Below, one piece after another: positions 1-64,000 of a stretch of DNA of 64,000 nucleotides. Within the stretch, counting starts at the first letter, position 1. Each line of letters begins with the position of its first letter. A program made the translations under genes and the position numbers. The stretch comes from Methanomassiliicoccales archaeon. Its GTDB lineage: Archaea > Thermoplasmatota > Thermoplasmata > Methanomassiliicoccales > JACIVX01. The notes below the pieces were generated by a model, which saw nothing but the letters and a program-made list of their open reading frames with translations, was not told where the DNA came from and searched no databases. The DNA is taken from the NCBI GenBank assembly GCA_038850735.1, contig JAWCLO010000001.1, positions 16,138 through 80,137 on the forward strand, in the 5' to 3' direction.

Positions 1-2
1 TG

Positions 3-404
3 GATCTTTCGAACCTTGATATTGTGTTTGAGAGACCACGCTATTCGCTACAAGGACTCTACAAAGGCATTGATATAATTTGGGGCGAGCCATGCAGTGG
101 ATGTGCAGGTGCGTTGAGTGTAGCACTTGAACGCATGGAGCGGTCTGGTGAGCTTGAGATCATAAGGCAAAATGGCGGTCTGGTAATTGCTCTTGGTAAA
201 ACCGCAGATCCTCAACCGAACGAAAGACTAGTATTGCTGGGAAAATGCCAATACCGTAATCGAAGCAAAGGTATGTTTATTCCCGGGTGTCCGCCACCAG
301 GGATGATCGTAAGAGAGATGCTTTCGAAATTCGCAAAAGGAGAGTCAAAATACGGAAGCGAAGCGTTCGTGAGGGAAGCTGAAATACTCTACAAAGACCA
401 GTAA
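3..404 (+). CDS. C-terminal fragment of a DUF362-like (putative Fe-S) protein; 5' end lies outside the window
   Basis: The frame of ORF 24..404 stays open back to the window edge. The CSGCAG motif and the C-terminal GCPPPG tail are recalled from DUF362-type proteins. No search was run. Confidence 0.4.
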   Translation, partial: DLSNLDIVFERPRYSLQGLYKGIDIIWGEPCSGCAGALSVALERMERSGELEIIRQNGGLVIALGKTADPQPNERLVLLGKCQYRNRSKGMFIPGCPPPGMIVREMLSKFAKGESKYGSEAFVREAEILYKDQ

Positions 405-552
405 TTAATTGCTCAGATTGATGCGACAAATAATAATGAGAAAGTGGGCGTTGTGCGTAACTACTGACCGCCGAATAGCAATAATCGGAGGGACTACACA
501 TATTTGATCATGAAAAAATGATAAATGCTAGTTCCGAAATACGAGGGACGAT

Positions 553-628
553 GCCACCATAGCTCAGCTGGAAGAGCGGCTGACTTGTAATCAGCAGGTC
601 GGGAGTTCAAATCTCCCTGGTGGCTCCA
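553..628 (+). tRNA. tRNA-Thr (anticodon UGU), with genomically encoded CCA
   Basis: Hand-folded perfect cloverleaf: acceptor GCCACCA/TGGTGGC, D stem GCTC/GAGC, anticodon stem GCTGA/TCAGC with loop CTTGTAA, T arm GGGAG-TTCAAAT-CTCCC, discriminator T then CCA. A TTTT run follows at 629-632. Confidence 0.93.
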
Positions 629-911
629 TTTTATGAGTTAATAGAATTGCTGATTGCAGACTTCTTGAGCAGAATTCGAGCAAACAGTTGCCATTGAACT
701 ATAATGAGCTGCTGGAGCGCATTCCGAAGAGTTACGCATCTTAATCTCACACATAATAACACTCATTGAGCGAGGATTTCAAGAAATCCAATGAAGTAAA
801 TTGATATTGTTGATCTACCACAATATTAGAGAACATGTAATATAATATCTTACAATCGGGTATTCAGGATTCGCAGTACGCTGATACATAGTTTTTTGCC
901 CGATTTGCCAA

Positions 912-2246
912 TCATTTCATCGACTCAACAGCAGACACAGACTCATCGAGAATTTCCATTGCCACATCGATTTCCTCGATTGTCACATTAAGAGGCGGAA
1001 TATATCTGATAGAGGAATTACCACACCCCAAGAGTATTAGCCCTTTATTGAAGGCCACTTCTATGATCTTATCTCTCTCCTTCACAGCCCTTTCTTTTGA
1101 TTCTTTATCCTTAACAATTTCCGTCGCCTGCATGAGTCCGAGACCCCTCACATCACCGATGATGTTATGAGAATCTTTCATTTCTTCAAGGCGCCTTCTC
1201 AAATAGTCACCACTTTTCTTCGCTTTATCGATGAGATTTTCCTTTTCCAGCACTTCAAGGGTAGCCAAAGCGGATGCACATGCCAGAGGGTTGCCCCCAA
1301 AAGTGTTGGAATGAGAGCCCTTGATTTTAAAGTCATATCTGCTATCAAAAATCGTTGCACCTATAGGCACGCCTGATCCAAGGGCCTTTGCGCAACAAAG
1401 TATATCCGGTACAATTCCAAAATGATCGATGCCCCACATTCTTCCGGTTCTACCTATTCCCGCTTGCACCTCATCGTCAACAAGAAGTATGCTGTATTTT
1501 CTCGTAATCTTGTATATTTCCTTTATGAATTCTTGCGGTGGTACAATGTAACCACCTTCTCCCTGAATTGGCTCTACAAAAATCGCTCCTATTTCATCTG
1601 GACAGACAAAAGAATCGAAGTAGACTTCTTCAAAAATGCGTGCACACCAGATATCACATGATGGGTATTCGAGGTGATACGGGCATCGATAGCAATATGC
1701 ATAGGGCAAATGTATAACACCTGGAACCGTCGGGAAATACCTTGCCCGCTGTACAGGTTTGCTCGCGGTAAGTGATAACGACCCTAATGTCCTCCCGTGA
1801 AAAGCCCCGATGAAGGCGACGAATTGGGGACGCTTGGTTGACCATCTCACGATTTTCATTGCCGCCTCGATAGATTCCGTCCCACTATTGCTGAAGAAAA
1901 CCTTCTTTTGAAAATCTCCTGGTGTAATCTCTGCGAGTTTCTTTGCAAGATTTGATTGTACATCGTAATAGAAATCAGTACCAGCAAAGTGAATAAATCG
2001 ATCCAACTGTCTTTTTATTGCTTCAATAACAATAGGATGCCTATGACCAACATTTAATACGGCGACACCGCTTGTAAAATCGAGAAATCTATTTCCGTCA
2101 GCATCAATGACCGTAGATCCGCTTGCGGACTCAATCGCAAGAGGCAGTGCCTTGGTTGAAGTTGCAAGATACTTCTCGTCGACTTCGATAATCTTCTTAG
2201 CCTTTGGACCAGGGGGGCTAACTGCAATTGATGGGGCCTCTTTCAT
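912..2246 (-). CDS. Class-III PLP aminotransferase (4-aminobutyrate / ornithine aminotransferase-like paralog)
   Basis: 444 aa. Shows class-III aminotransferase signatures (SGTESIEAA, LLVDDEVQAGIGRTG, CCAKALG with the PLP lysine). Lies last in the minus-strand arg cluster. Confidence 0.8.
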   Translation of the reverse strand: MKEAPSIAVSPPGPKAKKIIEVDEKYLATSTKALPLAIESASGSTVIDADGNRFLDFTSGVAVLNVGHRHPIVIEAIKRQLDRFIHFAGTDFYYDVQSNLAKKLAEITPGDFQKKVFFSNSGTESIEAAMKIVRWSTKRPQFVAFIGAFHGRTLGSLSLTASKPVQRARYFPTVPGVIHLPYAYCYRCPYHLEYPSCDIWCARIFEEVYFDSFVCPDEIGAIFVEPIQGEGGYIVPPQEFIKEIYKITRKYSILLVDDEVQAGIGRTGRMWGIDHFGIVPDILCCAKALGSGVPIGATIFDSRYDFKIKGSHSNTFGGNPLACASALATLEVLEKENLIDKAKKSGDYLRRRLEEMKDSHNIIGDVRGLGLMQATEIVKDKESKERAVKERDKIIEVAFNKGLILLGCGNSSIRYIPPLNVTIEEIDVAMEILDESVSAVESMK

Positions 2247-2344
2247 AACCCTTCCCTGCTATCTCCTAGAGAGCACAAGTTATTTTATGATTTGCTGGGA
2301 ATTTTTCCAAATTTCGAACAATATCCTCGATAGAGCATAATATA

Positions 2345-3034
2345 TCACTCGTCTTGCTCTGATATAACCTGCTCTGCCTTTTCGATACATTTTGTTAATA
2401 TAGAGTAAGCAGGGATCATGTCAGATTCGGCAACGATAAATATCGTATCTGTGTAACAACTAACAGTCTCAACGATGTTCAAACCGCTCTCAGCAATGCT
2501 AGATACAAGATATGCAAAAACACCACTTGTTTCTGTAATCGCCTCAGGAGATTTCACAGATATTTCTACGAGATCCTGGCGAATTTTGAGGATATTCTCC
2601 TTTCCCACTGCAGACACTACCTCTCCCTTCAGCTTCTCATCAACTATGATCGTTATTGCGTGCGTTCCTTGAATTACCTGCATTATTGCCTTCTCGTTTA
2701 AGAGCTTACGAAACACAGAATCCAACCGTTGAAGCACTGTCCAGTCATTTTTGGCGGTAACTATGCAAATCTTTGTTTTCACTTCAACTCTGCTGTTCCT
2801 TATAACTGATAGTACTTCTCTTTCGTGATCATGGTCGTGCAAAGAAAGCGCATATCGTCTGCAGGCAATCATAACAGCTTCTTCATTTTTGATTCCCTCT
2901 TCCTTCATTATGAGCCTGGCCAGCGAGGAAAAATTCACAAGATCTTTCGAAATGCAGTCTTTAATGCTTGGGTGCGAATCGATGTATGCCCTCGTCCTCT
3001 CTGCTATGCTTTCCTTATGTGGGGTTTTCTTCAT
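2345..3034 (-). CDS. ACT-domain protein, predicted amino-acid-metabolism regulator
   Basis: 229 aa. The C-terminal part resembles ACT ligand-binding domains and the N-terminal ~60 aa is helical and HTH-like. It sits between two aminotransferases in the arg cluster. Assignment is by recall of the archaeal ACT-regulator family. Confidence 0.5.
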   Translation of the reverse strand: MKKTPHKESIAERTRAYIDSHPSIKDCISKDLVNFSSLARLIMKEEGIKNEEAVMIACRRYALSLHDHDHEREVLSVIRNSRVEVKTKICIVTAKNDWTVLQRLDSVFRKLLNEKAIMQVIQGTHAITIIVDEKLKGEVVSAVGKENILKIRQDLVEISVKSPEAITETSGVFAYLVSSIAESGLNIVETVSCYTDTIFIVAESDMIPAYSILTKCIEKAEQVISEQDE

Positions 3035-3111
3035 AAGAATTGGAGGATTATGAATTACGGTATTAAAAATTAATCATTGTTTGTCGTCACCGCAATACGA
3101 CGAGATCACAT

Positions 3112-4305
3112 TCATTTAATTGATTGCTTAGAATAAGTTAGGATAAATGAAGAAAAGGCTTCATTGAATTTTCTGACAGAGTTGTCTGACAAGATAAGTG
3201 GCGGGACGAGACGAATGACTTTTCCAGCACATAAATTTACCAGAATCCTTCTTTCAAAACAGTACCTGAGAAACTCTTTTGCCGTTTCGCCAAAATCAAT
3301 ACCGATCATCAGCCCTTTTCCCCTTACATCCACATTGAAATCATTTGCGATCGAACTCAGTGCCACGATCCAAGAATCTCCGACGCTCTCCGCACGCTTC
3401 CACAGTTGTTCCTCTTTTATAATTTCTATGACCTTAGCTGCAACGCGACAAACAAATGGATTGCCACCAAATGTAGACCCATGAGATCCTGGTTGGAACG
3501 TTTTTGCGAGGTCTTGAGATGTTGTGATCGCTCCTATAGGAAAACCACCTCCAAGTCCCTTTGCAAATGTGACTATATCCGGAACGATGTCAAAATGTTC
3601 GAATGCAAACATCTTGCCTGTTCTTCCGAATCCAGTTTGGACTTCATCTAGTATCAGTAAGGCTCCAGTTTCATCACATAAGTCCCTAGCAGCTTTCAAA
3701 AATTCTTTCGAAGGAACAATCACTCCTCCTTCTCCTTGAATTGGCTCAAGAATCACAGCAGCTGTTTCATTATTGATTTTCTCCTTCAGATCTTCAATAT
3801 TCCCGTATCTGATGAAATCGAAAGCGTGTGACAAGAGAGGCTCATATCCTTGGTGATATTTTTGCTGTCCAGTTGCTGAAAGCGCTCCCATAGTTCTGCC
3901 GTGGAATGAATTGTATGCTGAAACGAAACGCTTTCTACCTGTATTTTTTGCGGCTAGCTTTAAAGCTGCTTCATTTGCTTCTGCGCCACTATTTACAAAT
4001 AGAGAACAACTAAGAGGTTTTGGAAGTATTTCCGCTAGACTCATCGCTAGATCTAGCTGCTCCTGTATATAATAGAGATTTGAGACATGGATAAGTCGAT
4101 CGGCTTGCTCCTTAGCCACTTTTACAATAGAAGGATGACAATGACCCAGAAGATTGACAGCAATTCCTGCTACAAGATCGATGTACTCGTTTCCATCAAT
4201 GTCATATAAATACTCACCACTTCCTCTCTCGAAACAGACCTCTTCTCTTGCATAATTTGGAAAGAGATAGAGGGCACTATATTCTTTGACTTCTTTGATA
4301 TTCAT
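3112..4305 (-). CDS. argD: Acetylornithine aminotransferase
   Basis: 397 aa class-III aminotransferase (LILDEVQTGFGRTGKMFA, TFAKGLGGGFPIG), immediately downstream of argB. Confidence 0.88.
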   Translation of the reverse strand: MNIKEVKEYSALYLFPNYAREEVCFERGSGEYLYDIDGNEYIDLVAGIAVNLLGHCHPSIVKVAKEQADRLIHVSNLYYIQEQLDLAMSLAEILPKPLSCSLFVNSGAEANEAALKLAAKNTGRKRFVSAYNSFHGRTMGALSATGQQKYHQGYEPLLSHAFDFIRYGNIEDLKEKINNETAAVILEPIQGEGGVIVPSKEFLKAARDLCDETGALLILDEVQTGFGRTGKMFAFEHFDIVPDIVTFAKGLGGGFPIGAITTSQDLAKTFQPGSHGSTFGGNPFVCRVAAKVIEIIKEEQLWKRAESVGDSWIVALSSIANDFNVDVRGKGLMIGIDFGETAKEFLRYCFERRILVNLCAGKVIRLVPPLILSDNSVRKFNEAFSSFILTYSKQSIK

Positions 4306-4374
4306 AAGATTTCCTTCCGCTTCTTTTTTCTAGCTTCTGAATGTTCGAAGATCCATATTAAGCTCACAATTAAA

Positions 4375-5250
4375 TTATGGAACAACCTTTGTGCCACAAT
4401 CCTTTATGCCCAAGAGCTCGTTGAGTATAGAATGTGGCGTCTTGCCACAGACCATATGAGCTGTTTTCACGCCGTTCATTATAGCAATACGACATGCCTC
4501 GAGCTTGGGCACCATTCCATCTTTTACGACACCATTCGCGATCAAATGATCGATTTCTTTAAGAGAAACTCTTGGAATAACCGTTGCACCATTACCATTT
4601 TCTTTCATAATGCCAGGAACATCTGTCACAAGAAAGATCTCCTCTGACCGAAGGGCTCTGGCAATGTGAGCTGCGACCGTATCCGCATTGACATTTACGC
4701 GTTTTCCATTTTCGTCCGTGCAAATTGGATATATCACGGGCACAAAGCCACTTGCACATAGGAGATTGATTGGAGTGGGATCAACGCAGGATACCTCGCC
4801 AACATTCCCTAGATCTACAAGATAAGAATTGCCATTTTCATCTTTAACTGGAACGGGAGACATCCTTCTGCAAACAATCATTTTTCCTTCAGCGCCCTCC
4901 ATTCCGACTGCTTTGATTCCAGCTTTCTTGAGAGAGAGCACGATCTTCTCATTGATATTTTTAAGAACTCTCATGACAACCTCGAGAGTTTCGTCATCGG
5001 TGATCCTGAGCCCAGCTACTTTCTTGACCTCCTTTCCCAATTTCTTCAACTCTTCATTTATCTCCGGTCCGCCGCCATGTATGATGATAGGTCTAATTCC
5101 GAGACTAACGAGAAGAGCAATATCTTCGCAGAAACTTGCCATATCTCCGTTTCCGTTGAGGGCGCTTCCACCAAACTTGATGACTATTTTCTTGTGTTTC
5201 AATTTTGCCAAACGGAAGGCAAATTCCCTCGGAAATTCAATATTTTTCAT
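4375..5250 (-). CDS. argB: Acetylglutamate kinase
   Basis: 291 aa amino-acid kinase fold (VIKFGGSAL, IIHGGGPEI, VNVNADTVAA). Confidence 0.92.
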   Translation of the reverse strand: MKNIEFPREFAFRLAKLKHKKIVIKFGGSALNGNGDMASFCEDIALLVSLGIRPIIIHGGGPEINEELKKLGKEVKKVAGLRITDDETLEVVMRVLKNINEKIVLSLKKAGIKAVGMEGAEGKMIVCRRMSPVPVKDENGNSYLVDLGNVGEVSCVDPTPINLLCASGFVPVIYPICTDENGKRVNVNADTVAAHIARALRSEEIFLVTDVPGIMKENGNGATVIPRVSLKEIDHLIANGVVKDGMVPKLEACRIAIMNGVKTAHMVCGKTPHSILNELLGIKDCGTKVVP

Positions 5251-5260
5251 CTAGTCTCAC

Positions 5261-6487
5261 CTAGGTCGTATACGCGGAATTTATCCTTACATAGTCATAG
5301 CTCAGATCACAGCCCCAAGCATCGGCTGTGCAATTACCCATCCCAAGATCAAGTTGGATTGTTATTGCTTTGCTAGAAAGTACCTTTCTAGCTACGGCCT
5401 CAACAGATTTTCCAGATAACTGCATTGGCTCTCCGCGATCGAACAATTTCACACTTGTTCCATTTGCACATATCATGAGTTGCATTTTATCAAGATCGAA
5501 TTTGCTAGCCGAATTCCCCACGGCCGCAATGATCCTGCCATAGTTGGGATCGGCACCAAATACAGCTGCCTTCACCAAATTTGATGAAACTATCGATCTG
5601 GCCGCACTCCTCGCGTCTTCTTCTGTAAGCGCACCCGTTACGACAACCTCGATTAATTTCGTAGCACCTTCACCGTCAGCGGCTATTTTTTTCGAGAGGG
5701 TTTTCGCTACCAACTCGACGCCGTCCCAGAAACCGGCGTCATCGTCGACTGGGTCTCCCCCAACACACCCGTTTGCCATAAATACTGAGATGTCATTGGT
5801 ACTCTGGTCACCGTCGACATTTATCATATTGAATGTGCGGTCGAGAATACGCTGCCAGCGTTTGTCAGGCCTTGAAGTTATCAGTGCATCGGTAGTAATG
5901 AAACTCAGTGTCGTTGCATGCAGTGTTCTCATAGATGGAGATATCATCCCGCTACCTTTAGCCATTCCACCTATCGTCACAATCCTACCATCAGCAAGAG
6001 GAACTTGGCACGCTACCTCCTTTCTAACAAGATCAGTCGTCATGATTGCAGTTGAGGCTAGTTCATCATATTTCTTTCCCCTTCCAATAGACTTTGCAGC
6101 GATACTTATACCCTCAATAACGCGGTCAATAGGCATATAACGACCTATGACTCCAGTTGATGCCACTCCCACGAGAGCTTCATCGATATTGAATTCGTGT
6201 GCCGTTGTTTTCACCATCGCAATTGCATCCTCAATCCCCTTTAAACCCGTGAGTGCATTTGCGTTTCCGCTATTGATCACGAATGCTTGGAGAAATTCCG
6301 GATCTCTTTTCATCATAATTTCAACAGGTGCTGCTTTTACTTTGTTCTGCGTGTACCCTATTGAGACACGCGCAGGCTTTTCAGAATAGAGTAACGCAAG
6401 ATCGAGTTTTTCTCTTTTGATACCAGCATGTACGCCGCTTGCGTACCAACCAAGGGGTGAGGTGATACCTCCCTCAATGATATTCAA
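5261..6487 (-). CDS. argJ: Bifunctional glutamate N-acetyltransferase / amino-acid acetyltransferase
   Basis: 408 aa. Carries the ArgJ autoprocessing region HATTLSFITTDA and the C-terminal YVRINSAYTT. The start codon is TTG at 6487. Confidence 0.92.
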   Translation of the reverse strand: MNIIEGGITSPLGWYASGVHAGIKREKLDLALLYSEKPARVSIGYTQNKVKAAPVEIMMKRDPEFLQAFVINSGNANALTGLKGIEDAIAMVKTTAHEFNIDEALVGVASTGVIGRYMPIDRVIEGISIAAKSIGRGKKYDELASTAIMTTDLVRKEVACQVPLADGRIVTIGGMAKGSGMISPSMRTLHATTLSFITTDALITSRPDKRWQRILDRTFNMINVDGDQSTNDISVFMANGCVGGDPVDDDAGFWDGVELVAKTLSKKIAADGEGATKLIEVVVTGALTEEDARSAARSIVSSNLVKAAVFGADPNYGRIIAAVGNSASKFDLDKMQLMICANGTSVKLFDRGEPMQLSGKSVEAVARKVLSSKAITIQLDLGMGNCTADAWGCDLSYDYVRINSAYTT

Positions 6488-6490
6488 TAC

Positions 6491-7510
6491 TCACACCCCC
6501 AGGCCAGGAAAATCAAGGCCACAAGCCTCATCCAGTCCAAACATGATATTTGCATTCTGAATTGCCTGCCCTGCGCCACCCTTCACCAAATTGTCAAGCG
6601 CGCCCATGACTACAAGGTTGTCACTGCCGGCAAACTCATATCCTACCTCACAAAAATTCGATCCGACGACTGAAGGTACAGAAGGGATGCTGTTTATCCT
6701 TACGAATTTACAGCTTTCATAGAACCCATGATATATCGAATAAATGTCATCATGACCAAACTGAGAATTTAGAGACACATAGCATGTACACAGGATACCC
6801 CTAACAATCGGTATAAGATGCGGCGTAAACACTACATCAATAGCGTCATTACCTATTTTTCTAAGCGCCATAGCAATCTCAGGAGTATGTCTATGAGACC
6901 CGACTTTATATGGAATCACGCTAGCCCCGCAATTTGGATGATGCGTCATCTTTGTTGGCTCCATACCAGCACCTGATGTTCCACTCTTCGCATCAACAAT
7001 GATTTTCTTCGACACCAAGCCCTTTGCAACCAAAGGAGCAACTGCAATGACCGCACAAGTAGGATAGCAGCCAGGATTTGCGACCAATTGAGCTTTTGCT
7101 ATTTCCTCTCCGAAGAGTTCTGGAATTCCATACACCGCTTTCATCAAGTTGTCTGGATCCTTGTGCTCAATTCCATACCACTTGCGATAAACAGCAGCGT
7201 CTCCGAGGCGGTAATCACCACTCAAATCAACTACCTTGATTCCCCTCTGTACCAGGTCTGGTATGACATCCATTGAAGCGCCGTACGGAGTTGCGACGAA
7301 TACGAGATCACAATCTTTTGCTTCGTTGAGCTTCTCATCGAATCTCATATCGAGGAATCCTTCGAGGAAGGGATGCATTTTGGAGACCTTTACGCCCGCA
7401 TGCTGCCGGGAGGTCATTGAAACAACTGTCATTTTTGGATGACGGCATAGTATACGAGCTAATTCGCCACCCGTATATCCTGATCCGCCAATGATAGCAG
7501 TCCTTATCAT
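6491..7510 (-). CDS. argC: N-acetyl-gamma-glutamyl-phosphate reductase
   Basis: 339 aa. N-terminal GGSGYTGGEL Rossmann motif and the active-site region NPGCYPT. Confidence 0.92.
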   Translation of the reverse strand: MIRTAIIGGSGYTGGELARILCRHPKMTVVSMTSRQHAGVKVSKMHPFLEGFLDMRFDEKLNEAKDCDLVFVATPYGASMDVIPDLVQRGIKVVDLSGDYRLGDAAVYRKWYGIEHKDPDNLMKAVYGIPELFGEEIAKAQLVANPGCYPTCAVIAVAPLVAKGLVSKKIIVDAKSGTSGAGMEPTKMTHHPNCGASVIPYKVGSHRHTPEIAMALRKIGNDAIDVVFTPHLIPIVRGILCTCYVSLNSQFGHDDIYSIYHGFYESCKFVRINSIPSVPSVVGSNFCEVGYEFAGSDNLVVMGALDNLVKGGAGQAIQNANIMFGLDEACGLDFPGLGV

Positions 7511-7549
7511 TCCCGTGTGCCTCTAAACTCGGAACTCGATTAAAATAAG

Positions 7550-7567
7550 ATCAGTATTAATACTGAT
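7550..7567. promoter_or_regulatory. Perfect 18-bp palindrome ATCAGTATTAATACTGAT in the argC/argG divergent promoter; candidate operator
   Basis: Verified base by base. It abuts a TATA-like TTATTTTAAT (minus strand, about 7539-7548) roughly 30 nt upstream of the argC ATG. The ACTGAT half-site recurs at 7569-7574 and 7611-7616. Confidence 0.45.
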
Positions 7568-7725
7568 GACTGATTTGAGACAAAATGAAAAAAAGCCTGT
7601 TCCCAACTAGACTGATGTTCTTCTGAACCTGAAATGTCCAAAAAAGGACTGCTTTATATTTAATTAGTCTTCGATAAGTCATCAATATTTTATAATAACC
7701 GGAAGTTCTACACGGTTCGATAGCA

Positions 7726-8985
7726 ATGGCATCCAGCATTTCAAAGAATAAAAGAGTGGTTTTGGCATATTCGGGCGGTCTTGATACATCGGTAGCCATA
7801 AGATGGCTAAAGGAAAGATACGGTTTTGAAGTAATCGCCGTGTCGGTCGATGTCGGACAACCCGGTAATATTAATGAAGATATTGCAAGGGCGAAGCAGA
7901 TAGGCGCAGTAAATGCATATGCTGTAGATGCAAAGGAGGATTTTGCCAAAAACTACATTTTTCCAGCACTCAAAGCCAATGCTCTATACCAAGGAACATA
8001 TCCCCTAAGTACTGCGATTGCCAGGCCACTTATTGCAAAAATCCTCGTTGACGTTGCAAATAAGGAAAATGCAAACTACATTGCGCATGGCTGCACCGCC
8101 AAGGGTAATGATCAGGTGAGATTCGACGTCTCGATAGGAGCGCTTGCACCCCACATTGAAATCATTGCTCCTATGAGGGAATGGGTAATGACGAGGGAGG
8201 ACGAAATCGAATATGCAAAGATTCATAAGATACCCATTAAGGTGAAGAAAGAGAGTCCATACAGTACAGACGAAAACCTGTGGGGCAGAAGTGTGGAATG
8301 CGGACTACTGGAAGATGCTACCCAAGAACCACCAGAAGATGCGTTTGAGTGGACGGCTTCTCCTTTGAATGCACCAGATGATCCGGAATATATTGATATT
8401 GGATTTGAAAAAGGAATTCCAGTATCCCTCAACAATGAATTTATGGAGCCAGTCAAAATCATAGGAAAACTGAATGAATTGGCTGGTAAGCACGGTGTGG
8501 GAAGAATCGATCACATAGAGGATCGACTGGTAGGGATCAAATCCCGTGAGGTTTATGAATGCCCTGCGGCTACTGTTCTAATAAACGCTCACCGTGATTT
8601 GGAGAAACTCGTGCTGCCAAGGGATGTGCTCAGTTTCAAGAGAATTGTTGAACAAAAATATGCTGAACTGATTTATGATGGTCTTTGGTTCAGCCCATTA
8701 AAAGAAGCGCTTGATGCATTTATTGAAAAGACCCAAGAATTTGTAACTGGGAAAGTCAGAGTTAAACTGTACAAAGGAAGTGCAATACCAGTGGGAAGAA
8801 GCTCTGAGTTCTCAATGTATGAAGTTGCATTGTCAACATATGATAAAGGAGACCGATTTGATCACACCGCTTCGAAGGGATTTATTTATGTTTGGGGACT
8901 TCCATTGAAAACTATTGCGGCGATTCGGAAAAAGCGGGTGGAATCAGGTGAGCAACAAGACGCTATGGCAGGGAAGATTCGATAA
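7726..8985 (+). CDS. argG: Argininosuccinate synthase
   Basis: 419 aa with the AYSGGLDTS ATP-binding motif. An AT-rich TATA-like box at about 7685-7696 precedes the ATG. Confidence 0.93.
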   Translation: MASSISKNKRVVLAYSGGLDTSVAIRWLKERYGFEVIAVSVDVGQPGNINEDIARAKQIGAVNAYAVDAKEDFAKNYIFPALKANALYQGTYPLSTAIARPLIAKILVDVANKENANYIAHGCTAKGNDQVRFDVSIGALAPHIEIIAPMREWVMTREDEIEYAKIHKIPIKVKKESPYSTDENLWGRSVECGLLEDATQEPPEDAFEWTASPLNAPDDPEYIDIGFEKGIPVSLNNEFMEPVKIIGKLNELAGKHGVGRIDHIEDRLVGIKSREVYECPAATVLINAHRDLEKLVLPRDVLSFKRIVEQKYAELIYDGLWFSPLKEALDAFIEKTQEFVTGKVRVKLYKGSAIPVGRSSEFSMYEVALSTYDKGDRFDHTASKGFIYVWGLPLKTIAAIRKKRVESGEQQDAMAGKIR

Positions 8986-10393
8986 GGGAATGCTTGATCA
9001 AGTCCTCGAATTCACCTCCTCTTTGAATCTCGATAAACGTCTCGCATGGTACGATGTAGTTGGTTCAATAGCACATGTAAAGATGCTCTCTAAACAAGGC
9101 ATCTTGAGCGATAAAGAATGTAAAGCTATTGTTGATTGCCTGAGAAGAATGCTTGAGAAGATAAACTTGGGTGAGTTCAATCCCCACCATAGTTTTGAAG
9201 ACATCCATTCCTATATAGAATTTGAAATTGTCAAAGAATTGGGTGATACGGGAAAAAAAGTACATACCGCTAGAAGTAGAAATGACCAAGTTGTTACCGA
9301 TTTCAGGATGTTCGTAAGAGATGCAGCTCTTGAATTAATGACACTGATCTGTGATCTTGAGAAGACACTTTTGGCATTGGCAAGAAAGCATACAAAAACA
9401 GTAATGCCAGGTTTTACTCACCTTCAGCATGCCCAACCGATTACCTTAGGCCATCATTTACTTGCTCATTTTGCAAGGTTTGAAAGAGATTTTATGCGAT
9501 TTGCCAAGAGCTACGAGCGAATAAACGTCTCTCCACTTGGAGCAGCAGCGATGGCTGGTACAACATTTGAGATTGACAGATTCTTCACAACTCGACTGCT
9601 TGGGTTTAGATATCCTTCGAAAAATTCGATTGATGCAGTTTCAGATCGGGACTTTGTGGCAGATTTCATTTTCAACTGTAGTATGACGATGATCCATCTT
9701 AGTTCACTATGCGAAGAGCTCATTATATGGAGCACTCCTGAGTTTGGATTTATTGAATTCGAGGACGCTTACTCAACGGGTAGCTCGATCATGCCCCAAA
9801 AAAAGAATCCCGATATAGCGGAGTTAGTTAGGGCTCGATCTGCAAGGGTTATGGGGAATCTTAATACCATTCTAGGCGTGATAAAGAGTTTGCCACTCGC
9901 CTATAACCGAGATCTCCAAGAAGACAAGCCTGCTCTCTTTGACGCGTACGATACAACGAAATCCTGCCTGCGCATGCTCGCTGAATCCCTGTCGTCCATA
10001 AATGTCAATGTCGGGAAAATGAGGAAGAGTGCTGAGCAGGGGTATTTGAATGCGACAGATCTTGCAGACTATCTCGTGCTGAAAGGTATTCCTTTTAGAG
10101 AGGCTCATGAGCTCGTTGGAAAAATCGTCAAATACGCGATCGAAAATAACAAGAAACTCGAAGAACTTGATATTTTAGAGATGAAGAGATTCTCCGATAA
10201 GATTGACGATGATGTGGCTTCTTTTCTTTCAATCGATGCATGTATCGATAGGAGAAAGACATACGGAGGAACCTCTCCAGAAGCCGTCAAGAATCAAATC
10301 GCAGAATGCACGCTATTGTTGAAAAGACAAAGAAATTTCACTTCTTACGAAAAAGCTAGGCTGAAAAAAATATGGCAGAGACTTCTTTCATGA
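8948..10393 (+). CDS. argH: Argininosuccinate lyase
   Basis: Fumarate-lyase signature GSSIMPQKKNPD. The track start at 8915 would overlap argG by 71 nt. The in-frame GTG at 8948 gives VSNKTLWQGRF, the usual ArgH N-terminus. The start choice is an inference. Confidence 0.9.
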   Translation: MSNKTLWQGRFDKGMLDQVLEFTSSLNLDKRLAWYDVVGSIAHVKMLSKQGILSDKECKAIVDCLRRMLEKINLGEFNPHHSFEDIHSYIEFEIVKELGDTGKKVHTARSRNDQVVTDFRMFVRDAALELMTLICDLEKTLLALARKHTKTVMPGFTHLQHAQPITLGHHLLAHFARFERDFMRFAKSYERINVSPLGAAAMAGTTFEIDRFFTTRLLGFRYPSKNSIDAVSDRDFVADFIFNCSMTMIHLSSLCEELIIWSTPEFGFIEFEDAYSTGSSIMPQKKNPDIAELVRARSARVMGNLNTILGVIKSLPLAYNRDLQEDKPALFDAYDTTKSCLRMLAESLSSINVNVGKMRKSAEQGYLNATDLADYLVLKGIPFREAHELVGKIVKYAIENNKKLEELDILEMKRFSDKIDDDVASFLSIDACIDRRKTYGGTSPEAVKNQIAECTLLLKRQRNFTSYEKARLKKIWQRLLS

Positions 10394-12424
10394 TCCTTGT
10401 GCCAAAGCCCTAGCCAAGTTGACGATGTTGACTACCTGCATCCCGGAATCCGTGATTCTAATTGCATCCTGGAAATTTCTTTCGCAGAATGAGCATGCAG
10501 TGACGAGATGTGAAGCACCAGTCTTCTTCGCCTGCTCAAGGCGCTTCCCTGCAATGAAGGTTGCTAGTTCAGGATGACTCTTTTTCACTCCGGCACCAGC
10601 ACCGCAGCAAATAGCTCTATCCTTTGTAAATTCCATTTCAGTTAACACTAGGCCAGGAATCGACTCAAGGATCAATCGAGGGGGCTCAAAAATTCCTCTG
10701 TGCCTACCAAGGTCGCAGGGATCGTGGTAGGTGACTTGAAGATGCGATCTATCGAACGAAATTCGACCATCATCAATAAGTGATGCAATTGTCTGAGTGA
10801 TGTGCTCAATTTCAATGTCGAATGATGAATCATAATGTGAGTAGATAGATAGAGTATTAAAACAACCAGGACATGGGGTGATGATTTTTCTTACGCCAGC
10901 CTCTTTTATTTTCTGAATGTTCCTTTGCACTAATGATAAGAAAATGTCTTTCGCTCCAATCTTATAGAATGGTGATCCGCAGCACATTTCATTAGAACCC
11001 ATGTATGCAACATTAATACCCACCGATTGAAGAATTTCGACCGAACTTCTTGAGATTTCCGGGGCTCGAAGAGAATTGAAACAACCGGCAAAAAAAAGAA
11101 TCTCACCGCTTGTTGGCAAATCTAGACCATGAGCCCATTGTGGACGACTTCCAGAGGGTTCATTCCATGGATTCCCTGATGCTGCTACATTCTTAATCAT
11201 TTCTTCTTGTGCGGGCAGCGGCAAGAAACCCTGCTTAATCGCCTTATACCTCGCCTCTCTTATCAAATTGGGAATATCGATTCTTAGAGGACACATCTCT
11301 TTGCAGAGTCCGCATTCTGTGCAGAAGGTAAGGCCACCGCCAATAGCGTGTTCATACCCGTCAAGCTCAGCGGCGAAGCATACACCTCTTCCGCCAAGAT
11401 ACGCATGACTGCCAAAATCTGGACCAAGAATGTCGTAAACTGGACATTTCAATAGACAGCTTCCACAATTAATACAATATAACACTTCTTTGTTTTCAAT
11501 AAGGCTTCTGCCATTGTCAAGAAGTATAAGCACTACCTCCTTCGGACCGTGCATCCCGTAGAACATAATCTTTTCGATGTCTGCAGTTCTACTGGGAGCA
11601 CTGATGACATCAATAAACGAACTGTTCAGACTGCCGGTTCCATATAGAATCTGAATCTTCGCTAAATTCATAGCCTCATCGAGATTTGGCACGATTTTTT
11701 CAATTGAGCTGATTATGATGTGCTTCTTAGGGCGCCGAGCGCACGCTGTAATGTTTCCTTCATTGTGCACGAGAATGATCGATCCTTCTTCCGCAGCAAT
11801 GAAATTGGCACCAGTTATTCCAATCGACGCTTGAGAAATGAAGCACGTGATTTCATTTCTTATTGCCTCTGTGAGTTTCTCAGGCGTGGGCTCTATTTTC
11901 TGTCTCAAATGCTTGCTTAGTATTAGTGCAACATCGTATCTCGTGAGATGTGCCGCTGGACCAGTTGGGTGTACTGTACGTTCCTTGGCTACCTGAATTA
12001 TGCGGTCTCCTGCATCCGTTTCGATGCATACGATTCCTTTCGATTCAAGAAAACCCGTGAGCTCGATTTCCTTCGAAACGTTGGATTTGGATTTGACCAC
12101 AAGTTTCTCGCCTCCAATCTCATCCAGAATCATGTCAAGAGCTTCTTGCTTGGAGTGGGCGATTCGAACTCTAATGCCGTTTGCGCTCATGCGCTCAACA
12201 GCTTTTTTCACGATGCTAAGATCCCTAAATGTCTGCTGCCGGACTTCCCTTGCCCTTTCCATTCGCTCATTTAATTTTTCAATCATTTCCTTATTCTTTT
12301 CTTGCGAGTGTATTGCTGTTTCAAAAGCACGACGCATGCCCTCTAATTTCCCATAATTCTCTATTGCGCTTCTAATCATGGTATGCGTAATCTTCGCAAA
12401 GAAGTCCGGTGCGTTTTTCATCAA
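10388..12424 (-). CDS. Fusion oxidoreductase: N-terminal LUD (LutB/LutC-like) domain, 2x[4Fe-4S] ferredoxin domain, and two CCG cysteine-rich domains (LutA/HdrD/GlpC-like)
   Basis: 678 aa. Fe-S motifs CINCGSCLLKCP and CTECGLCKEMCP. CCG-type motifs (MCCGSPF, HDPCDLGR, ICCGAGAG). The N-terminal third resembles the lactate-utilisation LUD domain. Assignment is by motif recall. Confidence 0.7.
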   Translation of the reverse strand: MMKNAPDFFAKITHTMIRSAIENYGKLEGMRRAFETAIHSQEKNKEMIEKLNERMERAREVRQQTFRDLSIVKKAVERMSANGIRVRIAHSKQEALDMILDEIGGEKLVVKSKSNVSKEIELTGFLESKGIVCIETDAGDRIIQVAKERTVHPTGPAAHLTRYDVALILSKHLRQKIEPTPEKLTEAIRNEITCFISQASIGITGANFIAAEEGSIILVHNEGNITACARRPKKHIIISSIEKIVPNLDEAMNLAKIQILYGTGSLNSSFIDVISAPSRTADIEKIMFYGMHGPKEVVLILLDNGRSLIENKEVLYCINCGSCLLKCPVYDILGPDFGSHAYLGGRGVCFAAELDGYEHAIGGGLTFCTECGLCKEMCPLRIDIPNLIREARYKAIKQGFLPLPAQEEMIKNVAASGNPWNEPSGSRPQWAHGLDLPTSGEILFFAGCFNSLRAPEISRSSVEILQSVGINVAYMGSNEMCCGSPFYKIGAKDIFLSLVQRNIQKIKEAGVRKIITPCPGCFNTLSIYSHYDSSFDIEIEHITQTIASLIDDGRISFDRSHLQVTYHDPCDLGRHRGIFEPPRLILESIPGLVLTEMEFTKDRAICCGAGAGVKKSHPELATFIAGKRLEQAKKTGASHLVTACSFCERNFQDAIRITDSGMQVVNIVNLARALAQGS

Positions 12425-12451
12425 TTGAACAGACCTCCAACCTTAGATATT

Positions 12452-12820
12452 TCATTCTTCGATAAACAAAGAAGCATCCCACTCTAAGTCATGAGCAACC
12501 CCAGCTTTCGTAAGCAATCTGCTCAATTTCTCTGCAACCCTCACGACATCGCCGCCCTTCGAAGTGCCTTTTACATAAAACTCGCTTCTGCCTATTGGAA
12601 AGATCAATTTCATTTTTCCTTTTCTATTGTAGCCCTCTGGTTTTCGATCCCTCTCTAATTCAACTTGGTTCAGATATATGAACATCTGAAGGATATCTTC
12701 GTCTTCAGGCATCTGCTCAGTTTCTTCAAGAAAAGTTCTTAGAATTTCTGGAAAGACCTTTGCAAGTTGCTTATATGAGAAATTTTTCTTGAAAATAAAA
12801 TGACCGCTGGTCGCCTTCAT
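12452..12820 (-). CDS. Hypothetical protein (122 aa), 27 nt upstream of and co-oriented with the LUD/HdrD-like fusion
   Basis: Intact ORF with an ATG start and no recognised motif. Confidence 0.4.
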   Translation of the reverse strand: MKATSGHFIFKKNFSYKQLAKVFPEILRTFLEETEQMPEDEDILQMFIYLNQVELERDRKPEGYNRKGKMKLIFPIGRSEFYVKGTSKGGDVVRVAEKLSRLLTKAGVAHDLEWDASLFIEE

Positions 12821-12972
12821 TACTCCGTTCGATTGTCAAGTTTCTATTTAAACCTGTTGAATTCGAGAGGCTTATGTTCATGTACTTTGAAAATTTATAC
12901 GGCCAAGCGGAAGGATAGGAATAAAATAAGTGCATGAATTTGTAGGATTCTGGAAATCGCGAGGGATAAGGT

Positions 12973-14331
12973 ATGGAGAAAGATTTAGGAAAAAAGGTAG
13001 TATTGGCCGTCGCGGGTTCAGATTCGATTGGTGGTGCAGGACTCCAGGCGGACATAAAGGCACTCGCGTCACTCGGTGTTCACTGCGCATCTGTCATTAC
13101 CGCCATTACTTCCCAGAATACCCAATCTGTAAGAAGAATCTTTCCCATACCAAAGGAAGAGATCATTTACCAGATAGATGCCATAATGGAGGATACAAAA
13201 GTTGCTGCTGCAAAAACGGGAATGCTGTATAGCGCGGAGATTGCGGCTGCCGTAGCAAGCAGAATGAAAAACTGTGACTTTCCAATCATCGTGGATCCTG
13301 TCCTTGTTGCAGGTGTCGGAGACCCTCTTTCCACAGAAGATTTGATCCAAGCGCTCATCGAGGAAATGATTCCACTCGCTTCGTTAGTAACACCAAATAT
13401 ACCAGAAGCGGAAACCATTACTGGCATAAGAATAAGCACATCAGAAGATCGAATTAAGGTTTGCGAGAGATTCGTTGAGATTGGTGCGAAATCCGTTCTC
13501 CTCAAGGGAGGTCATACTGCTTCAGAATATGGAGAACAGATTGTTGATACATTTTATGCAGATGGTGAAATTATCGAGTACAGGCATCCCCGCAGTGAGC
13601 ACAGAGGCCATGGAGGAGGATGCATTCTTTCTTCTTTCATCGCCGGTTATCTGGCAATGGGAATGTCTCTAACAGAATCCGTATCCAAAGCCAGCAGACG
13701 AATTGAGGATTCGATACTGATGAGTTATGCGGTCGGAAAGGGCTCTAAAATTGTAAACGCGATGGCAACTGCGGAAAAAGAAATGGAGAAATACTCCGTC
13801 GAAAAAGCCTTAAGGATTGCAATAAAGCAGCTCGAATCGATACTTCCTGTTTCATGGATTCCAGAAGTAGGCATTAATTTCGCATACGCTCTTCCGTTTG
13901 CCAAAGAGCCCGAAGAGGTGTGTGCGCTCGAGGGGCGAATTGTAGCTGTTGATGGCAAACCTTTGCATGTTGGCTGCGTTGATTTTGGTGCTTCAAGACA
14001 CGTGGCTCAAGTTGTGCTTAGTGCGATGCGTTTCGATCCTTCGAAGAGGTCTGCAATCAACATACGATTCAGCGAAGAAACTCTAAGGCGCTTTCAAGAG
14101 AGAGGTCTCTCAATATCAGAATTTGAAAGAAGAAAAGAGCCAAATGGAAGAAAAACTATGGAATGGGGGACCGAAGAAGCAATTAGAAAAGCGGGATTTG
14201 TACCTGACGTAATTTACGATCGCGGTGGTCATGGCAAAGAACCAATGATCCGTATCATCGGAACAGATCCTTTTGATGTCATTGAAAAAATCAGTATGAC
14301 CCTGAGATCTGAAGCTACGGTGGTATCGTGA
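12973..14331 (+). CDS. thiDN: Bifunctional ThiD-ThiN: hydroxymethylpyrimidine/phosphomethylpyrimidine kinase fused to archaeal thiamine-phosphate synthase
   Basis: 452 aa. The N-terminal half has ThiD motifs (AGSDSIGGAGLQADIK, LLKGGH). The C-terminal ~180 aa resembles the ThiN domain found fused to ThiD in archaea. Confidence 0.85.
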   Translation: MEKDLGKKVVLAVAGSDSIGGAGLQADIKALASLGVHCASVITAITSQNTQSVRRIFPIPKEEIIYQIDAIMEDTKVAAAKTGMLYSAEIAAAVASRMKNCDFPIIVDPVLVAGVGDPLSTEDLIQALIEEMIPLASLVTPNIPEAETITGIRISTSEDRIKVCERFVEIGAKSVLLKGGHTASEYGEQIVDTFYADGEIIEYRHPRSEHRGHGGGCILSSFIAGYLAMGMSLTESVSKASRRIEDSILMSYAVGKGSKIVNAMATAEKEMEKYSVEKALRIAIKQLESILPVSWIPEVGINFAYALPFAKEPEEVCALEGRIVAVDGKPLHVGCVDFGASRHVAQVVLSAMRFDPSKRSAINIRFSEETLRRFQERGLSISEFERRKEPNGRKTMEWGTEEAIRKAGFVPDVIYDRGGHGKEPMIRIIGTDPFDVIEKISMTLRSEATVVS

Positions 14332-15476
14332 GAATAGCAATGTTTACGGAAACCTATTTGCCCACACGTGATGGAGTCGTTACCTCCGTATTGACCACAA
14401 AGAGAACTCTTGAGGAAATGGGACACGAAGTCTATATATTTGCACCCGAACCAGCAGATGAAAAAGACAAAGAAAGCGGCGTATTTTATTTCAAATCAAT
14501 TAGCTTTAGAAAATATCCCAGTTACCGAATCGCTCCATTTCCATCAGACAAATGCAGAATTTTAAGGGAACTGGACGTGGATTTGATTCATTCGCATGGC
14601 CTTTTTTACATGGCTTTGCGAAGCATGTTTGCGGCTAGGTCTTTGAAAAAACCGGTCGTTATCTCGTTTCATACGATGGTAACAGATGCGGCGAGGTATT
14701 TTCTGCAGATCCCTATACCTGAGAACGTCATCAACAGGCTTGCTTGGATATACCTTCGGGAGCTCCTTGAACGCGCTAATGCGGTTGTTGTTCCGAGCCA
14801 CGCTATTCTTGAAGAACTTAAACAGAAAGCACCGACAATGAAGAGGGTTGAAGTCATTCCCACGGGAATCGATTGCTCAAAGTTCAATCCGACTTTGGAT
14901 GGCTTTTTCGTTCGGAAAAAATATGGTGTCGAAAAAAACAGGATCGTACTTCACCTAGGAAGGATCTCATGGGAAAAGAATATCGATCTCGTGCTCAGGG
15001 GATTCTCGATCTTGGCAAGTAAGTACGATGACGTCGTACTCATGATCGTAGGTGACGGACCGGCAAGATCTTACTATATGAAGCAGGCTGATGATTTGAG
15101 AATTGCAGACAGAGTAATCTTTACAGGATTTGTTCCAGATGATGAAATTCCCCTGCACTATGCGGCTTGTGATGCTTTTATTACTGCGTCGAAGTTTGAG
15201 ACGCAAGGTCTTGTCATTCTCGAGGCAATGGCCTGCGGGAAACCGGTTGCTGGTATCAATTACAGAGCGGTTGCTGAAATCATTGGTAAGGAAAATCCAT
15301 CCTGTCTCTTCGAGGAGGATCCAGTGAGTTGTGCTAATGCGATTGAAAATGCACTCAATTGCAAAGAGGAAAATAGAGCATTGATAAGGAATAGAGCTAC
15401 CCAGTTCTCTGCAAAGGATAGCGCTCGGAAGCTCTGTCGCTTATACGATGAATTGATCAAAGAAATGAATGAGTAG
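14328..15476 (+). CDS. Glycosyltransferase family 4 (GT-B)
   Basis: 382 aa. Typical GT4 N-terminus MRIAMFTETYLPTRDGV and the C-terminal E-x7-E region (ETQGLVILEAMACGKPV). The GTG start overlaps the thiDN stop (GTGA). Confidence 0.85.
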   Translation: MRIAMFTETYLPTRDGVVTSVLTTKRTLEEMGHEVYIFAPEPADEKDKESGVFYFKSISFRKYPSYRIAPFPSDKCRILRELDVDLIHSHGLFYMALRSMFAARSLKKPVVISFHTMVTDAARYFLQIPIPENVINRLAWIYLRELLERANAVVVPSHAILEELKQKAPTMKRVEVIPTGIDCSKFNPTLDGFFVRKKYGVEKNRIVLHLGRISWEKNIDLVLRGFSILASKYDDVVLMIVGDGPARSYYMKQADDLRIADRVIFTGFVPDDEIPLHYAACDAFITASKFETQGLVILEAMACGKPVAGINYRAVAEIIGKENPSCLFEEDPVSCANAIENALNCKEENRALIRNRATQFSAKDSARKLCRLYDELIKEMNE

Positions 15477-15518
15477 TTTTGGAAAAGTAGAAGTAAGTGT
15501 AGGAAACTACATCATCGA

Positions 15519-16115
15519 ATGTTTGATCTCGGTCAGGCCATATACTCAATTTTCTCCCCACTCGGTCTTACTGGAATGCTGAGTTGCATTTTCATCCTTT
15601 TTTACGTAGATGCAATTCTATTTCCAACATTGCCTGAATTGTTCACGGTCATCATATTTATGGCAAAACCCGAGTTGTGGTTTGGCCTTGCCATCCTTAT
15701 GGCAATTGCGGTCTCTGAATTTCTAGGTCTGACAACGCTCTATTTAATCGTAAGAAAAGTGACCGTGCCGCAATGGATCGAAAAAGCCGCAAACAAGTAC
15801 AGAAAATGTCTCATCATGGGGGACGAGAGAATAATTTTGCTAAATCGTCTCGCTCCCGTATTGCCATTCATGGGAGCATTTGTTGCGATTTGCAAATGGT
15901 CGTACGTAAAATCTGCATTTTACACGTTGATTGGAGGAGTCAGCAAATATGGTCTTATCCTGGCTGCGAGCGGGGTTTTCTTTGCGCTCTTTTCCAGCGG
16001 CTTGGCCCAGATAATTACTCTTTCAATGGTCGCCATTGTCATTGCAATTAGTTTCACCCTATCCTACATGAGAGGTCGGAGGCTGGGAACGAGTAATGAG
16101 AATCGTCATGGTTAA
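15519..16115 (+). CDS. Polytopic membrane protein, DedA/VTT-like (tentative)
   Basis: 198 aa with at least 4 hydrophobic helices. It lies between two GT4 genes and overlaps the next gene by 20 nt. The family assignment is weak. Confidence 0.45.
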   Translation: MFDLGQAIYSIFSPLGLTGMLSCIFILFYVDAILFPTLPELFTVIIFMAKPELWFGLAILMAIAVSEFLGLTTLYLIVRKVTVPQWIEKAANKYRKCLIMGDERIILLNRLAPVLPFMGAFVAICKWSYVKSAFYTLIGGVSKYGLILAASGVFFALFSSGLAQIITLSMVAIVIAISFTLSYMRGRRLGTSNENRHG

Positions 16116-17187
16116 TCCATTTCATTATCCATTTCTTGGTGGAATTGAACACCGAATACATCATGTATCGAAGAGACTTGCAAGAAGACACGATGTTTAT
16201 GTCGTCACCGGACAACTGCCTGGAACCAAGAATGTAGAAGAGATCGATGGCTACCAAGTCATTAGGCTCCCTTCCAAGTTTGTTAATATATACAATCCGC
16301 CCGCGATCTTTACAAGAGGAGTTGGCGCAATATTGAAACAGCTAGATCCTGACATTATAGATTTTCATTATAGGTGGGCTCCAGGTTATACGAAATCTGT
16401 CCTTTCAATCGATGCGAAGAAGATATTCACTTGGCATAATGCCTTCGGAGAGGGCGATGGAGCGATCAGGGCTCTAAGCATAATAAACGATATGGTATTT
16501 GCCAGACATGTCTCATCCTTTGATCGAATAATCTGCGTGAGCAACTTCGTTGCTGAGGATCTTCTCTTAAGAGGATTCCCCCCCGAATTACTAGCAGTTG
16601 CACCAAACGGTGTCGAACTCCCCTCTAAGGAGAAGATTGGCAAGGAAGAGGATTATATACTTTTTATCGGGAGGCTAGTGAGGACTAAAGGACTCCGTTA
16701 TCTCATTAAAGCAATGAGAGATGTTGACGGAAAATTGATTATTTGCGGATCAGGACCTCAACTCAAACAGTTGCGATCAATCGCTGTTCGTAATGACCTT
16801 CAGAAAAAGATCAGCTTCACTGGTAGGATCTCCGAAGAATCCAAAAACGAATTTTTAGCTAAATGCATGCTATTTGTCATGCCTTCGCTCATCGAGTCTT
16901 ACGGAATTGCTGCTGCCGAAGCCATGTCCTATGGCAAACCTGTTATAGGCACTAGGGTAGGCGGGCTACCTGAGGTAATTGGAGATGGTGGCATTATTGT
17001 TAGGCCAAGGGATCCAGATGCGCTGGCGCGGTCGATAAATCTTCTAATAGAGTCAGATGATCTTAGAAAGGAATTAGGACGTAAAGCAAGAGAAAGAGCA
17101 GAAGGATTTTCTTGGGATACTATTGCTGAAAAAGTTGAAGGGATTTATGGCGCCTGTGTGCATGAGCGAAGTGGTTTGCTCAAATGA
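16096..17187 (+). CDS. Glycosyltransferase family 4 (GT-B)
   Basis: 363 aa. MRIVMVNPF N-terminus and ESYGIAAAEAMSYGKPVIGTRVGGLPEV donor-binding region. Confidence 0.85.
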   Translation: MRIVMVNPFHYPFLGGIEHRIHHVSKRLARRHDVYVVTGQLPGTKNVEEIDGYQVIRLPSKFVNIYNPPAIFTRGVGAILKQLDPDIIDFHYRWAPGYTKSVLSIDAKKIFTWHNAFGEGDGAIRALSIINDMVFARHVSSFDRIICVSNFVAEDLLLRGFPPELLAVAPNGVELPSKEKIGKEEDYILFIGRLVRTKGLRYLIKAMRDVDGKLIICGSGPQLKQLRSIAVRNDLQKKISFTGRISEESKNEFLAKCMLFVMPSLIESYGIAAAEAMSYGKPVIGTRVGGLPEVIGDGGIIVRPRDPDALARSINLLIESDDLRKELGRKARERAEGFSWDTIAEKVEGIYGACVHERSGLLK

Positions 17188-17255
17188 ATTGTCTTGACAA
17201 ATATCGTTAATAAATCAATACAATAAACAAGCAGTCTTCTCAAAAAAACTCATTA

Positions 17256-18188
17256 TTATAAAACAGCCAAGAGCGTTACCGTGAAGTAGAGTGTCTTTCC
17301 AACAACTTCTGGGTTGTAATTCAGTATCATAGTACCGCTGGTTTCGTCCACTCTATCAACATAGAACTGGTTTCCGTTTATATCAATACCCTTTACCATC
17401 CCAGAGTCCGCTTCTGTTAGAAGGTTTCGCACTTTTATCAAGCCCGTACCTCCATTTGCGGAGGAGTCTATGAGTTCTACTCGAACATTCCAACCAGTTG
17501 GAGTCGAAGATTTTGAATCATAGTAAACAAGATAATGAGCCCCCGCGACGGGGTTGTTCATCACCCGAACCATGCCAGTTTGGGTGTTGACTTCCAGGCA
17601 GATCACATCCCACCCCCAAAATGGATGTGTAATAGTAAGTCCGGTTCTCGGCGTTTCGGAGAATTTTGCAATGAATGAAGAAAGATTATATTGCTCAAAA
17701 ACGGGCAGTTCTTCTACCAAAGCCTTTGTCACAAGCTTTGATACGTCAGTCTCACCATATCCTAGCCTGGGCGAAACAGAAATCACCCTCGTTTCATTAA
17801 TCGCCATCCCTATTATCCCCCGTTCAAAACCAGGAATCATCTGCCCGCTCCCAATTTTAAATTCTAATGGCTTATATGTGGACTGGTTTCTGAGCGTAAA
17901 GGATAGTGATTTGGGATACATGGCATCATTCGATGCAACGTCCCAAATAGAGGTGTCGAAAACCCTACCATCAGCAAACCTTCCAATGTAATCCACTCTG
18001 ACCTTGTCACCCCATTTTGCTTTAACAATTATTGGAGATGACTCGCTCATTGTGCCCTCATAAACTAGAATGGCAACGCTGCTTGCGCCAACTAAAAGGA
18101 CTGCTATCAGAACGATAAACGCGATATTAAGAGCCGCTGCAAAATCTTTTATCCTGATAACTGATTTCATGAGAATGCAATCGAGCAA
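17256..18188 (-). CDS. Membrane-anchored FKBP-type peptidyl-prolyl isomerase with an uncharacterised C-terminal domain
   Basis: 310 aa. N-terminal TM helix (IAFIVLIAVLLVGASSVAILV) and an FKBP core (GDKVRVDYIGRFADGRVFDTS ... FKIGSGQMIPGFERGI ... GYGE). The last ~150 aa are unassigned. The true start may be the Met at 18170. Confidence 0.75.
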   Translation of the reverse strand: MLDCILMKSVIRIKDFAAALNIAFIVLIAVLLVGASSVAILVYEGTMSESSPIIVKAKWGDKVRVDYIGRFADGRVFDTSIWDVASNDAMYPKSLSFTLRNQSTYKPLEFKIGSGQMIPGFERGIIGMAINETRVISVSPRLGYGETDVSKLVTKALVEELPVFEQYNLSSFIAKFSETPRTGLTITHPFWGWDVICLEVNTQTGMVRVMNNPVAGAHYLVYYDSKSSTPTGWNVRVELIDSSANGGTGLIKVRNLLTEADSGMVKGIDINGNQFYVDRVDETSGTMILNYNPEVVGKTLYFTVTLLAVL

Positions 18189-18289
18189 TTAATTTTCGTC
18201 ATATAAACCTTATCTAGCTTTGAATTCCGAAAGATCTTCCAGAATTCCGGGATTCTTTTTATATGAGGCAGACATTATCTGCCCCCTCG

Positions 18290-20125
18290 ATGAGGCTTCT
18301 ATACATTCACGCCGACTATATGGAGTACGAGACCAGAAAACCAACGGCAATAGCAGAAGAAGTCAATGATATTGATAAGCGGAGGCGTCTCGAAGAGGTT
18401 CTCGTCTCATTTATAGCTGTTGAAAATCAAGATGAAGGTAAAGTTGAAGAGATTGCGAATCAGGCAGCTAATGATATATCAGAGACCGCAGCACGGGTTG
18501 GTGCACAACGAATTTTGCTGTATCCATATGCCCATTTAAGTTCAGAGCTGTCTGATCCAGAGACAGGCGTTAGTACTCTGAGAAGACTGCAAGAGATATT
18601 GAGAGAGAGAGGTCTAGAAACCTACAGGGCGCCCTTTGGATGGTATAAATCTTTTAAGATCAGTTGCAAGGGACATCCCTTATCAGAATTGTCCCGTCAC
18701 ATCGTTGCTGGTGAGGAAAAGACTGCGCCGAAAAGTGAGGAGAGATTCATCGTGCTCACGCCAGATGGCGTTGAGTGGAACATTTTGAAATTTACCGGCG
18801 GATCGGCATGTTTCAAGCAGATGCTTGAGAAGGAGGCACTAAAAAAAGAGGCGAAGCAAGCTGGTGAGCCTGAGTACCTCAGACTATGCAAGAAGTTCGG
18901 AATCCAATGGGAAACCATGAGCGATGTAGGTCATATGGCATTTAATCCGATCGGAGCACTCATGTTTGATCTTGTGGCCGAGTATTCTGCGAAAGTTGTT
19001 AATGAGCTTGGTCTCCCGATCTACACCATCAGAGGCACGAATATGTTCAGTCTCGACGAGCCTGCGGTGAGAGAACATGCCAAACTTTTTGGGGATAGAC
19101 TCTATGTCATCAGGGGCGAAAAGAAAGACTTTGTAATGAGATACGCCGCGTGCCACCAGCAGTTCGCAATGATGCGCAACTGGAACATTAGTTACCGGAA
19201 TCTGCCATTCGGAGCATTTGAGGTTGCCGATTCCTACCGGCTTGAGCAGTCGGGGGAGACCATGCTTTGCTTTCGAACTAGGAGAATGAATATGCCGGAT
19301 TTGCACGTGATCTGCAGAGACTTGGGTGAAGCAAAAGCATGGTTTAATGCTATTGATTCAAAAATTTATGAAGAAGCTTCAAAAATTGGCCGCGATTATG
19401 AGATGCTGATTAATTTTTCATCACAGGAGGCATACGAGTCAAACAAAGATCTTGTGCTCGAACTTCTTAAGAAGCATGGAAAGCCAGCTCTGCTCCACTT
19501 TTATCCAGAGGGAATAAACTACTACTGGACGGTCAACATTGAGTATCATATTCTAGATTCAATGAATAAGGCCAGAGAGATCGGGACAGTACAGATAGAT
19601 GTCGGCAACTCGAAGCGCTTTGCAATAGAGTATACCGACGAGAATGGCAAAAGACAATATCCAATCATTCTTCATACGGCTATCATTGGTACGATTGAAA
19701 GATACCTGTACATGCTCCTTGACACGGCAATTATGAAAGAAAAAGATGGCTCAATCGGATATCTTCCTGTTTGGATAACACCAGAGCAAGTGAGGCTCCT
19801 AACGGTCAACGAAGGACATCTCAATAGGGCGAAAGAAATCGCCAAGAGACTTGCTGACGAGAGAATTAGGGTTGGCATTGACGACCGCGTCGAAACAGTT
19901 AACAAGAAAGTGCGCGAGGCAAAGCAGGACTGGGTATCATATGTGATAGTGATAGGAGATAGAGAACTTGCATCTGATAATTTAAACGTTTATGACAGAG
20001 TAAAGAATGCCAATGTAGAAATGAATGTAGATGAGCTCATCGAAAAAATAAAGAATGAGACCAGAGGCATGCCGTTCAGGCCATTATATTTGCCGATGGA
20101 AATGAGCAAACGCGTTGATTTCTAA
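18290..20125 (+). CDS. thrS: Threonyl-tRNA synthetase, archaeal type with N-terminal editing domain
   Basis: MRLLYIHADYMEYE is the typical archaeal ThrRS editing-domain N-terminus, and class-II core motifs follow. The track start at 18263 adds 9 aa; the ATG at 18290 is preferred. Confidence 0.92.
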   Translation: MRLLYIHADYMEYETRKPTAIAEEVNDIDKRRRLEEVLVSFIAVENQDEGKVEEIANQAANDISETAARVGAQRILLYPYAHLSSELSDPETGVSTLRRLQEILRERGLETYRAPFGWYKSFKISCKGHPLSELSRHIVAGEEKTAPKSEERFIVLTPDGVEWNILKFTGGSACFKQMLEKEALKKEAKQAGEPEYLRLCKKFGIQWETMSDVGHMAFNPIGALMFDLVAEYSAKVVNELGLPIYTIRGTNMFSLDEPAVREHAKLFGDRLYVIRGEKKDFVMRYAACHQQFAMMRNWNISYRNLPFGAFEVADSYRLEQSGETMLCFRTRRMNMPDLHVICRDLGEAKAWFNAIDSKIYEEASKIGRDYEMLINFSSQEAYESNKDLVLELLKKHGKPALLHFYPEGINYYWTVNIEYHILDSMNKAREIGTVQIDVGNSKRFAIEYTDENGKRQYPIILHTAIIGTIERYLYMLLDTAIMKEKDGSIGYLPVWITPEQVRLLTVNEGHLNRAKEIAKRLADERIRVGIDDRVETVNKKVREAKQDWVSYVIVIGDRELASDNLNVYDRVKNANVEMNVDELIEKIKNETRGMPFRPLYLPMEMSKRVDF

Positions 20126-20187
20126 TGCAATCGAACTTTGCCGCTTGGGAATTCTTATAAACTGTCCTAATGCTCTATTTAACCTTG

Positions 20188-21300
20188 TCACATGTTAAGA
20201 AGGCTTTCAACAATTGCATCACCGACTTCGCTCGTTTTTGCATACCCGCCGAGATCTGGTGTTACAATACCTTTTAGTATAACTTCCTCCACAGCCTTCT
20301 CAATCTTGCGTGCAAGTCTATCTGAGCCAAGGAACTCGAGCATAAGCTTTGCTGCTAGTATTGCACCGATAGGATTTGCGATTCCACGTCCTGCGATATC
20401 AGGAGCACTGCCGTGGACGGGTTCAAACATTGAAACACCATTGGGATTTATATTACCGCTGCATGCCAATCCTAGGCTTCCTTGGATTTCCGCTCCCAGA
20501 TCTGTGAGTATGTCTCCAAACATATTCGGTGTGGCTACAATGTTGAATTTATCAGGATTTTTGACAAGTGCCTGGCACATCGCATCAACATAAACATATT
20601 CGATATCGATATCTCTCTCCTCAGCAAGAGTAGAAAAAACCCTTCGCCAAAGTCCATACATATTCGTGCATACGTTTGCTTTGTCAACAACGGTGATTTT
20701 CGTCTGTCCTCGTCTCTTTGCCATATAGAAAGCATATTCTGCAAATCTCGTAACACCGCTCTTTGACAGTAAGCCTAGCTCGAATGCAAGCTCTTCGTCA
20801 TTAGATAAGCTCGAGGATATCTCTAGGCTTAATTTGTAAAAACTCCGCTCGATTGCAAGCGAGACTGAATTAGATCGCGGAGAGATAAATCCCCCTGATC
20901 CAAGATAGAAGTCTTCCGTATTTTCCCGAAGAAATACTATGTCGAAAGGCTTTGACGATTTGAGACGAGCTCCGGGGACCCATGATTTCACAGGCCTTAT
21001 ATTTACAAATTGATCAAAGTAGAACCGCAGCGCCAAGATTATCTCCCTCTCAAGTATTCCTGGTTTCACACGCGGATCGCCGACTGCACCAAAGTATATC
21101 GCATCCTGTTCGCTTAAGACGTCTAGATCATCCTGGGTAAGGGTTTTTCCGCTCTCAATATATCGAGTCGCGCCGATGTCTAATTCCCGCATGTCAAATT
21201 TGAGATTGTCACATTCTTCCAAAATGCGCAGAACCTTCAAACCCTCAGTGATCACCTCTGGTCCAATGCCATCTCCCGCTATCACCGCAATTCTGAACAT
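20188..21300 (-). CDS. leuB: 3-isopropylmalate dehydrogenase (beta-decarboxylating dehydrogenase family)
   Basis: 370 aa with IAGDGIGPEV and NMFGDILTDLGA motifs. Last gene of the leuACDB run, overlapping leuD by 19 nt. Confidence 0.85.
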   Translation of the reverse strand: MFRIAVIAGDGIGPEVITEGLKVLRILEECDNLKFDMRELDIGATRYIESGKTLTQDDLDVLSEQDAIYFGAVGDPRVKPGILEREIILALRFYFDQFVNIRPVKSWVPGARLKSSKPFDIVFLRENTEDFYLGSGGFISPRSNSVSLAIERSFYKLSLEISSSLSNDEELAFELGLLSKSGVTRFAEYAFYMAKRRGQTKITVVDKANVCTNMYGLWRRVFSTLAEERDIDIEYVYVDAMCQALVKNPDKFNIVATPNMFGDILTDLGAEIQGSLGLACSGNINPNGVSMFEPVHGSAPDIAGRGIANPIGAILAAKLMLEFLGSDRLARKIEKAVEEVILKGIVTPDLGGYAKTSEVGDAIVESLLNM

Positions 21301-21782
21301 CCTTTTCGCCTCCTTACCCTCTGCATCAAGCCTCCAGCTTCTATAATCTCCTCGATGAACTTTGGGAATTTTGTAAAGAGGTATTTTTGCGATGTTGTAG
21401 CATTTACAATGACACCATTTTCGAGATCAATCGTTAGAATATCGCCTTCTTCCGCATTTATCGTACATGTAACAGGAATCAATCCAATATTCAGAGCATT
21501 CCTGAAAAAAATTCGTGCAAAGCTTTCGGCGACTATACATGAAATCCCTGCTTGCTTGAGAGCTCTCGGTGCATGTTCCCTGCTCGACCCGCAACCAAAA
21601 TTTCTACCTGCCACGACGATATCACCTTGCTCAACCTTCGATGCAAAATCTGGTCTTACCTTTTCAAAAATGTATAATCCAAGTCTGTCGATATTATTAC
21701 TCGTAAGCCTTTCCGCAGGAATAATCTGGTCAGTATCCACATGATCTCCAAATTTCCAGACTCTTCCAGTGATTATTGCCAC
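21282..21782 (-). CDS. leuD: 3-isopropylmalate dehydratase small subunit
   Basis: 166 aa with the GRNFGCGSSREHA aconitase swivel-domain motif. Confidence 0.88.
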   Translation of the reverse strand: MAIITGRVWKFGDHVDTDQIIPAERLTSNNIDRLGLYIFEKVRPDFASKVEQGDIVVAGRNFGCGSSREHAPRALKQAGISCIVAESFARIFFRNALNIGLIPVTCTINAEEGDILTIDLENGVIVNATTSQKYLFTKFPKFIEEIIEAGGLMQRVRRRKGCSELR

Positions 21783-21792
21783 ATTTCATCCC

Positions 21793-23064
21793 TCACAGTA
21801 AATCTTCAGGATGTGTAATCCTTCCAGTAACAGCACTAGCAGCGACGACTGCAGGATTAGCAAGGAAAACTTCAGAGTTCTTATGCCCCATTCTTCCGAT
21901 AAAGTTGCGATTTGTAGAACTAATACATCTCTCTCCAGATGCAAGAACGCCCATGTGACCACCCAGGCAAGCAGCACAGGTAGGTCCTGACACAAATGCA
22001 CCGGCCTCTGCAAAGATATTGAGCAGTCCCTCCTGAAGAGCTTGCTTGTAGACCTTCATGCTCGCTGGAACAATAATCATCCTTACGGATGGGTGAATCT
22101 TTCGTCCAGAAAGAATTTCTGCAGCTTGTCTGAGATCTTCTATTCTACCGTTTGTACAGGAGCCGAGGAACGCTTGGTCTATCTCAACGTCAACTTCTCT
22201 CACGTGCCTGACATTTCCAGGTGAGTGAGGAATGGCCACAACACAATCAATTAAACTCAGGTCATAAGTCATTCTTGCTTCATACGAAGCATCGTTGTCA
22301 GAGATCACTAGTGAATAGTCGCCTCTCGCTTTATTTGATACGAATTCAACCGTCATTTCGTCAGGAAGAAAAATCCCCGCCTTGGCACCTGCTTCAACAC
22401 ACATATTCGATACCGTCAGCCTGTCCGAAATGGAAAGAGATTTCGTTCCATCACCAGAGAATTCCATTGCCATGTAATTCGCGCCATCAACTCCTATGTC
22501 CCTGATTATCGAGAGAATGAGGTCTTTTCCAGTTACAAATCTTCTGAAGGAGCCCTGCAAATTAATTTGCATGGATTTCGGAACGCGAAACCACAAGCAT
22601 CCCTCGGCAAAACACGCGGCAGCCTCTGTGCTTCCAATGCCAGTTGAAAACGCCCCTAGCGCACCATATGTGCATGTGTGCGAGTCCGCTCCAACGATGA
22701 GCCTTCCCGGCGCAACGAAACCCTCTTCTATCATCACCTGATGACAGATTCCCCCCCTTCCCACTTCATAATAATTCGGTATTCGATATTTCTTGGCAAA
22801 TCGTTTCATCTCAGCGGCCTGCTCAGCTGAGGGGATGTCTTTATTGGGGACGAAGTGATCGGGTATCAGTACAATCTTCTCTCTCAAAGGTTCGAGGCCC
22901 AGCGATTCGAATTCTCTGAAGGCTATCGGACCTGTAACGTCGTTGACCATGACATAATCGACCTCAGCTTCCACAAAATCCCCAGCGTACACATCAGAAG
23001 ACGACTTCGAGGAAAGGATCTTCTCGGAAATCGTTTTTCCCTTCGAAAAACTCATTTGTATCAC
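21793..23064 (-). CDS. leuC: 3-isopropylmalate dehydratase large subunit
   Basis: 423 aa aconitase family (GADSHTCTYGALGAF, GSCTNGR, ISSTNRNFIGRMG). The start may be the Met at 23055. Confidence 0.9.
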   Translation of the reverse strand: MIQMSFSKGKTISEKILSSKSSSDVYAGDFVEAEVDYVMVNDVTGPIAFREFESLGLEPLREKIVLIPDHFVPNKDIPSAEQAAEMKRFAKKYRIPNYYEVGRGGICHQVMIEEGFVAPGRLIVGADSHTCTYGALGAFSTGIGSTEAAACFAEGCLWFRVPKSMQINLQGSFRRFVTGKDLILSIIRDIGVDGANYMAMEFSGDGTKSLSISDRLTVSNMCVEAGAKAGIFLPDEMTVEFVSNKARGDYSLVISDNDASYEARMTYDLSLIDCVVAIPHSPGNVRHVREVDVEIDQAFLGSCTNGRIEDLRQAAEILSGRKIHPSVRMIIVPASMKVYKQALQEGLLNIFAEAGAFVSGPTCAACLGGHMGVLASGERCISSTNRNFIGRMGHKNSEVFLANPAVVAASAVTGRITHPEDLL

Positions 23065-23067
23065 CGG

Positions 23068-24555
23068 TTAATCCGCTCTTATTCTAGAATAAAGACGATC
23101 TATCGCCTGGATGGCTGCATCGACACTCGTCTGAACGATGTCAGGTCCGACGCTCCTACCAACGGACATGATTTTACTTTCACCATTGTACTGTAGCTTG
23201 ACTCCTACTTCGCAAAGAGCGTCACTCCCACCGCTTATGGCACTCAACCGATATTCAAGCAGCGAGATTTTCTCGCTGACAAGCTGTCGTATCGCTTTGA
23301 GAGCTGCATCTATCGGCCCTACTCCAATTTCCGATCCCCGACGAGTTTCACCATCAACCTCGATGCTTACTATTGCCGTCGGAGTAATATTCAATCCCGT
23401 AAACACGGCAAATTCTTTCAACTTGACCTTGCGTTCTTCTCCTGGGCGCTGGCCTGCAATGTGATAAGCGAGCGCAACTAACTCAGTATCGTCAACATGC
23501 TTCTCACTTTCCGCAAGCCTCTTAATTTCTTTTACGACCTGTGTAATTTGCTCATCTGTCAAGACTATGCCAAATTCCTTCAGTTTCTCCCTGACGGAAT
23601 GGACGCCTGTATGCTTTCCAATAACGATCGAGCGCTCCATCCCAACAAGTTCTGGACCAAATGCCTCGTAGGTAGATGGGTCGCCAAGTACGCCGTGAAC
23701 GTGTATGCCAGATTCATGTGCAAAGGCGTTGCTTCCAACAATCGCCTTGTTAGCTGGGATGGGAATTCCCGTTAAATTTGCGACTGTTTTTGACACATAT
23801 CCAATTTTTCTTGTATCAACATTCGTCTTCACATCAAGAAACGCCATTAAACCAAGCACGACTTCCTCGAGCGCAGCATTACCAGCACGTTCCCCGAGTC
23901 CATTCACACACACATGGACCTGACGCGCTCCGCTCCTGACGGCGGCGATGGAATTCGCTACCGCCAATCCAAAGTCATCGTGGCAGTGTATGCTCAGAGG
24001 AACCTTTGTGAATTTCATTACTTCCTCAATCAATCTCTCCATGGCAGGAGGAGAAATGACCCCTACGGTGTCAGGAAAGTTTATCTTATCTACACCGGCT
24101 TCTTGCACCGCAAGATGCATTTCTTTCAAAAAGTCTAGATCGGTACGGGTTGCGTCCTCGCAAGAAAACTCAACTGTCAATCCGTGGGCTTTGGCATATT
24201 CAATAGCCTCAACTGCCCTAGATTTTACTTCTTCTCTCGTCATTTTTAATTTGTATTTGAGGTGCACATCTGACGTGGCAATGAAGGTATGAACATAATC
24301 AACGCCACAGTCGATAACAGTGTCTATATCTTTTAGAGAAGATCGAGAAAGTGCGCATACGCGTGATTGCAATCCGAGCGAAGCTATCCGTTTCACCGCT
24401 TTTCTTTCACCATCTGATATCACAGGAAACCCCGCTTCTATGATGTCAACACCTAGGTCATTGAGAGCCTCGGCAACTCTAATTTTCTCCTCCAATGAAA
24501 GCGCTACTCCAGGCGTCTGTTCACCATCTCTCAGGGTAGTGTCGAAAATTTCCAC
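23068..24555 (-). CDS. leuA: 2-isopropylmalate synthase (or citramalate synthase) with C-terminal LeuA-dimer regulatory domain
   Basis: DTTLRDGEQ and HCHDDFGLAVANS motifs. The track ORF extends to 24705, but that 50-aa extension is unlike LeuA. The in-frame GTG at 24555 gives (M)EIFDTTLRDGEQ, the usual N-terminus. LeuA and CimA cannot be told apart by eye. Confidence 0.85.
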   Translation of the reverse strand: MEIFDTTLRDGEQTPGVALSLEEKIRVAEALNDLGVDIIEAGFPVISDGERKAVKRIASLGLQSRVCALSRSSLKDIDTVIDCGVDYVHTFIATSDVHLKYKLKMTREEVKSRAVEAIEYAKAHGLTVEFSCEDATRTDLDFLKEMHLAVQEAGVDKINFPDTVGVISPPAMERLIEEVMKFTKVPLSIHCHDDFGLAVANSIAAVRSGARQVHVCVNGLGERAGNAALEEVVLGLMAFLDVKTNVDTRKIGYVSKTVANLTGIPIPANKAIVGSNAFAHESGIHVHGVLGDPSTYEAFGPELVGMERSIVIGKHTGVHSVREKLKEFGIVLTDEQITQVVKEIKRLAESEKHVDDTELVALAYHIAGQRPGEERKVKLKEFAVFTGLNITPTAIVSIEVDGETRRGSEIGVGPIDAALKAIRQLVSEKISLLEYRLSAISGGSDALCEVGVKLQYNGESKIMSVGRSVGPDIVQTSVDAAIQAIDRLYSRIRAD

Positions 24556-25014
24556 GAATTGCGGAATTGAATCCTTTTTTGCATATAAATTGAAATCACT
24601 TGTGTAAACCTTTTTTCGATCAAGACCAACTACCTTACATTTCCTTGATTGATATGAAGCATTCTCATGAGCTTGATGCGAAGCCACAAAAATCACCTCG
24701 ATCAAGCCGGGTCTAAAGCAATGAAATGGAAGTACTCTCCAAAAGTGACAAATGAATTAGCTTCCAGCACATCATGCCTATCCCGGCTTTCTATTTCTGA
24801 AACCTCTAAGCCCATATTTAATCATTGCTATGCTATCACTTGGCTAAGGTGAACCAATCGACCTTAGCCACATAAAAGTTGTTCGCAAACGGAGTGAGCA
24901 ACTCGATGCTACAAAGGTGATGATTTTTCAGAAATTATTTCCAAAATTTGCTGATAGAAAGGTCGTCTTAGAGATAGGTTGCGTAGCGCATGGGGAGCAA
25001 GGATCCCATTGAGA

Positions 25015-25647
25015 TCACACTCCTCGTCTATCGCCCCAAATGATCTTATGAAGCTGCGGAAGAACACGAACATTTATCCTGTTTCGAAGAACCCACTCTG
25101 CAACCGGCTTAAGATCTAAACCTCCCACGGGCATCATAATTATAGTTGCTTGAATGTCGTGGCTCTCGATGATTTTCTTGGCATACTCCATATCCTCATC
25201 GTCGGCAACAACAAACTTCAACTGATCAAAAGGCGAAAGAAGCTCCAAATTATCTAGCCTCATTTTATCGCACATACCAGAAGAAGGGCACTTTAGATCC
25301 ATGCTGATCAAGAGATTCTCAGAACAACTGAGTTCTTCAATAGAGATCGAACCATTAGTTTCTACTGAAACTTTAAAATCTTTCTCCAGGAGCATATTAA
25401 CAAGTTTGAATACTTCTCTCTGTAAAAGGGGCTCTCCTCCAGTAATGCATACATAGGGCGTTGGAAAGAGGGACACCTCATCAATAATCTCTTTAATAGA
25501 GCGTTCAATACCATTGTCGACCTGCGCATACTTTGTGTCGCACCACGAACACCTCAAATTGCAGCCCGCAGTCCTCACAAAAACGGTTGGCGTGCCTATC
25601 AGAACTCCTTCACCCTGAATTGAATAGAAAATTTCAGATATCTTCAT
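25015..25647 (-). CDS. queE: 7-carboxy-7-deazaguanine synthase (radical SAM)
   Basis: 210 aa with SIQGEG and the CNLRCSWCDT cluster motif. Overlaps queC by 4 nt. Confidence 0.9.
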   Translation of the reverse strand: MKISEIFYSIQGEGVLIGTPTVFVRTAGCNLRCSWCDTKYAQVDNGIERSIKEIIDEVSLFPTPYVCITGGEPLLQREVFKLVNMLLEKDFKVSVETNGSISIEELSCSENLLISMDLKCPSSGMCDKMRLDNLELLSPFDQLKFVVADDEDMEYAKKIIESHDIQATIIMMPVGGLDLKPVAEWVLRNRINVRVLPQLHKIIWGDRRGV

Positions 25648-26333
25648 TTTCTCGCCTCATATTCGATTTCATCTTCATATCCAGCTTCTTCAAACCCCTC
25701 CAAGCGGAGGACACATGAATCACATCTCCCGCAAGCCCTTTCTCCACCGCTATAGCAACTCCAAGTCATGTGCAGGGGAGCATTTAGCGATTTTCCCAGT
25801 TTTATGATTTCAGACTTTTTCATATGCAGTATTGGAGTCTCTATCGCTATCGGTTTTCCGCGGACGCCTCGTCTTGTACCGACTTCGAGTACTTTTTTGA
25901 ATGCCTCAAAGAACTCGGGCCTACAATCGGGATAACCAGAGAAATCGATAGCGTTTGCACCGATAAAAATTGCATCCACGTTTTCATTTTCGCCGACAGC
26001 CGAGGCTATAGAAAGAAACACGAGATTACGCGAAGGTACATACGTATCTGGGATGTCACTACCTATCTTCTCAGCGCTTCTATCCTTTGGTAAATCAATA
26101 ACTCTAGATACAAGAGCGCTCGATGAAAAAAGAGATGGATCGAGGTTGATCTTGAGGTGTCTTTTCAGACCATAATGTTTCACGATTCTTTCCGCCGAAG
26201 AAATCTCTCTGCTATGTTTCTGCCCATACAAGAAAGTTAAAGGATAAACTTCATAGCCTTCAGAAATCGCATAGGCAAGTGTTACCGTAGAGTCAATGCC
26301 GCCTGATAATAAAACTATTGCTTTTCTCATCAA
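25644..26333 (-). CDS. queC: 7-cyano-7-deazaguanine (preQ0) synthase
   Basis: 229 aa with the LLSGGIDS PP-loop and a C-terminal CGRCDSC zinc motif. Confidence 0.9.
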   Translation of the reverse strand: MMRKAIVLLSGGIDSTVTLAYAISEGYEVYPLTFLYGQKHSREISSAERIVKHYGLKRHLKINLDPSLFSSSALVSRVIDLPKDRSAEKIGSDIPDTYVPSRNLVFLSIASAVGENENVDAIFIGANAIDFSGYPDCRPEFFEAFKKVLEVGTRRGVRGKPIAIETPILHMKKSEIIKLGKSLNAPLHMTWSCYSGGERACGRCDSCVLRLEGFEEAGYEDEIEYEARK

Positions 26334-26348
26334 GAGTGACCACCTATT

Positions 26349-26834
26349 CTATCTCAAATCGCACGATATCCAAGCACTCTGTCCTCGTTCTTCGTCCACA
26401 CCAACTTCGATCCTATTCACATTGATAGGGAAGCGAATTTCAGAGAGGACTCTTGAAAGCAGAACTCTCGCTACTTCTTCAGCGCTTGCCTCCTCTGCGT
26501 CTATGATAATCACGTCTTCTGGCGGAAATACGTAACGCTTGCCTGAGATTTCAACGACGATCTCCTTATCGACTGAAATCTTGATTCTCGGGCAATTGCC
26601 TGCAATTAACACCCTGTGATCGAAATCTTCTACAATCCTTCTCATCATGCTCTTGAGCTCAGTGAAATCCATTATCATGCCATGATCGCCTTTTTCGCCG
26701 TGAATGACCATGCTCATAATGTAGACGTGACCGTGTAATCGACCGCACTTTGGATGCTCACTTATTAAATGGCAGGCCGAAAATTTAATGTTCGCTTCCT
26801 TTCCATCGATTTCCAATCTCATTTCCGCACGCAT
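26349..26834 (-). CDS. queD: 6-carboxy-5,6,7,8-tetrahydropterin synthase (PTPS family)
   Basis: 161 aa with FSACH and GRLHGHVY catalytic motifs. Confidence 0.85.
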   Translation of the reverse strand: MRAEMRLEIDGKEANIKFSACHLISEHPKCGRLHGHVYIMSMVIHGEKGDHGMIMDFTELKSMMRRIVEDFDHRVLIAGNCPRIKISVDKEIVVEISGKRYVFPPEDVIIIDAEEASAEEVARVLLSRVLSEIRFPINVNRIEVGVDEERGQSAWISCDLR

Positions 26835-26846
26835 CCTGTTCTTGCA

Positions 26847-27656
26847 TTATCTCATTCCCTTATTTAACTTCACGAGTGCTGCGGCGAGTGCTATTGAATC
26901 AACATAGTTACGTTTAGCCCTCGACGTATCGATAAAAACCTTCTCCAGATTCAAAATAGGGGCACCAAGCGCACGCCATCCTCCTAAGAAGTGCAGAGCT
27001 CTGAAGATCAAATTGCCCGAAATACCGTCAGGTGCAAGAATCATGTTGCGATCCAAAACCGCATTCTCGATGAGAATTTCGCAGTCTTTCACGTCAAACT
27101 TCGATTCCCTAAAGTATTCAGCTATTGCTTCAGCTTCATCAAGAGTCCTGTCCACCACTGGATGCCTTCCCCTATCTCCCTTCCTTCCGCCTGAAAGAAT
27201 ACCAACCTTTGGCTCGATTCCCAACCTCGTGAGAAATCTCATTCCGAGATCTATGAGCTCAATTTTCTGTTCAAGTGTCCATCCTTCATCAACGCCAACT
27301 GGTGCTAGCAGTATCAGGTTGCCTTTTGGTGGTTGAAGAAGAGCCGCACGCAGAATTTTGTCGAGAGAGAAAAAGCGCCTGACCGATGACATCGTATTGT
27401 TTGCCTCGAGATTTCCCCTTACGGCAGCATCGATTTTCCCCGCGCTCAGGGCTTCAACCAGAGTACTCGCATCGCCAAAAAAGTGCACTTCAGATATCCC
27501 ATGTCTTTTCGCACCCTTGATTATCAAATTCTTACGAGCATTGTCGCCAATCAATCCGATGCCAATTTTTGCGCTGGAATTTTTTGCCATTTCTGCAATA
27601 TTCTGAGCCGTGAGCACTTCCTCATTATCAGAATGGGATATATTCATTTTTTTCAC
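26847..27656 (-). CDS. Pta/PlsX-fold protein, MtxX / methanogen-marker-4-like (tentative)
   Basis: 269 aa. The APDGISGNLIFRAL motif resembles the PD..GN...K motif of the phosphate acyltransferase/PlsX/MtxX superfamily. Lies 12 nt upstream of queD. Assignment is by recall only. Confidence 0.45.
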   Translation of the reverse strand: MKKMNISHSDNEEVLTAQNIAEMAKNSSAKIGIGLIGDNARKNLIIKGAKRHGISEVHFFGDASTLVEALSAGKIDAAVRGNLEANNTMSSVRRFFSLDKILRAALLQPPKGNLILLAPVGVDEGWTLEQKIELIDLGMRFLTRLGIEPKVGILSGGRKGDRGRHPVVDRTLDEAEAIAEYFRESKFDVKDCEILIENAVLDRNMILAPDGISGNLIFRALHFLGGWRALGAPILNLEKVFIDTSRAKRNYVDSIALAAALVKLNKGMR

Positions 27657-27757
27657 AATCTTTCAAACCTACGGAATAAAAATAGAACTTATCCATCAAT
27701 TTTCATTGGAAAATACCTTATTCCTCAATGAGTAAATTTATAATTAGACATCAAAAA

Positions 27758-28741
27758 CTACAACATGAAATCGAGGTGGTAATCGTCCCAGCTTTTATTC
27801 CCTAGCGCAATCTCGAACTCAACCGGTGTGAGGATAGGTTTGGGATACCGCAGCAGATCGTCGATGGCGATCCGGGGGCACGCTGTAGATACATAAGCAT
27901 CTGCTTCGAAGGTTATTAAATAATCAGGATTGAACTCATTCATTAATATAATGTTCGCACTCCGCCCATACTTAAGTGCTAATTTCTTAAGTTCCATAGC
28001 AAGAGCAATACGTTTCTGACCCGGTTTCAGAGAAACGAGTATTAAGAATTTCTTGCCTTTTGAAGCTTTGACGATTGCACCATGTCTCTGCCTCATGACA
28101 CGATCAGAAAGATCTCCAAGATCGCGAATCTCTTGGCTCGCTGGATCGTAAATTACAACTTCCTTCTTTGTTTCGATGGCGACTGCAAGGGGATGAAAAT
28201 CCCCACTGCCTATATAGAGAAAGTGATCGACGAGATTTAATATACTGCACGCCGAAGAGATGTCGCATCCAAGAATTTGCCCTGGATGTAACGTTCTTGG
28301 CCCTTGCCGGCCGATAAATACCTCCTTGCCATTTGACTCAAGCCATTTCTTTATTCGATCCAGTTCACCAAGATATGGCACGGTTGTGATCAGCCCAATC
28401 CTGTTTCCCAACCTCGTCAAGAGTCCTTCTGGATATTTCACGTCTTGAAGCGCTGCCTCAATTTCTACATATAAGATCCTGCTGTCTTGCGCCAAAGTCG
28501 GAATCTCACTGTGACCGATGTGAATGAGACCGTCCACATGATCGAAGAAACCCGATGCAACATCGCAGGCGCCGTAACAGGGGTCTGCAAGTATAAAAGT
28601 CGCAGCGCCAGTATTCTTCTCGATTTCTTCTGAAATGGCTTGTGCATGAATTTTTAAGCCTTCAGGCATCTGCAGACACACATTTCGAATATTTCTTTCT
28701 TTGATCCATTTAACCATCTCGTCGATTCTAAAATTATACAC
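27758..28741 (-). CDS. dph2: 2-(3-amino-3-carboxypropyl)histidine synthase (diphthamide synthesis, radical SAM-like)
   Basis: 327 aa. The N-terminus (LQMPEGLK ... ADPCYGACDV) and overall length match archaeal Dph2. Confidence 0.85.
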   Translation of the reverse strand: MYNFRIDEMVKWIKERNIRNVCLQMPEGLKIHAQAISEEIEKNTGAATFILADPCYGACDVASGFFDHVDGLIHIGHSEIPTLAQDSRILYVEIEAALQDVKYPEGLLTRLGNRIGLITTVPYLGELDRIKKWLESNGKEVFIGRQGPRTLHPGQILGCDISSACSILNLVDHFLYIGSGDFHPLAVAIETKKEVVIYDPASQEIRDLGDLSDRVMRQRHGAIVKASKGKKFLILVSLKPGQKRIALAMELKKLALKYGRSANIILMNEFNPDYLITFEADAYVSTACPRIAIDDLLRYPKPILTPVEFEIALGNKSWDDYHLDFML

Positions 28742-28798
28742 GGCGCCTCACTCCGAAAGCTTACATTCGTTTCTATCTTGAGTCCATATGATAAAGTT

Positions 28799-29317
28799 TT
28801 ACGCGACCAAATCGTTTCCCTTTTCAACTTGGGTGTAACAAGGAGAAGGTAATTTCATAGCAGCGCGCCACAAGGCTTCCTTTGCCGTATTAAATCCTTG
28901 AACTGTAGTTCTAATTGTAATAATCGCTTGATCTGGCTGTACCCTTGCTGCTGTACCAACAGGCTTACCGAAGGCCGCGCGCATACCTCCTGATACACGG
29001 TCAGCACCGGCACCTGTCGCCATTTTGTGTTCCCTTAGGACATTATGAGGATAAATCCTCACCTTAAGATGATAATTCGCCGTACCTACTCTTTTTGCAA
29101 GTACTCGATTTGCTGCGATACGTGCTGCCTCAAGAGCAGTATGCCTTATTTGGCACGCTTCCTTTACCTTCAATGAAAGCTCCACAGGGAAATCACCAGA
29201 AGGATTTCCAATATCAAATTGAGAGATTCTCGGTGCTGGGACTCCACCCATATATTCTTTTCGAGTATAAGCCTGTCCTTTTATTTCGCGATACATTCTT
29301 CCTGGTTTTCGCGCCAT
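28799..29317 (-). CDS. rpl10e: 50S ribosomal protein L10e (uL16)
   Basis: 172 aa starting [12 protein letters not shown] ... [11 protein letters not shown]. Confidence 0.93.
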
Positions 29318-29556
29318 AATTAATCACCAGTGACATATTGGTTAAGGGTCCTTGTACATTAATATTCTTATATTTAAGCATGACCGGAAGGCGAAATTTC
29401 GGTGGCTACCAAATATGGGTACAGTTACTGCAGATAAGGAATTGAAAGATGCCTGAGCAATGGTCATCATCCACAATAGTTTAAAATGAACAACATTGAA
29501 TTACTGTAAAGAGGAAAGGGATAAGAACGGGAAGAAGAAAGATCAATAGCAGAGAA

Positions 29557-29883
29557 GTGCGCGTGATAGCAGAAAGAAGAATGCAACAGTTACTAGGGCT
29601 TGCAGAGGAAAAAGCGCTTCAGGGAAATATGATGCGCGGCAAGCGCTATGTTGAATTAGCTAGAAGAATTGCGCTGAGAACGAATACAAAAATGCCAAAA
29701 GGATTTATGTACTGTCATAAATGTCTCGCACCGTTAATTCCTGGAAGAAATTCCATGGTAAGAGTGAAATCTCACCGTGTGATCATCCGCTGCAAAGAAT
29801 GTGGATACATCAGGAGAATTCCTTATTTAAGGGAACTGAAGGAGAAAAGGAGAACAAGAAATGTCGAGGCAATCAAAGGCTAA
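29557..29883 (+). CDS. rnp4: RNase P protein component 4 (Rpp21/Rnp4)
   Basis: 108 aa with the zinc ribbon CHKC ... CKEC and the IAERR..LLGLAEE helix. The frame stays open for 18 more basic codons upstream without a canonical start, so the start is uncertain. Confidence 0.85.
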   Translation: MRVIAERRMQQLLGLAEEKALQGNMMRGKRYVELARRIALRTNTKMPKGFMYCHKCLAPLIPGRNSMVRVKSHRVIIRCKECGYIRRIPYLRELKEKRRTRNVEAIKG

Positions 29884-30139
29884 TCTCAGAAAAAGAGGGA
29901 CCGAAATCAAGGCAACGATCTGCATTGGAAAGAATGGAATTTCCGAAAGTCTCGTAAATGAAATAAAAGAGCAGATTGAAAAGCATAAAATTGTGAAGGT
30001 TAGGCTATTTAAAACTTCTGGCCTGGAAAAATCCGATGCTGCAGAAAGAATAATGAAATTAACAGGCGCGACACTGTTAGAAGTGAGAGGAAATACGATT
30101 CTTCTATGTGATTCCACACTACTTGTGAAAGAAGATTGA
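29861..30139 (+). CDS. YhbY/CRS1-like CRM-domain RNA-binding protein
   Basis: 92 aa with the IGKNGI motif and the KVRL...EVRGNT pattern. Overlaps rnp4 by 23 nt. Confidence 0.75.
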   Translation: MSRQSKANLRKRGTEIKATICIGKNGISESLVNEIKEQIEKHKIVKVRLFKTSGLEKSDAAERIMKLTGATLLEVRGNTILLCDSTLLVKED

Positions 30140-30160
30140 GGGTGCGAGGAGGTTATCATT

Positions 30161-31423
30161 ATGCTTGATGTATTGTTGATAAGAAACAATCCTGACCTCG
30201 TAAGAAATGCACTGAAAAGTAGAGGCTATCCAGAAAGCTTACTCGATGAATTCTTGAAGATCGATTCAGAATGGCGAAAAGCAGTCGATGAGAACAATAG
30301 ATTGAAGAGACTGAAAAATGAGGTCGCAGAGGAGATTCCAAAACTGAGAGATGAGGAAAAAAGGAATAAGATAAATGAAATGAAAAGCATAGCCGAGCGA
30401 ATTAAGCGACTTGATGATAAAATCTCTCAACTAGATAGCATCAGAAATGAAATTGTGCTTAACATGCCGAACATACCTCATCATTCTGTGCCCTTTGGTA
30501 TGGGAAGCAAAGACAACATTATCGTCAGAGAATTTGCAAAGCCGAAGATCTTTGACTTCCAGCCAAAAACCCATTTCGAGATCGGCGAGGACTTAGACAT
30601 CATAGATTTTGAGAGAGGCGCAAAAATAGCCGGTTCAGGATTCTATGTATTGAAGGGGGATGGCGCCCGCCTCGAAAGAGCGTTAATAAATTATATGCTA
30701 GATTTGCACAGAGAACAAGGATACGTTGAAATCTTTCCGCCTGCCGTCGTGAACAGACAGTCAGTAATCGGAACTGGACAATACCCAAAACTCAGAGATG
30801 ACATGTATTGGATTGAAAGGGATGATTTGTGGTTAAATCCCACTGCTGAGGTTCCGGTCACGAATCTCCACATGGATGAGATTTTCGATAAAGAGGATCT
30901 GCCAATATATTACACCGCATATCTTCCTTCATTTAGGAGAGAGGCTGGACGTCATGCTGACACGCGAGGAATCATTCGAGTCCATCAATTTAATAAAGTT
31001 GAACTTGTCAAATTCGTTTTGCCAGAAAAATCGTTTGAAGAGCTTGAGAGTCTTCTTCAAGACGCAGAAGCAGTACTGCAAGGTCTTGAAATCCCCTATA
31101 GGGTGATACTTTTGTGTACTGGCGACCTGGGATTCGCGTCAGCGAAGACTTATGACATTGAAGCGCATGCACCCGGAATCAACCTGTGGCTAGAGGTGTC
31201 CTCCTGCAGCTGCTTTACGGATTTTCAGGCTCGGAGAGCTAGGATTAAATACAGACCGGAGCCGCATCTCAAGAGCGAATTCGTTCATACGCTGAACGGT
31301 TCTGGGATTGCGCTTCCGAGAACTATGGCGGCATTATTGGAAAATTATCAAAATCAAGACGGAACTGTAACCATCCCAAAAGTACTGAGACCATACATGC
31401 AGGGACAGGAGTTGATTGAATAG
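30161..31423 (+). CDS. serS: Seryl-tRNA synthetase (common bacterial-like type)
   Basis: 420 aa with an N-terminal coiled-coil arm and class-II motifs (FRREAG, GSGIALPRTMAALLENYQ). Confidence 0.93.
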   Translation: MLDVLLIRNNPDLVRNALKSRGYPESLLDEFLKIDSEWRKAVDENNRLKRLKNEVAEEIPKLRDEEKRNKINEMKSIAERIKRLDDKISQLDSIRNEIVLNMPNIPHHSVPFGMGSKDNIIVREFAKPKIFDFQPKTHFEIGEDLDIIDFERGAKIAGSGFYVLKGDGARLERALINYMLDLHREQGYVEIFPPAVVNRQSVIGTGQYPKLRDDMYWIERDDLWLNPTAEVPVTNLHMDEIFDKEDLPIYYTAYLPSFRREAGRHADTRGIIRVHQFNKVELVKFVLPEKSFEELESLLQDAEAVLQGLEIPYRVILLCTGDLGFASAKTYDIEAHAPGINLWLEVSSCSCFTDFQARRARIKYRPEPHLKSEFVHTLNGSGIALPRTMAALLENYQNQDGTVTIPKVLRPYMQGQELIE

Positions 31424-31460
31424 AATTCGTTTGATCTGCCATGTGAAAGTTTCCAACTTG

Positions 31461-32747
31461 TTACCACAAAAGAATTACCACGAGCAAATTTGTAAGAAGT
31501 AGGACTATAAGCAATATCGGTATGGCTAGCTTACAGTATTCTTTCCATGACCATTTAATACCGTTCTTTTCCGCAACCGCCAAACCTACCACATTAGCAG
31601 AGGCGCTGATAGGTGTTGCATTGCCCGCGACGTCGCAAGCAAGTGAGGCGGTGAAAGTCAGAGAGCTGAGGTTGATTTCTGAGTCTACAGAGATGGTTCT
31701 TATCACTGGAACCATTGCAGCCGCCATTGGTATGTTGTCGAGAAAAATCGAAGCAGTAGCAATGAACCAGAAGAAGATCGTTGGAAACCAGAAGGAGCCT
31801 GTTCCGTGCGCTAATTGACCAATCTGATGTCCCAAATTTGATAAAAGACCTGCGGATTCCAGACCACCCACCATTACAAATAAACCTGAGAGAAAGATTA
31901 TAGTATGCCAGTCAATCTTCTGTATAAGATCGTCGTACTTTCTTCTACCTAACAAAAGTATAAGCGTTCCGCCAAGAACGGCGACGAACGCCACCAGCAA
32001 ATCTAGGACGCTGTGTAGAACCAACAATGTAACGGTAAATGCGAATATAACTAGGGCGATTCGCATCTGTGTGATATCTCGTACTGCCGAGAATGGATCG
32101 AGATCTTTGTGATTTTTGATAATTTCCTCAACGTCGATCTCCTGCTTTTTGAAATTTCTTCTATACGCATACATAAAAAGAAGGAGATTTGCGAAAAAGG
32201 CAATGATGGATATAGGGCCGCTATGCAGAACGAAATCAACGAATGAAAAATTGAATGCAGTGCCCAGGATGACGTTTGGTGGGTCACCTACCAGGGTAGC
32301 ACTTCCGCCAATATTAGCAGAACAAATTTCTGCAATGATGAATGGCAGGGGCTCAATTTTGAGAATTGTGGCCACCTCTATTGTAAGAGATGCCATAAAA
32401 ACCATGACCGTTATGGAATCCATAAATGCGGCAAGGAAAGCACACAAACCGCAAAACGCTATGAAGATTTTTATCGCATCGAATTGCGTAAGGCGCAGAA
32501 AATGCAGACCTATCCATCTAAAAAAACCGCTTTCTGCCAACGCTCCTATAAGTATGAACATTCCGAAAATTAGTCCGATCGCATTCCACTCGATTGATTT
32601 AAGTGCGTCGTCAAGCGAGATTATTCCTAATCCAACCATGAGGAGGGATCCGGCTATGACGAGAACAGTCCTATCTGCCAGATCAAGTACCATTAATATG
32701 TATACCGTGGCGAATATGAATAGAGCTAGGAAAGAGTGAACATCCAC
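31461..32747 (-). CDS. ArsB/NhaD-superfamily (citrate-transporter-like) anion permease
   Basis: 428 aa, highly hydrophobic with at least 10 helices. The sequence pattern is recalled from ArsB/NhaD permeases. Confidence 0.7.
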   Translation of the reverse strand: MDVHSFLALFIFATVYILMVLDLADRTVLVIAGSLLMVGLGIISLDDALKSIEWNAIGLIFGMFILIGALAESGFFRWIGLHFLRLTQFDAIKIFIAFCGLCAFLAAFMDSITVMVFMASLTIEVATILKIEPLPFIIAEICSANIGGSATLVGDPPNVILGTAFNFSFVDFVLHSGPISIIAFFANLLLFMYAYRRNFKKQEIDVEEIIKNHKDLDPFSAVRDITQMRIALVIFAFTVTLLVLHSVLDLLVAFVAVLGGTLILLLGRRKYDDLIQKIDWHTIIFLSGLFVMVGGLESAGLLSNLGHQIGQLAHGTGSFWFPTIFFWFIATASIFLDNIPMAAAMVPVIRTISVDSEINLSSLTFTASLACDVAGNATPISASANVVGLAVAEKNGIKWSWKEYCKLAIPILLIVLLLTNLLVVILLW

Positions 32748-33060
32748 AAGTGCATCCCAATTCCATATTATAGGCTACCAATATAATGATTTTCAAAGTT
32801 TGATATGTGTATTATTCGAAACCACTTGGGATTAGATTCGAGATAAATCATTTCCAACTTCGTTGTTAAATTCAAAGAAGCGCACTTATTAAATTCTGCT
32901 AACCCCATCGATTTTTAGCATTAAATGATAATCTCAAAAACAATCATGCTTCGAGGGCTCAAGATAAGCAAATGATTAGAAGAATATCTTTTAATGATTT
33001 ATACACTGGAATGCGCATCCAGAGGTGGAGTGAAATGAGGGAGTTTTGAATACTTCATTT

Positions 33061-34386
33061 TTAAGTAATCTTAACGCCGCTCTGTTGGAAGACATTCTGC
33101 AAATTTATGATGATATCTGAAAGGACTTTCCTTCGTTGGGATGGATTTTTGATATGTACAACAAATTCGTAGCGTATTTTACCGTCGAATATACCAGTGG
33201 CAATGGCCTCTGGTTCCCGGTTCTCATCGACCCCTTCAGTTTGATTTGCCGCGGATTTTATTGATGAAACTACCGTCTCAAACGGAATTTCATATGGCAG
33301 ATCAGCAGTGAATGAAATGGCATAAGACTCAGACCTAGAATAGTTGTAAATCCTATTTTCAATGAGTTCAGAATTGGGAATTTCAACGAGCTCACCATTG
33401 AGCGTTTTCACTCGTGTAAAGATGAGCTCCTTATCCAAAACTTCGCATTCCAAATTGTCCCCAATTTTGATCACATCTCCCACCTCAAAAGGATTGCTCT
33501 CCATAATAGTCAGGCCAGAAACAACATTCCGAGCAGTGGAATAAGAAAAAACAATACCAATAATAATGAATACAAAAGTCACGACGACGAGCAGAAATCC
33601 GACGAGCTCGAGTTCAAGCAATGTGAAGAAGATGAATATGACAGAAAAAGCTGCTACAAGAAATAAAGCATACTTTATGCTGATCTTGAAGAGATCAATA
33701 GCTTGTGGGTTGAATCTTTTCGACCTGAATTTATAATCCTCAAGTATTGTTTCGATCAACTTCACGGCTATGAGTATCGCCACGACAATTACCACCATCG
33801 ATCCGATTGAGGCTTGATTATTGTTCAGAAATTCAATCAGCGTGTCATATGGATTTGCGCCGGGTATCATTGAAATAATGATAAGAATTATAATAATCGA
33901 AACAAAAATATATAAAATGTAACTCAGAAAAAGAGTCGTAAACTCAACGGCACTCGAGTGAATGCTCCCCTCTCTTGCAGATTTAATTCTGGCCAATTTT
34001 GACATTCTTCTCAGTATCTTCGCAATAAGTATCGTACAGAGTATCAGAATTATAATGAATATTAATTCTAGAAAATACCCATAAAAATGTTCCCATAGGC
34101 CTGTTCTAAATTCGTCCCATGTGAGAGAGAGGACATAAAGGAGTGAGAAGACGAGAATGATGGTGATAAATGCTTTAATCGCGTGTCCAAGGAACTGGAT
34201 TATCTCAGAGTCATAGTATTTACTTTCTCTCAGCTTTAGGCGTTCAAAGTTCTTAGTTACATACGACCATAGATACAGTGAAATGATGAATAAAGCAAAA
34301 AAGGCTAAAAATCCCCAGCCATATTTTTCGAGCCACCATTCACTATTCGCATCGATTGCCAGGAGGCCGAGATCGGAATTAAGCAT
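33061..34386 (-). CDS. Mechanosensitive ion channel, MscS family
   Basis: 441 aa. Multiple N-terminal TM helices followed by the MscS beta-domain signature (FEVGDVIKIGDNLECEVLDKELIFTRVKTLNGELVEIPNSEL). Confidence 0.8.
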   Translation of the reverse strand: MLNSDLGLLAIDANSEWWLEKYGWGFLAFFALFIISLYLWSYVTKNFERLKLRESKYYDSEIIQFLGHAIKAFITIILVFSLLYVLSLTWDEFRTGLWEHFYGYFLELIFIIILILCTILIAKILRRMSKLARIKSAREGSIHSSAVEFTTLFLSYILYIFVSIIIILIIISMIPGANPYDTLIEFLNNNQASIGSMVVIVVAILIAVKLIETILEDYKFRSKRFNPQAIDLFKISIKYALFLVAAFSVIFIFFTLLELELVGFLLVVVTFVFIIIGIVFSYSTARNVVSGLTIMESNPFEVGDVIKIGDNLECEVLDKELIFTRVKTLNGELVEIPNSELIENRIYNYSRSESYAISFTADLPYEIPFETVVSSIKSAANQTEGVDENREPEAIATGIFDGKIRYEFVVHIKNPSQRRKVLSDIIINLQNVFQQSGVKIT

Positions 34387-34492
34387 AATTTTAGCATATT
34401 AATCAAGACTCTAATGAAATTTCCCAATCGAATAAATAGGATTCAAACAATATATGTTGGTGCCGAGTCCTGATCATAACAAACGTCATGGA

Positions 34493-37400
34493 TTATCCAT
34501 TTTCTGGAAATATCCTTAGTCTAAAAGCCCATAGATCTGTGTTTCCTTCATTGCCAACTCCAAACAGTGGCGAAATAAAGCGGCTTGGCACCTCACAAAT
34601 CATCAATCCCATCGTGATAGTCGCATCTACGGGCTCCCTTTGTATTATCCCCAGCAAGGTGTAAACATTCGTTTCCATCATGACCGCCACACGAAACTTC
34701 AATTCCTGATTACATGAAAGGAATAGCTTAGAGAAACCCGTGAATGCAAATATCTCAAAGCGTAAATAGATATCTTGCAGAAAGGAAACAATTTCGTTCC
34801 TCGCAAATACCTCAGCATCTGGAGTTGTGATCCTTCGAATTGAGCTAGATATGACAGAAAGAGTGCTTTCAAGTGCTTTGGCAACAGTATCGCCTTTGAA
34901 TACGAGACTCACTGCGAAGCCTGTCCCAGTGATACAAGTAGCATCTGAGATTGTAACCACGACATCCAATTTGAATTCCAAAATAAAGTCGCCTACCGCC
35001 TCGATGCATTTTCTCAGTACTCTGCGAATTATTTCCTCTATTAGATTACCGAGTCCGTCTAAATCCGCGCTTGAAACTGAAAGCTCGGAAAACGCTCGTA
35101 ATGCGGCATCACTAAAAACCTTGTAAACCCAGTCGTCACTACTTGGAGTTAACGCATTTCTCCCATTTGCTTTTCCACGAGTCTCTGATTTGAATATCCA
35201 TCGATCGTTGCCATCATATGCTCGTTGCCACGTGCGATCGTCATTGTAAAAATCCGTTGTCAATGGCGCCATATCGACCTTGCGTCCCGAAGGATCAATT
35301 AGTGCAATACACTCCGATAATGGGAATTTCCATTCTCCCCCATTGTCTAAAACCTGACCTTGGAGTACAAGAATTCTGTAACCGTGTGGCTCAATGCAAT
35401 CCTCCTCTATAGTGGCAATTTCTTGAATTCCGTGCATAGTCTGGATTGACCAACCGGATAGACTTACGAAGCGATCAGTAGGATTGTACAATTCAATCCA
35501 TTCACGACCGAAATCGGTACCTGGGGGATTTTGCTCGTATTCATTTATGACAAGATGATTTGCAATGGGAGACCTATATTTGATCTCGAAGCCAGCATCA
35601 AGGGAACCGATCAAGCCTGGAATGGGAAGAGGTATTCTAGATAAAAATTGACCTATTACAGGAATGCTTGATAAGGCAAATCTTAATTTTTTGTATTGTA
35701 AAGCAAGAGGCATATGCAACTCAAGCGTCGAATTGCCGACTTTTCCCGTAACTTGAACGAAGTGGTTGAAAATTCTCATCAGTGGATCTACAAGTACGTC
35801 AAGAAACCATCGTTTTGACTGGATAGTTGCATTCGCAATGATATCGTAGTCTCCATTCGCCATTCGCAAGAATCTAATCGCTACAGATATGTTCGTGGTT
35901 CTATGGGAAAGCCAGCAAGTGATTCTAAGGATATCCTTAGTGAAACCAAGAGCAATCTCCAATGGATTGGTTACCACCTGGAATTTGAGACCCCAGATCG
36001 TTAAATTAAACTGGATCTTTCCTAACAAAGATATGAGATTATCGCAGATCCATCCGAGCACTGAATCCATACCGGCGACAAACAAATTTCTGATATTTTC
36101 GATGGCAAATTGCAATGTCGCCGAAAGACTCTCAACAAATCTAATAGAATATGTCGTCGCGGCACTCAATAAAACACCCATTGTTGATTGCAAACTATCG
36201 ACAATACTGATGAAGGGAGCAATCCCACCGCAAATTTCATTCCATATCTTTTCAAGAAAGTTGGCTACATCTCTCCCAAAAGTCGATGTAGATTGATAAT
36301 GGACTCCATGCAACGGCCATGCACTCTGTGCCGAAATTGAGAAGTCTAAATCAAATTCTATTTCTCGACTCATGGTCAATGGAAATTGCCCCAATAACCT
36401 ACTTTCTGGTGCGCTAGCAGATATTGAGATTAAGTAGGATCCCCTAACAGAAACATCCCATTGCGTGATATATGGCAGGAAAGTTAGATTGGTTATATTT
36501 GTTATATGGCGATTTGGATAATAGTGCGATTTCTCCTGGAATTCCCACGGTCTTGTTATCTGGATGAAAACACGCTCGTCATCAGAATTGTCGTCTGCCA
36601 TTTTGTCAAATTCATTACCTGCATTTATTATCTCAATTGACTCAAGAAGGACTCTTCCTGTATCGGTAAGCAATCGAAAACTCTTCAACTCTGGGGATGC
36701 TACAAAGATCTCGTCCCCTCGTAATTCAAAGGCATTCTCAATATCTCCCAATAGACGAGTTACCGTTTTCGTCAACATTGAATTGATTCCTGGGAGTTCT
36801 CCCACGATTCCTAACGCTAGGGATAGAATTTCACTGCGAAGGGGTCCGTATGAATAATCATCAATGGCTCCTAAAAATGCTTCCTTCAAGATCTCGATCA
36901 AATGCGATACCTTTATATCGAACATCTCAGCAATTTCGTTTTTCAAACCCCACTCTGTTGACTGTTCTATCTCACAGAGAATTTCGATTGTCGCTTTTCT
37001 TTCCGCTTCATCGTCAAAACTATATGAACTCAAGATTAAATCGTCAACAATTAGAGTTGCAAGGGATTCTATTGCGGCGTGTATCGATTCATTTTTCTTG
37101 AAAAGTTCCTGCTGATACTGTTCAAAAAAGTCTACCAAGGCTTCTCCCATGCTATTGAAAATAGATTTCAATCTGGCGGTTGCTTCAATCACGGACTCAA
37201 GACTTGAATTCGAGGATTGAAGAGCACGCAAAAATGATTCTTTAAGGGAAGAGGCATAAGAAATATTGTCTGCGGGATTGCGATTGATTTCGACCTGAGG
37301 AAGATTTTTAGAATCTCTGATTGCCAAAGCAATGGATTTCACAAAGTCAATGAGAGAATCAGCCAGATAATGAGTTTCTAGTTTGTATTCAATGGCGAAT

Positions 37401-38785
37401 TTCTTCCAAAGCTCGCTTGAGAATATATCTACAGAGGGAAAATCTAGGGGATAGTTTCCCTGGATACAAAATATAATATTTTCTCCGCGGCTGTTTGTCA
37501 AAACGACTTTATGAGCCGGAATATACACGCTCGCGTCAGGTCCTCCATAGTTAAAATACCGGTAATTACTAGCGGAATACCCTGCTCTTTCAAGAGTCGT
37601 CATCATCCAATTTATTATTGATTCTTCAATAGCACTATTGCCAAGAATCGATTCGATGAAGTTGGACAATGCTACTTCTGAAAGGTCTGCAGCCTGCTCA
37701 ATGGTGTTTACTAAATCGATGATATGCAGGTATTCAAGCCATCTAAGAACAACGGCATCAGCAGTTGCAAACAGGACCTGTGAAACCAACATTGAATAGC
37801 TATATTCACCTGCGGAAAAAAGTTGTAGAAACAGTTCTGCTGGATCGACCATGCCTGAGAAATTCTTATCAGATATTAGTCTCCAAGAGTCATAGGATGC
37901 GCTATCCGAGATTAGTGATGCGATCAAACGATTGTCCAGATTTCGTAGATATTTTCGATCTTCAATCAACAAAGCCAAGCGTATTGCATTCTTGACGTCT
38001 TCTTCTGTGAGAATACTAGCAGTACCGTATTCTCCAAGTTTAGCATCGACGCCGTATCCCTTCAATATTCTATCTTGAACAAGTGCCGTTAGTTGATACT
38101 TCACAATTTTCTCAAATTCTCCCCCATCATTCGAAATTGATTCGGATAACGTTGCAATCCTATTTGCTAAAAAGGGAATCGGAATATATATCGGCTTGGA
38201 GATCTCAAAGGTCTTCGTTAAGTTTCCGTGCGAAGAGGTTGCGAAAAGAGTGAAATTTCCACAAATGCAAAAATATGCAGGTACACTTATTTCATGGCTC
38301 TCTGCTTCATCATCTTCATTAATTGCCAATAATTCCTGATAAACTTCTCCCATACTTGCTTTCAAAAACGCAAGATAGACATCGAACTCTTCGACAAAGA
38401 TTGCATAGATCTCCGCATGCTTTGGGAAGGCATTGTCGACATACTCTTTGGAAGCTTCCCTAAATTCTCTATTTATTTCGCTTTCATCCATGATCGAGGA
38501 TTTTCCTATGATATCGAGAGCAATGAGGTATAGCGATTGCTGCAATTCATCAGCTGCTTCGCTCACCGAAGAGAACAGTTTATGCATAGTCTCAAAAGAT
38601 GGAGTTGCCGTATCATTTTCCGAGCTGTAGTCTGATACTAGCGCGATAGTCATGGAGCTGATTAATAATATAATGACAGCTACCAGCGAAAATGCCATTT
38701 GACCAGTTCTCGATCTTGTGTCACGATTGAAGATTCGTCTGCAACGAGAAGTCGGCTTCAAGAGAATTGCCATCATAATTGGCAA
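34493..38785 (-). CDS. Giant (1430 aa) uncharacterised protein: N-terminal membrane anchor, ~1000-aa unassigned region, lamin-tail domain (LTD), 222-aa unassigned C-terminus
   Basis: Uninterrupted ORF. The track start is TTG at 38785; an ATG-ATG at 38776 is more likely. A hydrophobic helix (AFSLVAVIILLISSMTIALV) follows a basic N-region. The LTD-like segment VINEYEQNPPG..EWIELYNP...GW.I maps to nt 35162-35551 (aa 1079-1208). The rest has no recognised motif. Confidence 0.75.
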   Translation of the reverse strand: MPIMMAILLKPTSRCRRIFNRDTRSRTGQMAFSLVAVIILLISSMTIALVSDYSSENDTATPSFETMHKLFSSVSEAADELQQSLYLIALDIIGKSSIMDESEINREFREASKEYVDNAFPKHAEIYAIFVEEFDVYLAFLKASMGEVYQELLAINEDDEAESHEISVPAYFCICGNFTLFATSSHGNLTKTFEISKPIYIPIPFLANRIATLSESISNDGGEFEKIVKYQLTALVQDRILKGYGVDAKLGEYGTASILTEEDVKNAIRLALLIEDRKYLRNLDNRLIASLISDSASYDSWRLISDKNFSGMVDPAELFLQLFSAGEYSYSMLVSQVLFATADAVVLRWLEYLHIIDLVNTIEQAADLSEVALSNFIESILGNSAIEESIINWMMTTLERAGYSASNYRYFNYGGPDASVYIPAHKVVLTNSRGENIIFCIQGNYPLDFPSVDIFSSELWKKFAIEYKLETHYLADSLIDFVKSIALAIRDSKNLPQVEINRNPADNISYASSLKESFLRALQSSNSSLESVIEATARLKSIFNSMGEALVDFFEQYQQELFKKNESIHAAIESLATLIVDDLILSSYSFDDEAERKATIEILCEIEQSTEWGLKNEIAEMFDIKVSHLIEILKEAFLGAIDDYSYGPLRSEILSLALGIVGELPGINSMLTKTVTRLLGDIENAFELRGDEIFVASPELKSFRLLTDTGRVLLESIEIINAGNEFDKMADDNSDDERVFIQITRPWEFQEKSHYYPNRHITNITNLTFLPYITQWDVSVRGSYLISISASAPESRLLGQFPLTMSREIEFDLDFSISAQSAWPLHGVHYQSTSTFGRDVANFLEKIWNEICGGIAPFISIVDSLQSTMGVLLSAATTYSIRFVESLSATLQFAIENIRNLFVAGMDSVLGWICDNLISLLGKIQFNLTIWGLKFQVVTNPLEIALGFTKDILRITCWLSHRTTNISVAIRFLRMANGDYDIIANATIQSKRWFLDVLVDPLMRIFNHFVQVTGKVGNSTLELHMPLALQYKKLRFALSSIPVIGQFLSRIPLPIPGLIGSLDAGFEIKYRSPIANHLVINEYEQNPPGTDFGREWIELYNPTDRFVSLSGWSIQTMHGIQEIATIEEDCIEPHGYRILVLQGQVLDNGGEWKFPLSECIALIDPSGRKVDMAPLTTDFYNDDRTWQRAYDGNDRWIFKSETRGKANGRNALTPSSDDWVYKVFSDAALRAFSELSVSSADLDGLGNLIEEIIRRVLRKCIEAVGDFILEFKLDVVVTISDATCITGTGFAVSLVFKGDTVAKALESTLSVISSSIRRITTPDAEVFARNEIVSFLQDIYLRFEIFAFTGFSKLFLSCNQELKFRVAVMMETNVYTLLGIIQREPVDATITMGLMICEVPSRFISPLFGVGNEGNTDLWAFRLRIFPENG

Positions 38786-38931
38786 TTCTGTAGGAGATTA
38801 AATTAGTTGAAGCTACGTGTAAATTACATCGCTGGTATTCATTGTTGTACGATAAGGTGTTTCCAACTCGTTGCCATTATAATCTTGTTGTTATTCCCTG
38901 ATTGTATATCTGATAAATTGGGTGAATTCTG

Positions 38932-39666
38932 CTAAATTCGATGAGGTTTTTTATCTCCAAACGGGGACATCATGAAAGTTTCAAGATATTCCACCAAAAA
39001 GGGATTGTCAGAGTAACCACAGATCGAATAATCGGGAGATGCAATCAGCGCTTTTCTTCCGTCACAAATAACATCAGTTGCGATCAGCTCTGTTCGTCTG
39101 AAAATTACGGTACATGGTGGAACCTTAACTGATGGTTCAGCAACTACTATTACCTCGACGCCCCTATTTACTGCTTCCCTAAATTTTTGCATAAATCGCT
39201 TTCTAATTGGGGGCATGGAAGGTGTGGAAATAAAAAATCGAAATGTTGATACTTCTAGAAGTTCTCCAATTTTCGCGAGTATTTTCTCACGACCCATAAT
39301 CGTATATACTAATTGAGGTGTGCCCTTCTCAGTGAGAACGCCTTGCATCCTTTCCAAGACATTGAATGCTGCATCAATTTCATCAACGAAGATTTTTCTC
39401 ACTTCTATCGGCGAGACTGCATGAAAAACAGCAGGTCGACTCTTTGTCATCTGCGCCAGTTTCCTCGATACGAGACTTTCTAGAACTTTATATGAAGACG
39501 TCCTCGGAATTCCTCCAATCTTTGCAATATCCTCGGCAGTCCCATGACCCTTTACCACTAGCGCGATATATGCTCTAGCTTCGTAATCGGAAAGACCCAA
39601 GTGCCTGAGTGTGTTTCGTATTTCTTCGTAATTGCTTAATAAACCGTTTAACTCGGATGGAGCCAT
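38932..39666 (-). CDS. TrmB-family transcriptional regulator (wHTH plus TrmB C-terminal domain)
   Basis: 244 aa. LGLSDYEARAYIALV...AEDIAKIGGIPRTSSYKVLESLVSRKLA is the TrmB winged-helix signature. Confidence 0.82.
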   Translation of the reverse strand: MAPSELNGLLSNYEEIRNTLRHLGLSDYEARAYIALVVKGHGTAEDIAKIGGIPRTSSYKVLESLVSRKLAQMTKSRPAVFHAVSPIEVRKIFVDEIDAAFNVLERMQGVLTEKGTPQLVYTIMGREKILAKIGELLEVSTFRFFISTPSMPPIRKRFMQKFREAVNRGVEVIVVAEPSVKVPPCTVIFRRTELIATDVICDGRKALIASPDYSICGYSDNPFLVEYLETFMMSPFGDKKPHRI

Positions 39667-39684
39667 TGAAGTTCCTCGTAATTT

Positions 39685-39703
39685 TGTAGCTATTGTCGCT
39701 ACA
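39685..39703. promoter_or_regulatory. Inverted repeat TGTAGC-N7-GCTACA in the trmB/tes divergent intergenic region; candidate TrmB operator
   Basis: Read directly. It lies 19 nt upstream of the trmB ATG (39666) and next to AT-rich TATA-like sequence (39704-39720). Confidence 0.3.
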
Positions 39704-39769
39704 TAAATATTAAATTATATGCTCTTTAATCAATGAGGTCGATCATTTGATGAAACCGAGCTGGTTAAA

Positions 39770-41320
39770 ATGATTGTAAAACAAAGTTCGTTACAAAAAG
39801 GACTCCCGAAAGATACTCAATCAATTTGCCCAGAATGCAGAAGAATTATATCTGCAAGAATATTCGAAGCCAATGGAAAAGTTCTAATGGAAAAGGAGTG
39901 CCCAGCCCACGGTAAATTCGTTGATACGTATTGGTCAGATGCAGAATTATACCTCAAGGCTGAGAAATTTGCGTACGATGGGATCGGGGTCATCGATCCT
40001 TTTATCAAAGATGCAACTGGATGTCCAGAAGAATGCGGCCTATGCAACCTCCATTTGAGTCATACTTCCTTGGCGAACATCGATCTAACAAATCGGTGCA
40101 ATCTTAGGTGCCCAATATGCTTTGCAAATGCAAATGCAGCGGGATACGTTTACGAGCCTTCATTCGAAGTAGTAGTTACAATGCTTAAGACATTGAGAAA
40201 TCAAAGACCCGTTCCCACCCCGGCTATCCAATTCTCTGGCGGAGAGCCAACGATATATCCACATATAACTGAAGTTGTGAAGAAAGCAAAGGAGTTGGGA
40301 TTTGCACAAATTCAGATCGCAACAAATGGCCTGAGACTCGCTCAAGATGAGGAATTTCTTAGACAGATATCAGAAGCGGGGCTAAATACAATCTACTTAC
40401 AATTCGACGGTTTGCGGGAAGAAATTTACATTAAGACTAGAGGTCGGCCACTTCTTGAGACAAAAAAGAAGGTTATTGACAATCTAAGAAAAATGGACAG
40501 GCATCCTTCTGTCGTGCTTGTACCCACGATCGTTAAGGGCGTAAATGATGACCAAGTTGGACCCATTTTGAAATACGCGATTGAAAACTCTGATATTATC
40601 AGAGGTGTTAACTATCAGCCAGTTGCCTTCACAGGTAGAATAAGCAAGGAGGAAAGAGACAAGGAGAGATACACGCTAACGGACTTGGTTCATGATATTG
40701 AGCTTCAAACAGGATATGCTTCAAAAGATGATTGGTACCCTGTACCAAGTGTTGTACCTGTATCGACATTTGTCTCTGCTATACTCAACCAACCGAAGGT
40801 TACGTTTACTGCTCATCCCCATTGTGGCTTAGCCACATATCTCTTTGTTAAAGATACTAATAACGTCATTCCTCTGACGAGATTCGTGGAAGTAGAACCC
40901 CTCTTTGAGGAATTGTTTTATCTTTCTGAGAGAACCGAGAGAGCTAGGATAAAATTGTTGGCAAAAATCAAGGCTCTAGGCATACTCCGGAAACATATCG
41001 ATAAAGAAAAAACACCAGAAGGACTCAAGATATCAGACTTCCTGCAACTGCTGAGTACTGTTTTAAGCGACGAGACAAAAGAAGGGCTCGCAGAATTCTC
41101 TTGGAACATGATGTTTGTTGGTGGAATGCACTTCCAAGATGCGTACAATTATGACATCGAGAGAGTAAAGAGGTGTGTGATTCATTATGCAGTTCCTGAT
41201 GGAAGGATCATACCCTTCTGCGCTTACAACGGCGGACCAACATACAGGGAAGAAATAGAAAGGAAGTATTCAGTTCCACTCGAAGAGTGGAGAAAGACTA
41301 GGGGTAGCGATTATACCTAG
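39770..41320 (+). CDS. Radical SAM protein, tetraether lipid synthase (Tes / GDGT-MAS)-like
   Basis: 516 aa. N-terminal rubredoxin-like CPEC...CPAHG, an extra cluster motif CPEECGLC, radical SAM CNLRCPIC and GGEPT. The length and architecture match what I recall for archaeal Tes. It is directly followed by ferredoxin and GGR. Confidence 0.7.
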   Translation: MIVKQSSLQKGLPKDTQSICPECRRIISARIFEANGKVLMEKECPAHGKFVDTYWSDAELYLKAEKFAYDGIGVIDPFIKDATGCPEECGLCNLHLSHTSLANIDLTNRCNLRCPICFANANAAGYVYEPSFEVVVTMLKTLRNQRPVPTPAIQFSGGEPTIYPHITEVVKKAKELGFAQIQIATNGLRLAQDEEFLRQISEAGLNTIYLQFDGLREEIYIKTRGRPLLETKKKVIDNLRKMDRHPSVVLVPTIVKGVNDDQVGPILKYAIENSDIIRGVNYQPVAFTGRISKEERDKERYTLTDLVHDIELQTGYASKDDWYPVPSVVPVSTFVSAILNQPKVTFTAHPHCGLATYLFVKDTNNVIPLTRFVEVEPLFEELFYLSERTERARIKLLAKIKALGILRKHIDKEKTPEGLKISDFLQLLSTVLSDETKEGLAEFSWNMMFVGGMHFQDAYNYDIERVKRCVIHYAVPDGRIIPFCAYNGGPTYREEIERKYSVPLEEWRKTRGSDYT

Positions 41321-41336
41321 ACTTGGAGGCATACAC

Positions 41337-41510
41337 ATGAAAGTAATTATCGAAAAGTGCATGCACTGTGGTGCCTGCGTAGGCTCCTGTCCATCTAATG
41401 CAATATTTTTGAATGAGGTGATCATTGATTTCCACCAAGAATGCAATCAATGTAGACGTTGCACAAAAGCGTGTCCAGTTGGAGCTATCCAAATGGAAGC
41501 TGGTGGTTAG
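41337..41510 (+). CDS. Small 2x[4Fe-4S] ferredoxin (57 aa), not in the supplied ORF track
   Basis: Hand translation gives MKVIIEKCMHCGACVGSCPSNAIFLNEVIIDFHQECNQCRRCTKACPVGAIQMEAGG. It contains two CxxCxxCxxxCP motifs. A GGAGG sits 8 nt upstream (41325-41329). Its TAG stop abuts the GGR ATG at 41511. Confidence 0.8.
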   Translation: MKVIIEKCMHCGACVGSCPSNAIFLNEVIIDFHQECNQCRRCTKACPVGAIQMEAGG

Positions 41511-42701
41511 ATGCAGTTGAAGGAATACGATGTCGTTATTGTCGGAGCTGGACCAGCAGGAAGCATGACTGCTAAATATGCAGCAGAAGGTGGCGCTCGA
41601 GTGCTGATGATCGAGAAGAGGCAGGAAATAGGTTCCCCCGTTAGGTGCGGTGAGGGGATCTCAAGGGCTTCTCTGGAAGAAGTTGGGATTAGGCCAGATA
41701 AGAGATGGATTGCTGCGGAAGTGGAAGGGGCAAAAATCGTTTCTCCAGGCGGCTATATATTCAGAATAAACGAAAGAATGGCAGGTAATGAGGTCGGAAT
41801 GGTATTGGAAAGAGTACTTTTTGACAAAGCGCTGGCAGCTGAGGCCGCAAGAGCTGGTGCCGAAATAATGGTGAAGACCTCGGCCACCGGTTTGATAAGA
41901 GAAGATGGAAAGATTACTGGGATAAGGGCTGTACATCATGGAGAGTCGATAAGAATTAAAGCTAAATGCGTCGTTGGAGCCGATGGATTCGAATCGCAGG
42001 TTGGTCGATGGGGTGGATTGGATACCACACTGAAACCAAATGATATCACGAGCTGCTTTCAATACAGATTGACGAACATTGATCACGACTATAGATATTG
42101 CGAATTCATCGTAGGGAGTCTTGCACCTGGTGGGTATATTTGGATTTTCCCAAAAGGCGAAGACACAGCAAACGTCGGCATAGGCGTATTATTATCCAAG
42201 ATAAAATATCCAGGTCAGGTTAAGGATTTGCTTGATCAATTCATCTCAAGGGATGACCGCTTGAAAGATGGCCAGCCACTAGATTGTGTGAGCGGTGCTG
42301 TGTCGGTGTCACCACCTCCAGACAAACTCGTTGCAGATAGCTTATTACTTGTAGGGGATGCTGCCAGAATTATTGACCCCATCACCGGAGGGGGTATCGC
42401 TCATGCTTGCATATCTGGCATGATGGCTGGAAAAGTCTTAGCAGAAGCATGCCAGGAACAAGATTTCAGTGAAAATAGGTTAATGGCATATGAAGAATCG
42501 CTGCGTGACAGATTGGAGAATAAACTGTGGAGAAACTGGATGGCGAAAGAAAAGCTCATAACACTATCTGATGAGATCTTTGACAAAATTGTAAAGACAT
42601 TAGCAGAAGTCGGTGTAGAAAAAATGTCCGTCGGTAATATATTAAAGGTCATCAAGGCCCGTCATCCGGAACTCATCAAGGAATTTGAAGAGCTTATCTA
42701 A
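41511..42701 (+). CDS. Geranylgeranyl reductase (digeranylgeranylglycerophospholipid reductase)
   Basis: 396 aa with the FAD motif YDVVIVGAGPAGS, RCGEGIS and the GDAAR...P.TGGGI motif. Confidence 0.88.
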   Translation: MQLKEYDVVIVGAGPAGSMTAKYAAEGGARVLMIEKRQEIGSPVRCGEGISRASLEEVGIRPDKRWIAAEVEGAKIVSPGGYIFRINERMAGNEVGMVLERVLFDKALAAEAARAGAEIMVKTSATGLIREDGKITGIRAVHHGESIRIKAKCVVGADGFESQVGRWGGLDTTLKPNDITSCFQYRLTNIDHDYRYCEFIVGSLAPGGYIWIFPKGEDTANVGIGVLLSKIKYPGQVKDLLDQFISRDDRLKDGQPLDCVSGAVSVSPPPDKLVADSLLLVGDAARIIDPITGGGIAHACISGMMAGKVLAEACQEQDFSENRLMAYEESLRDRLENKLWRNWMAKEKLITLSDEIFDKIVKTLAEVGVEKMSVGNILKVIKARHPELIKEFEELI

Positions 42702-42772
42702 TGAAGGGGCGAACGATCACGATCATTCAAATATTTGAAGGGGCGGCGAACTCGATACAGCGAGCAGCATGC

Positions 42773-43714
42773 CTAAACTTCATTATTTGACACGCTAAGA
42801 AGCAATCCGGGCAATTTCGTTTCCACGATGTACGGTACTCCACCCTTTTTCCTAATCGCTTCGCTCACTTTTTCGGGTTGATCGGTAAGCGCTATTATGC
42901 TTCCTCCGCCACCCGCTCCAGTTAATTTTGCTCCAAATGAATGGGGAGAACTCGCTGTAATGAGCTTTTCTAATGCGGGGGTAGATACGCCCAACATCGA
43001 CAACAGTTCTTGATTTCTTTTCATCAGTTCACCGAGAGCGACCAGGTCATTAACTCTGAGCTTTTTAATGCCATCAATCGCTATCTGGCCAATCTCCTCA
43101 ATGATATCGATTCCTGATCTGTTTGTCTCAACAAAGCGCCTTACCCTCTCCACAAGGGGGCCGGTTGGCGCGCTTATCCCGGTAAAGCCGATGACGATTT
43201 TCATACGAGGCACTTCGCAATGATGCACAAACCACTCCTTTAACCCGCTTGAGATTCTCCAAAGTAAATCGTCTCCGGGAATACTATTTATAAAAATCCC
43301 ATGTCCGTGAACGCACGTAGAGGTATCGACTGGACTAGCTCTTCCTTGGACAGCGAGCTCGACATCAAATGCTTTCTTTGCAACTTCCTCAGCCTTCAAG
43401 GTTCCCTTCATTGCGAAAAGTCCGCCTATCAAAGCCCCCGTAATAGCTGCCGATGATCCGAGACCGGATCCAGATGGCAAATCCGAATTCACTTTGATTT
43501 TCAAAGGTCCTCCTGTCCAATTCTTCTCGAGTGCGGCTACAATATAAGGATGATGTTTTCTTGAGAGGGGTTGATCATTGAACGTAAATTGCATGTCATG
43601 AGCAAGGGTGCATCGAAGTCGAAGAGAGATCGCGATCGCAATAGCTGGCTTTCCAAAAACGACGGCATGTTCGCCAAATAAAATGATCTTACCAGGCGCT
43701 GAGCTTGTGAGCAT
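42773..43714 (-). CDS. mvk: Mevalonate kinase (GHMP kinase)
   Basis: 313 aa with SAPGKIILFGEHAVV and the GHMP motif PSGSGLGSSAA. Confidence 0.88.
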   Translation of the reverse strand: MLTSSAPGKIILFGEHAVVFGKPAIAIAISLRLRCTLAHDMQFTFNDQPLSRKHHPYIVAALEKNWTGGPLKIKVNSDLPSGSGLGSSAAITGALIGGLFAMKGTLKAEEVAKKAFDVELAVQGRASPVDTSTCVHGHGIFINSIPGDDLLWRISSGLKEWFVHHCEVPRMKIVIGFTGISAPTGPLVERVRRFVETNRSGIDIIEEIGQIAIDGIKKLRVNDLVALGELMKRNQELLSMLGVSTPALEKLITASSPHSFGAKLTGAGGGGSIIALTDQPEKVSEAIRKKGGVPYIVETKLPGLLLSVSNNEV

Positions 43715-43788
43715 CCAGACAATGGATATAATTACATCGGATTAAAGATTGCTACCTATTGCTTCGATGATTAATTCAAGACCTTGAA

Positions 43789-44979
43789 TTATTCGCGCAT
43801 ATTCACATTATTTTTCTTCTCTTTTCCTTTTAATAAAAAAAGACCTCCCATAATAATCAGCAAACCAGCTACCAGAAAAGGTTCTATCCCGATCTTATCC
43901 GAGGAGTTGTTTGCAATAATTGAAAGGATTAATGGTCCTGCGACGAATCCCAAATCACTCATCATCCTGAAAACCCCCATAGCCACACTTAGATTTTTGC
44001 CACCGGCGCAGTCTGAAACCCATGCCATGATGGGACCAGAAAATCCAAATGCAAACCCCAGGGATGTCATAACCAGGGCGAGAGAAATCATCCCCTCGGC
44101 AAATGGGATCAACAGAGTCAAAATACCCGTCAATAACAAGCTTGAGATCATAAACCATTTCCGTCCATATCTATCTGTTAGAGCGCCGGCCGGCAGCATC
44201 GTGGCAAAATTCGACAGTGCTGTCAATGTAAGCAATATGCCAATTGTCTCTAGACTCATCCCCAGATTCCTACTTGCAAAAATCGGAACTACAGTAGAGA
44301 CAACCCCGATGCGAATGAAGAATATGCAGAAAATTGAGAAATTTATTGCCATCAGAGTGTAATTTTTGAAAATACTACCAACTTTTGTACTATCATTTTG
44401 TACGCTTGGCCCGAGCTGTGCAATAAGTCTTTCCTCAACTGCAAAGTTCACCAGCAAACTCGAGACCAATGAAAGTAAACCATAAAATACGAAGGGCGTG
44501 CGCACACCGTAATTCTCTCCTAGAAATCCTCCTATTGCTGGTCCACTGACTGGTCCGAGAAGCAACATTCCTAAATAGAAACTCATGTACCTTCCTCTCT
44601 GAGTCTCTGGAGCTACAATGCCTATGCATGTGAACGAGGTTACTGTGTAAACTGCATAACCAACACCACTGATGAGTCTGCCGAAGAGAAGCATTGTGTA
44701 ATTGATCGCAAAGGCGCATATCATCGCAGAGACAAATATCAGAAGCAGTCCAGAAACCAATAACCGCTTAGCTCCGAATCTTCGGAGTAGAATTCCGCTC
44801 GGCATGTCGATTAATACGCTTGCGAGTCCAAAACTTGAAACGAGTACGCCAACAAGAGCGACGGATACATTAAAAGAAAGGGCATAAAAAGGCAAGATGG
44901 GGGAAATTAGCGAGCTACCTAATAACGATACAAAAGCCGCAGAAGACAAGACTAGTATGCACTTTATTCTTGGATTCAT
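43789..44979 (-). CDS. MFS transporter
   Basis: 396 aa with 12 predicted hydrophobic segments and an MFS loop motif (G.LLRRFGAKR / LTDRYGRK). Confidence 0.8.
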   Translation of the reverse strand: MNPRIKCILVLSSAAFVSLLGSSLISPILPFYALSFNVSVALVGVLVSSFGLASVLIDMPSGILLRRFGAKRLLVSGLLLIFVSAMICAFAINYTMLLFGRLISGVGYAVYTVTSFTCIGIVAPETQRGRYMSFYLGMLLLGPVSGPAIGGFLGENYGVRTPFVFYGLLSLVSSLLVNFAVEERLIAQLGPSVQNDSTKVGSIFKNYTLMAINFSIFCIFFIRIGVVSTVVPIFASRNLGMSLETIGILLTLTALSNFATMLPAGALTDRYGRKWFMISSLLLTGILTLLIPFAEGMISLALVMTSLGFAFGFSGPIMAWVSDCAGGKNLSVAMGVFRMMSDLGFVAGPLILSIIANNSSDKIGIEPFLVAGLLIIMGGLFLLKGKEKKNNVNMRE

Positions 44980-45024
44980 GACATTCCCTGGATCTCATCT
45001 GATCCAGAATGCTAAAACTATGCA

Positions 45025-45603
45025 TCACAATCCGTATCTTAGCATGACTTCTTCGATAAGCTCATTTGGCGTCTTACCATTTAACTCTTTGCGGGGGTTG
45101 TTCCACCATTTCTCTTCAAATTCTTCTAGAACTTTGAAAAATTGAATGTCATCGGCAAAATCGGAACCCATTTCCTTTTCAAATTCATCTTGAAAAGCTT
45201 GCAACAAGTCCACATCATACTCGTGATTTACGACCATCACAGCTAAGTAATCATCAAGATTGCGAGCGAGAAGAGTTGAAATGTTTTCCGGGAGAATATC
45301 CATCATCATATCTAAAATTGCATTTGAGAGTGCCAAGAACATCAATTCCCTCTTCGCACGTTCTGGCATTTCTTCACCGTCAATTACTGAAGATAGGCCA
45401 TCAAACCAAAGATCCCGTAATATGTAAGAGCGCTTCGGATTCTTCTCAAACAATTCCTTCTCAAGTAGTTCGTCCTGCATTTCGTCAACATTCCTTTCTA
45501 ATATACCAATATTGTTTGCCTTTACTTCTGATTTCCCTTTATTCTTTTTTTCTTTAGACACAATCCTACACTCCTGTCCTCGATTGCATGGCTGCACACT
45601 CAC
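45025..45603 (-). CDS. Hypothetical acidic protein (192 aa)
   Basis: Intact ORF with a basic N-terminus and an acidic helical body. The C-terminal W..P...L.GKTPNELI motif is seen in several unrelated families, so no assignment is made. Confidence 0.4.
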   Translation of the reverse strand: MSVQPCNRGQECRIVSKEKKNKGKSEVKANNIGILERNVDEMQDELLEKELFEKNPKRSYILRDLWFDGLSSVIDGEEMPERAKRELMFLALSNAILDMMMDILPENISTLLARNLDDYLAVMVVNHEYDVDLLQAFQDEFEKEMGSDFADDIQFFKVLEEFEEKWWNNPRKELNGKTPNELIEEVMLRYGL

Positions 45604-46262
45604 AGCTCAAAAAATGAAAGGCCGCGAGAATGCATATAACTGAAGTTACTCTTGCATCCACAATCATGCATAAACCGTTCAGGGCTATTCTTAAATTGAC
45701 ATAAGGCTAATTTTTGATATTAAGGTGTCGATCGCAACCCAACGACGACCGCTGTTTACAATGCTGCTCTATATACGGATAATCGAAATCTCATTTTCTC
45801 GTATTGAATTGTGTACGAGTGAAATTTCCAAATAACTAAGCTATTTTTAACGCAAATTTTGCGTCTCACAGAGCACTCGAATCATGTATTTCGAAAATCG
45901 ACTATTTCGCGAAGTGCTATCCTATGCTTAATTAGGCTACCATCACGCATATTGATGGCAAATTTGCCGTTTCAAAAGAAGTCAATTCTGTGGGCTATCA
46001 ATCAAAGATATACCCACCACAGCAGATCCTTTTGCAAACGATTCCAAACATATTCTATCTATATCTCCTACTTCTTTATATCGCCTCCAGACACGGCATA
46101 TGGAGATGCGATGCACATATGAGCAAAAGTTCTTCAATTGTCGATAATCGACTAGCTAGGGCCGTTTATTGTGAGTAGCTTCTTGACAAAGATGTTACAG
46201 AAATATTTGAAACAATCACAAAGAAAATCATTATAATTTACAGAATCCTGTTAACATATCGT

Positions 46263-46609
46263 TTGAAAATTTGTATAACCGCAAAAGGGAATAAGATAAA
46301 CTCGGAATTTGATGAGTGCTTCTGCTCTTCTCCGTATTATCTTTTGTTGGATGATGAAACTTGTGAATTCTTAGTTTTAAGAAATACTGACGTTACTTTT
46401 GAAGCAAAGGGATTAAAATTGCAGAGACGCTTATCGAGAATGATATCGATATTTTAATTACTGGTCGTATTGGCCATGCCGCATTGAGAAGGCTTGAACG
46501 CAAAAGCATTTGCGTAAGAATCGTGCGGGAATCAAAAAAAGTAATAGATATGCTCGAAAACAATTATCCACGGATCGCTATCCAGCTATGCCAGAAATAT
46601 TCCTTTTGA
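46263..46609 (+). pseudogene. NifX/NifB-C-terminal-like (dinitrogenase FeMo-cofactor-binding fold) small gene, interrupted by a frameshift
   Basis: Frame 1 (TTG 46263) reads MKICITAKGNKINSEFDE...DVTFEAKG and then stops at 46457. The +2 frame continues SKGIKIAETLIENDIDILITGRIGHAALRRLERKSICV... to a TGA at 46607-46609. The two parts together make a ~115-aa NifX-like protein. The shift lies near the gcaaaggg run (~46405-46415). Confidence 0.55.
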
Positions 46610-46736
46610 AAATACGGTTGAAATCTGTGTAAACAAGAGTGATCAATCAAAGTGACAAGAGCAGTTCCAGAAAGCAATTGATCCTCAATGCCTCCGGGAC
46701 CGATTTTTTGAAAAATCCTCGAAGAAGCTCCAGAAG

Positions 46737-46846
46737 TGCGAGGGGCCGGATTTGAACCGGCGAACCTCTTCAGGAACAGATCTTGAGTCTGTCGCCATTG
46801 GCCGATGTGATCTCGCCCATCATTGACCAGGCTTGGCTACCCTCGC
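46737..46846 (-). tRNA. tRNA-Leu (anticodon CAA) with a 25-nt insertion (putative intron) in the D-loop
   Basis: Hand fold: acceptor GCGAGGG/CCCTCGC, D stem GCCA/TGGC, anticodon stem ACAGA/TCTGT with loop CTCAAGA, long variable arm TCCTGAAGAGGTTC, T arm GCCGG-TTCAAAT-CCGGC, discriminator A and no encoded CCA. It is 110 nt against 85 nt expected. Confidence 0.85.
46798..46822 (-). other. Putative non-canonical tRNA intron (D-loop, around position 20/21) within tRNA-Leu(CAA)
   Basis: The insert is TGATGGGCGAGATCACATCGGCCAA. The junction is ambiguous by up to 3 nt because CAA is repeated at both ends. A relaxed bulge-helix-bulge can be drawn: GATG/CATC helix, AAT bulge, GGTC/GGCC helix, AA(T) bulge, D stem. 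Confidence 0.6.
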
Positions 46847-47217
46847 AACAACGGATTTTCCTTATCAGCGGGTTCCTAATTAAATTTTATTCGAATGCCG
46901 TAATTCGGATCAATCGTGAGGAGTACTTGAAGATGCGATGCAGAGGATTTCCTCTCATGCGCATAACGAGCTCATCATGATAAGATTGTGCTATTATGAG
47001 CAGTCGTCGATAATCCAAGGACAATGATCAAGGAGCTACAGTGCCAGCTCCAATTGCAGATTCAAACTACTCATTGTAACTACTACTAATATTTGTGACA
47101 AAGGGATATCATTAGTTTTTTGATATTTTCTACAATCAACCAAATCCAGAGAAAATAGTGTTTGTCCAAATGTGAACCTGCTCTGAGTATAAATATGCGA
47201 ATTTGTATCATGGTCGA

Positions 47218-48540
47218 ATGAGTCTTATGAAACGTCCTCGCTTTTCAAAGCTGGTCTCTGCAATGCTGGAAAAACCCTCAGCGATCAAATCAATGATGAA
47301 ACTTGCAGATGAAAGGAATATCAGAAGAATCGGACTGGACCCTAGTCAAGTTATTTCCCTCGGTGGAGGATGGGTAGGACATCACCCCCCTGAGCGACTG
47401 AGGGAAATATATGCCGAAATTGCACTTGACCGGGAGAAATTCTATAGAGTCAGTGGTTATCCGCCAATCCCAGGTGTTCCAGAATGCAGAAAGTCGCTGG
47501 CGGAGATGGACCGGTATCTTTTTGGCGCTGATATTATGGAAGAGAATGTTATTATTGGTGCTACCTCAACTGAAATCACGTATGACTTACTCCGGGCACT
47601 TTTAGATCCAGATGATCGAATGCTGCTCCTAGATCCTACATACACAAACTATCCTGGTCAGACGATGCTTGCATTGAACGACCCTTCGATCGATTTGTCC
47701 TACGATAATTCATCAATTACCGAGTCGAATTCTAAGATTATCCACTTGAAAGTCTTTGATTCGTCGAGCTGGCGGTATATGCCTGACGTTGATCGCTCTA
47801 TCTGCGAGCTCGAAGAACTGTTCAAAAAACACAAACCGAAGGCAATGATGATTGCGACTCCTGATAATCCCACCGGCCAAATTATTCCGCAAAAGTTCGT
47901 AGAAGCTGCAATGGAACTATGCACGGAGAACGATTCATATCTCATTATTGATTTCACTTACAAATGGCAAAACTTTAGCACGAAAAGTCCTGAGTATTTT
48001 TCGTGGTCCCCAAGGGAATATGGGAATCTTATTCTTGTTTACTCAGCATCAAAATGGTCCAGAGCCCTTGGGCGCCGATTAGGTTGGATATGTGCCTCCC
48101 AGGAAATTGTCGAAGCAATGGAAACGCTGTTGGCATACTCGATTCTCTGTGGAGATCACATGCACCAACTTGCAACTGCTATATATCTAGAAGAATCGAT
48201 GAACGATGGTAGTCTGAGGAAATACCTGGATTTCTGGAATGAAAGGTACAAGGAAGCGGCAAATATTACGGTTAATTCTATCGATAAGTACTGCGGCTGC
48301 CGAAGACTCGTGCCGATGGGGGCGCTTTACACTGTAATGGATTTGGGAATGACTGCGGAGCCAATGGTCGAGAAAATCCTGAAGAACACAGGTGTTCTCT
48401 TAATACCTGGCATCATGTTCGGAAGCTCGCTTATCAACGGAGTTCGAATTTCTTACGGACCTCTTGTCGAGAAGCCTAGCCTTATTGAAGAGGGACTCCA
48501 TAGGGTCGGAGAATATATAAATACATTGAGAAAAAGGTAA
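47218..48540 (+). CDS. PLP-dependent aminotransferase, class I/II
   Basis: About 440 aa with the PLP-lysine region YSASKWSRALGRRLGW. The track start is TTG at 47203; the ATG at 47218 (MSLMKRPRF) is preferred. Substrate is unknown. Confidence 0.75.
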   Translation: MSLMKRPRFSKLVSAMLEKPSAIKSMMKLADERNIRRIGLDPSQVISLGGGWVGHHPPERLREIYAEIALDREKFYRVSGYPPIPGVPECRKSLAEMDRYLFGADIMEENVIIGATSTEITYDLLRALLDPDDRMLLLDPTYTNYPGQTMLALNDPSIDLSYDNSSITESNSKIIHLKVFDSSSWRYMPDVDRSICELEELFKKHKPKAMMIATPDNPTGQIIPQKFVEAAMELCTENDSYLIIDFTYKWQNFSTKSPEYFSWSPREYGNLILVYSASKWSRALGRRLGWICASQEIVEAMETLLAYSILCGDHMHQLATAIYLEESMNDGSLRKYLDFWNERYKEAANITVNSIDKYCGCRRLVPMGALYTVMDLGMTAEPMVEKILKNTGVLLIPGIMFGSSLINGVRISYGPLVEKPSLIEEGLHRVGEYINTLRKR

Positions 48541-48576
48541 TTGCCATCATCAACAGACAATTTTCTCCTGGCCCAC

Positions 48577-49476
48577 TCACGGTTTTCTCAACGTCGTTAT
48601 TTCTTTTCTTGAATTGTGAATAAAAACTGTGTGCTCCGCCTGGCTGACAACCCCGCCATCGACTTCGACAAGAACTGGGTATCCTGAAATCAAACCATGA
48701 CGATAAAGATATTTGATCAGTACCGATGCCTCTTTGCTGATATCCTGACACCACCTATCACAAAATGGTAAAGTTTTAAATCTCTTCTTTAATTCGTCAA
48801 AAAACTCCTTCGCTTTTACGTCTTTAACCGGCTTCTCTACTGAGATTCTGTAGATATTTCCAAGTTTGCCACTCCTGACCTCGCCAGCTCCATTAGTGGC
48901 GAATGGTTCGATCGCTACTACCATATCGTTGCACACCTTTGCTGTTATACCATCATCGATGTTAGGGATGCTGAGTCCAGCGTGGAGATTATACTGAGTC
49001 ATGCTGTGCCCCGTGAGATTGACCACAGGCTTAAAACCTGCATCTTTTATAGTGCGTTCGATGGTTCCTCCAATAACACTTGCAGAAACTCCGTCATTTA
49101 CGACGTCAATAGCTATACGCAAAGCTTCTTCAGCGGCGCGTATCAGCTCCTCATAGTTTCTTGTTCCTACTTCAACGGTTGCAGCGGTATCACCAATGAA
49201 ACCCTCGACATGCGCACCAACATCGATCTTTACTAGATCGCCACGCTTTAAGCGTGCACCATCATTTGGAGCTGGTGTGAAATGTGCCGCTATCTCGTTA
49301 ACGCTGATATTGACGGGAAAGGCTGGCCTTGCACCCTTTTTCTTTATGAACTCTTCAACTTCTAAAGCAATGTCAATGTAACGAACTCCCTCGTCGATCA
49401 GATTCTCAGCCATTTCCAAGGCTTCACCTGCGATAGCTCCAGCTTTTCGTATACATTCAAGTGCATGATTATTCAT
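48577..49476 (-). CDS. map: Methionine aminopeptidase, type 2 (archaeal)
   Basis: 299 aa pita-bread fold with metal ligands in the KIDVGAHVEGFIGD, GHS and AIEPF contexts. Confidence 0.88.
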   Translation of the reverse strand: MNNHALECIRKAGAIAGEALEMAENLIDEGVRYIDIALEVEEFIKKKGARPAFPVNISVNEIAAHFTPAPNDGARLKRGDLVKIDVGAHVEGFIGDTAATVEVGTRNYEELIRAAEEALRIAIDVVNDGVSASVIGGTIERTIKDAGFKPVVNLTGHSMTQYNLHAGLSIPNIDDGITAKVCNDMVVAIEPFATNGAGEVRSGKLGNIYRISVEKPVKDVKAKEFFDELKKRFKTLPFCDRWCQDISKEASVLIKYLYRHGLISGYPVLVEVDGGVVSQAEHTVFIHNSRKEITTLRKP

Positions 49477-50110
49477 GGAGGGCAGCCTCGATCAGATTTT
49501 TCGGAATTGCTCCTTGCCTCACTATTTCTATACCATTCTCCATGACCTGAACAATCGTGGAAGGCTTTCCGATCCTGCAAGGACCACAGTCAATGCAATA
49601 TTCCACCTTATCGCCTATGTCGGCAATTGCCATCTGCGCGTTAATAGGATCTGGATGGGAATGCAGATTCGCGCTTGTTGAAATGATAGGCCCACATCGT
49701 CTTATAAGTCTCAAAGCAAGAGGATGATCTGGGATACGTATTCCTATTTCCATTGAGGAGGAGGTGAGGATGTCAGGAATATTCCCTTTCTTTGTCAAGA
49801 GAAGTGTTATGGGACCAGGTGTAAACTTTGACAAGAGCTTTCTCGTTTTGCCGTCGAGCACGGCGATGTCCTCAAGCATATCTATATCTGCAACGGCTAC
49901 GGATAATGGCATATCAAACGGTCTCCGTTTTACCATATAAACCCTTGTTATAGCCGCTTCGTCAAACGGGTTTGCACCCAGTCCATACAGAGTTTCCGTC
50001 GGATATATGACGAGTTTTCCTTTTCGCACCGCATTCGCCATCTCTTCAATTCTACCATCGGGTAGATCGCATATAGCGCAATCTTTCTTTTTGCACGATA
50101 TAAGCTCCAT
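49469..50110 (-). CDS. tsaC: L-threonylcarbamoyladenylate synthase, short YrdC/TsaC-type
   Basis: 213 aa with PTETLYGLGANP and ISTSANLH motifs. It has no Sua5 C-terminal domain and overlaps map by 8 nt. Confidence 0.82.
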   Translation of the reverse strand: MELISCKKKDCAICDLPDGRIEEMANAVRKGKLVIYPTETLYGLGANPFDEAAITRVYMVKRRPFDMPLSVAVADIDMLEDIAVLDGKTRKLLSKFTPGPITLLLTKKGNIPDILTSSSMEIGIRIPDHPLALRLIRRCGPIISTSANLHSHPDPINAQMAIADIGDKVEYCIDCGPCRIGKPSTIVQVMENGIEIVRQGAIPKNLIEAALHE

Positions 50111-50773
50111 TCACACCTCCCCCAAGCTATCTAGCGCTCTAAGTACTTGCATCCTCGCATCCTTCAAGGAGTAAGGACCATGACCAGGATATAGATCAGT
50201 AATCTCGAATAAAAGGAGACGACGAAGAGACCTCACAAGATCATCATAGCTTCCCGAGGGAAGATCCCAACGCCCAACGCCTCCTATAAACAACAGATCC
50301 CCGCAGATCAAAGCGCCTGTAATTTTATCAATAAGCACAATGCTGCCCTCTGAGTGACCTGGCGTGTGATAGACAACGAATTCGTGATCACCAGTCGAGA
50401 ACACACAACCTTCAGAGAGGGGATGTACTTCAACCGGCTCCATTCTTATTCCTCCGAATTTGGCAAGAGTGGCCCACCCATCACCCTGCACCAGTGGGGG
50501 CGCATCTAATTCATGAATGTATACTTCGGCATCGAGAGATCTCATCAGAAAACGAGCGCCACCAACATGATCAAAGTGCCTGTGCGTGAGAATAATTCTA
50601 TCAATCCTTGAAGGCGGAACTATTTCGGAGATCTGACCAAGTATACTCTTGGTGTGAACGCCGGTACCCGTATCGACCAGAAAAGGATCGCTACCAGTGA
50701 CCACATAAATATTTGAATCCAGTCCTACTCCTGGCAGGCAATGAACGGTCATTTCAAAATTCTGAAGTTCCAT
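50111..50773 (-). CDS. MBL-fold metallo-hydrolase
   Basis: 220 aa with the THRHFDHVGG and TPGHSEGS motifs. Its stop abuts the tsaC start. Confidence 0.8.
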   Translation of the reverse strand: MELQNFEMTVHCLPGVGLDSNIYVVTGSDPFLVDTGTGVHTKSILGQISEIVPPSRIDRIILTHRHFDHVGGARFLMRSLDAEVYIHELDAPPLVQGDGWATLAKFGGIRMEPVEVHPLSEGCVFSTGDHEFVVYHTPGHSEGSIVLIDKITGALICGDLLFIGGVGRWDLPSGSYDDLVRSLRRLLLFEITDLYPGHGPYSLKDARMQVLRALDSLGEV

Positions 50774-50983
50774 TCAATATATAATATCTTGCACCGATGG
50801 GGCATGCCTGTACATTGTTAATGTAATTGCTAAAAAGACATCTAAATGGAGTCCTCTGAGAATGCCATTAGTTACTGCGATATTATGAAAATTGGCGCTG
50901 CATAAACACGCCAATGCAGATTAATATAAGTCCGCAAATTAACCATTTGATCGGAAAATTGTATCCATGATTTGGGTGGTTTG

Positions 50984-52087
50984 ATGAATCTTCCTGAGCA
51001 CTATTCGAAAAAACTCCTACATTCAAAGGGTGTGCCTATTCCCAATGGATATCTTATCAGAAAGCCTGACGAAATTAGGGATTTCCCGATGCCAGCTATC
51101 CTAAAGGCGCAGGTGCCTATCGGAAGACGGGGGAAATTGGGTGGCATAAGGAAGGTCAACGATCTGGTTGATGCAGAGAAGAGCGCTTGTGAGATTTTCA
51201 AAATGCGATTTAATGGTTTTACTCCAAAAGAAATTCTCGTCGAAGAGTTTGTTGATGCTGCCATGGAAACATATGTTGGAATTACGATCAATAGAGATGT
51301 CGGTTTACCCGAGGTTATTGCGAGCGCAGAAGGTGGCGTTGAAATAGAAGAGGTTGCTGATAGTAACATAAAAAGAATCACCGTTCATCCATTTATTGGT
51401 ATCACAGAATATCAGATTCGGGAACTCTTAGATGCTCTTGATATCCCGCAAGATCTCAGAGATGCCGGAAGGACGCTCCTAAGAACCCTGTGGGAATTAT
51501 TCTGGACGTTTGACTGCGAATTATTGGAAATCAATCCATTAATGATAACAATGGATAGAAGGCTAGTAGCAGCTGATGCAAAGATCACTATCAATGACGA
51601 TGCACTCTTTCGCCATCAGCAAATTGGGCTTCTGGATATGAATGTCGACACGCTTGAAGCGGAGGCTAGAAAAAATTCGCTCGTTCTTGTCAAACTCGAC
51701 GGAAATGTTGCAGTCATAGCCAACGGTGCAGGTTTGACGATGGCTACGCTGGACAATCTTGTATACCATGGAGGGAAAGGGGGATTATTCCTTGATCTTG
51801 GTGGAACCGACGATCCCAGGAAGGTTGAATGCGCTCTAGAACTGGCGTTGAAAACATTACCAAAAGTTATCCTAATAAACATCTTTGGTGGAATGACTCG
51901 TTGCGATACAGTAGCATCTGGGATAATCGCTGTGAAGAGGAAAACCTCACTGAACATACCCATCGTGATTAGACTCAAAGGCACTAATGAAGGAGTAGCT
52001 CACGAAATGCTCAAGAAGGAGGGGTTCCTCGTCTACGAGGAACTTGACGAGGCGTGCAAGACGGCAAGCAAGATGGGAGGCAACTGA
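50984..52087 (+). CDS. sucC: Succinyl-CoA synthetase beta subunit (ATP-grasp)
   Basis: About 367 aa. The N-terminus is NLPEHYSKKLL. Other motifs are the KAQV..GGRGK-like region and NIFGGMTRCD. The ATG at 50984 is preferred over TTG at 50972. Confidence 0.85.
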   Translation: MNLPEHYSKKLLHSKGVPIPNGYLIRKPDEIRDFPMPAILKAQVPIGRRGKLGGIRKVNDLVDAEKSACEIFKMRFNGFTPKEILVEEFVDAAMETYVGITINRDVGLPEVIASAEGGVEIEEVADSNIKRITVHPFIGITEYQIRELLDALDIPQDLRDAGRTLLRTLWELFWTFDCELLEINPLMITMDRRLVAADAKITINDDALFRHQQIGLLDMNVDTLEAEARKNSLVLVKLDGNVAVIANGAGLTMATLDNLVYHGGKGGLFLDLGGTDDPRKVECALELALKTLPKVILINIFGGMTRCDTVASGIIAVKRKTSLNIPIVIRLKGTNEGVAHEMLKKEGFLVYEELDEACKTASKMGGN

Positions 52088-52090
52088 TTT

Positions 52091-52966
52091 ATGGCAATAA
52101 TCGTTTCTCATGAAACACGAGTGCTCGTCCAGGGTATTACTGGTCATCAGGGCAGGCAGCAGACATTGGCCATGAAGGAATTTGGTACAAAGATGGTCAG
52201 TGGCGTCACGCCTGGTAGAGGCGGAGAATACATACATGGTGTCCCCGTTTTTGACACGGTCAAAGAGGCTGTGGCAAAGACGAACCCTAACACCTCGATC
52301 GTCTTCGTTCCTGGACCACATGCCAGAGACGCGGTAATAGAAGCGCTTGATGCAGGAATCAAAACGATAGTTGTCATTACGGAGCATATCCCAGTTCACG
52401 ACACGATAGAATTTGTCGAATATTCAAAAATCAAAGGTGCCAGAATCATTGGCCCTAATTGCCCAGGAATAGCTGCGCCAGGTATTGCAAAAGTAGGTAT
52501 CATGTCAAACTCAATTTTCTTAAAGGGACACGTTGGCGTAGTGTCCCGAAGCGGCACATTAACATATGAAATTGTTAATGCATTGAGTCATTCTGGAATT
52601 GGTCAGTCAACATGTATTGGGATAGGCGGAGATCCAGTTATCGGCACGAGTTTCACAGAGGTACTCGACTTGTTTGAAAAAGATGATGATACACACGCCA
52701 TTGTTTTAATCGGGGAAATTGGTGGTATTGCAGAAGAAATCGCTGCGCAGTTCATAAAAGAGTATGTTTCAAAGCCTGTGGTTGCTTATATAGCCGGTAG
52801 AACGGCGCCTCCTGAGAAGCGCATGGGACACGCAGGAGCCATAATTGCCAGAGGAATGGGTACTGCTGATAGTAAGATAACGGCTCTGCAGAAGGCCGAA
52901 GTTTCTATCGCAAGGCTTCCTTTCGAGATACCCAATTTAATAAAGAGCCGTTTGACGGAGGTATAA
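52091..52966 (+). CDS. sucD: Succinyl-CoA synthetase alpha subunit
   Basis: 291 aa with [18 protein letters not shown] and the phosphohistidine loop MGHAGAII. Confidence 0.92.
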
Positions 52967-52971
52967 GAAAA

Positions 52972-53694
52972 ATGGAATTTGAATTGATTGAGGAGAAATC
53001 GGCATTCTTTTTCAGCGCGACCGATACCCTGATGACATACAAAGGTGGAAGGGAGGGCATTCTCGTTGATGCTTTGAAGGAGTTGGGAATTCAAATCACG
53101 GTACCACAGGCGAAGATAGGATTTCTTGCCACAGAATTGCAGATTTCCACAAGAGGATACACGATCAAACCAAAAGAAGAACGGGAGAAGTTATTGAATG
53201 ACTTTTCAAAAGCAGTCATCTCGAACTGCGGTATTAAGGATGACGGGAGGATTGCGGCCTTCGTGGCAAATAGATTCAGATCTTCAGATATATGGATTGC
53301 ATATCCTGACGCAGAGCCGACCCTCAAATCATTGAAGAAGAGAGGATGTATTCTCGGCGTAATAGCAAATGGGGAAAGGATCATTCGGGAGGCACTCCGA
53401 AAATTGTCATTGTCTCAGTATCTAGATGACATCACGCTTTCGGAAGAAGCAGGCGTGGAAAAGCCAGATCCACGAATTTACCAGATGGTGATTGAAAAAT
53501 TCGGGTTGCGACCTCAAGAATGTGTATTCGTTGGCGATACTATAGACGTTGATCTAAGAGGGGCGAGAATGGCGGGAATGTCCGCCGTCTGGATCGACAG
53601 AAATAGGCTTGCGAAGAGAGTCGGAGACATTACTAAAATTGAAGTACTCACAGACGTCGAATTCATATTCCCTATCAAGGCTGTGAAAAACTAA
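52972..53694 (+). CDS. HAD-superfamily hydrolase
   Basis: 240 aa with a C-terminal HAD motif (VFVGDTIDVDLRGARMAGM) and a KPDPRIY motif. The N-terminal DxD motif is degenerate (FFSATDT). Confidence 0.65.
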   Translation: MEFELIEEKSAFFFSATDTLMTYKGGREGILVDALKELGIQITVPQAKIGFLATELQISTRGYTIKPKEEREKLLNDFSKAVISNCGIKDDGRIAAFVANRFRSSDIWIAYPDAEPTLKSLKKRGCILGVIANGERIIREALRKLSLSQYLDDITLSEEAGVEKPDPRIYQMVIEKFGLRPQECVFVGDTIDVDLRGARMAGMSAVWIDRNRLAKRVGDITKIEVLTDVEFIFPIKAVKN

Positions 53695-53982
53695 GATTGT
53701 CTGGATCTCATTACACAAGCATCGCTTTACCATCAACGATGAAGAAAATAAAAACTGCAGTGTACGGATTGTTGCCATATCACAAATAGCAGCGATGTGA
53801 GTTATATCATACCAGCGAACATATTAATAAATTAACGAAGTCTACATTATACAAGTGAACTCAAACGAGAAGATTACAACAAGAAAACAATAGAGGTTCG
53901 AAATGCTTAAATAACAACCTTATGATAAAAGAATTTGCCCATTTCAAGGATCACTTGTCGTTGTTTCCCAAAGGAACAACGT

Positions 53983-53990
53983 ATTTATAG
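53983..53990 (+). promoter_or_regulatory. TATA-like box (ATTTATAG), candidate promoter of the 23S rRNA transcript
   Basis: It is the only strong TATA-like element in the ~450-nt spacer and lies about 160 nt upstream of the processing stem. No experimental support. Confidence 0.3.
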
Positions 53991-54146
53991 ACCCTTGAAT
54001 ATGGAGGCAAGCTGCCGTGGGCAGAATATGTATGTTGGCTCATGGCTGATCATGATTCACGATGTGCACCCGCGAAGAGATCCTTCTCGGGGAAGCGGAG
54101 AGAACTGCCGAGGAAAGGAAGGTTCTCGGCGTTCCGTGATTCCAAT

Positions 54147-54171
54147 CATACGCAGCCCGGACGTGTGTTAA

Positions 54172-54174
<3 letters not shown>
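54147..54174 (+). other. 5' strand of the pre-23S rRNA processing stem with bulge-helix-bulge (BHB) motif
   Basis: CATACGCAGCCCG (54147-59) pairs perfectly with CGGGCTGCGTATG (57153-65). GACG (54160-63) pairs with CGTC (57146-49). TGT (54164-66) is a 3-nt bulge. GTTAAGCC (54167-74) pairs with GGCTTAAC (57138-45). Confidence 0.8.
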
Positions 54175-57117
<2,943 letters not shown>

Positions 57118-57137
57118 AGTGCAATGCGGTTGGCTTC

Positions 57138-57165
57138 GGCTTAACCGTCATACGGGCTGCGTATG
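57138..57165 (+). other. 3' strand of the pre-23S rRNA processing stem (BHB motif)
   Basis: It complements 54147-54174. ATA (57150-52) is the 3-nt bulge on this strand, separated from the TGT bulge by the 4-bp GACG/CGTC helix. Confidence 0.8.
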
Positions 57166-57894
57166 TCCTTCCTTTAAAAGAAAAAAAACTATCTTAATCG
57201 ATCAGAATCTTTCTTATTATGTTGCACAACATAGGTTCTCGAGTAAAATTTATTACCAAATCAATCCATTTTTTTCCAAGAAATAACGGGAACGGTTTCC
57301 TTCTTATTTTCAAGGATTTAAGAAATAATCAATGAATTGAGAGGGCAAAGCAGAATTTTTGAAACATGAGTATCAACTCATTTTACGATTCAAATGAATA
57401 TTTTTTCATAACACCTCCGCTAGTGATATTCTCAAGCACTGTTTAGACCTCGGAAATTGCATGGCTATGTCTCGTGAATCGAATATTCGTATTTCATCAT
57501 TCTTCCAAGGAGAAGATAGTTTGCTTCGACTCATTAAGTTAGTTTCCATAAACCATTCAGTTAACCAAACTCACGAGTTATGGTTATAAATCTGCTAGAT
57601 CTGGATCAATTCAAATTTACCTCTAATCGTTAAAGAAGTTGGAAGAATAAATAAACGGATTTGGAGGTTTTCATAACTGCCAATTAATTTGAGACTGCAA
57701 CATACTGTGTCAAAAGTTTTGCTAACCCTTGAGCTATTGTATTTACTTTTCGGAGCGATTTTAGAATGAATTTTCGATCATATTCTTTTTGATTTTCAAG
57801 AATTTCCAACAATTATAGTAATTTATAAACGCATGAAATATATATATTTCAAAAGCAATTAGAAAATAAATAACTCAAAAAGGGGGGATGAATT

Positions 57895-58242
57895 GTGTCG
57901 CTTGTGTTAGGAGCCATAAACATCATAGCGGGCCTCATACTAGCAATGGGCATTCTGAACAGCATTCCAGCTCTTGGAAAGCACCTGGAGAAACTCGCTA
58001 AATGGCTGGGGAGATTTCAAACCATAATCGGGATCATTGCTATAATCGTAGCGATAATTTGGTGGGGATCATTACTTGGAAGTATCGTTGCGATAATCGC
58101 TGGTCTTGTACTGTTGACAGGGATATTACCAAGCATACCTGTTTTTGGCAAGCACTTAGAGAAACTTGCAAAGTGGCTAGGTAGATTCCAAACCATAATT
58201 GGAATCATCGCGATTATTGTTGGTATTTTGGAATTGTTGTGA
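57895..58242 (+). CDS. Small membrane protein (115 aa) made of two tandem 57-aa units
   Basis: GTG start preceded by GGGGGGAT. Each unit is a TM helix, an amphipathic GKHLEKLAKWLGRFQ segment and a second TM helix. No family was recognised. Confidence 0.65.
   Translation: MSLVLGAINIIAGLILAMGILNSIPALGKHLEKLAKWLGRFQTIIGIIAIIVAIIWWGSLLGSIVAIIAGLVLLTGILPSIPVFGKHLEKLAKWLGRFQTIIGIIAIIVGILELL
57901..58239 (+). repeat. Intragenic tandem duplication (2 x ~171 nt)
   Basis: Codons 28-52 (57976-58050) and 85-109 (58147-58221) encode an identical 25-aa stretch. They differ at 16 of 75 nt, and every difference is synonymous (counted codon by codon). Confidence 0.9.
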
Positions 58243-58750
58243 GAACGGAAAAAAATTCTTATCCATTAATTTTTTTTCTTATTCGAAATTGTGCTTTTTT
58301 TGGCCATAGGATTTATCACTAGAAGTCCCGCGAAATTTGACAAGCTAGACGATTAAAGCAAACAACCGAGTAAAGATTCGTTCAGAGAACTTTTTGAAGA
58401 AGATATCACCAATTACAATCTTACCAATACATCAGTTTCATTCATCTATATCGGTAAAATAAACGTACGTCTCCAATTACAAGATTGATATGAATAATCC
58501 TATGTGGAATTTTCTGATCCTGATTGGTATAATTTCCTTAGTTGCATACTTGGCTTTCTGCTGTTCTTGAGGTACAAACATATGAACTCTGGACTCTTGC
58601 CTCGGCAATGCAGAGGATACCTCACCTGCATCCTCACAATTACAATTATTGGATGAATAATTTACAAATGCAAGTTTAATCTTGCTAATGACATCGCAAT
58701 AAGATTCATGATCATGCCATCCTCAGAATCGTCATTTTTCAGAATACTTC

Positions 58751-59851
58751 TCAAGAATACCCATATGATGGTACCAACGATCTTAGACGCTTCAAAGCAG
58801 AGAGCTTTTCCTTGTTTCCGAGCTTAGCGCAATAAACGCCATCGATTAACAATTGAATCGATTCGTCCATTGCTTTTCTATCGACGGGGAAAGGCACACC
58901 GTCCTTACCGCCCACAGCAAATGAGAACTTGACTGGATCCCTACGGCTTGGCTCCGCACCGTATACGAGCTCACCTATCAGCGCGAGCGCCCTGACCGTG
59001 GATGGTCCGATTCCTCGAACTGAAAGAAGTTCCTCGTAATTTGTCGGATGAAATTCATAAGCCTTTCGTAGAACGTTCCAATTGACAGAACGAGGCATAT
59101 TTAGACGGAATATACGCTCGCCTGTCCAGTATGATAAAAGGGATTGCCCTTTATCTATGTTTACAATTTCTCGCTGAAGTCTTTCAACGCCTTCGTTGAC
59201 CAAATCCACTGACAATTTCCTTGAATCCCTACTCATTCGCGAAGTCATGTCGAGTACGAGATCCGATTTAACGCCAAGAATCGCACTGTGTGGCTCTTCT
59301 ACGAACTCGTGTAATTCTCCTGAGAACCAGTGATATCGACGCGCGTAGCCGAGCTTCTCGTCCATTCCCTGTTGAATAACAGTCCAATTACCTTCTCTAT
59401 CGAATATGAATGAATGGTGATACAAATCGTAACCGTCTTGAACAGCAGAGCTGTCAACTTTAGCAGCCATCCTACTTGCATACACAAGTTCACTTTCCTT
59501 TTTTGGAGAGAGTTCATGAGCAGAGGACCACGATCTTATGTCAGCAGGCGCGAGCGTGGAAAACCTCCCTTTGCCTCCTGCCACACACAACTCATCGCTT
59601 TGTTTAAGTGCCTCTTTAAGTGCTCCGCATGTTACTGTCGTTGTACCGGAACTATGCCAGTCAAACCCGAGCACACAGGAAAAGGCCTGAAACCAAAATG
59701 GATCAGCCATTCGTCGAACGACCTCCTTAGTATCATATTCGATTACAATCACATCAACGATGGCCTTCGCTAATTTCACCATTCTCTCGAACAGCCATCG
59801 AGGAGCGCTGCCTCCATGAAGCGGAAGATCGGCAATACCAGTTCTAGGCAC
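58751..59851 (-). CDS. DUF763-family protein (contains a helix-hairpin-helix-like motif)
   Basis: 366 aa. The N-terminal ADLPLHGGSAPRWLF is recalled as the DUF763 signature. VRGIGPSTVRALALIGE looks like an HhH motif. Confidence 0.6.
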   Translation of the reverse strand: MPRTGIADLPLHGGSAPRWLFERMVKLAKAIVDVIVIEYDTKEVVRRMADPFWFQAFSCVLGFDWHSSGTTTVTCGALKEALKQSDELCVAGGKGRFSTLAPADIRSWSSAHELSPKKESELVYASRMAAKVDSSAVQDGYDLYHHSFIFDREGNWTVIQQGMDEKLGYARRYHWFSGELHEFVEEPHSAILGVKSDLVLDMTSRMSRDSRKLSVDLVNEGVERLQREIVNIDKGQSLLSYWTGERIFRLNMPRSVNWNVLRKAYEFHPTNYEELLSVRGIGPSTVRALALIGELVYGAEPSRRDPVKFSFAVGGKDGVPFPVDRKAMDESIQLLIDGVYCAKLGNKEKLSALKRLRSLVPSYGYS

Positions 59852-59918
59852 ACACTATTCTAGACTCTCTGTTCTTAAAAATCTTAGTGAGGCATTTCTG
59901 AAATAAGTCGCAATTGGT

Positions 59919-60317
59919 CTACGGCACAAAAAAGCATGTTGTAGTAGTCGGAAGCTTTTTTCGCAGCTCGAAGAGGTGCGGATAAAATATGCGAATCTCA
60001 TCTTCTTTTTCTGGTTCACGACCTATGACTTTTGACACGAGCTTGACTTCGATTTTGCCGGATACCCTCCAAGCGCCTCCTGAATCGGTAGTGTCTGTCA
60101 TAATAATGATTGGCAGTCTCAGCCTTTCTTTGTCATCATCAACCAGGAGTGAGGAAATATAATTGAGTTCTTCTTTTGAGATCGAATACACGTTCCCGTC
60201 TTTGCCGCAGTAGGATGGCTTATCTTCTTGAAGGAGATCTGCCAACCTCTTTCTCGCAGTTGGAAGATGTCTATTCATGGATGCAATGAATTTTTCAAAT
60301 GAGCTTTCACTAAACAT
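59919..60317 (-). CDS. DUF61 / UPF0216-family protein
   Basis: 132 aa. The LRLPIII...G.W.V.G and C-terminal LRKKLPTTT pattern is recalled from archaeal UPF0216 proteins. Confidence 0.55.
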   Translation of the reverse strand: MFSESSFEKFIASMNRHLPTARKRLADLLQEDKPSYCGKDGNVYSISKEELNYISSLLVDDDKERLRLPIIIMTDTTDSGGAWRVSGKIEVKLVSKVIGREPEKEDEIRIFYPHLFELRKKLPTTTTCFFVP

Positions 60318-60468
60318 TGCGGGCCTCCGCTCTCTTCATCACCAATGGAGAGTCTCTTTCAAGTTATGCATGGATATCATTTAGCTGTGAGACCAATTAA
60401 TCAACGGGGTTTTAAAATCTTGTGATCTTGCGATAACATTAAATTATAGGATAGCGCAAATCACATGA

Positions 60469-61074
60469 ATGCCCGAATTAGGTAAATCGATAAAAGCAAC
60501 AGTTGTTTTCACCATCATCGCTGGTTCAGCGATAGGAATCATACTCGCTGGTATCTTGGGCAACAGCAAAATGCTCATCAATGAAAGTTTCGAGAATAAT
60601 GTGCTTGATTGGCAAATCGGTAAAGATTTGCCGATTGATCCAAACACGCATCTACCAGTGTATGCATCCGTGCAGACCACGAACATTCGCTCGAGGACCG
60701 GTGAATTTTCCCTGCTTCTGCAAATTGATGGAAGGCAGGACGATGGGACTATCTGGATAGCGAAAAATATAACCTTAGGGGGAGCCAAATTTGGGAAAAT
60801 CGAAATGGCGTTCTATGTATTCAGTGAGCAGGCCTCTTTCAATGTCAAGGCTAATGTGGTGGCTTATGTAGGACCATGCCCTCCATTGAATGAATCGTAT
60901 TTCGAGGTATTAGGTAACGCTGATCGTAAGACAGGATGGACGGAATTTATTGTAGAGAAAAATATTTTTTTCAAAAATACAGACTATGCTTGGATTGCAC
61001 TCGGCATTACTGTTGCATGGGAGACGATATTGGAATATACTATCGATGATATCACCGTGAGATTGCTGTGGTGA
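60469..61074 (+). CDS. Membrane-anchored hypothetical protein (201 aa), beta-rich ectodomain
   Basis: N-terminal TM helix (VVFTIIAGSAIGIILAGIL). The remainder has no recognised motif, and a jelly-roll or CBM-like fold is only a guess. Confidence 0.45.
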   Translation: MPELGKSIKATVVFTIIAGSAIGIILAGILGNSKMLINESFENNVLDWQIGKDLPIDPNTHLPVYASVQTTNIRSRTGEFSLLLQIDGRQDDGTIWIAKNITLGGAKFGKIEMAFYVFSEQASFNVKANVVAYVGPCPPLNESYFEVLGNADRKTGWTEFIVEKNIFFKNTDYAWIALGITVAWETILEYTIDDITVRLLW

Positions 61075-61231
61075 TAAATTTCACATCCAGAAATTTCTTT
61101 TGCAGAAATTTCTTTTTTTGCTAAGATGCTATTCCACGATTTAATCGGATGCGCACTGTTTTTTAGGTTGCAATCGTCGCATCCTATTTATGTAGTATGC
61201 AAGAATTATGACTAGCTATTGACTTAATAAA

Positions 61232-62518
61232 GTGAAGATGATGGCTTCCAAGGTCGATGAAGAGACGAAGAAAATGCTTGCCTACCACCCTTGCTACAAT
61301 GAAACGGCTCATAGGCATTGTGCGAGAATGCATGTACCAGTTGCACCACGCTGCAATATCCAGTGCAACTACTGCAATCGCAGGTATGACTGCATGAATG
61401 AAAGCAGACCAGGCGTGACAAGTGAAATTCTCTCGCCAATGCAAGCCATCGATAAAATCCGATATGTTAAGCAAAGAATGCCTCATTTAACAGTTATCGG
61501 AATAGCTGGACCTGGTGATCCGCTTGCTAATGAAGAAACTTTCGAGACCCTTGGAGGCATCAAAAAAGAATTTCCTGACCTGGTTTTGTGTCTGAGCACT
61601 AATGGCCTCCTGCTACCGAAATTCGTCGACAGGCTTGCCACGCTAGGTGTTAAATTCATCACTGTGACAGTTAACGCAATTGACCCCCAAATTGCTGAAA
61701 AGATTTACGATTTCGTGATTCTTGACGGAAAGGTCTATAAGGGAGTCGAGGGCGCAAGAATTCTGATCGAGAATCAGCTACATGGCATCGAATTAGCATC
61801 GAAATCGGGCATGTTAGTGAAAGTAAACACCGTCATGATACCTGGCATCAATGATGCTCACATTCCGGAAATCGCAAAAAAGCTCAGGGAACTGGGGGCG
61901 TATATCGTTAATATCATCCCGCTAATCCCAATTCCTGGGACGAAATTCGGTCAATTAAGAGCTCCGACCCCAAAAGAAAGAAAAATGCTGCAAGATCTTT
62001 GCGAAGATACGATCCAGCAGATGCGTCATTGCAGGTTCTGCAGAGCTGATGCTATAGGTTTGCTAGGTGAGGATCGGTCGGCCGAGTTTGCACATGTAAC
62101 ATGTGGCATTAAGTTGACTGAAGCCGGTCCAATTACTGTGCAGCTGGAAGGGAAGACAAAATACAAAGTTGCTGTTGCCTCCAAGGATGGCAGAAATGTT
62201 GACGTGCATTTTGGTCATGCTACCAGATTTTTGACTTACGAGGTTGAGGGGAAGAAGATCAAGAGGATTGGCGAGCTTCATGTCGACATCTCCGATGAGG
62301 TCCCAATGTTTGGCAGAGATCATTACAACAAGATCGAGCGAGCCGTTGATGCGCTCCAAGGCTTTGATATTATAGTTGCCAAGAAATTTGGCGATCGCGC
62401 GGTGGAAGCGTTGAGGCGTAGAGGAATTACGGCAATTGCCAGATCTGGTAGCATAAAACAAGCTATCTTGGATGCAATTGAAATCGCATTTGAAGAGCGA
62501 GTCCATACTTTTGAATGA
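61232..62518 (+). CDS. nifB: NifB-like radical SAM protein with C-terminal NifX-like domain
   Basis: HPCYNETAHRHCARMHVPVAPRCNIQCNYCNRRYDCMNESRPGVTSEILSP closely matches the remembered NifB N-terminal signature. The C-terminal part (YKVAVASKDGRNVDVHFGHATRF...) is NifX/NafY-like. The start is GTG 61232 or ATG 61238/61241. Confidence 0.8.
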   Translation: MKMMASKVDEETKKMLAYHPCYNETAHRHCARMHVPVAPRCNIQCNYCNRRYDCMNESRPGVTSEILSPMQAIDKIRYVKQRMPHLTVIGIAGPGDPLANEETFETLGGIKKEFPDLVLCLSTNGLLLPKFVDRLATLGVKFITVTVNAIDPQIAEKIYDFVILDGKVYKGVEGARILIENQLHGIELASKSGMLVKVNTVMIPGINDAHIPEIAKKLRELGAYIVNIIPLIPIPGTKFGQLRAPTPKERKMLQDLCEDTIQQMRHCRFCRADAIGLLGEDRSAEFAHVTCGIKLTEAGPITVQLEGKTKYKVAVASKDGRNVDVHFGHATRFLTYEVEGKKIKRIGELHVDISDEVPMFGRDHYNKIERAVDALQGFDIIVAKKFGDRAVEALRRRGITAIARSGSIKQAILDAIEIAFEERVHTFE

Positions 62519-62527
62519 GGTATAGAT

Positions 62528-64000
62528 ATGAAAGGGTCGGATCTTCTCGTAAGATGTCTTGAAAACGAAGGTGTTGACAGGATTTTTGGCATACCGGGTG
62601 AGGAAAACCTAGACGTCATGGATAGTCTCATCGACTCGAATATTGAATTTGTCTTGACGAAACACGAAGAATCTGCCTCTTTTATGGCGGAGGTCTTTGC
62701 TTATCTTACAAATAAACCTGGAGTATGCCTTTCCACACTCGGTCCCGGAGCCACAAATCTGATCACAGGTGTCGCTGATGCTTATTTGAACAATCTGCCG
62801 ATGATAGTCTTAACCGGACAAACACGTACTGAAAGGGCATATCACCCGCAAAAGCAGTACATCGATCTCGTTGATCTTTATAAGCCTATCACCAAAGACA
62901 GTATAAGTGTTCGATCATCTACGAGAATTCCTGTTATCATTCGGAATTCCTTTATGACAGCTTTGCAGGAGAAGCCTGGACCAGTGCACTTAGAGTTACC
63001 AGAAGACGTGATGAAATCTGATGCCGAGGGCACGCCACTTCGGAAATCGATGAACATAAGATGTGGCGGAGACGAGAAATCTAAAGAGGCGGCACTAGAA
63101 GCAATCCGATCGTCCAGCGCACCACTCATCCTTGCAGGACGAGGAGTGCTGAGGACAGAAGCTTCTAAGGAATTGGTTGCTTTCGCACGAAGCGCCAATA
63201 TCCCTGTTGTCCACACATGGATGGCAAACGGCATCATGCCTTTTGATGATCCGCTCAGCCTGCATTCCGTAGGTCTGAGGACGCATGACTTCATGAGAAG
63301 GGCTTTTGAACTCGCAGACCTCGTTATCACCATTGGATACGATGTTCTAGAGTTTCAGCCAGTTTTTTGGAATATTGGCAGGGCAAAAAAAATCGTTCAC
63401 ATCGGCCAGTCCGAAGCAGAAATTTCGCAGAAGTATAGTCCTGACATTCAGCTGATTGGGGACCTTCAAAAGACTCTAGAAGCACTGACATCGGAGAAAA
63501 TAGATAAAGAAAATTGGACAGCTGCTTTAAGAGATCAGCTACATGCAAAGTTATCCGAACTGACGCCTGATGGGGGATTAGTGAAACCGCAGACTGCAAT
63601 TCGATTACTAAGAGAATGCCTTGGGAGGGAGGATATCGCCGTGTGCGATGTCGGAGCTCACCTACTGTGGATGGAGAAACTATATCCAGTATATGCTGAA
63701 AAGACGCTCATCGCTTCGAATGGACTTCTGCCAATGGGATTTGGCGTTCCAGCCGCGATCGCCGCTAAGCTGGTATATCCGCAAAGAAAGGTTGTTGCTG
63801 TGTGTGGCGATGGCGGGTTCATGATGACCGCGGCAGAGATCGAAACTGCGCTTCGTTTAAAGACCAATTTTGTGACCGTCATTTTTAATGATGGAGGATA
63901 TGGCATAATAAGAACCAGGCAGCAAAAAAATTTTGGCAGAACGATAGGTGTCGATTTCAAGAACCCTGACTTTGTCAAATTCGCAGAATCCTTTGGAGCA
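62528..64000 (+). CDS. Thiamine-diphosphate enzyme, acetolactate synthase large subunit-like; 3' end outside the window
   Basis: Not in the ORF track because it runs off the window. Hand translation from the ATG at 62528 is open for 491 codons: MKGSDLLVRCLENEGVDRIFGIPGEENL..., GPGATNL, and the TPP motif CGDGGFMMTAAEIETALRLKTNFVTVIFNDGGYG. It starts 9 nt after nifB. Confidence 0.85.
   Translation, partial: MKGSDLLVRCLENEGVDRIFGIPGEENLDVMDSLIDSNIEFVLTKHEESASFMAEVFAYLTNKPGVCLSTLGPGATNLITGVADAYLNNLPMIVLTGQTRTERAYHPQKQYIDLVDLYKPITKDSISVRSSTRIPVIIRNSFMTALQEKPGPVHLELPEDVMKSDAEGTPLRKSMNIRCGGDEKSKEAALEAIRSSSAPLILAGRGVLRTEASKELVAFARSANIPVVHTWMANGIMPFDDPLSLHSVGLRTHDFMRRAFELADLVITIGYDVLEFQPVFWNIGRAKKIVHIGQSEAEISQKYSPDIQLIGDLQKTLEALTSEKIDKENWTAALRDQLHAKLSELTPDGGLVKPQTAIRLLRECLGREDIAVCDVGAHLLWMEKLYPVYAEKTLIASNGLLPMGFGVPAAIAAKLVYPQRKVVAVCGDGGFMMTAAEIETALRLKTNFVTVIFNDGGYGIIRTRQQKNFGRTIGVDFKNPDFVKFAESFGA

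Follow-up and report, generated by a model that had tools for sequence, protein, structure and literature searches.

What does a 1430-residue protein do if, apart from one short domain, it can be placed in no described family? This question is raised by a gene in the window, the 64,000-nucleotide stretch of a contig analysed here. A sequence-only reading had presented the gene product as an orphan, membrane-anchored protein with a lamin-tail domain (LTD), encoded, perhaps by a Thermoplasmata-type organism, between a TrmB-family regulator and an MscS channel. That description was borne out for the gene and its size, for the LTD and the N-terminal anchor, and for both co-oriented neighbours (Table 1), and the organism proved to be a Methanomassiliicoccales-like archaeon. 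The interval given in that reading (34493-39666) covers the TrmB-like gene besides the giant open reading frame (ORF).

Table 1. Positions in the window of the giant gene, its predicted segments and the neighbouring features.
Feature	Position	Strand	Remarks and basis
MscS-family channel, 441 aa	33061..34386	-	106 nt downstream of giant gene, co-oriented
Giant ORF, 1430 aa from TTG	34493..38785	-	ORF listing and full-length homologues
Conserved C-terminal alpha/beta domain, aa 1211-1430	34496..35155	-	in 117/121 representatives
Lamin-tail-domain insert, aa 1075-1210	35156..35563	-	PF00932
Second core block, aa 746-1074	35564..36550	-	AF2 and alignment
Middle region, mostly helical, aa 401-745	36551..37585	-	most variable block
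N-domain, aa 56-400	37586..38620	-	in 121/121 full-length representatives
Prepilin-like (class III signal-like) motif R-T-G-Q-M-A-F-S, then hydrophobic helix, aa 26-55	38621..38710	-	logo, AF2, Kyte-Doolittle
Basic, predicted disordered cytoplasmic tail, aa 1-25	38711..38785	-	pI; pLDDT about 40
TrmB-like HTH regulator, 244 aa	38932..39666	-	146 nt upstream of giant gene, co-oriented; PF01978
Palindrome TGTAGC-N7-GCTACA	39685..39703	.	directly follows a TATA-like box between the divergent Tes and TrmB genes
Tetraether lipid synthase Tes (radical SAM)	39770..41320	+	NF045702, 669.5 bits vs cutoff 450; divergent from TrmB

A giant gene and its relatives

The public gene call for the giant protein (P0001) uses M30 as the start. 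As the residues R-S-R-T-G-Q upstream of M30 are conserved in the 1428-aa homologues, the true start lies further upstream. In the homologue alignment, the ATG at 38776 (M4) gives an N-terminus equal in length to that of these homologues, which makes it the probable start of a protein of ~1427 aa. A misassembly of the ORF was rejected in view of six full-length, collinear homologues and dozens more from independent assemblies. The locus had also looked AT-rich by eye. The GC content of the giant gene is 0.410 vs a mean of 0.441 +/- 0.021 for the window's genes (z = -1.5; GC3 z = -0.9), a marginal deviation that falls inside their spread, and the low GC of the MscS gene is confined to codon positions 1-2 (GC3 z = -0.1). 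Acquisition by horizontal transfer or on a mobile element was rejected, as composition is within range and synteny is strict. The strictly conserved synteny indicates that the giant gene was inherited vertically, beside tetraether-lipid genes (Tes, GGR). Family member P0077 had no tblastn match among plasmids.

A word-indexed protein search returned only 6 relatives, and a 28-sequence alignment used as query gave the same 6. The family came to light through exhaustive HMMER searching: a profile built on the N-terminal 1074 aa, which do not contain the LTD, matched 338 representatives of clusters at 50% identity, and for 193 of these E was 1e-30 or less. The protein is thus no orphan. The representatives are full-length and collinear, members range from 1250 to 2150 aa, and all named ones are assigned to Thermoplasmata, Thermoplasmatota or Methanomassiliicoccaceae. 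A scan of genome contigs used an LTD peptide as its pattern, and about 60 of its 80 loci were LTD-only proteins (Nitrosopumilaceae, Methanothrix, others); a metagenome scan was run with a 6-sequence subfamily alignment.

Searches of Pfam, NCBIfam and PADLOC found no second significant domain beyond the LTD, which agrees with the earlier statement that the protein fits no other family: roughly 1300 non-LTD residues lie outside every described one. A PHROG tape-measure match (E = 0.0015) was rejected as chance, compositional similarity over a long helix. The PDB profile matches over the long helix (designed helical bundles, tape-measure proteins and coronavirus HR1) were likewise compositional only. 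AF2 models of the two halves of the protein (pLDDT 80.6 and 81.3; pTM 0.63 and 0.69) consist of long helices and sheets. When both were compared by Foldseek with the PDB and with viral structures, there was no meaningful match. Pilins, adhesins and S-layer proteins were absent from the results, and what did turn up (porins, a dynamin pair, tail fibres) was spurious, with TM about 0.1 and rmsd above 17 Å. As modelled, the core of the family resembles no solved structure.

Conserved blocks and an optional lamin-tail domain

Four conserved blocks (Ndom, Mid, Core2 and Cterm) make up the family core, and the LTD insert separates Core2 from Cterm. The N-domain begins with helices and one long three-stranded sheet, followed by a helical bundle with conserved Q237, R239, D263, D314, Q336 and D343. 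The middle region is missing, or swapped for about 1000 aa, in members of 1500-2150 aa. In the second core block, long beta-hairpins are combined with a single 86-residue helix (aa 836-921) and with a beta-rich part that contains the motifs SxWPLxGVxY, DPLM and IPxPxxG.

The LTD had been proposed from the sequence alone, and the profile search confirmed it: PF00932 matches aa 1075-1172 (nt 35270-35563) with E = 3.5e-11 and 43.9 bits vs a cutoff of 34.3, over profile positions 5-104 of 109. The segment given previously (35162-35551, aa 1079-1208) corresponds to the whole inserted module. In the AF2 model aa ~1058-1200 form beta strands only (pLDDT about 80-90). The insert of ~137 aa is found in 82 of 121 full-length representatives, the others having a linker of 4-80 aa in its place. 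Other members have no LTD but a PKD, Big_5, GH25, transglutaminase-elicitor, C39-like or metallophosphatase domain. Such variable extra domains fit a scaffold that displays variable extracellular modules.

With LTD-bearing extracellular proteins of bacteria and archaea the giant protein shares a bona fide PF00932 match above the gathering score, and with surface proteins of Nitrosopumilaceae and Methanothrix it shares the LTD at 30-40% identity. However, the LTD makes up ~9% of the giant protein and is optional, being missing in 39 of 121 relatives. Some Nitrosopumilus matches seemed to extend into the C-terminal domain, but this extension is not real: the Nitrosopumilus protein L034 combines a Sec signal with an LTD and Ig-like repeats, and it has nothing beyond the LTD in common with the giant protein. 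Judged by these alignments, the public name 'lamin tail domain-containing protein' is a label taken from an accessory module and not from the family.

A predicted anchored, outward-facing protein

The giant protein contains a single hydrophobic segment (aa 27-55, Kyte-Doolittle peak 2.68), which is solely N-terminal and which AF2 models as a helix at aa 30-57. Residues 1-29 have a pI of 12.0, whereas the remainder is acidic with a pI of 4.7. As the sole helix is flanked by basic residues upstream and acidic residues downstream, the positive-inside rule predicts an N-in, C-out topology, in which the helix would serve as a signal anchor or a cleavable signal.

The N-terminus is conserved throughout the family. 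The logo of 103 N-termini reads [D][RKDE][RK][GA][RQNS][MV][PS]F[AS]hhAVhLLL. The conserved F occurs in 99 of 103 sequences, the residue four positions before it is G or A in 102 of 103, and the 12 residues upstream contain a mean of 2.9 K/R. The window's R-S-R-T-G|Q-M-A-F-S-L-V-A-V-I-I-L-L has the layout of a class III signal, with charged residues, G/A at -1 and a hydrophobic stretch of ~20 residues. The canonical FlaFind-type pattern starts [KRDE][GA][ALIFQMVED][ILMSTV]. The window protein, with T at -2 and a basic residue at -3, does not follow this pattern, and even a relaxed form of it matches only 19 of 103 family N-termini; in the family, +1 is often R, N, S or K.

The giant protein belongs to a large, undescribed Thermoplasmatota family of putative membrane-anchored surface proteins. 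Its identity to the giant protein of the related locus L001 is 46%, lower than the 58-86% of the neighbouring gene products, which is typical of exposed proteins. On balance, and with only somewhat better than even confidence, we read it as a giant, outward-facing surface protein that most likely forms a structural and/or adhesive part of the protein layer around these archaea. The basic cytoplasmic tail and the prepilin-like helix would hold it in the membrane, with about 1375 acidic residues pointing outward as an elongated scaffold of the four conserved blocks, and the presumably Ig-like LTD between the last two would be an optional display module. The sequence-only reading had also proposed a structural or adhesive envelope component. 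This remains the most plausible interpretation; the predicted outward topology favours it, but Foldseek found no S-layer or adhesin match.

Two known kinds of envelope layer invite comparison. S-layer-less Thermoplasmatales have been described with a ~20 nm disordered exterior protein layer (PMC12448462). Like archaeal S-layer and envelope glycoproteins, the giant protein is large, acidic and predicted to be extracellular, and it comes from a Thermoplasmata lineage, the class in which that layer was described. In contrast to archaeal S-layer proteins, its anchor is an N-terminal helix and not a C-terminal or lipid one. Neither a Sec-type signal with a C-terminal membrane or lipid anchor, nor a match to an S-layer family in Pfam or NCBIfam, was found.

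The downstream MscS channel

The product of the gene downstream of the giant gene is an MscS-type channel with both expected domains (PF00924, 60.2 bits vs 20.2; PF21082, 22.3 bits vs 21). This arrangement, with MscS directly downstream and co-oriented, is shared by the window and loci L001-3, 6, 7, 8, 10, 14, 23, 121, 141 and 150. It recurs in a second context (L088, 89, 93-98, 100, 109, 114, 116 and 155; gaps of 18-190 nt), where the neighbourhood (RNA polymerase and EF-1beta through to an amino-acid permease/Usp) is unrelated to that of the window. The partner channels align as orthologues from end to end, N-terminal transmembrane region included (E = 1e-47 to 1e-60), whereas a second MscS in L089 matches in the C-terminal domain only. 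The link to MscS that had been proposed from the window is therefore supported by full-length orthologous channels that follow the giant gene in two unrelated contexts, although it is not universal. The giant gene and the MscS gene are probably co-expressed.

This recurrence raises the possibility that the giant protein and the channel form a two-gene module. As a tether or a modifier of gating, the scaffold might make the channel respond to strain in the envelope or to osmotic swelling; alternatively, both might be an osmoprotective pair that is co-expressed in cells without a rigid wall. With an identity of only about 20% between the giant proteins from one context and the other, the pairing with these orthologous channels must be old. 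However, Na+/H+ antiporters replace MscS in a clade of loci (L004, 5, 11, 12, 15-17, 19, 20 and 24), and MscS is absent from L013, 18, 21, 22, 90, 91, 113, 122, 124 and 128-132 and from every pilin-cluster-type locus. Both contexts are also rigidly syntenic, so that the adjacency may be inertia, and TATA-like AT-rich boxes in the 106-nt gap suggest that MscS may have its own promoter. Taken together, we regard such a module as possible but rather unlikely. Its strongest form, in which giant ectoprotein and MscS would make up an ancient two-component mechanosensory device of Thermoplasmatota without a rigid wall, with a new-fold scaffold on a pilin-derived helix passing strain to the channel, strikes us as improbable.

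The upstream TrmB-like regulator

The sequence-only reading had placed the gene in a regulated envelope or mechanosensing module. The link to MscS is supported, whereas that to the regulator is weak. A model in which the upstream TrmB-family protein controls the giant gene, and MscS with it, in response to a sugar or another signal can draw on the regulator's position: it lies directly upstream, in the same orientation, in the window as well as in L001-3, 6-11, 13, 14, 18, 22, 23, 121, 141 and 150. There is also no clear terminator to be seen, so that transcription started at the TrmB promoter might run on into the giant gene. The adjacency is nevertheless limited to one lineage. Where an antiporter gene (sometimes also a peptidase gene) is inserted, TrmB remains beside Tes and not beside the giant gene; in L090/91 Tes adjoins the giant gene without TrmB; and the lineage with the RNA polymerase context has no TrmB nearby.

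In every locus that contains it, the regulator stays with the divergent Tes gene, which opens a lipid block in the order Tes, (ferredoxin in related loci), GGR and mevalonate kinase. The palindrome occurs as one perfect copy per locus in the window and 15 other loci. Each copy lies in the promoter region shared by TrmB and Tes, none lies upstream of the giant gene, and the window has no other copy with <=2 mismatches. From this placement it is the probable operator of the TrmB-like protein. The winged-helix domain of this protein is clear (PF01978, 71.1 bits vs a cutoff of 25.6), but its sugar-binding effector domain is not significant (PF11495, E = 0.13, 11.9 bits vs 22.2), and the NCBIfam equivalogs TrmB, TrmBL1 and TrmBL2 score 32-58 bits vs cutoffs of 500-650. 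Control of the giant gene by this regulator is accordingly improbable.

Pilin-like relatives

Distant members of the family share operons with the small pilin-like proteins A, B and C, which have sub-threshold matches to DUF7285, DUF7266, DUF7311 and TadE; homologues of A, B and C are absent from the window and from 24 Methanomassiliicoccales-type loci. The giant proteins of these operons score just under the cutoff (27 bits) of DUF7286 (PF23957), a 1000-position model of uncharacterised archaeal proteins that are also large and have the same kind of N-terminal motif and helix. The best relative reaches 25.5 bits over 46 N-terminal residues and others 11.6-21.2 bits, all below the gathering score, and the window protein has no match at E <= 1. 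The collinear N-terminal ~270 positions of the model align weakly with P0077 (E = 1.2e-4), P0094 (3.4e-3) and the L148 giant (5.5e-6). We found nothing published on DUF7286, DUF7285, DUF7266 or DUF7311, and the DUF link therefore adds no function.

Large adhesin-like proteins have been reported in archaeal system 2 type-IV-filament loci (preprint 10.64898/2026.04.22.720090). Together with the class III signal peptide proteins of such loci (including PilY-like DUF2341 proteins of Methanococci), these are likewise big and extracellular with a pilin-type N-terminus, and have small pilin-like partners in some lineages as well as variable Ig-like or enzyme modules. The giant family differs from them in that no relation in sequence or fold is apparent; in the window's lineage the gene is paired with MscS instead, and pilin, ATPase and platform genes are absent near it.

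Could the giant protein itself, after processing by a prepilin peptidase, work as a minor pilin or a tip adhesin in or on a type IV pilus-like filament? The family-wide prepilin-like motif, the translational coupling of distant members to small pilin-like genes, a FlaK-like A24 peptidase 5-6 kb away in L088, 95, 113 and 116, and the precedent of the system 2 adhesins all point that way. However, Methanomassiliicoccus is without type IV pilus secretion ATPases in a published census (PMC4858521), and no ATPase, platform or pilin-like gene is present among the annotated genes of the window (about 25 of ~47) or in the related loci examined. No A24 peptidase was found in the whole window by tblastn or in L001-24, loci that cover a fraction of each genome. 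Structure comparison with Foldseek recovered no type IV pilin fold, and a protein of ~150 kDa is an unlikely filament subunit. We therefore think it very unlikely that the giant protein works as a pilin or tip adhesin.

As to its origin, the family appears to descend from the large accessory proteins encoded in archaeal pilin-like clusters (distantly DUF7286-like) or to have a common ancestor with them. In the window's lineage the gene stands alone beside tetraether-lipid genes and is probably expressed together with an MscS-type channel dedicated to it.

Conserved polar residues

Q237, R239, D263, D314, Q336, D343, D506, H760 and D1000 are invariant or nearly so among 50-100 sequences that are ~20% identical. 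Those at 237, 239, 263, 314, 343, 760 and 1000 could equally mark an enzymatic or ligand-binding site. Least probable of all, though, is a membrane-tethered extracellular enzyme with its catalytic or ligand-binding site in the helical N-domain: this near-invariance and the hydrolase domains acquired by some relatives (GH25, C39-like peptidase, metallophosphatase) speak for it, but no enzyme family was matched by sequence or fold, and the conserved residues are scattered over several blocks and may be structural.

Significance for Thermoplasmatota

Both the wall-less Thermoplasmatales and the Methanomassiliicoccales, which are gut methanogens, belong to Thermoplasmatota, a group whose cell covering and mechanical protection are poorly known. 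The giant family provides a concrete candidate for an envelope component. It occurs widely in Thermoplasmatota, its named members being from Methanomassiliicoccaceae and from other MAGs of Thermoplasmata, and its proteins are very large, predicted to face outward and without a recognisable fold outside the optional insert. If the protein is an ordinary adhesin, the value of this analysis lies mainly in a better definition of the family. A pilin-type N-terminus in a group said to be without pilus ATPases bears on the reuse of type-IV-filament parts. The recurrent pairing with an orthologous MscS channel leads to a specific hypothesis of osmotic or mechanical protection. If the mechanosensory device did exist, it would represent tethered gating of a kind not described in prokaryotes, and one of the main constituents of the exterior protein layer of these cells, so far unexplained, would have been identified.

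Giant gene and its protein family

The giant gene is an uninterrupted ORF of 1430 codons counted from a TTG. An ATG at 38776, three codons inside this start, gives the same N-terminal length as in 1428-aa homologues. The public gene call begins at M30; as the R-S-R-T-G-Q preceding M30 is kept in these homologues, the true start lies upstream of it. The only Pfam match above cutoff is the lamin tail domain (LTD; PF00932, E = 3.5e-11, 43.9 bits versus 34.3, aa 1075-1172). NCBIfam and PADLOC gave no significant match, and PHROG a weak tape-measure match (E = 0.0015) that we put down to chance. A strongly basic tail precedes the sole hydrophobic segment (aa 27-55), and the other ~1375 residues are acidic (pI 4.7), which under the positive-inside rule predicts an N-in, C-out topology. 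ORF scan, Pfam and hydrophobicity bear out the sequence-only reading on the large ORF, the LTD and the basic stretch with a single hydrophobic helix. The AT-richness that it described is only marginal: the giant gene has a GC content of 0.410 versus 0.441 +/- 0.021 for 47 genes (z = -1.5; GC3 z = -0.9), and the low GC of the MscS gene is confined to codon positions 1-2.

The same reading had called the protein an orphan, which the profile search refutes. A word-indexed protein search returned six clusters only. With HMMER and a profile built from the N-terminal 1074 residues, which exclude the LTD, an exhaustive search matched 338 cluster representatives (50% identity), of which 293 reached E <= 1e-10 and 193 reached E <= 1e-30; the majority measure 1250-1450 aa and are collinear along the entire profile. 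All publicly named members come from Thermoplasmata, Thermoplasmatota or Methanomassiliicoccaceae MAGs, as 'lamin tail domain-containing', 'Ig-like domain-containing' or 'hypothetical' proteins; public MAGs already carry an annotation of the giant gene, by its accessory LTD alone. The family core has no Pfam or NCBIfam model and does not appear in the literature, its closest relative being an uncharacterised DUF with sub-threshold similarity.

We divided the window protein into five blocks and compared an HMM of each with the 121 full-length representatives within the top 150 matches. In members without the LTD, 4-80 residues connect the flanking blocks. By this layout, the LTD is an optional ~137-aa insert and not what defines the family. 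In members of 1500-2150 aa, the stretch from the N-domain to the second core block is longer by up to ~1000 residues, and some members have Pfam PKD, Big_5, GH25, transglutaminase-elicitor, C39-like peptidase or metallophosphatase domains. A 1592-aa member (locus L133, 6007-10785) contains a GH25 lysozyme-type domain inside the scaffold (E = 2e-48, aa 827-999), which suggests that some relatives expose lytic enzymes at the cell surface. In L154, a Thermoplasmata MAG locus, the family gene is split over overlapping ORFs (6001-9897 and 9830-10768): the end of the LTD and the C-terminal domain are missing from the 1298-aa call and encoded by the next ORF, reflecting either a frameshift or a sequencing error.

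Protein blocks with their occurrence among representatives, and features of the window
Feature	Position	Strand	Occurrence
N-domain	aa 30-400		121/121
Middle block	aa 401-745		100/121
Second core block	aa 746-1074		121/121
LTD	aa 1075-1210		82/121
C-terminal domain	aa 1211-1430		117/121
Giant gene	34493-38785	-
Palindrome	39685-39703
Membrane-lipid block	39770-43714
GGR homologue	41511-42701
Mevalonate kinase	42773-43714	-
Acidic 192-aa ORF	45025-45603	-
ORF-poor stretch	45604-47202
23S rRNA gene	54179-57107

Gene neighbourhood

The window shares its gene order with every one of the 24 loci first examined (L001-L024, from Methanomassiliicoccales and related Thermoplasmata lineages), as well as with five further metagenome loci. 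It runs mevalonate kinase, GGR (<-), ferredoxin (<-), radical-SAM (<-), TrmB (->), variably C11 peptidase (->) and Na+/H+ antiporter (<-), giant (->), then MscS (->), Na+/H+ antiporter (->) or nothing, and SerRS (<-). NF045702 identifies the radical-SAM protein as the tetraether lipid synthase Tes (669.5 bits versus a cutoff of 450); GGR is homologous to digeranylgeranylglycerophospholipid reductase. Compared with L001, the window's giant protein shows 46% identity and its neighbours 58-86%, indicating that the giant gene evolves fast within a stable block. In the window, the lipid genes are compact; the ~190-nt gap between Tes and GGR is occupied by a small ferredoxin gene in related loci.

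The window also holds a complete archaeal 23S rRNA gene. Together with the Methanomassiliicoccales MAGs as nearest relatives, this makes the window archaeal. No 16S or 5S rRNA gene was detected across the 64 kb, so the rRNA genes appear unlinked. A 1.6-kb stretch (GC about 0.39) lacks ORFs above 87 aa and notable repeats; it matches no Rfam family, the best score (E = 0.097) falling far short of the gathering threshold. The acidic ORF beside it, without Pfam or NCBIfam match, is unusually GC-poor at codon position 2 (z = -3.1) and adjoins an MFS transporter gene; L001 has a DUF8423 gene at that place.

Possible links with MscS and the TrmB-like regulator

The flanking genes are those that the sequence-only reading named, both co-oriented with the giant gene: one for a TrmB-type HTH protein (244 aa, 146 nt upstream) and one for an MscS-family channel (441 aa, 106 nt downstream). 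Of the module that it proposed, the linkage to MscS is supported. The channel gene follows the giant gene in the clade nearest the window (L001-L003, L006-L008, L010, L014, L023, L121, L141 and L150). It also does so in a second lineage, where the context is unrelated: RpoB (<-), RpoH (<-), EF-1beta (->), variably an ABC transporter, giant (->), MscS (->), permease/Usp (<-) and, further on, a FlaK-like peptidase. There the giant proteins share only ~20% identity with that of the window and have no LTD, and MscS directly follows in 13-14 of 15 loci, with gaps down to 18-30 nt. The partner channels of both contexts are full-length orthologues (E = 1e-47 to 1e-60 over ~430 aa); for a second MscS in L089, the similarity is limited to the C-terminal domain. 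We take this as real evidence that the pairing of giant and MscS is old, though it has repeatedly been lost. That the two form a functional mechanical or osmotic module draws on these orthologues in unrelated contexts, but we consider it unlikely, as an antiporter replaces MscS in ten loci and several others lack it. In one Thermoplasmata clade (L004, L005, L012, L015-L017, L019 and L020, also L011 and L024), two paralogous Na+/H+ exchanger genes bracket the giant gene, one upstream on the opposite strand and one downstream on the same strand, and MscS is absent; here too the neighbouring gene encodes a membrane protein for ion flux.

Control by TrmB fared worse. Where inserted genes separate the giant gene from TrmB, the latter keeps its place beside Tes. 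In L090/91, Tes is directly divergent from the giant gene and TrmB is missing, yet the lipid-gene neighbourhood is kept; no TrmB lies nearby in the second lineage. A palindrome, TGTAGC-N7-GCTACA, directly follows a TATA-like box (ATTTAATAYTTA) in the Tes/TrmB intergenic region (39666 to 39770). One perfect copy per locus occurs in the window and in 15 loci of distant lineages (L004-7, L012-20, L022 and L121), in each case shortly before TrmB and in none before the giant gene; with up to two mismatches allowed, the window contains no second copy. The palindrome is probably the operator of the TrmB-like regulator, and its position hints at transcriptional control of the tetraether-lipid genes. 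Its own gene and/or the lipid genes are thus likelier targets of the regulator than the giant gene, and a TrmB-regulated module is improbable, although transcription may read through from TrmB into the giant gene.

Possible pilin connection and predicted structure

The logo of 103 family N-termini reads D-[RKDE]-[RK]-[G/A]-[RQNS]-[MV]-[PS]-F-[AS]-h-h-A-V-h-L-L-L, with G or A in 102. Its general architecture is like that of class III (prepilin/prearchaellin) signal peptides, but a relaxed FlaFind-type pattern fits only 19 of the 103; the window protein has T at -2. Distant members support a pilin-related origin of the family. In L092/L117, L118, L120, L126, L133, L140, L143, L144, L148, L151 and L154, a small gene A (~160 aa) and/or B (~180 aa) immediately precedes the giant gene. 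The B protein starts with '[GA]Q..h.DA' and a hydrophobic stretch, and its stop overlaps the giant-gene start where gene calls exist (L092, L154). In some of these loci and in four more soda-lake loci (L135, L139, L142, L149), a third gene, C, follows the giant gene on the opposite strand. The small genes have sub-threshold matches to DUF7285, DUF7266, DUF7311 and TadE, and giants from these loci and from a related subfamily fall just under the DUF7286 cutoff. Large adhesin-like proteins have been noted in archaeal 'system 2' filament loci (2026 preprint, 10.64898/2026.04.22.720090). In the RNA-polymerase-context lineage, L088 (16001-16981), L095, L113 and L116 encode a FlaK-like A24 (prepilin/preflagellin) peptidase 5-6 kb downstream of the giant-MscS pair, beyond genes for a permease/Usp fusion and a small GTPase of Arf/Ras-like type. 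Homologues of A, B and C are absent from the window and the 24 Methanomassiliicoccales-type loci, and Methanomassiliicoccus lacks type IV pilus ATPases in a published census (PMC4858521); that the giant protein is a genuine pilus tip or minor pilin, as the small neighbours might suggest, is very improbable.

AlphaFold2 models of the two halves, built with family alignments, were confident, with pLDDT 81.3 and pTM 0.69 (aa 1-770) and pLDDT 80.6 and pTM 0.63 (aa 740-1430). The first comprises a disordered tail, a helix (30-57), two more helices, a long three-stranded sheet (127-199) and helical bundles; the second, long beta-hairpins, one 86-residue helix, a beta-rich region, the LTD strands and an alpha/beta C-terminal domain. 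The core had no recognisable solved analogue when the models were compared as multi-domain pieces, which leaves room for a domain-level match. We give least credence to a tethered enzyme, to which the conserved polar residues Q237, R239, D263, D314, D343, H760 and D1000 would point.

We infer the function, location, processing and co-transcription of the giant gene throughout, and lean modestly towards an outward-facing, membrane-anchored cell-surface scaffold. Its origin would lie among the large accessory proteins encoded in pilin-like clusters; it would present an Ig-like module in some members and act in the envelope as a structural or adhesive component. A ~20 nm disordered exterior protein layer described in S-layer-less Thermoplasmatales (PMC12448462) would fit this scaffold. 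We would place the family among archaeal pilin-signal surface proteins. The giant-MscS pairing would constitute a specific, conserved channel partnership, and the giant family is a testable candidate for an envelope component of Thermoplasmatota.

Follow-up and report, generated by a model that had tools for sequence, protein, structure and literature searches.

The open reading frame at positions 61238–62518 (plus strand) of the window, i.e. the whole stretch of 64 000 nucleotides analysed here, is by sequence and fold comparison a bona fide and complete NifB, in which a radical-SAM domain is followed by a NifX-like domain. We regard it as probably a constitutive gene with a housekeeping function in a Methanomassiliicoccales methanogen, whose L-clusters would serve mainly in MCR activation, and its separation from nitrogenase genes is an ordinary state for such an organism.

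Read from the ATG at 61238, the start also used in an identical protein in NCBI (P0001), the gene encodes 426 amino acids; a start at the GTG at 61232, in the same frame, would lengthen the product by two residues (428 amino acids). The product scores 466.1 bits against the nifB model TIGR01290 (cutoff 343.65, E 1e-139), the runner-up family, MoaA, reaching 70 bits, and displays two Pfam domains, Radical_SAM (residues 36–217) and Nitro_FeMo-Co (residues 319–414). The first five ranks of a Foldseek search are all NifB crystal structures (6y1x, 7bi7, 7jmb and 7jma; E 1e-25 to 1e-31; TM(target) 0.82–0.95), and the best non-NifB radical-SAM enzyme (E about 1e-8) follows approximately 17 or more orders of magnitude behind; the SAM domain is approximately 50% identical to the solved NifBs. 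The catalytic domain (61256–62086, plus strand; residues 7–283), aligned to PDB entries 6y1x, 7jma and 7bi7, exhibits HPC (H17-P18-C19), H32, C39-x3-C43-x2-C46, C52, ExRP (55–58), AGPG, C118, TxTxN, C255 and C265-x2-C268-RxDAxG, and these residues are invariant in the 130 Methanomassiliicoccales homologues compared, with the single exception of C39 (129/130). The signature motifs of NifB listed by Arragain et al. in 2017 (PMC5715403), namely HPC, ExRP, AGPG, TxTxN and Cx2CRxDAxG, are all found in the translation, in columns that are invariant in the alignments. C39, C43 and C46 align with the CxxxCxxC cysteines that hold the RS [4Fe-4S] cluster in 6y1x. The K1/K2 ligand set, taken as the cysteine of HPC, the conserved histidine, the cysteine following the RS motif, the cysteine of CxSTNG and the C-terminal CxxC, is represented by C19, H32, C52, C118, C265 and C268 (plus C255), each of them invariant in 130/130 homologues of the order. 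The view of the initial annotation that the N-terminal signature is almost diagnostic for NifB is thus borne out by the family model (above cutoff), by the complete sets of RS and K1/K2 Cys/His ligands in the structural alignment and by NifB structures being the closest folds.

The identical NCBI protein (100% identity), itself named NifB, originates from a Methanomassiliicoccales metagenome-assembled genome. The window also encodes an archaeal 23S rRNA and, at 26847–27656 (minus strand), the methanogenesis marker Mmp4/MtxX (TIGR03270, 219.4 bits, cutoff 190); MtxX is described as nearly methanogen-specific (PMC4153887). That the host is a methanogen is read from this marker, from the identical protein and from the position of the sequence in the NifB clade of the order, rather than from mcrA. 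The divergent neighbour of nifB, a DUF61 gene (59919–60317, minus strand; NF003153, 131 bits), is kept across the order, and almost every one of the loci L001–L026, those of the gut clade included, has it upstream of nifB. Indeed, a syntenic block comprising 23S rRNA, DUF763, DUF61, nifB, (the ThDP gene), alaS, ribosomal protein genes and rpoD extends through the order, which places nifB in a housekeeping setting. The intergenic region upstream of the gene (61075–61237, plus strand), presumed to hold an archaeal promoter, is free of the nitrogen operator GGAA-N6-TTCC in a pattern scan; the only occurrence of this pattern in the window, at 5214, is within chance expectation. The absence of the operator is weak evidence, as Methanomassiliicoccales may not use NrpR.

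Pfam scans of the 44 large ORFs of the window were negative for the domains Oxidored_nitro and Fer4_NifH, and six-frame tblastn searches of the 64 kb with cyanobacterial NifH and NifD returned only noise at E <= 10. The same kind of search (tblastn), applied to 28 loci of the order, detected no NifH/NifD-like sequence up to 10 kb from nifB, and the leuA-like gene of the window remains under the cutoff of the NifV model (403 < 462.9). The statement that the 64 kb contain no nitrogenase gene is consequently upheld, but the associated idea that a nifB apart from nifHDK is an anomaly has to be abandoned: this is the normal state in methanogens, and for Methanomassiliicoccales it was reported in 2014, when a lone nifB was described in the non-diazotrophic ‘Candidatus Methanomethylophilus alvus’ and ‘Candidatus Methanomassiliicoccus intestinalis’ (PMC4153887, Additional file 3). 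Work of 2023 showed that every one of 245 methanogen proteomes contains NifB, whereas nitrogenase is present in only about 67% of them, and that M. acetivorans cannot dispense with NifB even when fixed nitrogen is available, nor does nitrogen regulate it (bioRxiv 10.1101/2023.10.20.563283). The requirement of methanogens for NifB does not depend on nitrogen fixation, which is why finding the gene apart from nitrogenase genes is nothing unusual.

These data also bear on a more conventional idea, which we consider unlikely: that the host is a diazotroph, that its complete nifHDK(EN) cluster is encoded at another site, and that this nifB, unlinked to the cluster, works only in making the nitrogenase cofactor. 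Such a situation would be in line with M. luminyensis, a member of the same order that possesses two copies of nifB besides a nifHI1I2DKEN and an anf-like cluster (PMC4153887 supplement), with the separation of nifB from nif operons that is general among diazotrophic methanogens, and with the share of methanogens that encode a nitrogenase. However, the ortholog, its neighbourhood and its architecture are all kept in the gut-clade Methanomethylophilaceae, and ‘Ca. M. alvus’ has retained nifB without nif clusters; the lack of an upstream nitrogen operator and the requirement for NifB under fixed nitrogen in M. acetivorans point in the same direction. Both roles are compatible, and it is only nitrogenase as the sole role that is disfavoured.

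By analogy with other methanogens, the need for NifB would most likely be a need for L-clusters in MCR activation. Three L-cluster-like [8Fe-9S-C] clusters were described in 2025 on McrC/Mmp7 in the MCR activation complex, and NifB was stated to be ‘probably involved’ in their formation, the interstitial carbide of the M. maripaludis McrC/Mmp7 clusters awaiting spectroscopic verification (PMC12176620). The ligands reported for these L-clusters are His49, His118, Cys55 and Cys12 in McrC, and Cys143 and His84 in Mmp7. An McrC-like protein belongs to the core of three reference Methanomassiliicoccales genomes (PMC4153887). The initial annotation had looked for a client among Nfl-, Cfb- or Mar-type systems or in an unknown Fe–S cofactor pathway; the last of these now has a published candidate, McrC/Mmp7, whereas a Cfb-type client is not expected, since CfbD is stated to be without such L-cluster-like clusters (PMC12176620).

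It seems quite unlikely that the client of this NifB is a nitrogenase-like (NFL) system with genes at another site, whether fused NifH/NifE-like proteins or a Mar/Nfl-type reductase. A fused nifH-nifE-like gene of unassigned function is reported to be present twice in all three reference genomes (Borrel et al., PMC4153887 supplement), and NifB homologues are found beside bacterial NFL clusters, the Group IV-A NFL enzymes carrying L-like clusters. Yet an L-cluster on the fused NifH/NifE-like protein is only putative and CfbCD does not use such clusters; furthermore, while the NifB homologues of NFL systems are described as colocalised with their gene clusters, the window and the 10 kb around nifB in the 28 loci searched are devoid of NifH/NifD-like genes.

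Downstream of nifB lies a gene for an acetolactate-synthase-like ThDP enzyme (62528–64000, plus strand, running past the end of the window), with TPP_enzyme_N, M and C domains. Its position, 9 nt away and suited to co-transcription, had been correctly described: the nifB stop codon (62516–62518) and the next ATG (62528) are separated by a spacer at 62519–62527 (plus strand), a GAGGT Shine–Dalgarno-like motif at this spacer overlaps the stop codon, and a terminator scan revealed no terminator-like site between the two genes (only the terminator half of the tool was used, as its sigma-70 promoter scan is inapplicable to archaea). The two genes are probably carried on one transcript, judging from this layout. 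The full ThDP protein, read from an identical contig (L001), has 532 amino acids and is followed there by alaS, with no ilvN-like gene next to it. The model NF006187, ‘acetolactate synthase large subunit’, is passed with 655 bits (cutoff 509), but neither the biosynthetic IlvB model TIGR00118 (392 < 538) nor the AlsS models are; the window carries leuABCD, which is consistent with a role of the ThDP enzyme in branched-chain amino-acid synthesis.

One could imagine that NifB and this enzyme form a dedicated two-gene pathway, combining radical-SAM cluster chemistry with ThDP carboligation to produce a new cofactor or metabolite. The tight spacing (4–19 nt in the relatives L005–L013), the missing terminator-like site and the persistence of the pair in free-living lineages down to 46–62% ThDP identity would suit this idea, but we hold it to be very improbable. 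Indeed, no ThDP homologue is detectable beside nifB within the sequenced flanks of the gut-clade loci (L015, L017–L026 and L029), where an AlaRS-related gene follows nifB instead (identified by Pfam as alaS in L020) and most loci keep DUF61 upstream; since the ThDP gene is absent there, its product is probably not functionally required and the pairing does not look obligatory. Moreover, the whole block is syntenic, so that adjacency can be inherited gene order, and by its HMM scores the ThDP protein is an unremarkable member of the acetolactate-synthase family, in a window that holds leuABCD. The pairing therefore looks like a clade-specific gene order and not a functional partnership.

The C-terminal part of the NifB (62186–62473, plus strand) was correctly recognized from the outset as a NifX-like domain: it matches PF02579 (Nitro_FeMo-Co) with 50.9 bits (cutoff 26.3), and it is modelled by AF2 with a pLDDT of about 90 over residues 308–425. 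In Foldseek, the domain matches the NifX chain 9ian_F (27% identity across 115 columns; E 4.5e-7). Its HFG motif contains a histidine, H324, which we take to be the equivalent of His35 in the VDQHFG motif of A. vinelandii NifX. Among the 130 homologues of the order, this position is occupied by His in 105 and by Gly in 25, every sampled gut-clade sequence being among the Gly forms; C289 and H362 are invariant in all 130 and stand as candidate alternative ligands in case the Gly-form domains carry clusters. His35 of A. vinelandii NifX ligates NifB-co (PMC13128457). Klebsiella NifB functions unimpaired after deletion of its NifX domain (PMC5715403), so that the domain may, by analogy, be dispensable here as well.

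On this basis, the housekeeping reading can be formulated as a sequence of steps. By homology, the radical-SAM domain would join two [4Fe-4S] clusters into one, supply a carbide that comes from SAM and incorporate a ninth sulfide, so that NifB-co, the [8Fe-9S-C] L-cluster, is formed. The fused NifX-like domain would then most likely receive and shield this product through His324, as NifX does through His35, and may pass it on to client proteins. The principal client, as suggested by other methanogens, would most probably be the MCR activation complex, in which the L-cluster-like cofactors of McrC/Mmp7 would pass low-potential electrons to F430; a nitrogenase, if there is one in the genome, would be served by the same NifB. 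A more specific proposal is that the NifX-like domain acts as a built-in L-cluster chaperone outside nitrogen fixation, delivering [8Fe-9S-C] to McrC/Mmp7 instead of NifEN, with C289 and H362 as ligands or docking determinants. We advance it tentatively, as possible but somewhat doubtful; if true, a NifX-type trafficking step would be linked with methanogenesis for the first time, and the repeated claim that archaeal NifBs lack a NifX domain would be overturned.

A second NifX-like gene of the window, stand-alone and frameshifted, had also been pointed out, and it is real: the NifX/NifB-family (PF02579) gene at 46263–46609 (plus strand) contains one frameshift near 46400, the repair of which yields a 115-amino-acid protein matching PF02579 with 41 bits. 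The frameshift marks either a pseudogene or a mistake in the assembly. We examined whether the fused domain could derive from this gene and rejected the idea, as BLASTP finds no similarity between the two at E <= 1e-3; the C-termini of bacterial NifBs match the fused domain at 1e-8 to 1e-14.

The fusion is not a peculiarity of one genome. All 130 Methanomassiliicoccales NifBs examined, including those of the gut clade, possess the NifX domain, and the fusion also occurs in at least one other Thermoplasmatota lineage. Reviews of 2017 (PMC5715403) and 2026 describe archaeal NifBs as radical-SAM-only proteins without a NifX domain, and the same generalization had been made in the initial annotation; it does reflect the published statements, but it does not extend to Methanomassiliicoccales, in which the two-domain form is fixed. 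This order-wide fusion contradicts the reviews on a point that seems to have been overlooked.

In a neighbour-joining tree of 150 radical-SAM domains, the protein falls inside the clade of its order (bootstrap 100 and 98), and the sister group of this clade is unsupported (bootstrap 0–7). Mean radical-SAM distances from the order are 0.61–0.66 for bacterial two-domain NifBs and 0.69 for the Methanothrix NifB, values too close to each other for a horizontal transfer to be called. A pattern-based genome scan ranks full-length bacterial NifBs above single-domain archaeal ones, but longer alignments alone are enough to produce this order, and it was not taken as a sign of bacterial origin.

The question of a NifB without nitrogenase is already answered in the literature. 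What the present locus brings is a whole order of methanogens with the ‘bacterial’ NifB–NifX fusion, including a gut clade in which ‘Ca. M. alvus’ is reported without nitrogenase and NifEN. This order thereby offers a natural system in which to study L-cluster transfer to non-nitrogenase clients, and bears on the question of whether nifB and nifX were first fused in an archaeon or in a bacterium. In addition, there are proposals to target NifB for methane mitigation, and gut Methanomassiliicoccales inhabit ruminants and humans.

Among known systems, the NifB-like proteins of Mar/NFL systems are also radical-SAM NifB homologues outside nitrogen fixation, but are colocalised with nflHDK/marHDK-type genes, none of which is present at this locus (tblastn). 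The single-domain NifBs of methanogens (Methanothrix thermoacetophila, 6Y1X; Methanothermobacter thermautotrophicus, 7JMA/7JMB/7BI7) share the carbide-synthase core, the motifs and the K1/K2 ligands at approximately 50% identity and are likewise found outside any nif operon; in M. thermoacetophila, NifB still makes a functional cluster without nitrogenase (bioRxiv 10.1101/2023.10.20.563283). These proteins stop after the catalytic domain, whereas the present one adds a NifX-fold extension of approximately 140 amino acids. Within the order, the lone nifBs of ‘Ca. M. alvus’ and ‘Ca. M. intestinalis’ are likewise kept without a nif/anf cluster. The gut-clade Methanomethylophilaceae examined here (species representatives, distinct from the two proteins of Borrel et al.) have the same DUF61–nifB arrangement and two-domain form, and differ in that no ThDP gene follows nifB and that Gly takes the position of the HFG histidine. 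A. vinelandii NifX (9IAN, chain F) has a like fold with the HFG histidine, but here the domain is covalently fused to NifB; NifX docks on NifE by its C-terminal helices, and in lineages of the order that have no nif clusters, such as ‘Ca. M. alvus’, the fused domain would have no canonical NifEN partner.

A matching architecture is seen in the bacterial two-domain NifBs (for example those of cyanobacteria, Proteobacteria and Paenibacillus), which are colinear over residues 5–420 with 43–48% identity, combine radical-SAM and NifX domains in the same manner and have the NifX-domain core AVA(S/T)xxG..V..HFGHA..F in common with the present protein. Their genes reside in nif clusters (in L028 and L033, nifB is closely followed by NifH and NifD), in contrast to the housekeeping context found here, and their linker is approximately 20–30 amino acids longer. 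Finally, while the bacterial proteins display a conserved YCQG cysteine, the Methanomassiliicoccales have their own invariant pair, C289 and H362.

The forward-strand gene running from an ATG at 61238, or a GTG at 61232, to 62518 is a nifB set among housekeeping genes of a methanogen-type archaeon; it codes for a protein with every cluster ligand and a NifX-like fold. The 426-aa product (residues numbered from the ATG) scores 466 bits against TIGR01290, the NCBI nifB equivalog (cutoff 343.65; E 1e-139), the next-best family, MoaA, reaching only 70 bits. Two Pfam domains are recognized: Radical_SAM (residues 36-217) and, at residues 319-414, the NifX/NifB C-terminal family Nitro_FeMo-Co (PF02579; 50.9 bits versus a cutoff of 26.3). 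A 100% identical 426-aa database protein, titled ‘MAG: nitrogenase cofactor biosynthesis protein NifB [Methanomassiliicoccales archaeon]’, begins at the ATG. Contigs with an identical NifB occur in GCA_038870155.1, GCA_038847865.1 and two SRA assemblies, and two of these contigs show 0 and 2 base differences from the window over 4.7 and 5.5 kb.

Ligands were assigned by alignment to the methanogen NifB structure 6Y1X and by an alignment of 130 NifB homologues from across the Methanomassiliicoccales. The K-cluster ligands, whose loss had been considered as grounds against NifB, are all present. Indeed, the HPC motif (H17-P18-C19), His32, C43, C46, C52, the ExRP motif, C118 in CLSTNG, C255 and C265-x2-C268-RADAIG are invariant in 130/130 sequences; C39, which with C43 and C46 forms the radical-SAM cysteine set, is kept in 129/130. 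These conserved residues cover the motif set by which Arragain et al. define true NifBs. The closest solved relatives are single-domain NifBs (6Y1X, 7JMA/7JMB and 7BI7), with an alignment covering residues 7-283 only. An AlphaFold2 model built from 41 sequences (mean pLDDT 79.9) has pLDDT values above 90 in the greater part of the catalytic barrel and of the C-terminal domain, with low confidence at residues 263-304, the cluster-binding linker. NifB structures occupy the first five places among its PDB matches (E 1e-25 to 1e-31), other radical-SAM enzymes trailing at E about 1e-8, and the modelled C-terminal domain matches NifX of the NifEN-NifX complex 9IAN (E 4.5e-7, 115 columns). Both the full-length NifB and the NifX-like domain proposed in the initial annotation are thus borne out.

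That no nitrogenase structural gene lies in the 64 kb also holds: neither an Oxidored_nitro nor a Fer4_NifH domain was found among the 44 larger ORFs annotated, and six-frame tblastn of the window with cyanobacterial NifH and NifD (from the nifB locus L033) returned nothing. The annotated genes include those for arginine biosynthesis, thiDN, glycosyltransferases, thrS, leuABCD, queCDE, serS, the tetraether lipid synthase Tes, succinyl-CoA ligase and a lone 23S rRNA; the leuA-like gene falls below the NifV model cutoff. No NifH/NifD-like sequence was detected within 10 kb of nifB in any of 28 archaeal loci. The window also encodes the methanogenesis marker Mmp4/MtxX (26847-27656, reverse strand; TIGR03270, 219 bits, cutoff 190), a family almost restricted to methanogens (Borrel et al., PMC4153887). 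This gene adjoins queuosine/archaeosine-type genes (QueC, PTPS, a radical-SAM QueE-like gene) and dph2.

The ‘orphan’ status of this NifB, initially presented as unusual, is ordinary for a methanogen and already explained by literature from 2014 to 2025. A less likely reading, with nitrogenase as the only client of NifB, could draw on M. luminyensis, where nif and anf clusters accompany two nifB genes; in ‘Ca. M. alvus’ and ‘Ca. M. intestinalis’ there are no such clusters, ‘but only a nifB’ (Borrel et al. 2014, PMC4153887, Additional file 3). NifB is found in 245/245 methanogen proteomes and nitrogenase in only about 67%, NifB of M. acetivorans is essential and not nitrogen-regulated, and that of the non-diazotroph M. 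thermoacetophila is functional (Saini et al. 2023, bioRxiv 10.1101/2023.10.20.563283). In Methanococcus and Methanocaldococcus, nifB is unlinked and without a nitrogen operator, and another function was suggested as possible (Lie et al. 2022). A nitrogenase-like client, such as fused NifH/NifE-like proteins, is a second alternative, two fused nifH/nifE-like genes of unknown function being present in all three Methanomassiliicoccales genomes (Borrel et al. 2014, PMC4153887, Additional file 3). An McrC-like protein is listed as core in the three reference genomes (PMC4153887), and in the MCR activation complex McrC and Mmp7 bear three L-cluster-like [8Fe-9S-C] cofactors, in whose formation NifB is probably involved according to the authors (Ramirez-Amador et al. 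2025, PMC12176620). The reading we hold to be rather probable is that NifB makes NifB-co mainly for the MCR activation complex, the fused domain handing it over. As family knowledge would have it, two [4Fe-4S] clusters and a SAM-derived carbon would yield NifB-co; judging from the 2023-2025 literature, the activation complex would be the main client and a nitrogenase an additional one if the genome has it; and the NifX structure suggests that the fused domain may hold the cluster for hand-over.

The gene directly 3′ of nifB offers a third alternative, a joint pathway of NifB and a ThDP enzyme. As initially described, an acetolactate-synthase-like gene (62528-64000, forward strand, truncated by the window end; 532 aa in L001, a contig carrying an identical nifB) starts 9 nt after the nifB stop (62516-62518), which is overlapped by a GAGGT motif, and a terminator scan found no terminator-like site in between. 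Its product passes the NF006187 ‘acetolactate synthase large subunit’ cutoff (655 > 509) and falls below that of biosynthetic IlvB (392 < 538); AlsS models also failed. Judging from the spacing, the two genes are probably co-transcribed here. Beyond lie alaS, a VIT1 gene, the genes for ribosomal proteins S13, S4 and S11, rpoD and PolD. Four relatives at 59-69% identity keep the block DUF763, DUF61, nifB, ThDP gene with a nifB-ThDP spacing of 4-9 nt, and alaS follows directly in 3/4 of them. A scan of GTDB species representatives, with neighbours checked by tblastn, added 20 loci of the order, in nearly all of which, gut clade (family Methanomethylophilaceae) included, a divergent DUF61 lies upstream of nifB. 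A ThDP gene 3′ of nifB is confined to the free-living clade (loci L001-L014 and L016), and no homologue was found in the sequenced flanks (up to 10 kb) of gut-clade nifB (L015, L017-L026, L029), where an AlaRS-related gene stands directly 3′ of nifB; because of this absence, the partnership does not look obligate. In ‘Ca. Methanarcanum hacksteinii’ (L020), Pfam recognizes this arrangement: DUF61, NifB with both domains (PF02579 at 44 bits) and AlaRS.

Several side observations concern these loci. The pairing of DUF61 (59919-60317, reverse strand) with nifB is more persistent than nifB-ThDP across L001-L026. Between DUF61 and nifB lies a 201-aa ORF (60469-61074, forward strand) without family match and confined to the L001-L004 lineage; at its position no ORF was called in the 69%-identical relative L005/L006 or in L008, and L007 has a different family-less ORF. 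Loci L021 and L022, from species-representative bins labelled ‘Methanomicrobiales’ and ‘Lachnospiraceae bacterium’, show the DUF61-nifB-AlaRS-related order that characterizes gut Methanomassiliicoccales, and their NifBs group within the clade of the latter; mislabelling or contamination of the bins is probable. An archaeal gene for 23S rRNA (54179-57107, forward strand), with no 16S or 5S within 64 kb, is found in synteny with DUF763, DUF61 and nifB in many loci of the order, at 96.6% identity to L005, 88% to L010, 85% to Methanomassiliicoccus sp. and 81% to gut-clade sequences; its GC of about 0.55, versus about 0.43 elsewhere in the window, may point to a thermophilic host.

Elsewhere, Tes (39770-41317, forward strand) matches NF045702 at 669 bits, Pfam alone giving just Radical_SAM and an HMPTM-type zinc ribbon. 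A 677-aa fusion (10388-12424, reverse strand) joins a LutB/LdhH-like N-terminal half to a TfrB/HdrD-like C-terminal half (LUD, 4Fe-4S dicluster and two CCG domains) and could be a heterodisulfide-reductase-related oxidoreductase. A predicted 115-aa membrane protein (57895-58242, forward strand) without convincing family match consists of an internal tandem duplication, GKHLEKLAKWLGRFQTIIGIIAIIV being present twice. The 1429-aa ORF at 34493-38785 (reverse strand), where the GC of the window is lowest (about 0.40), has a single Pfam match, to the Lamin Tail Domain (residues 1074-1171).

In a neighbour-joining tree of 150 radical-SAM domains, the order forms one clade (bootstrap 100), every member of which has a 114-152-aa C-terminal extension; within it, the window NifB groups with Methanomassiliicoccus sp. 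and UBA472 (bootstrap 98). Deeper nodes have bootstraps of 0-7. By distance, the closest outgroup sequence is a NifB of 433 aa from a cluster that includes a ‘Candidatus Thermoplasmatota archaeon’ protein; the NifX-like region of this NifB stays under the Pfam cutoff (22.9 < 26.3). The distances of bacterial two-domain NifBs (0.61-0.66) and of Methanothrix NifB (0.69) are about the same.

The second, frameshifted NifX-like gene initially noted at 46263-46609 (forward strand) is real, matching PF02579 at 41 bits once one frameshift is repaired; the C-terminal domain of NifB shows no detectable homology to it. The frameshift lies near 46400 at an AAAGGG run, FDECFCSSPYY replaces the family's usual HFG motif, and a tRNA-Leu(CAA) called by ARAGORN (46736-46816) adjoins the gene, which may be a pseudogene or an assembly error.

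The best 120 homologues of the window NifB are all about 425 aa long with both domains, those with organism names all being Methanomassiliicoccales or unclassified Euryarchaeota MAGs. Arragain et al. 2017 (PMC5715403) describe archaeal NifBs as lacking the NifX domain, a 2026 review states the same of those archaeal NifB homologues that it covers, and targeted searches of the searchable literature retrieved no report of a NifB-NifX fusion in Methanomassiliicoccales; that archaeal NifBs can be two-domain is the sole element not found there. The gut clade retains the fusion, and ‘Ca. M. alvus’ of that clade reportedly lacks NifEN, which suggests a NifX-type role outside nitrogen fixation, a modest but testable lead.

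Bacterial NifB C-termini are homologous to this domain (E 1e-8 to 1e-14) and share its AVAxxxG..V..HFGHA..F core. The HFG histidine, H324, presumably corresponds to His35 of A. vinelandii NifX. The latter is a NifB-co ligand (PMC13128457). Position 324 is His in 105/130 homologues and Gly in 25/130, including all sampled gut-clade sequences. Unlike its bacterial two-domain counterparts, the window NifB has a shorter linker, and C289 (linker) and H362 (NifX domain), invariant in 130/130 Methanomassiliicoccales NifBs, are not conserved in bacteria. Together with the replacement of the HFG histidine by glycine, these residues suggest that the cluster is bound in a lineage-specific mode.
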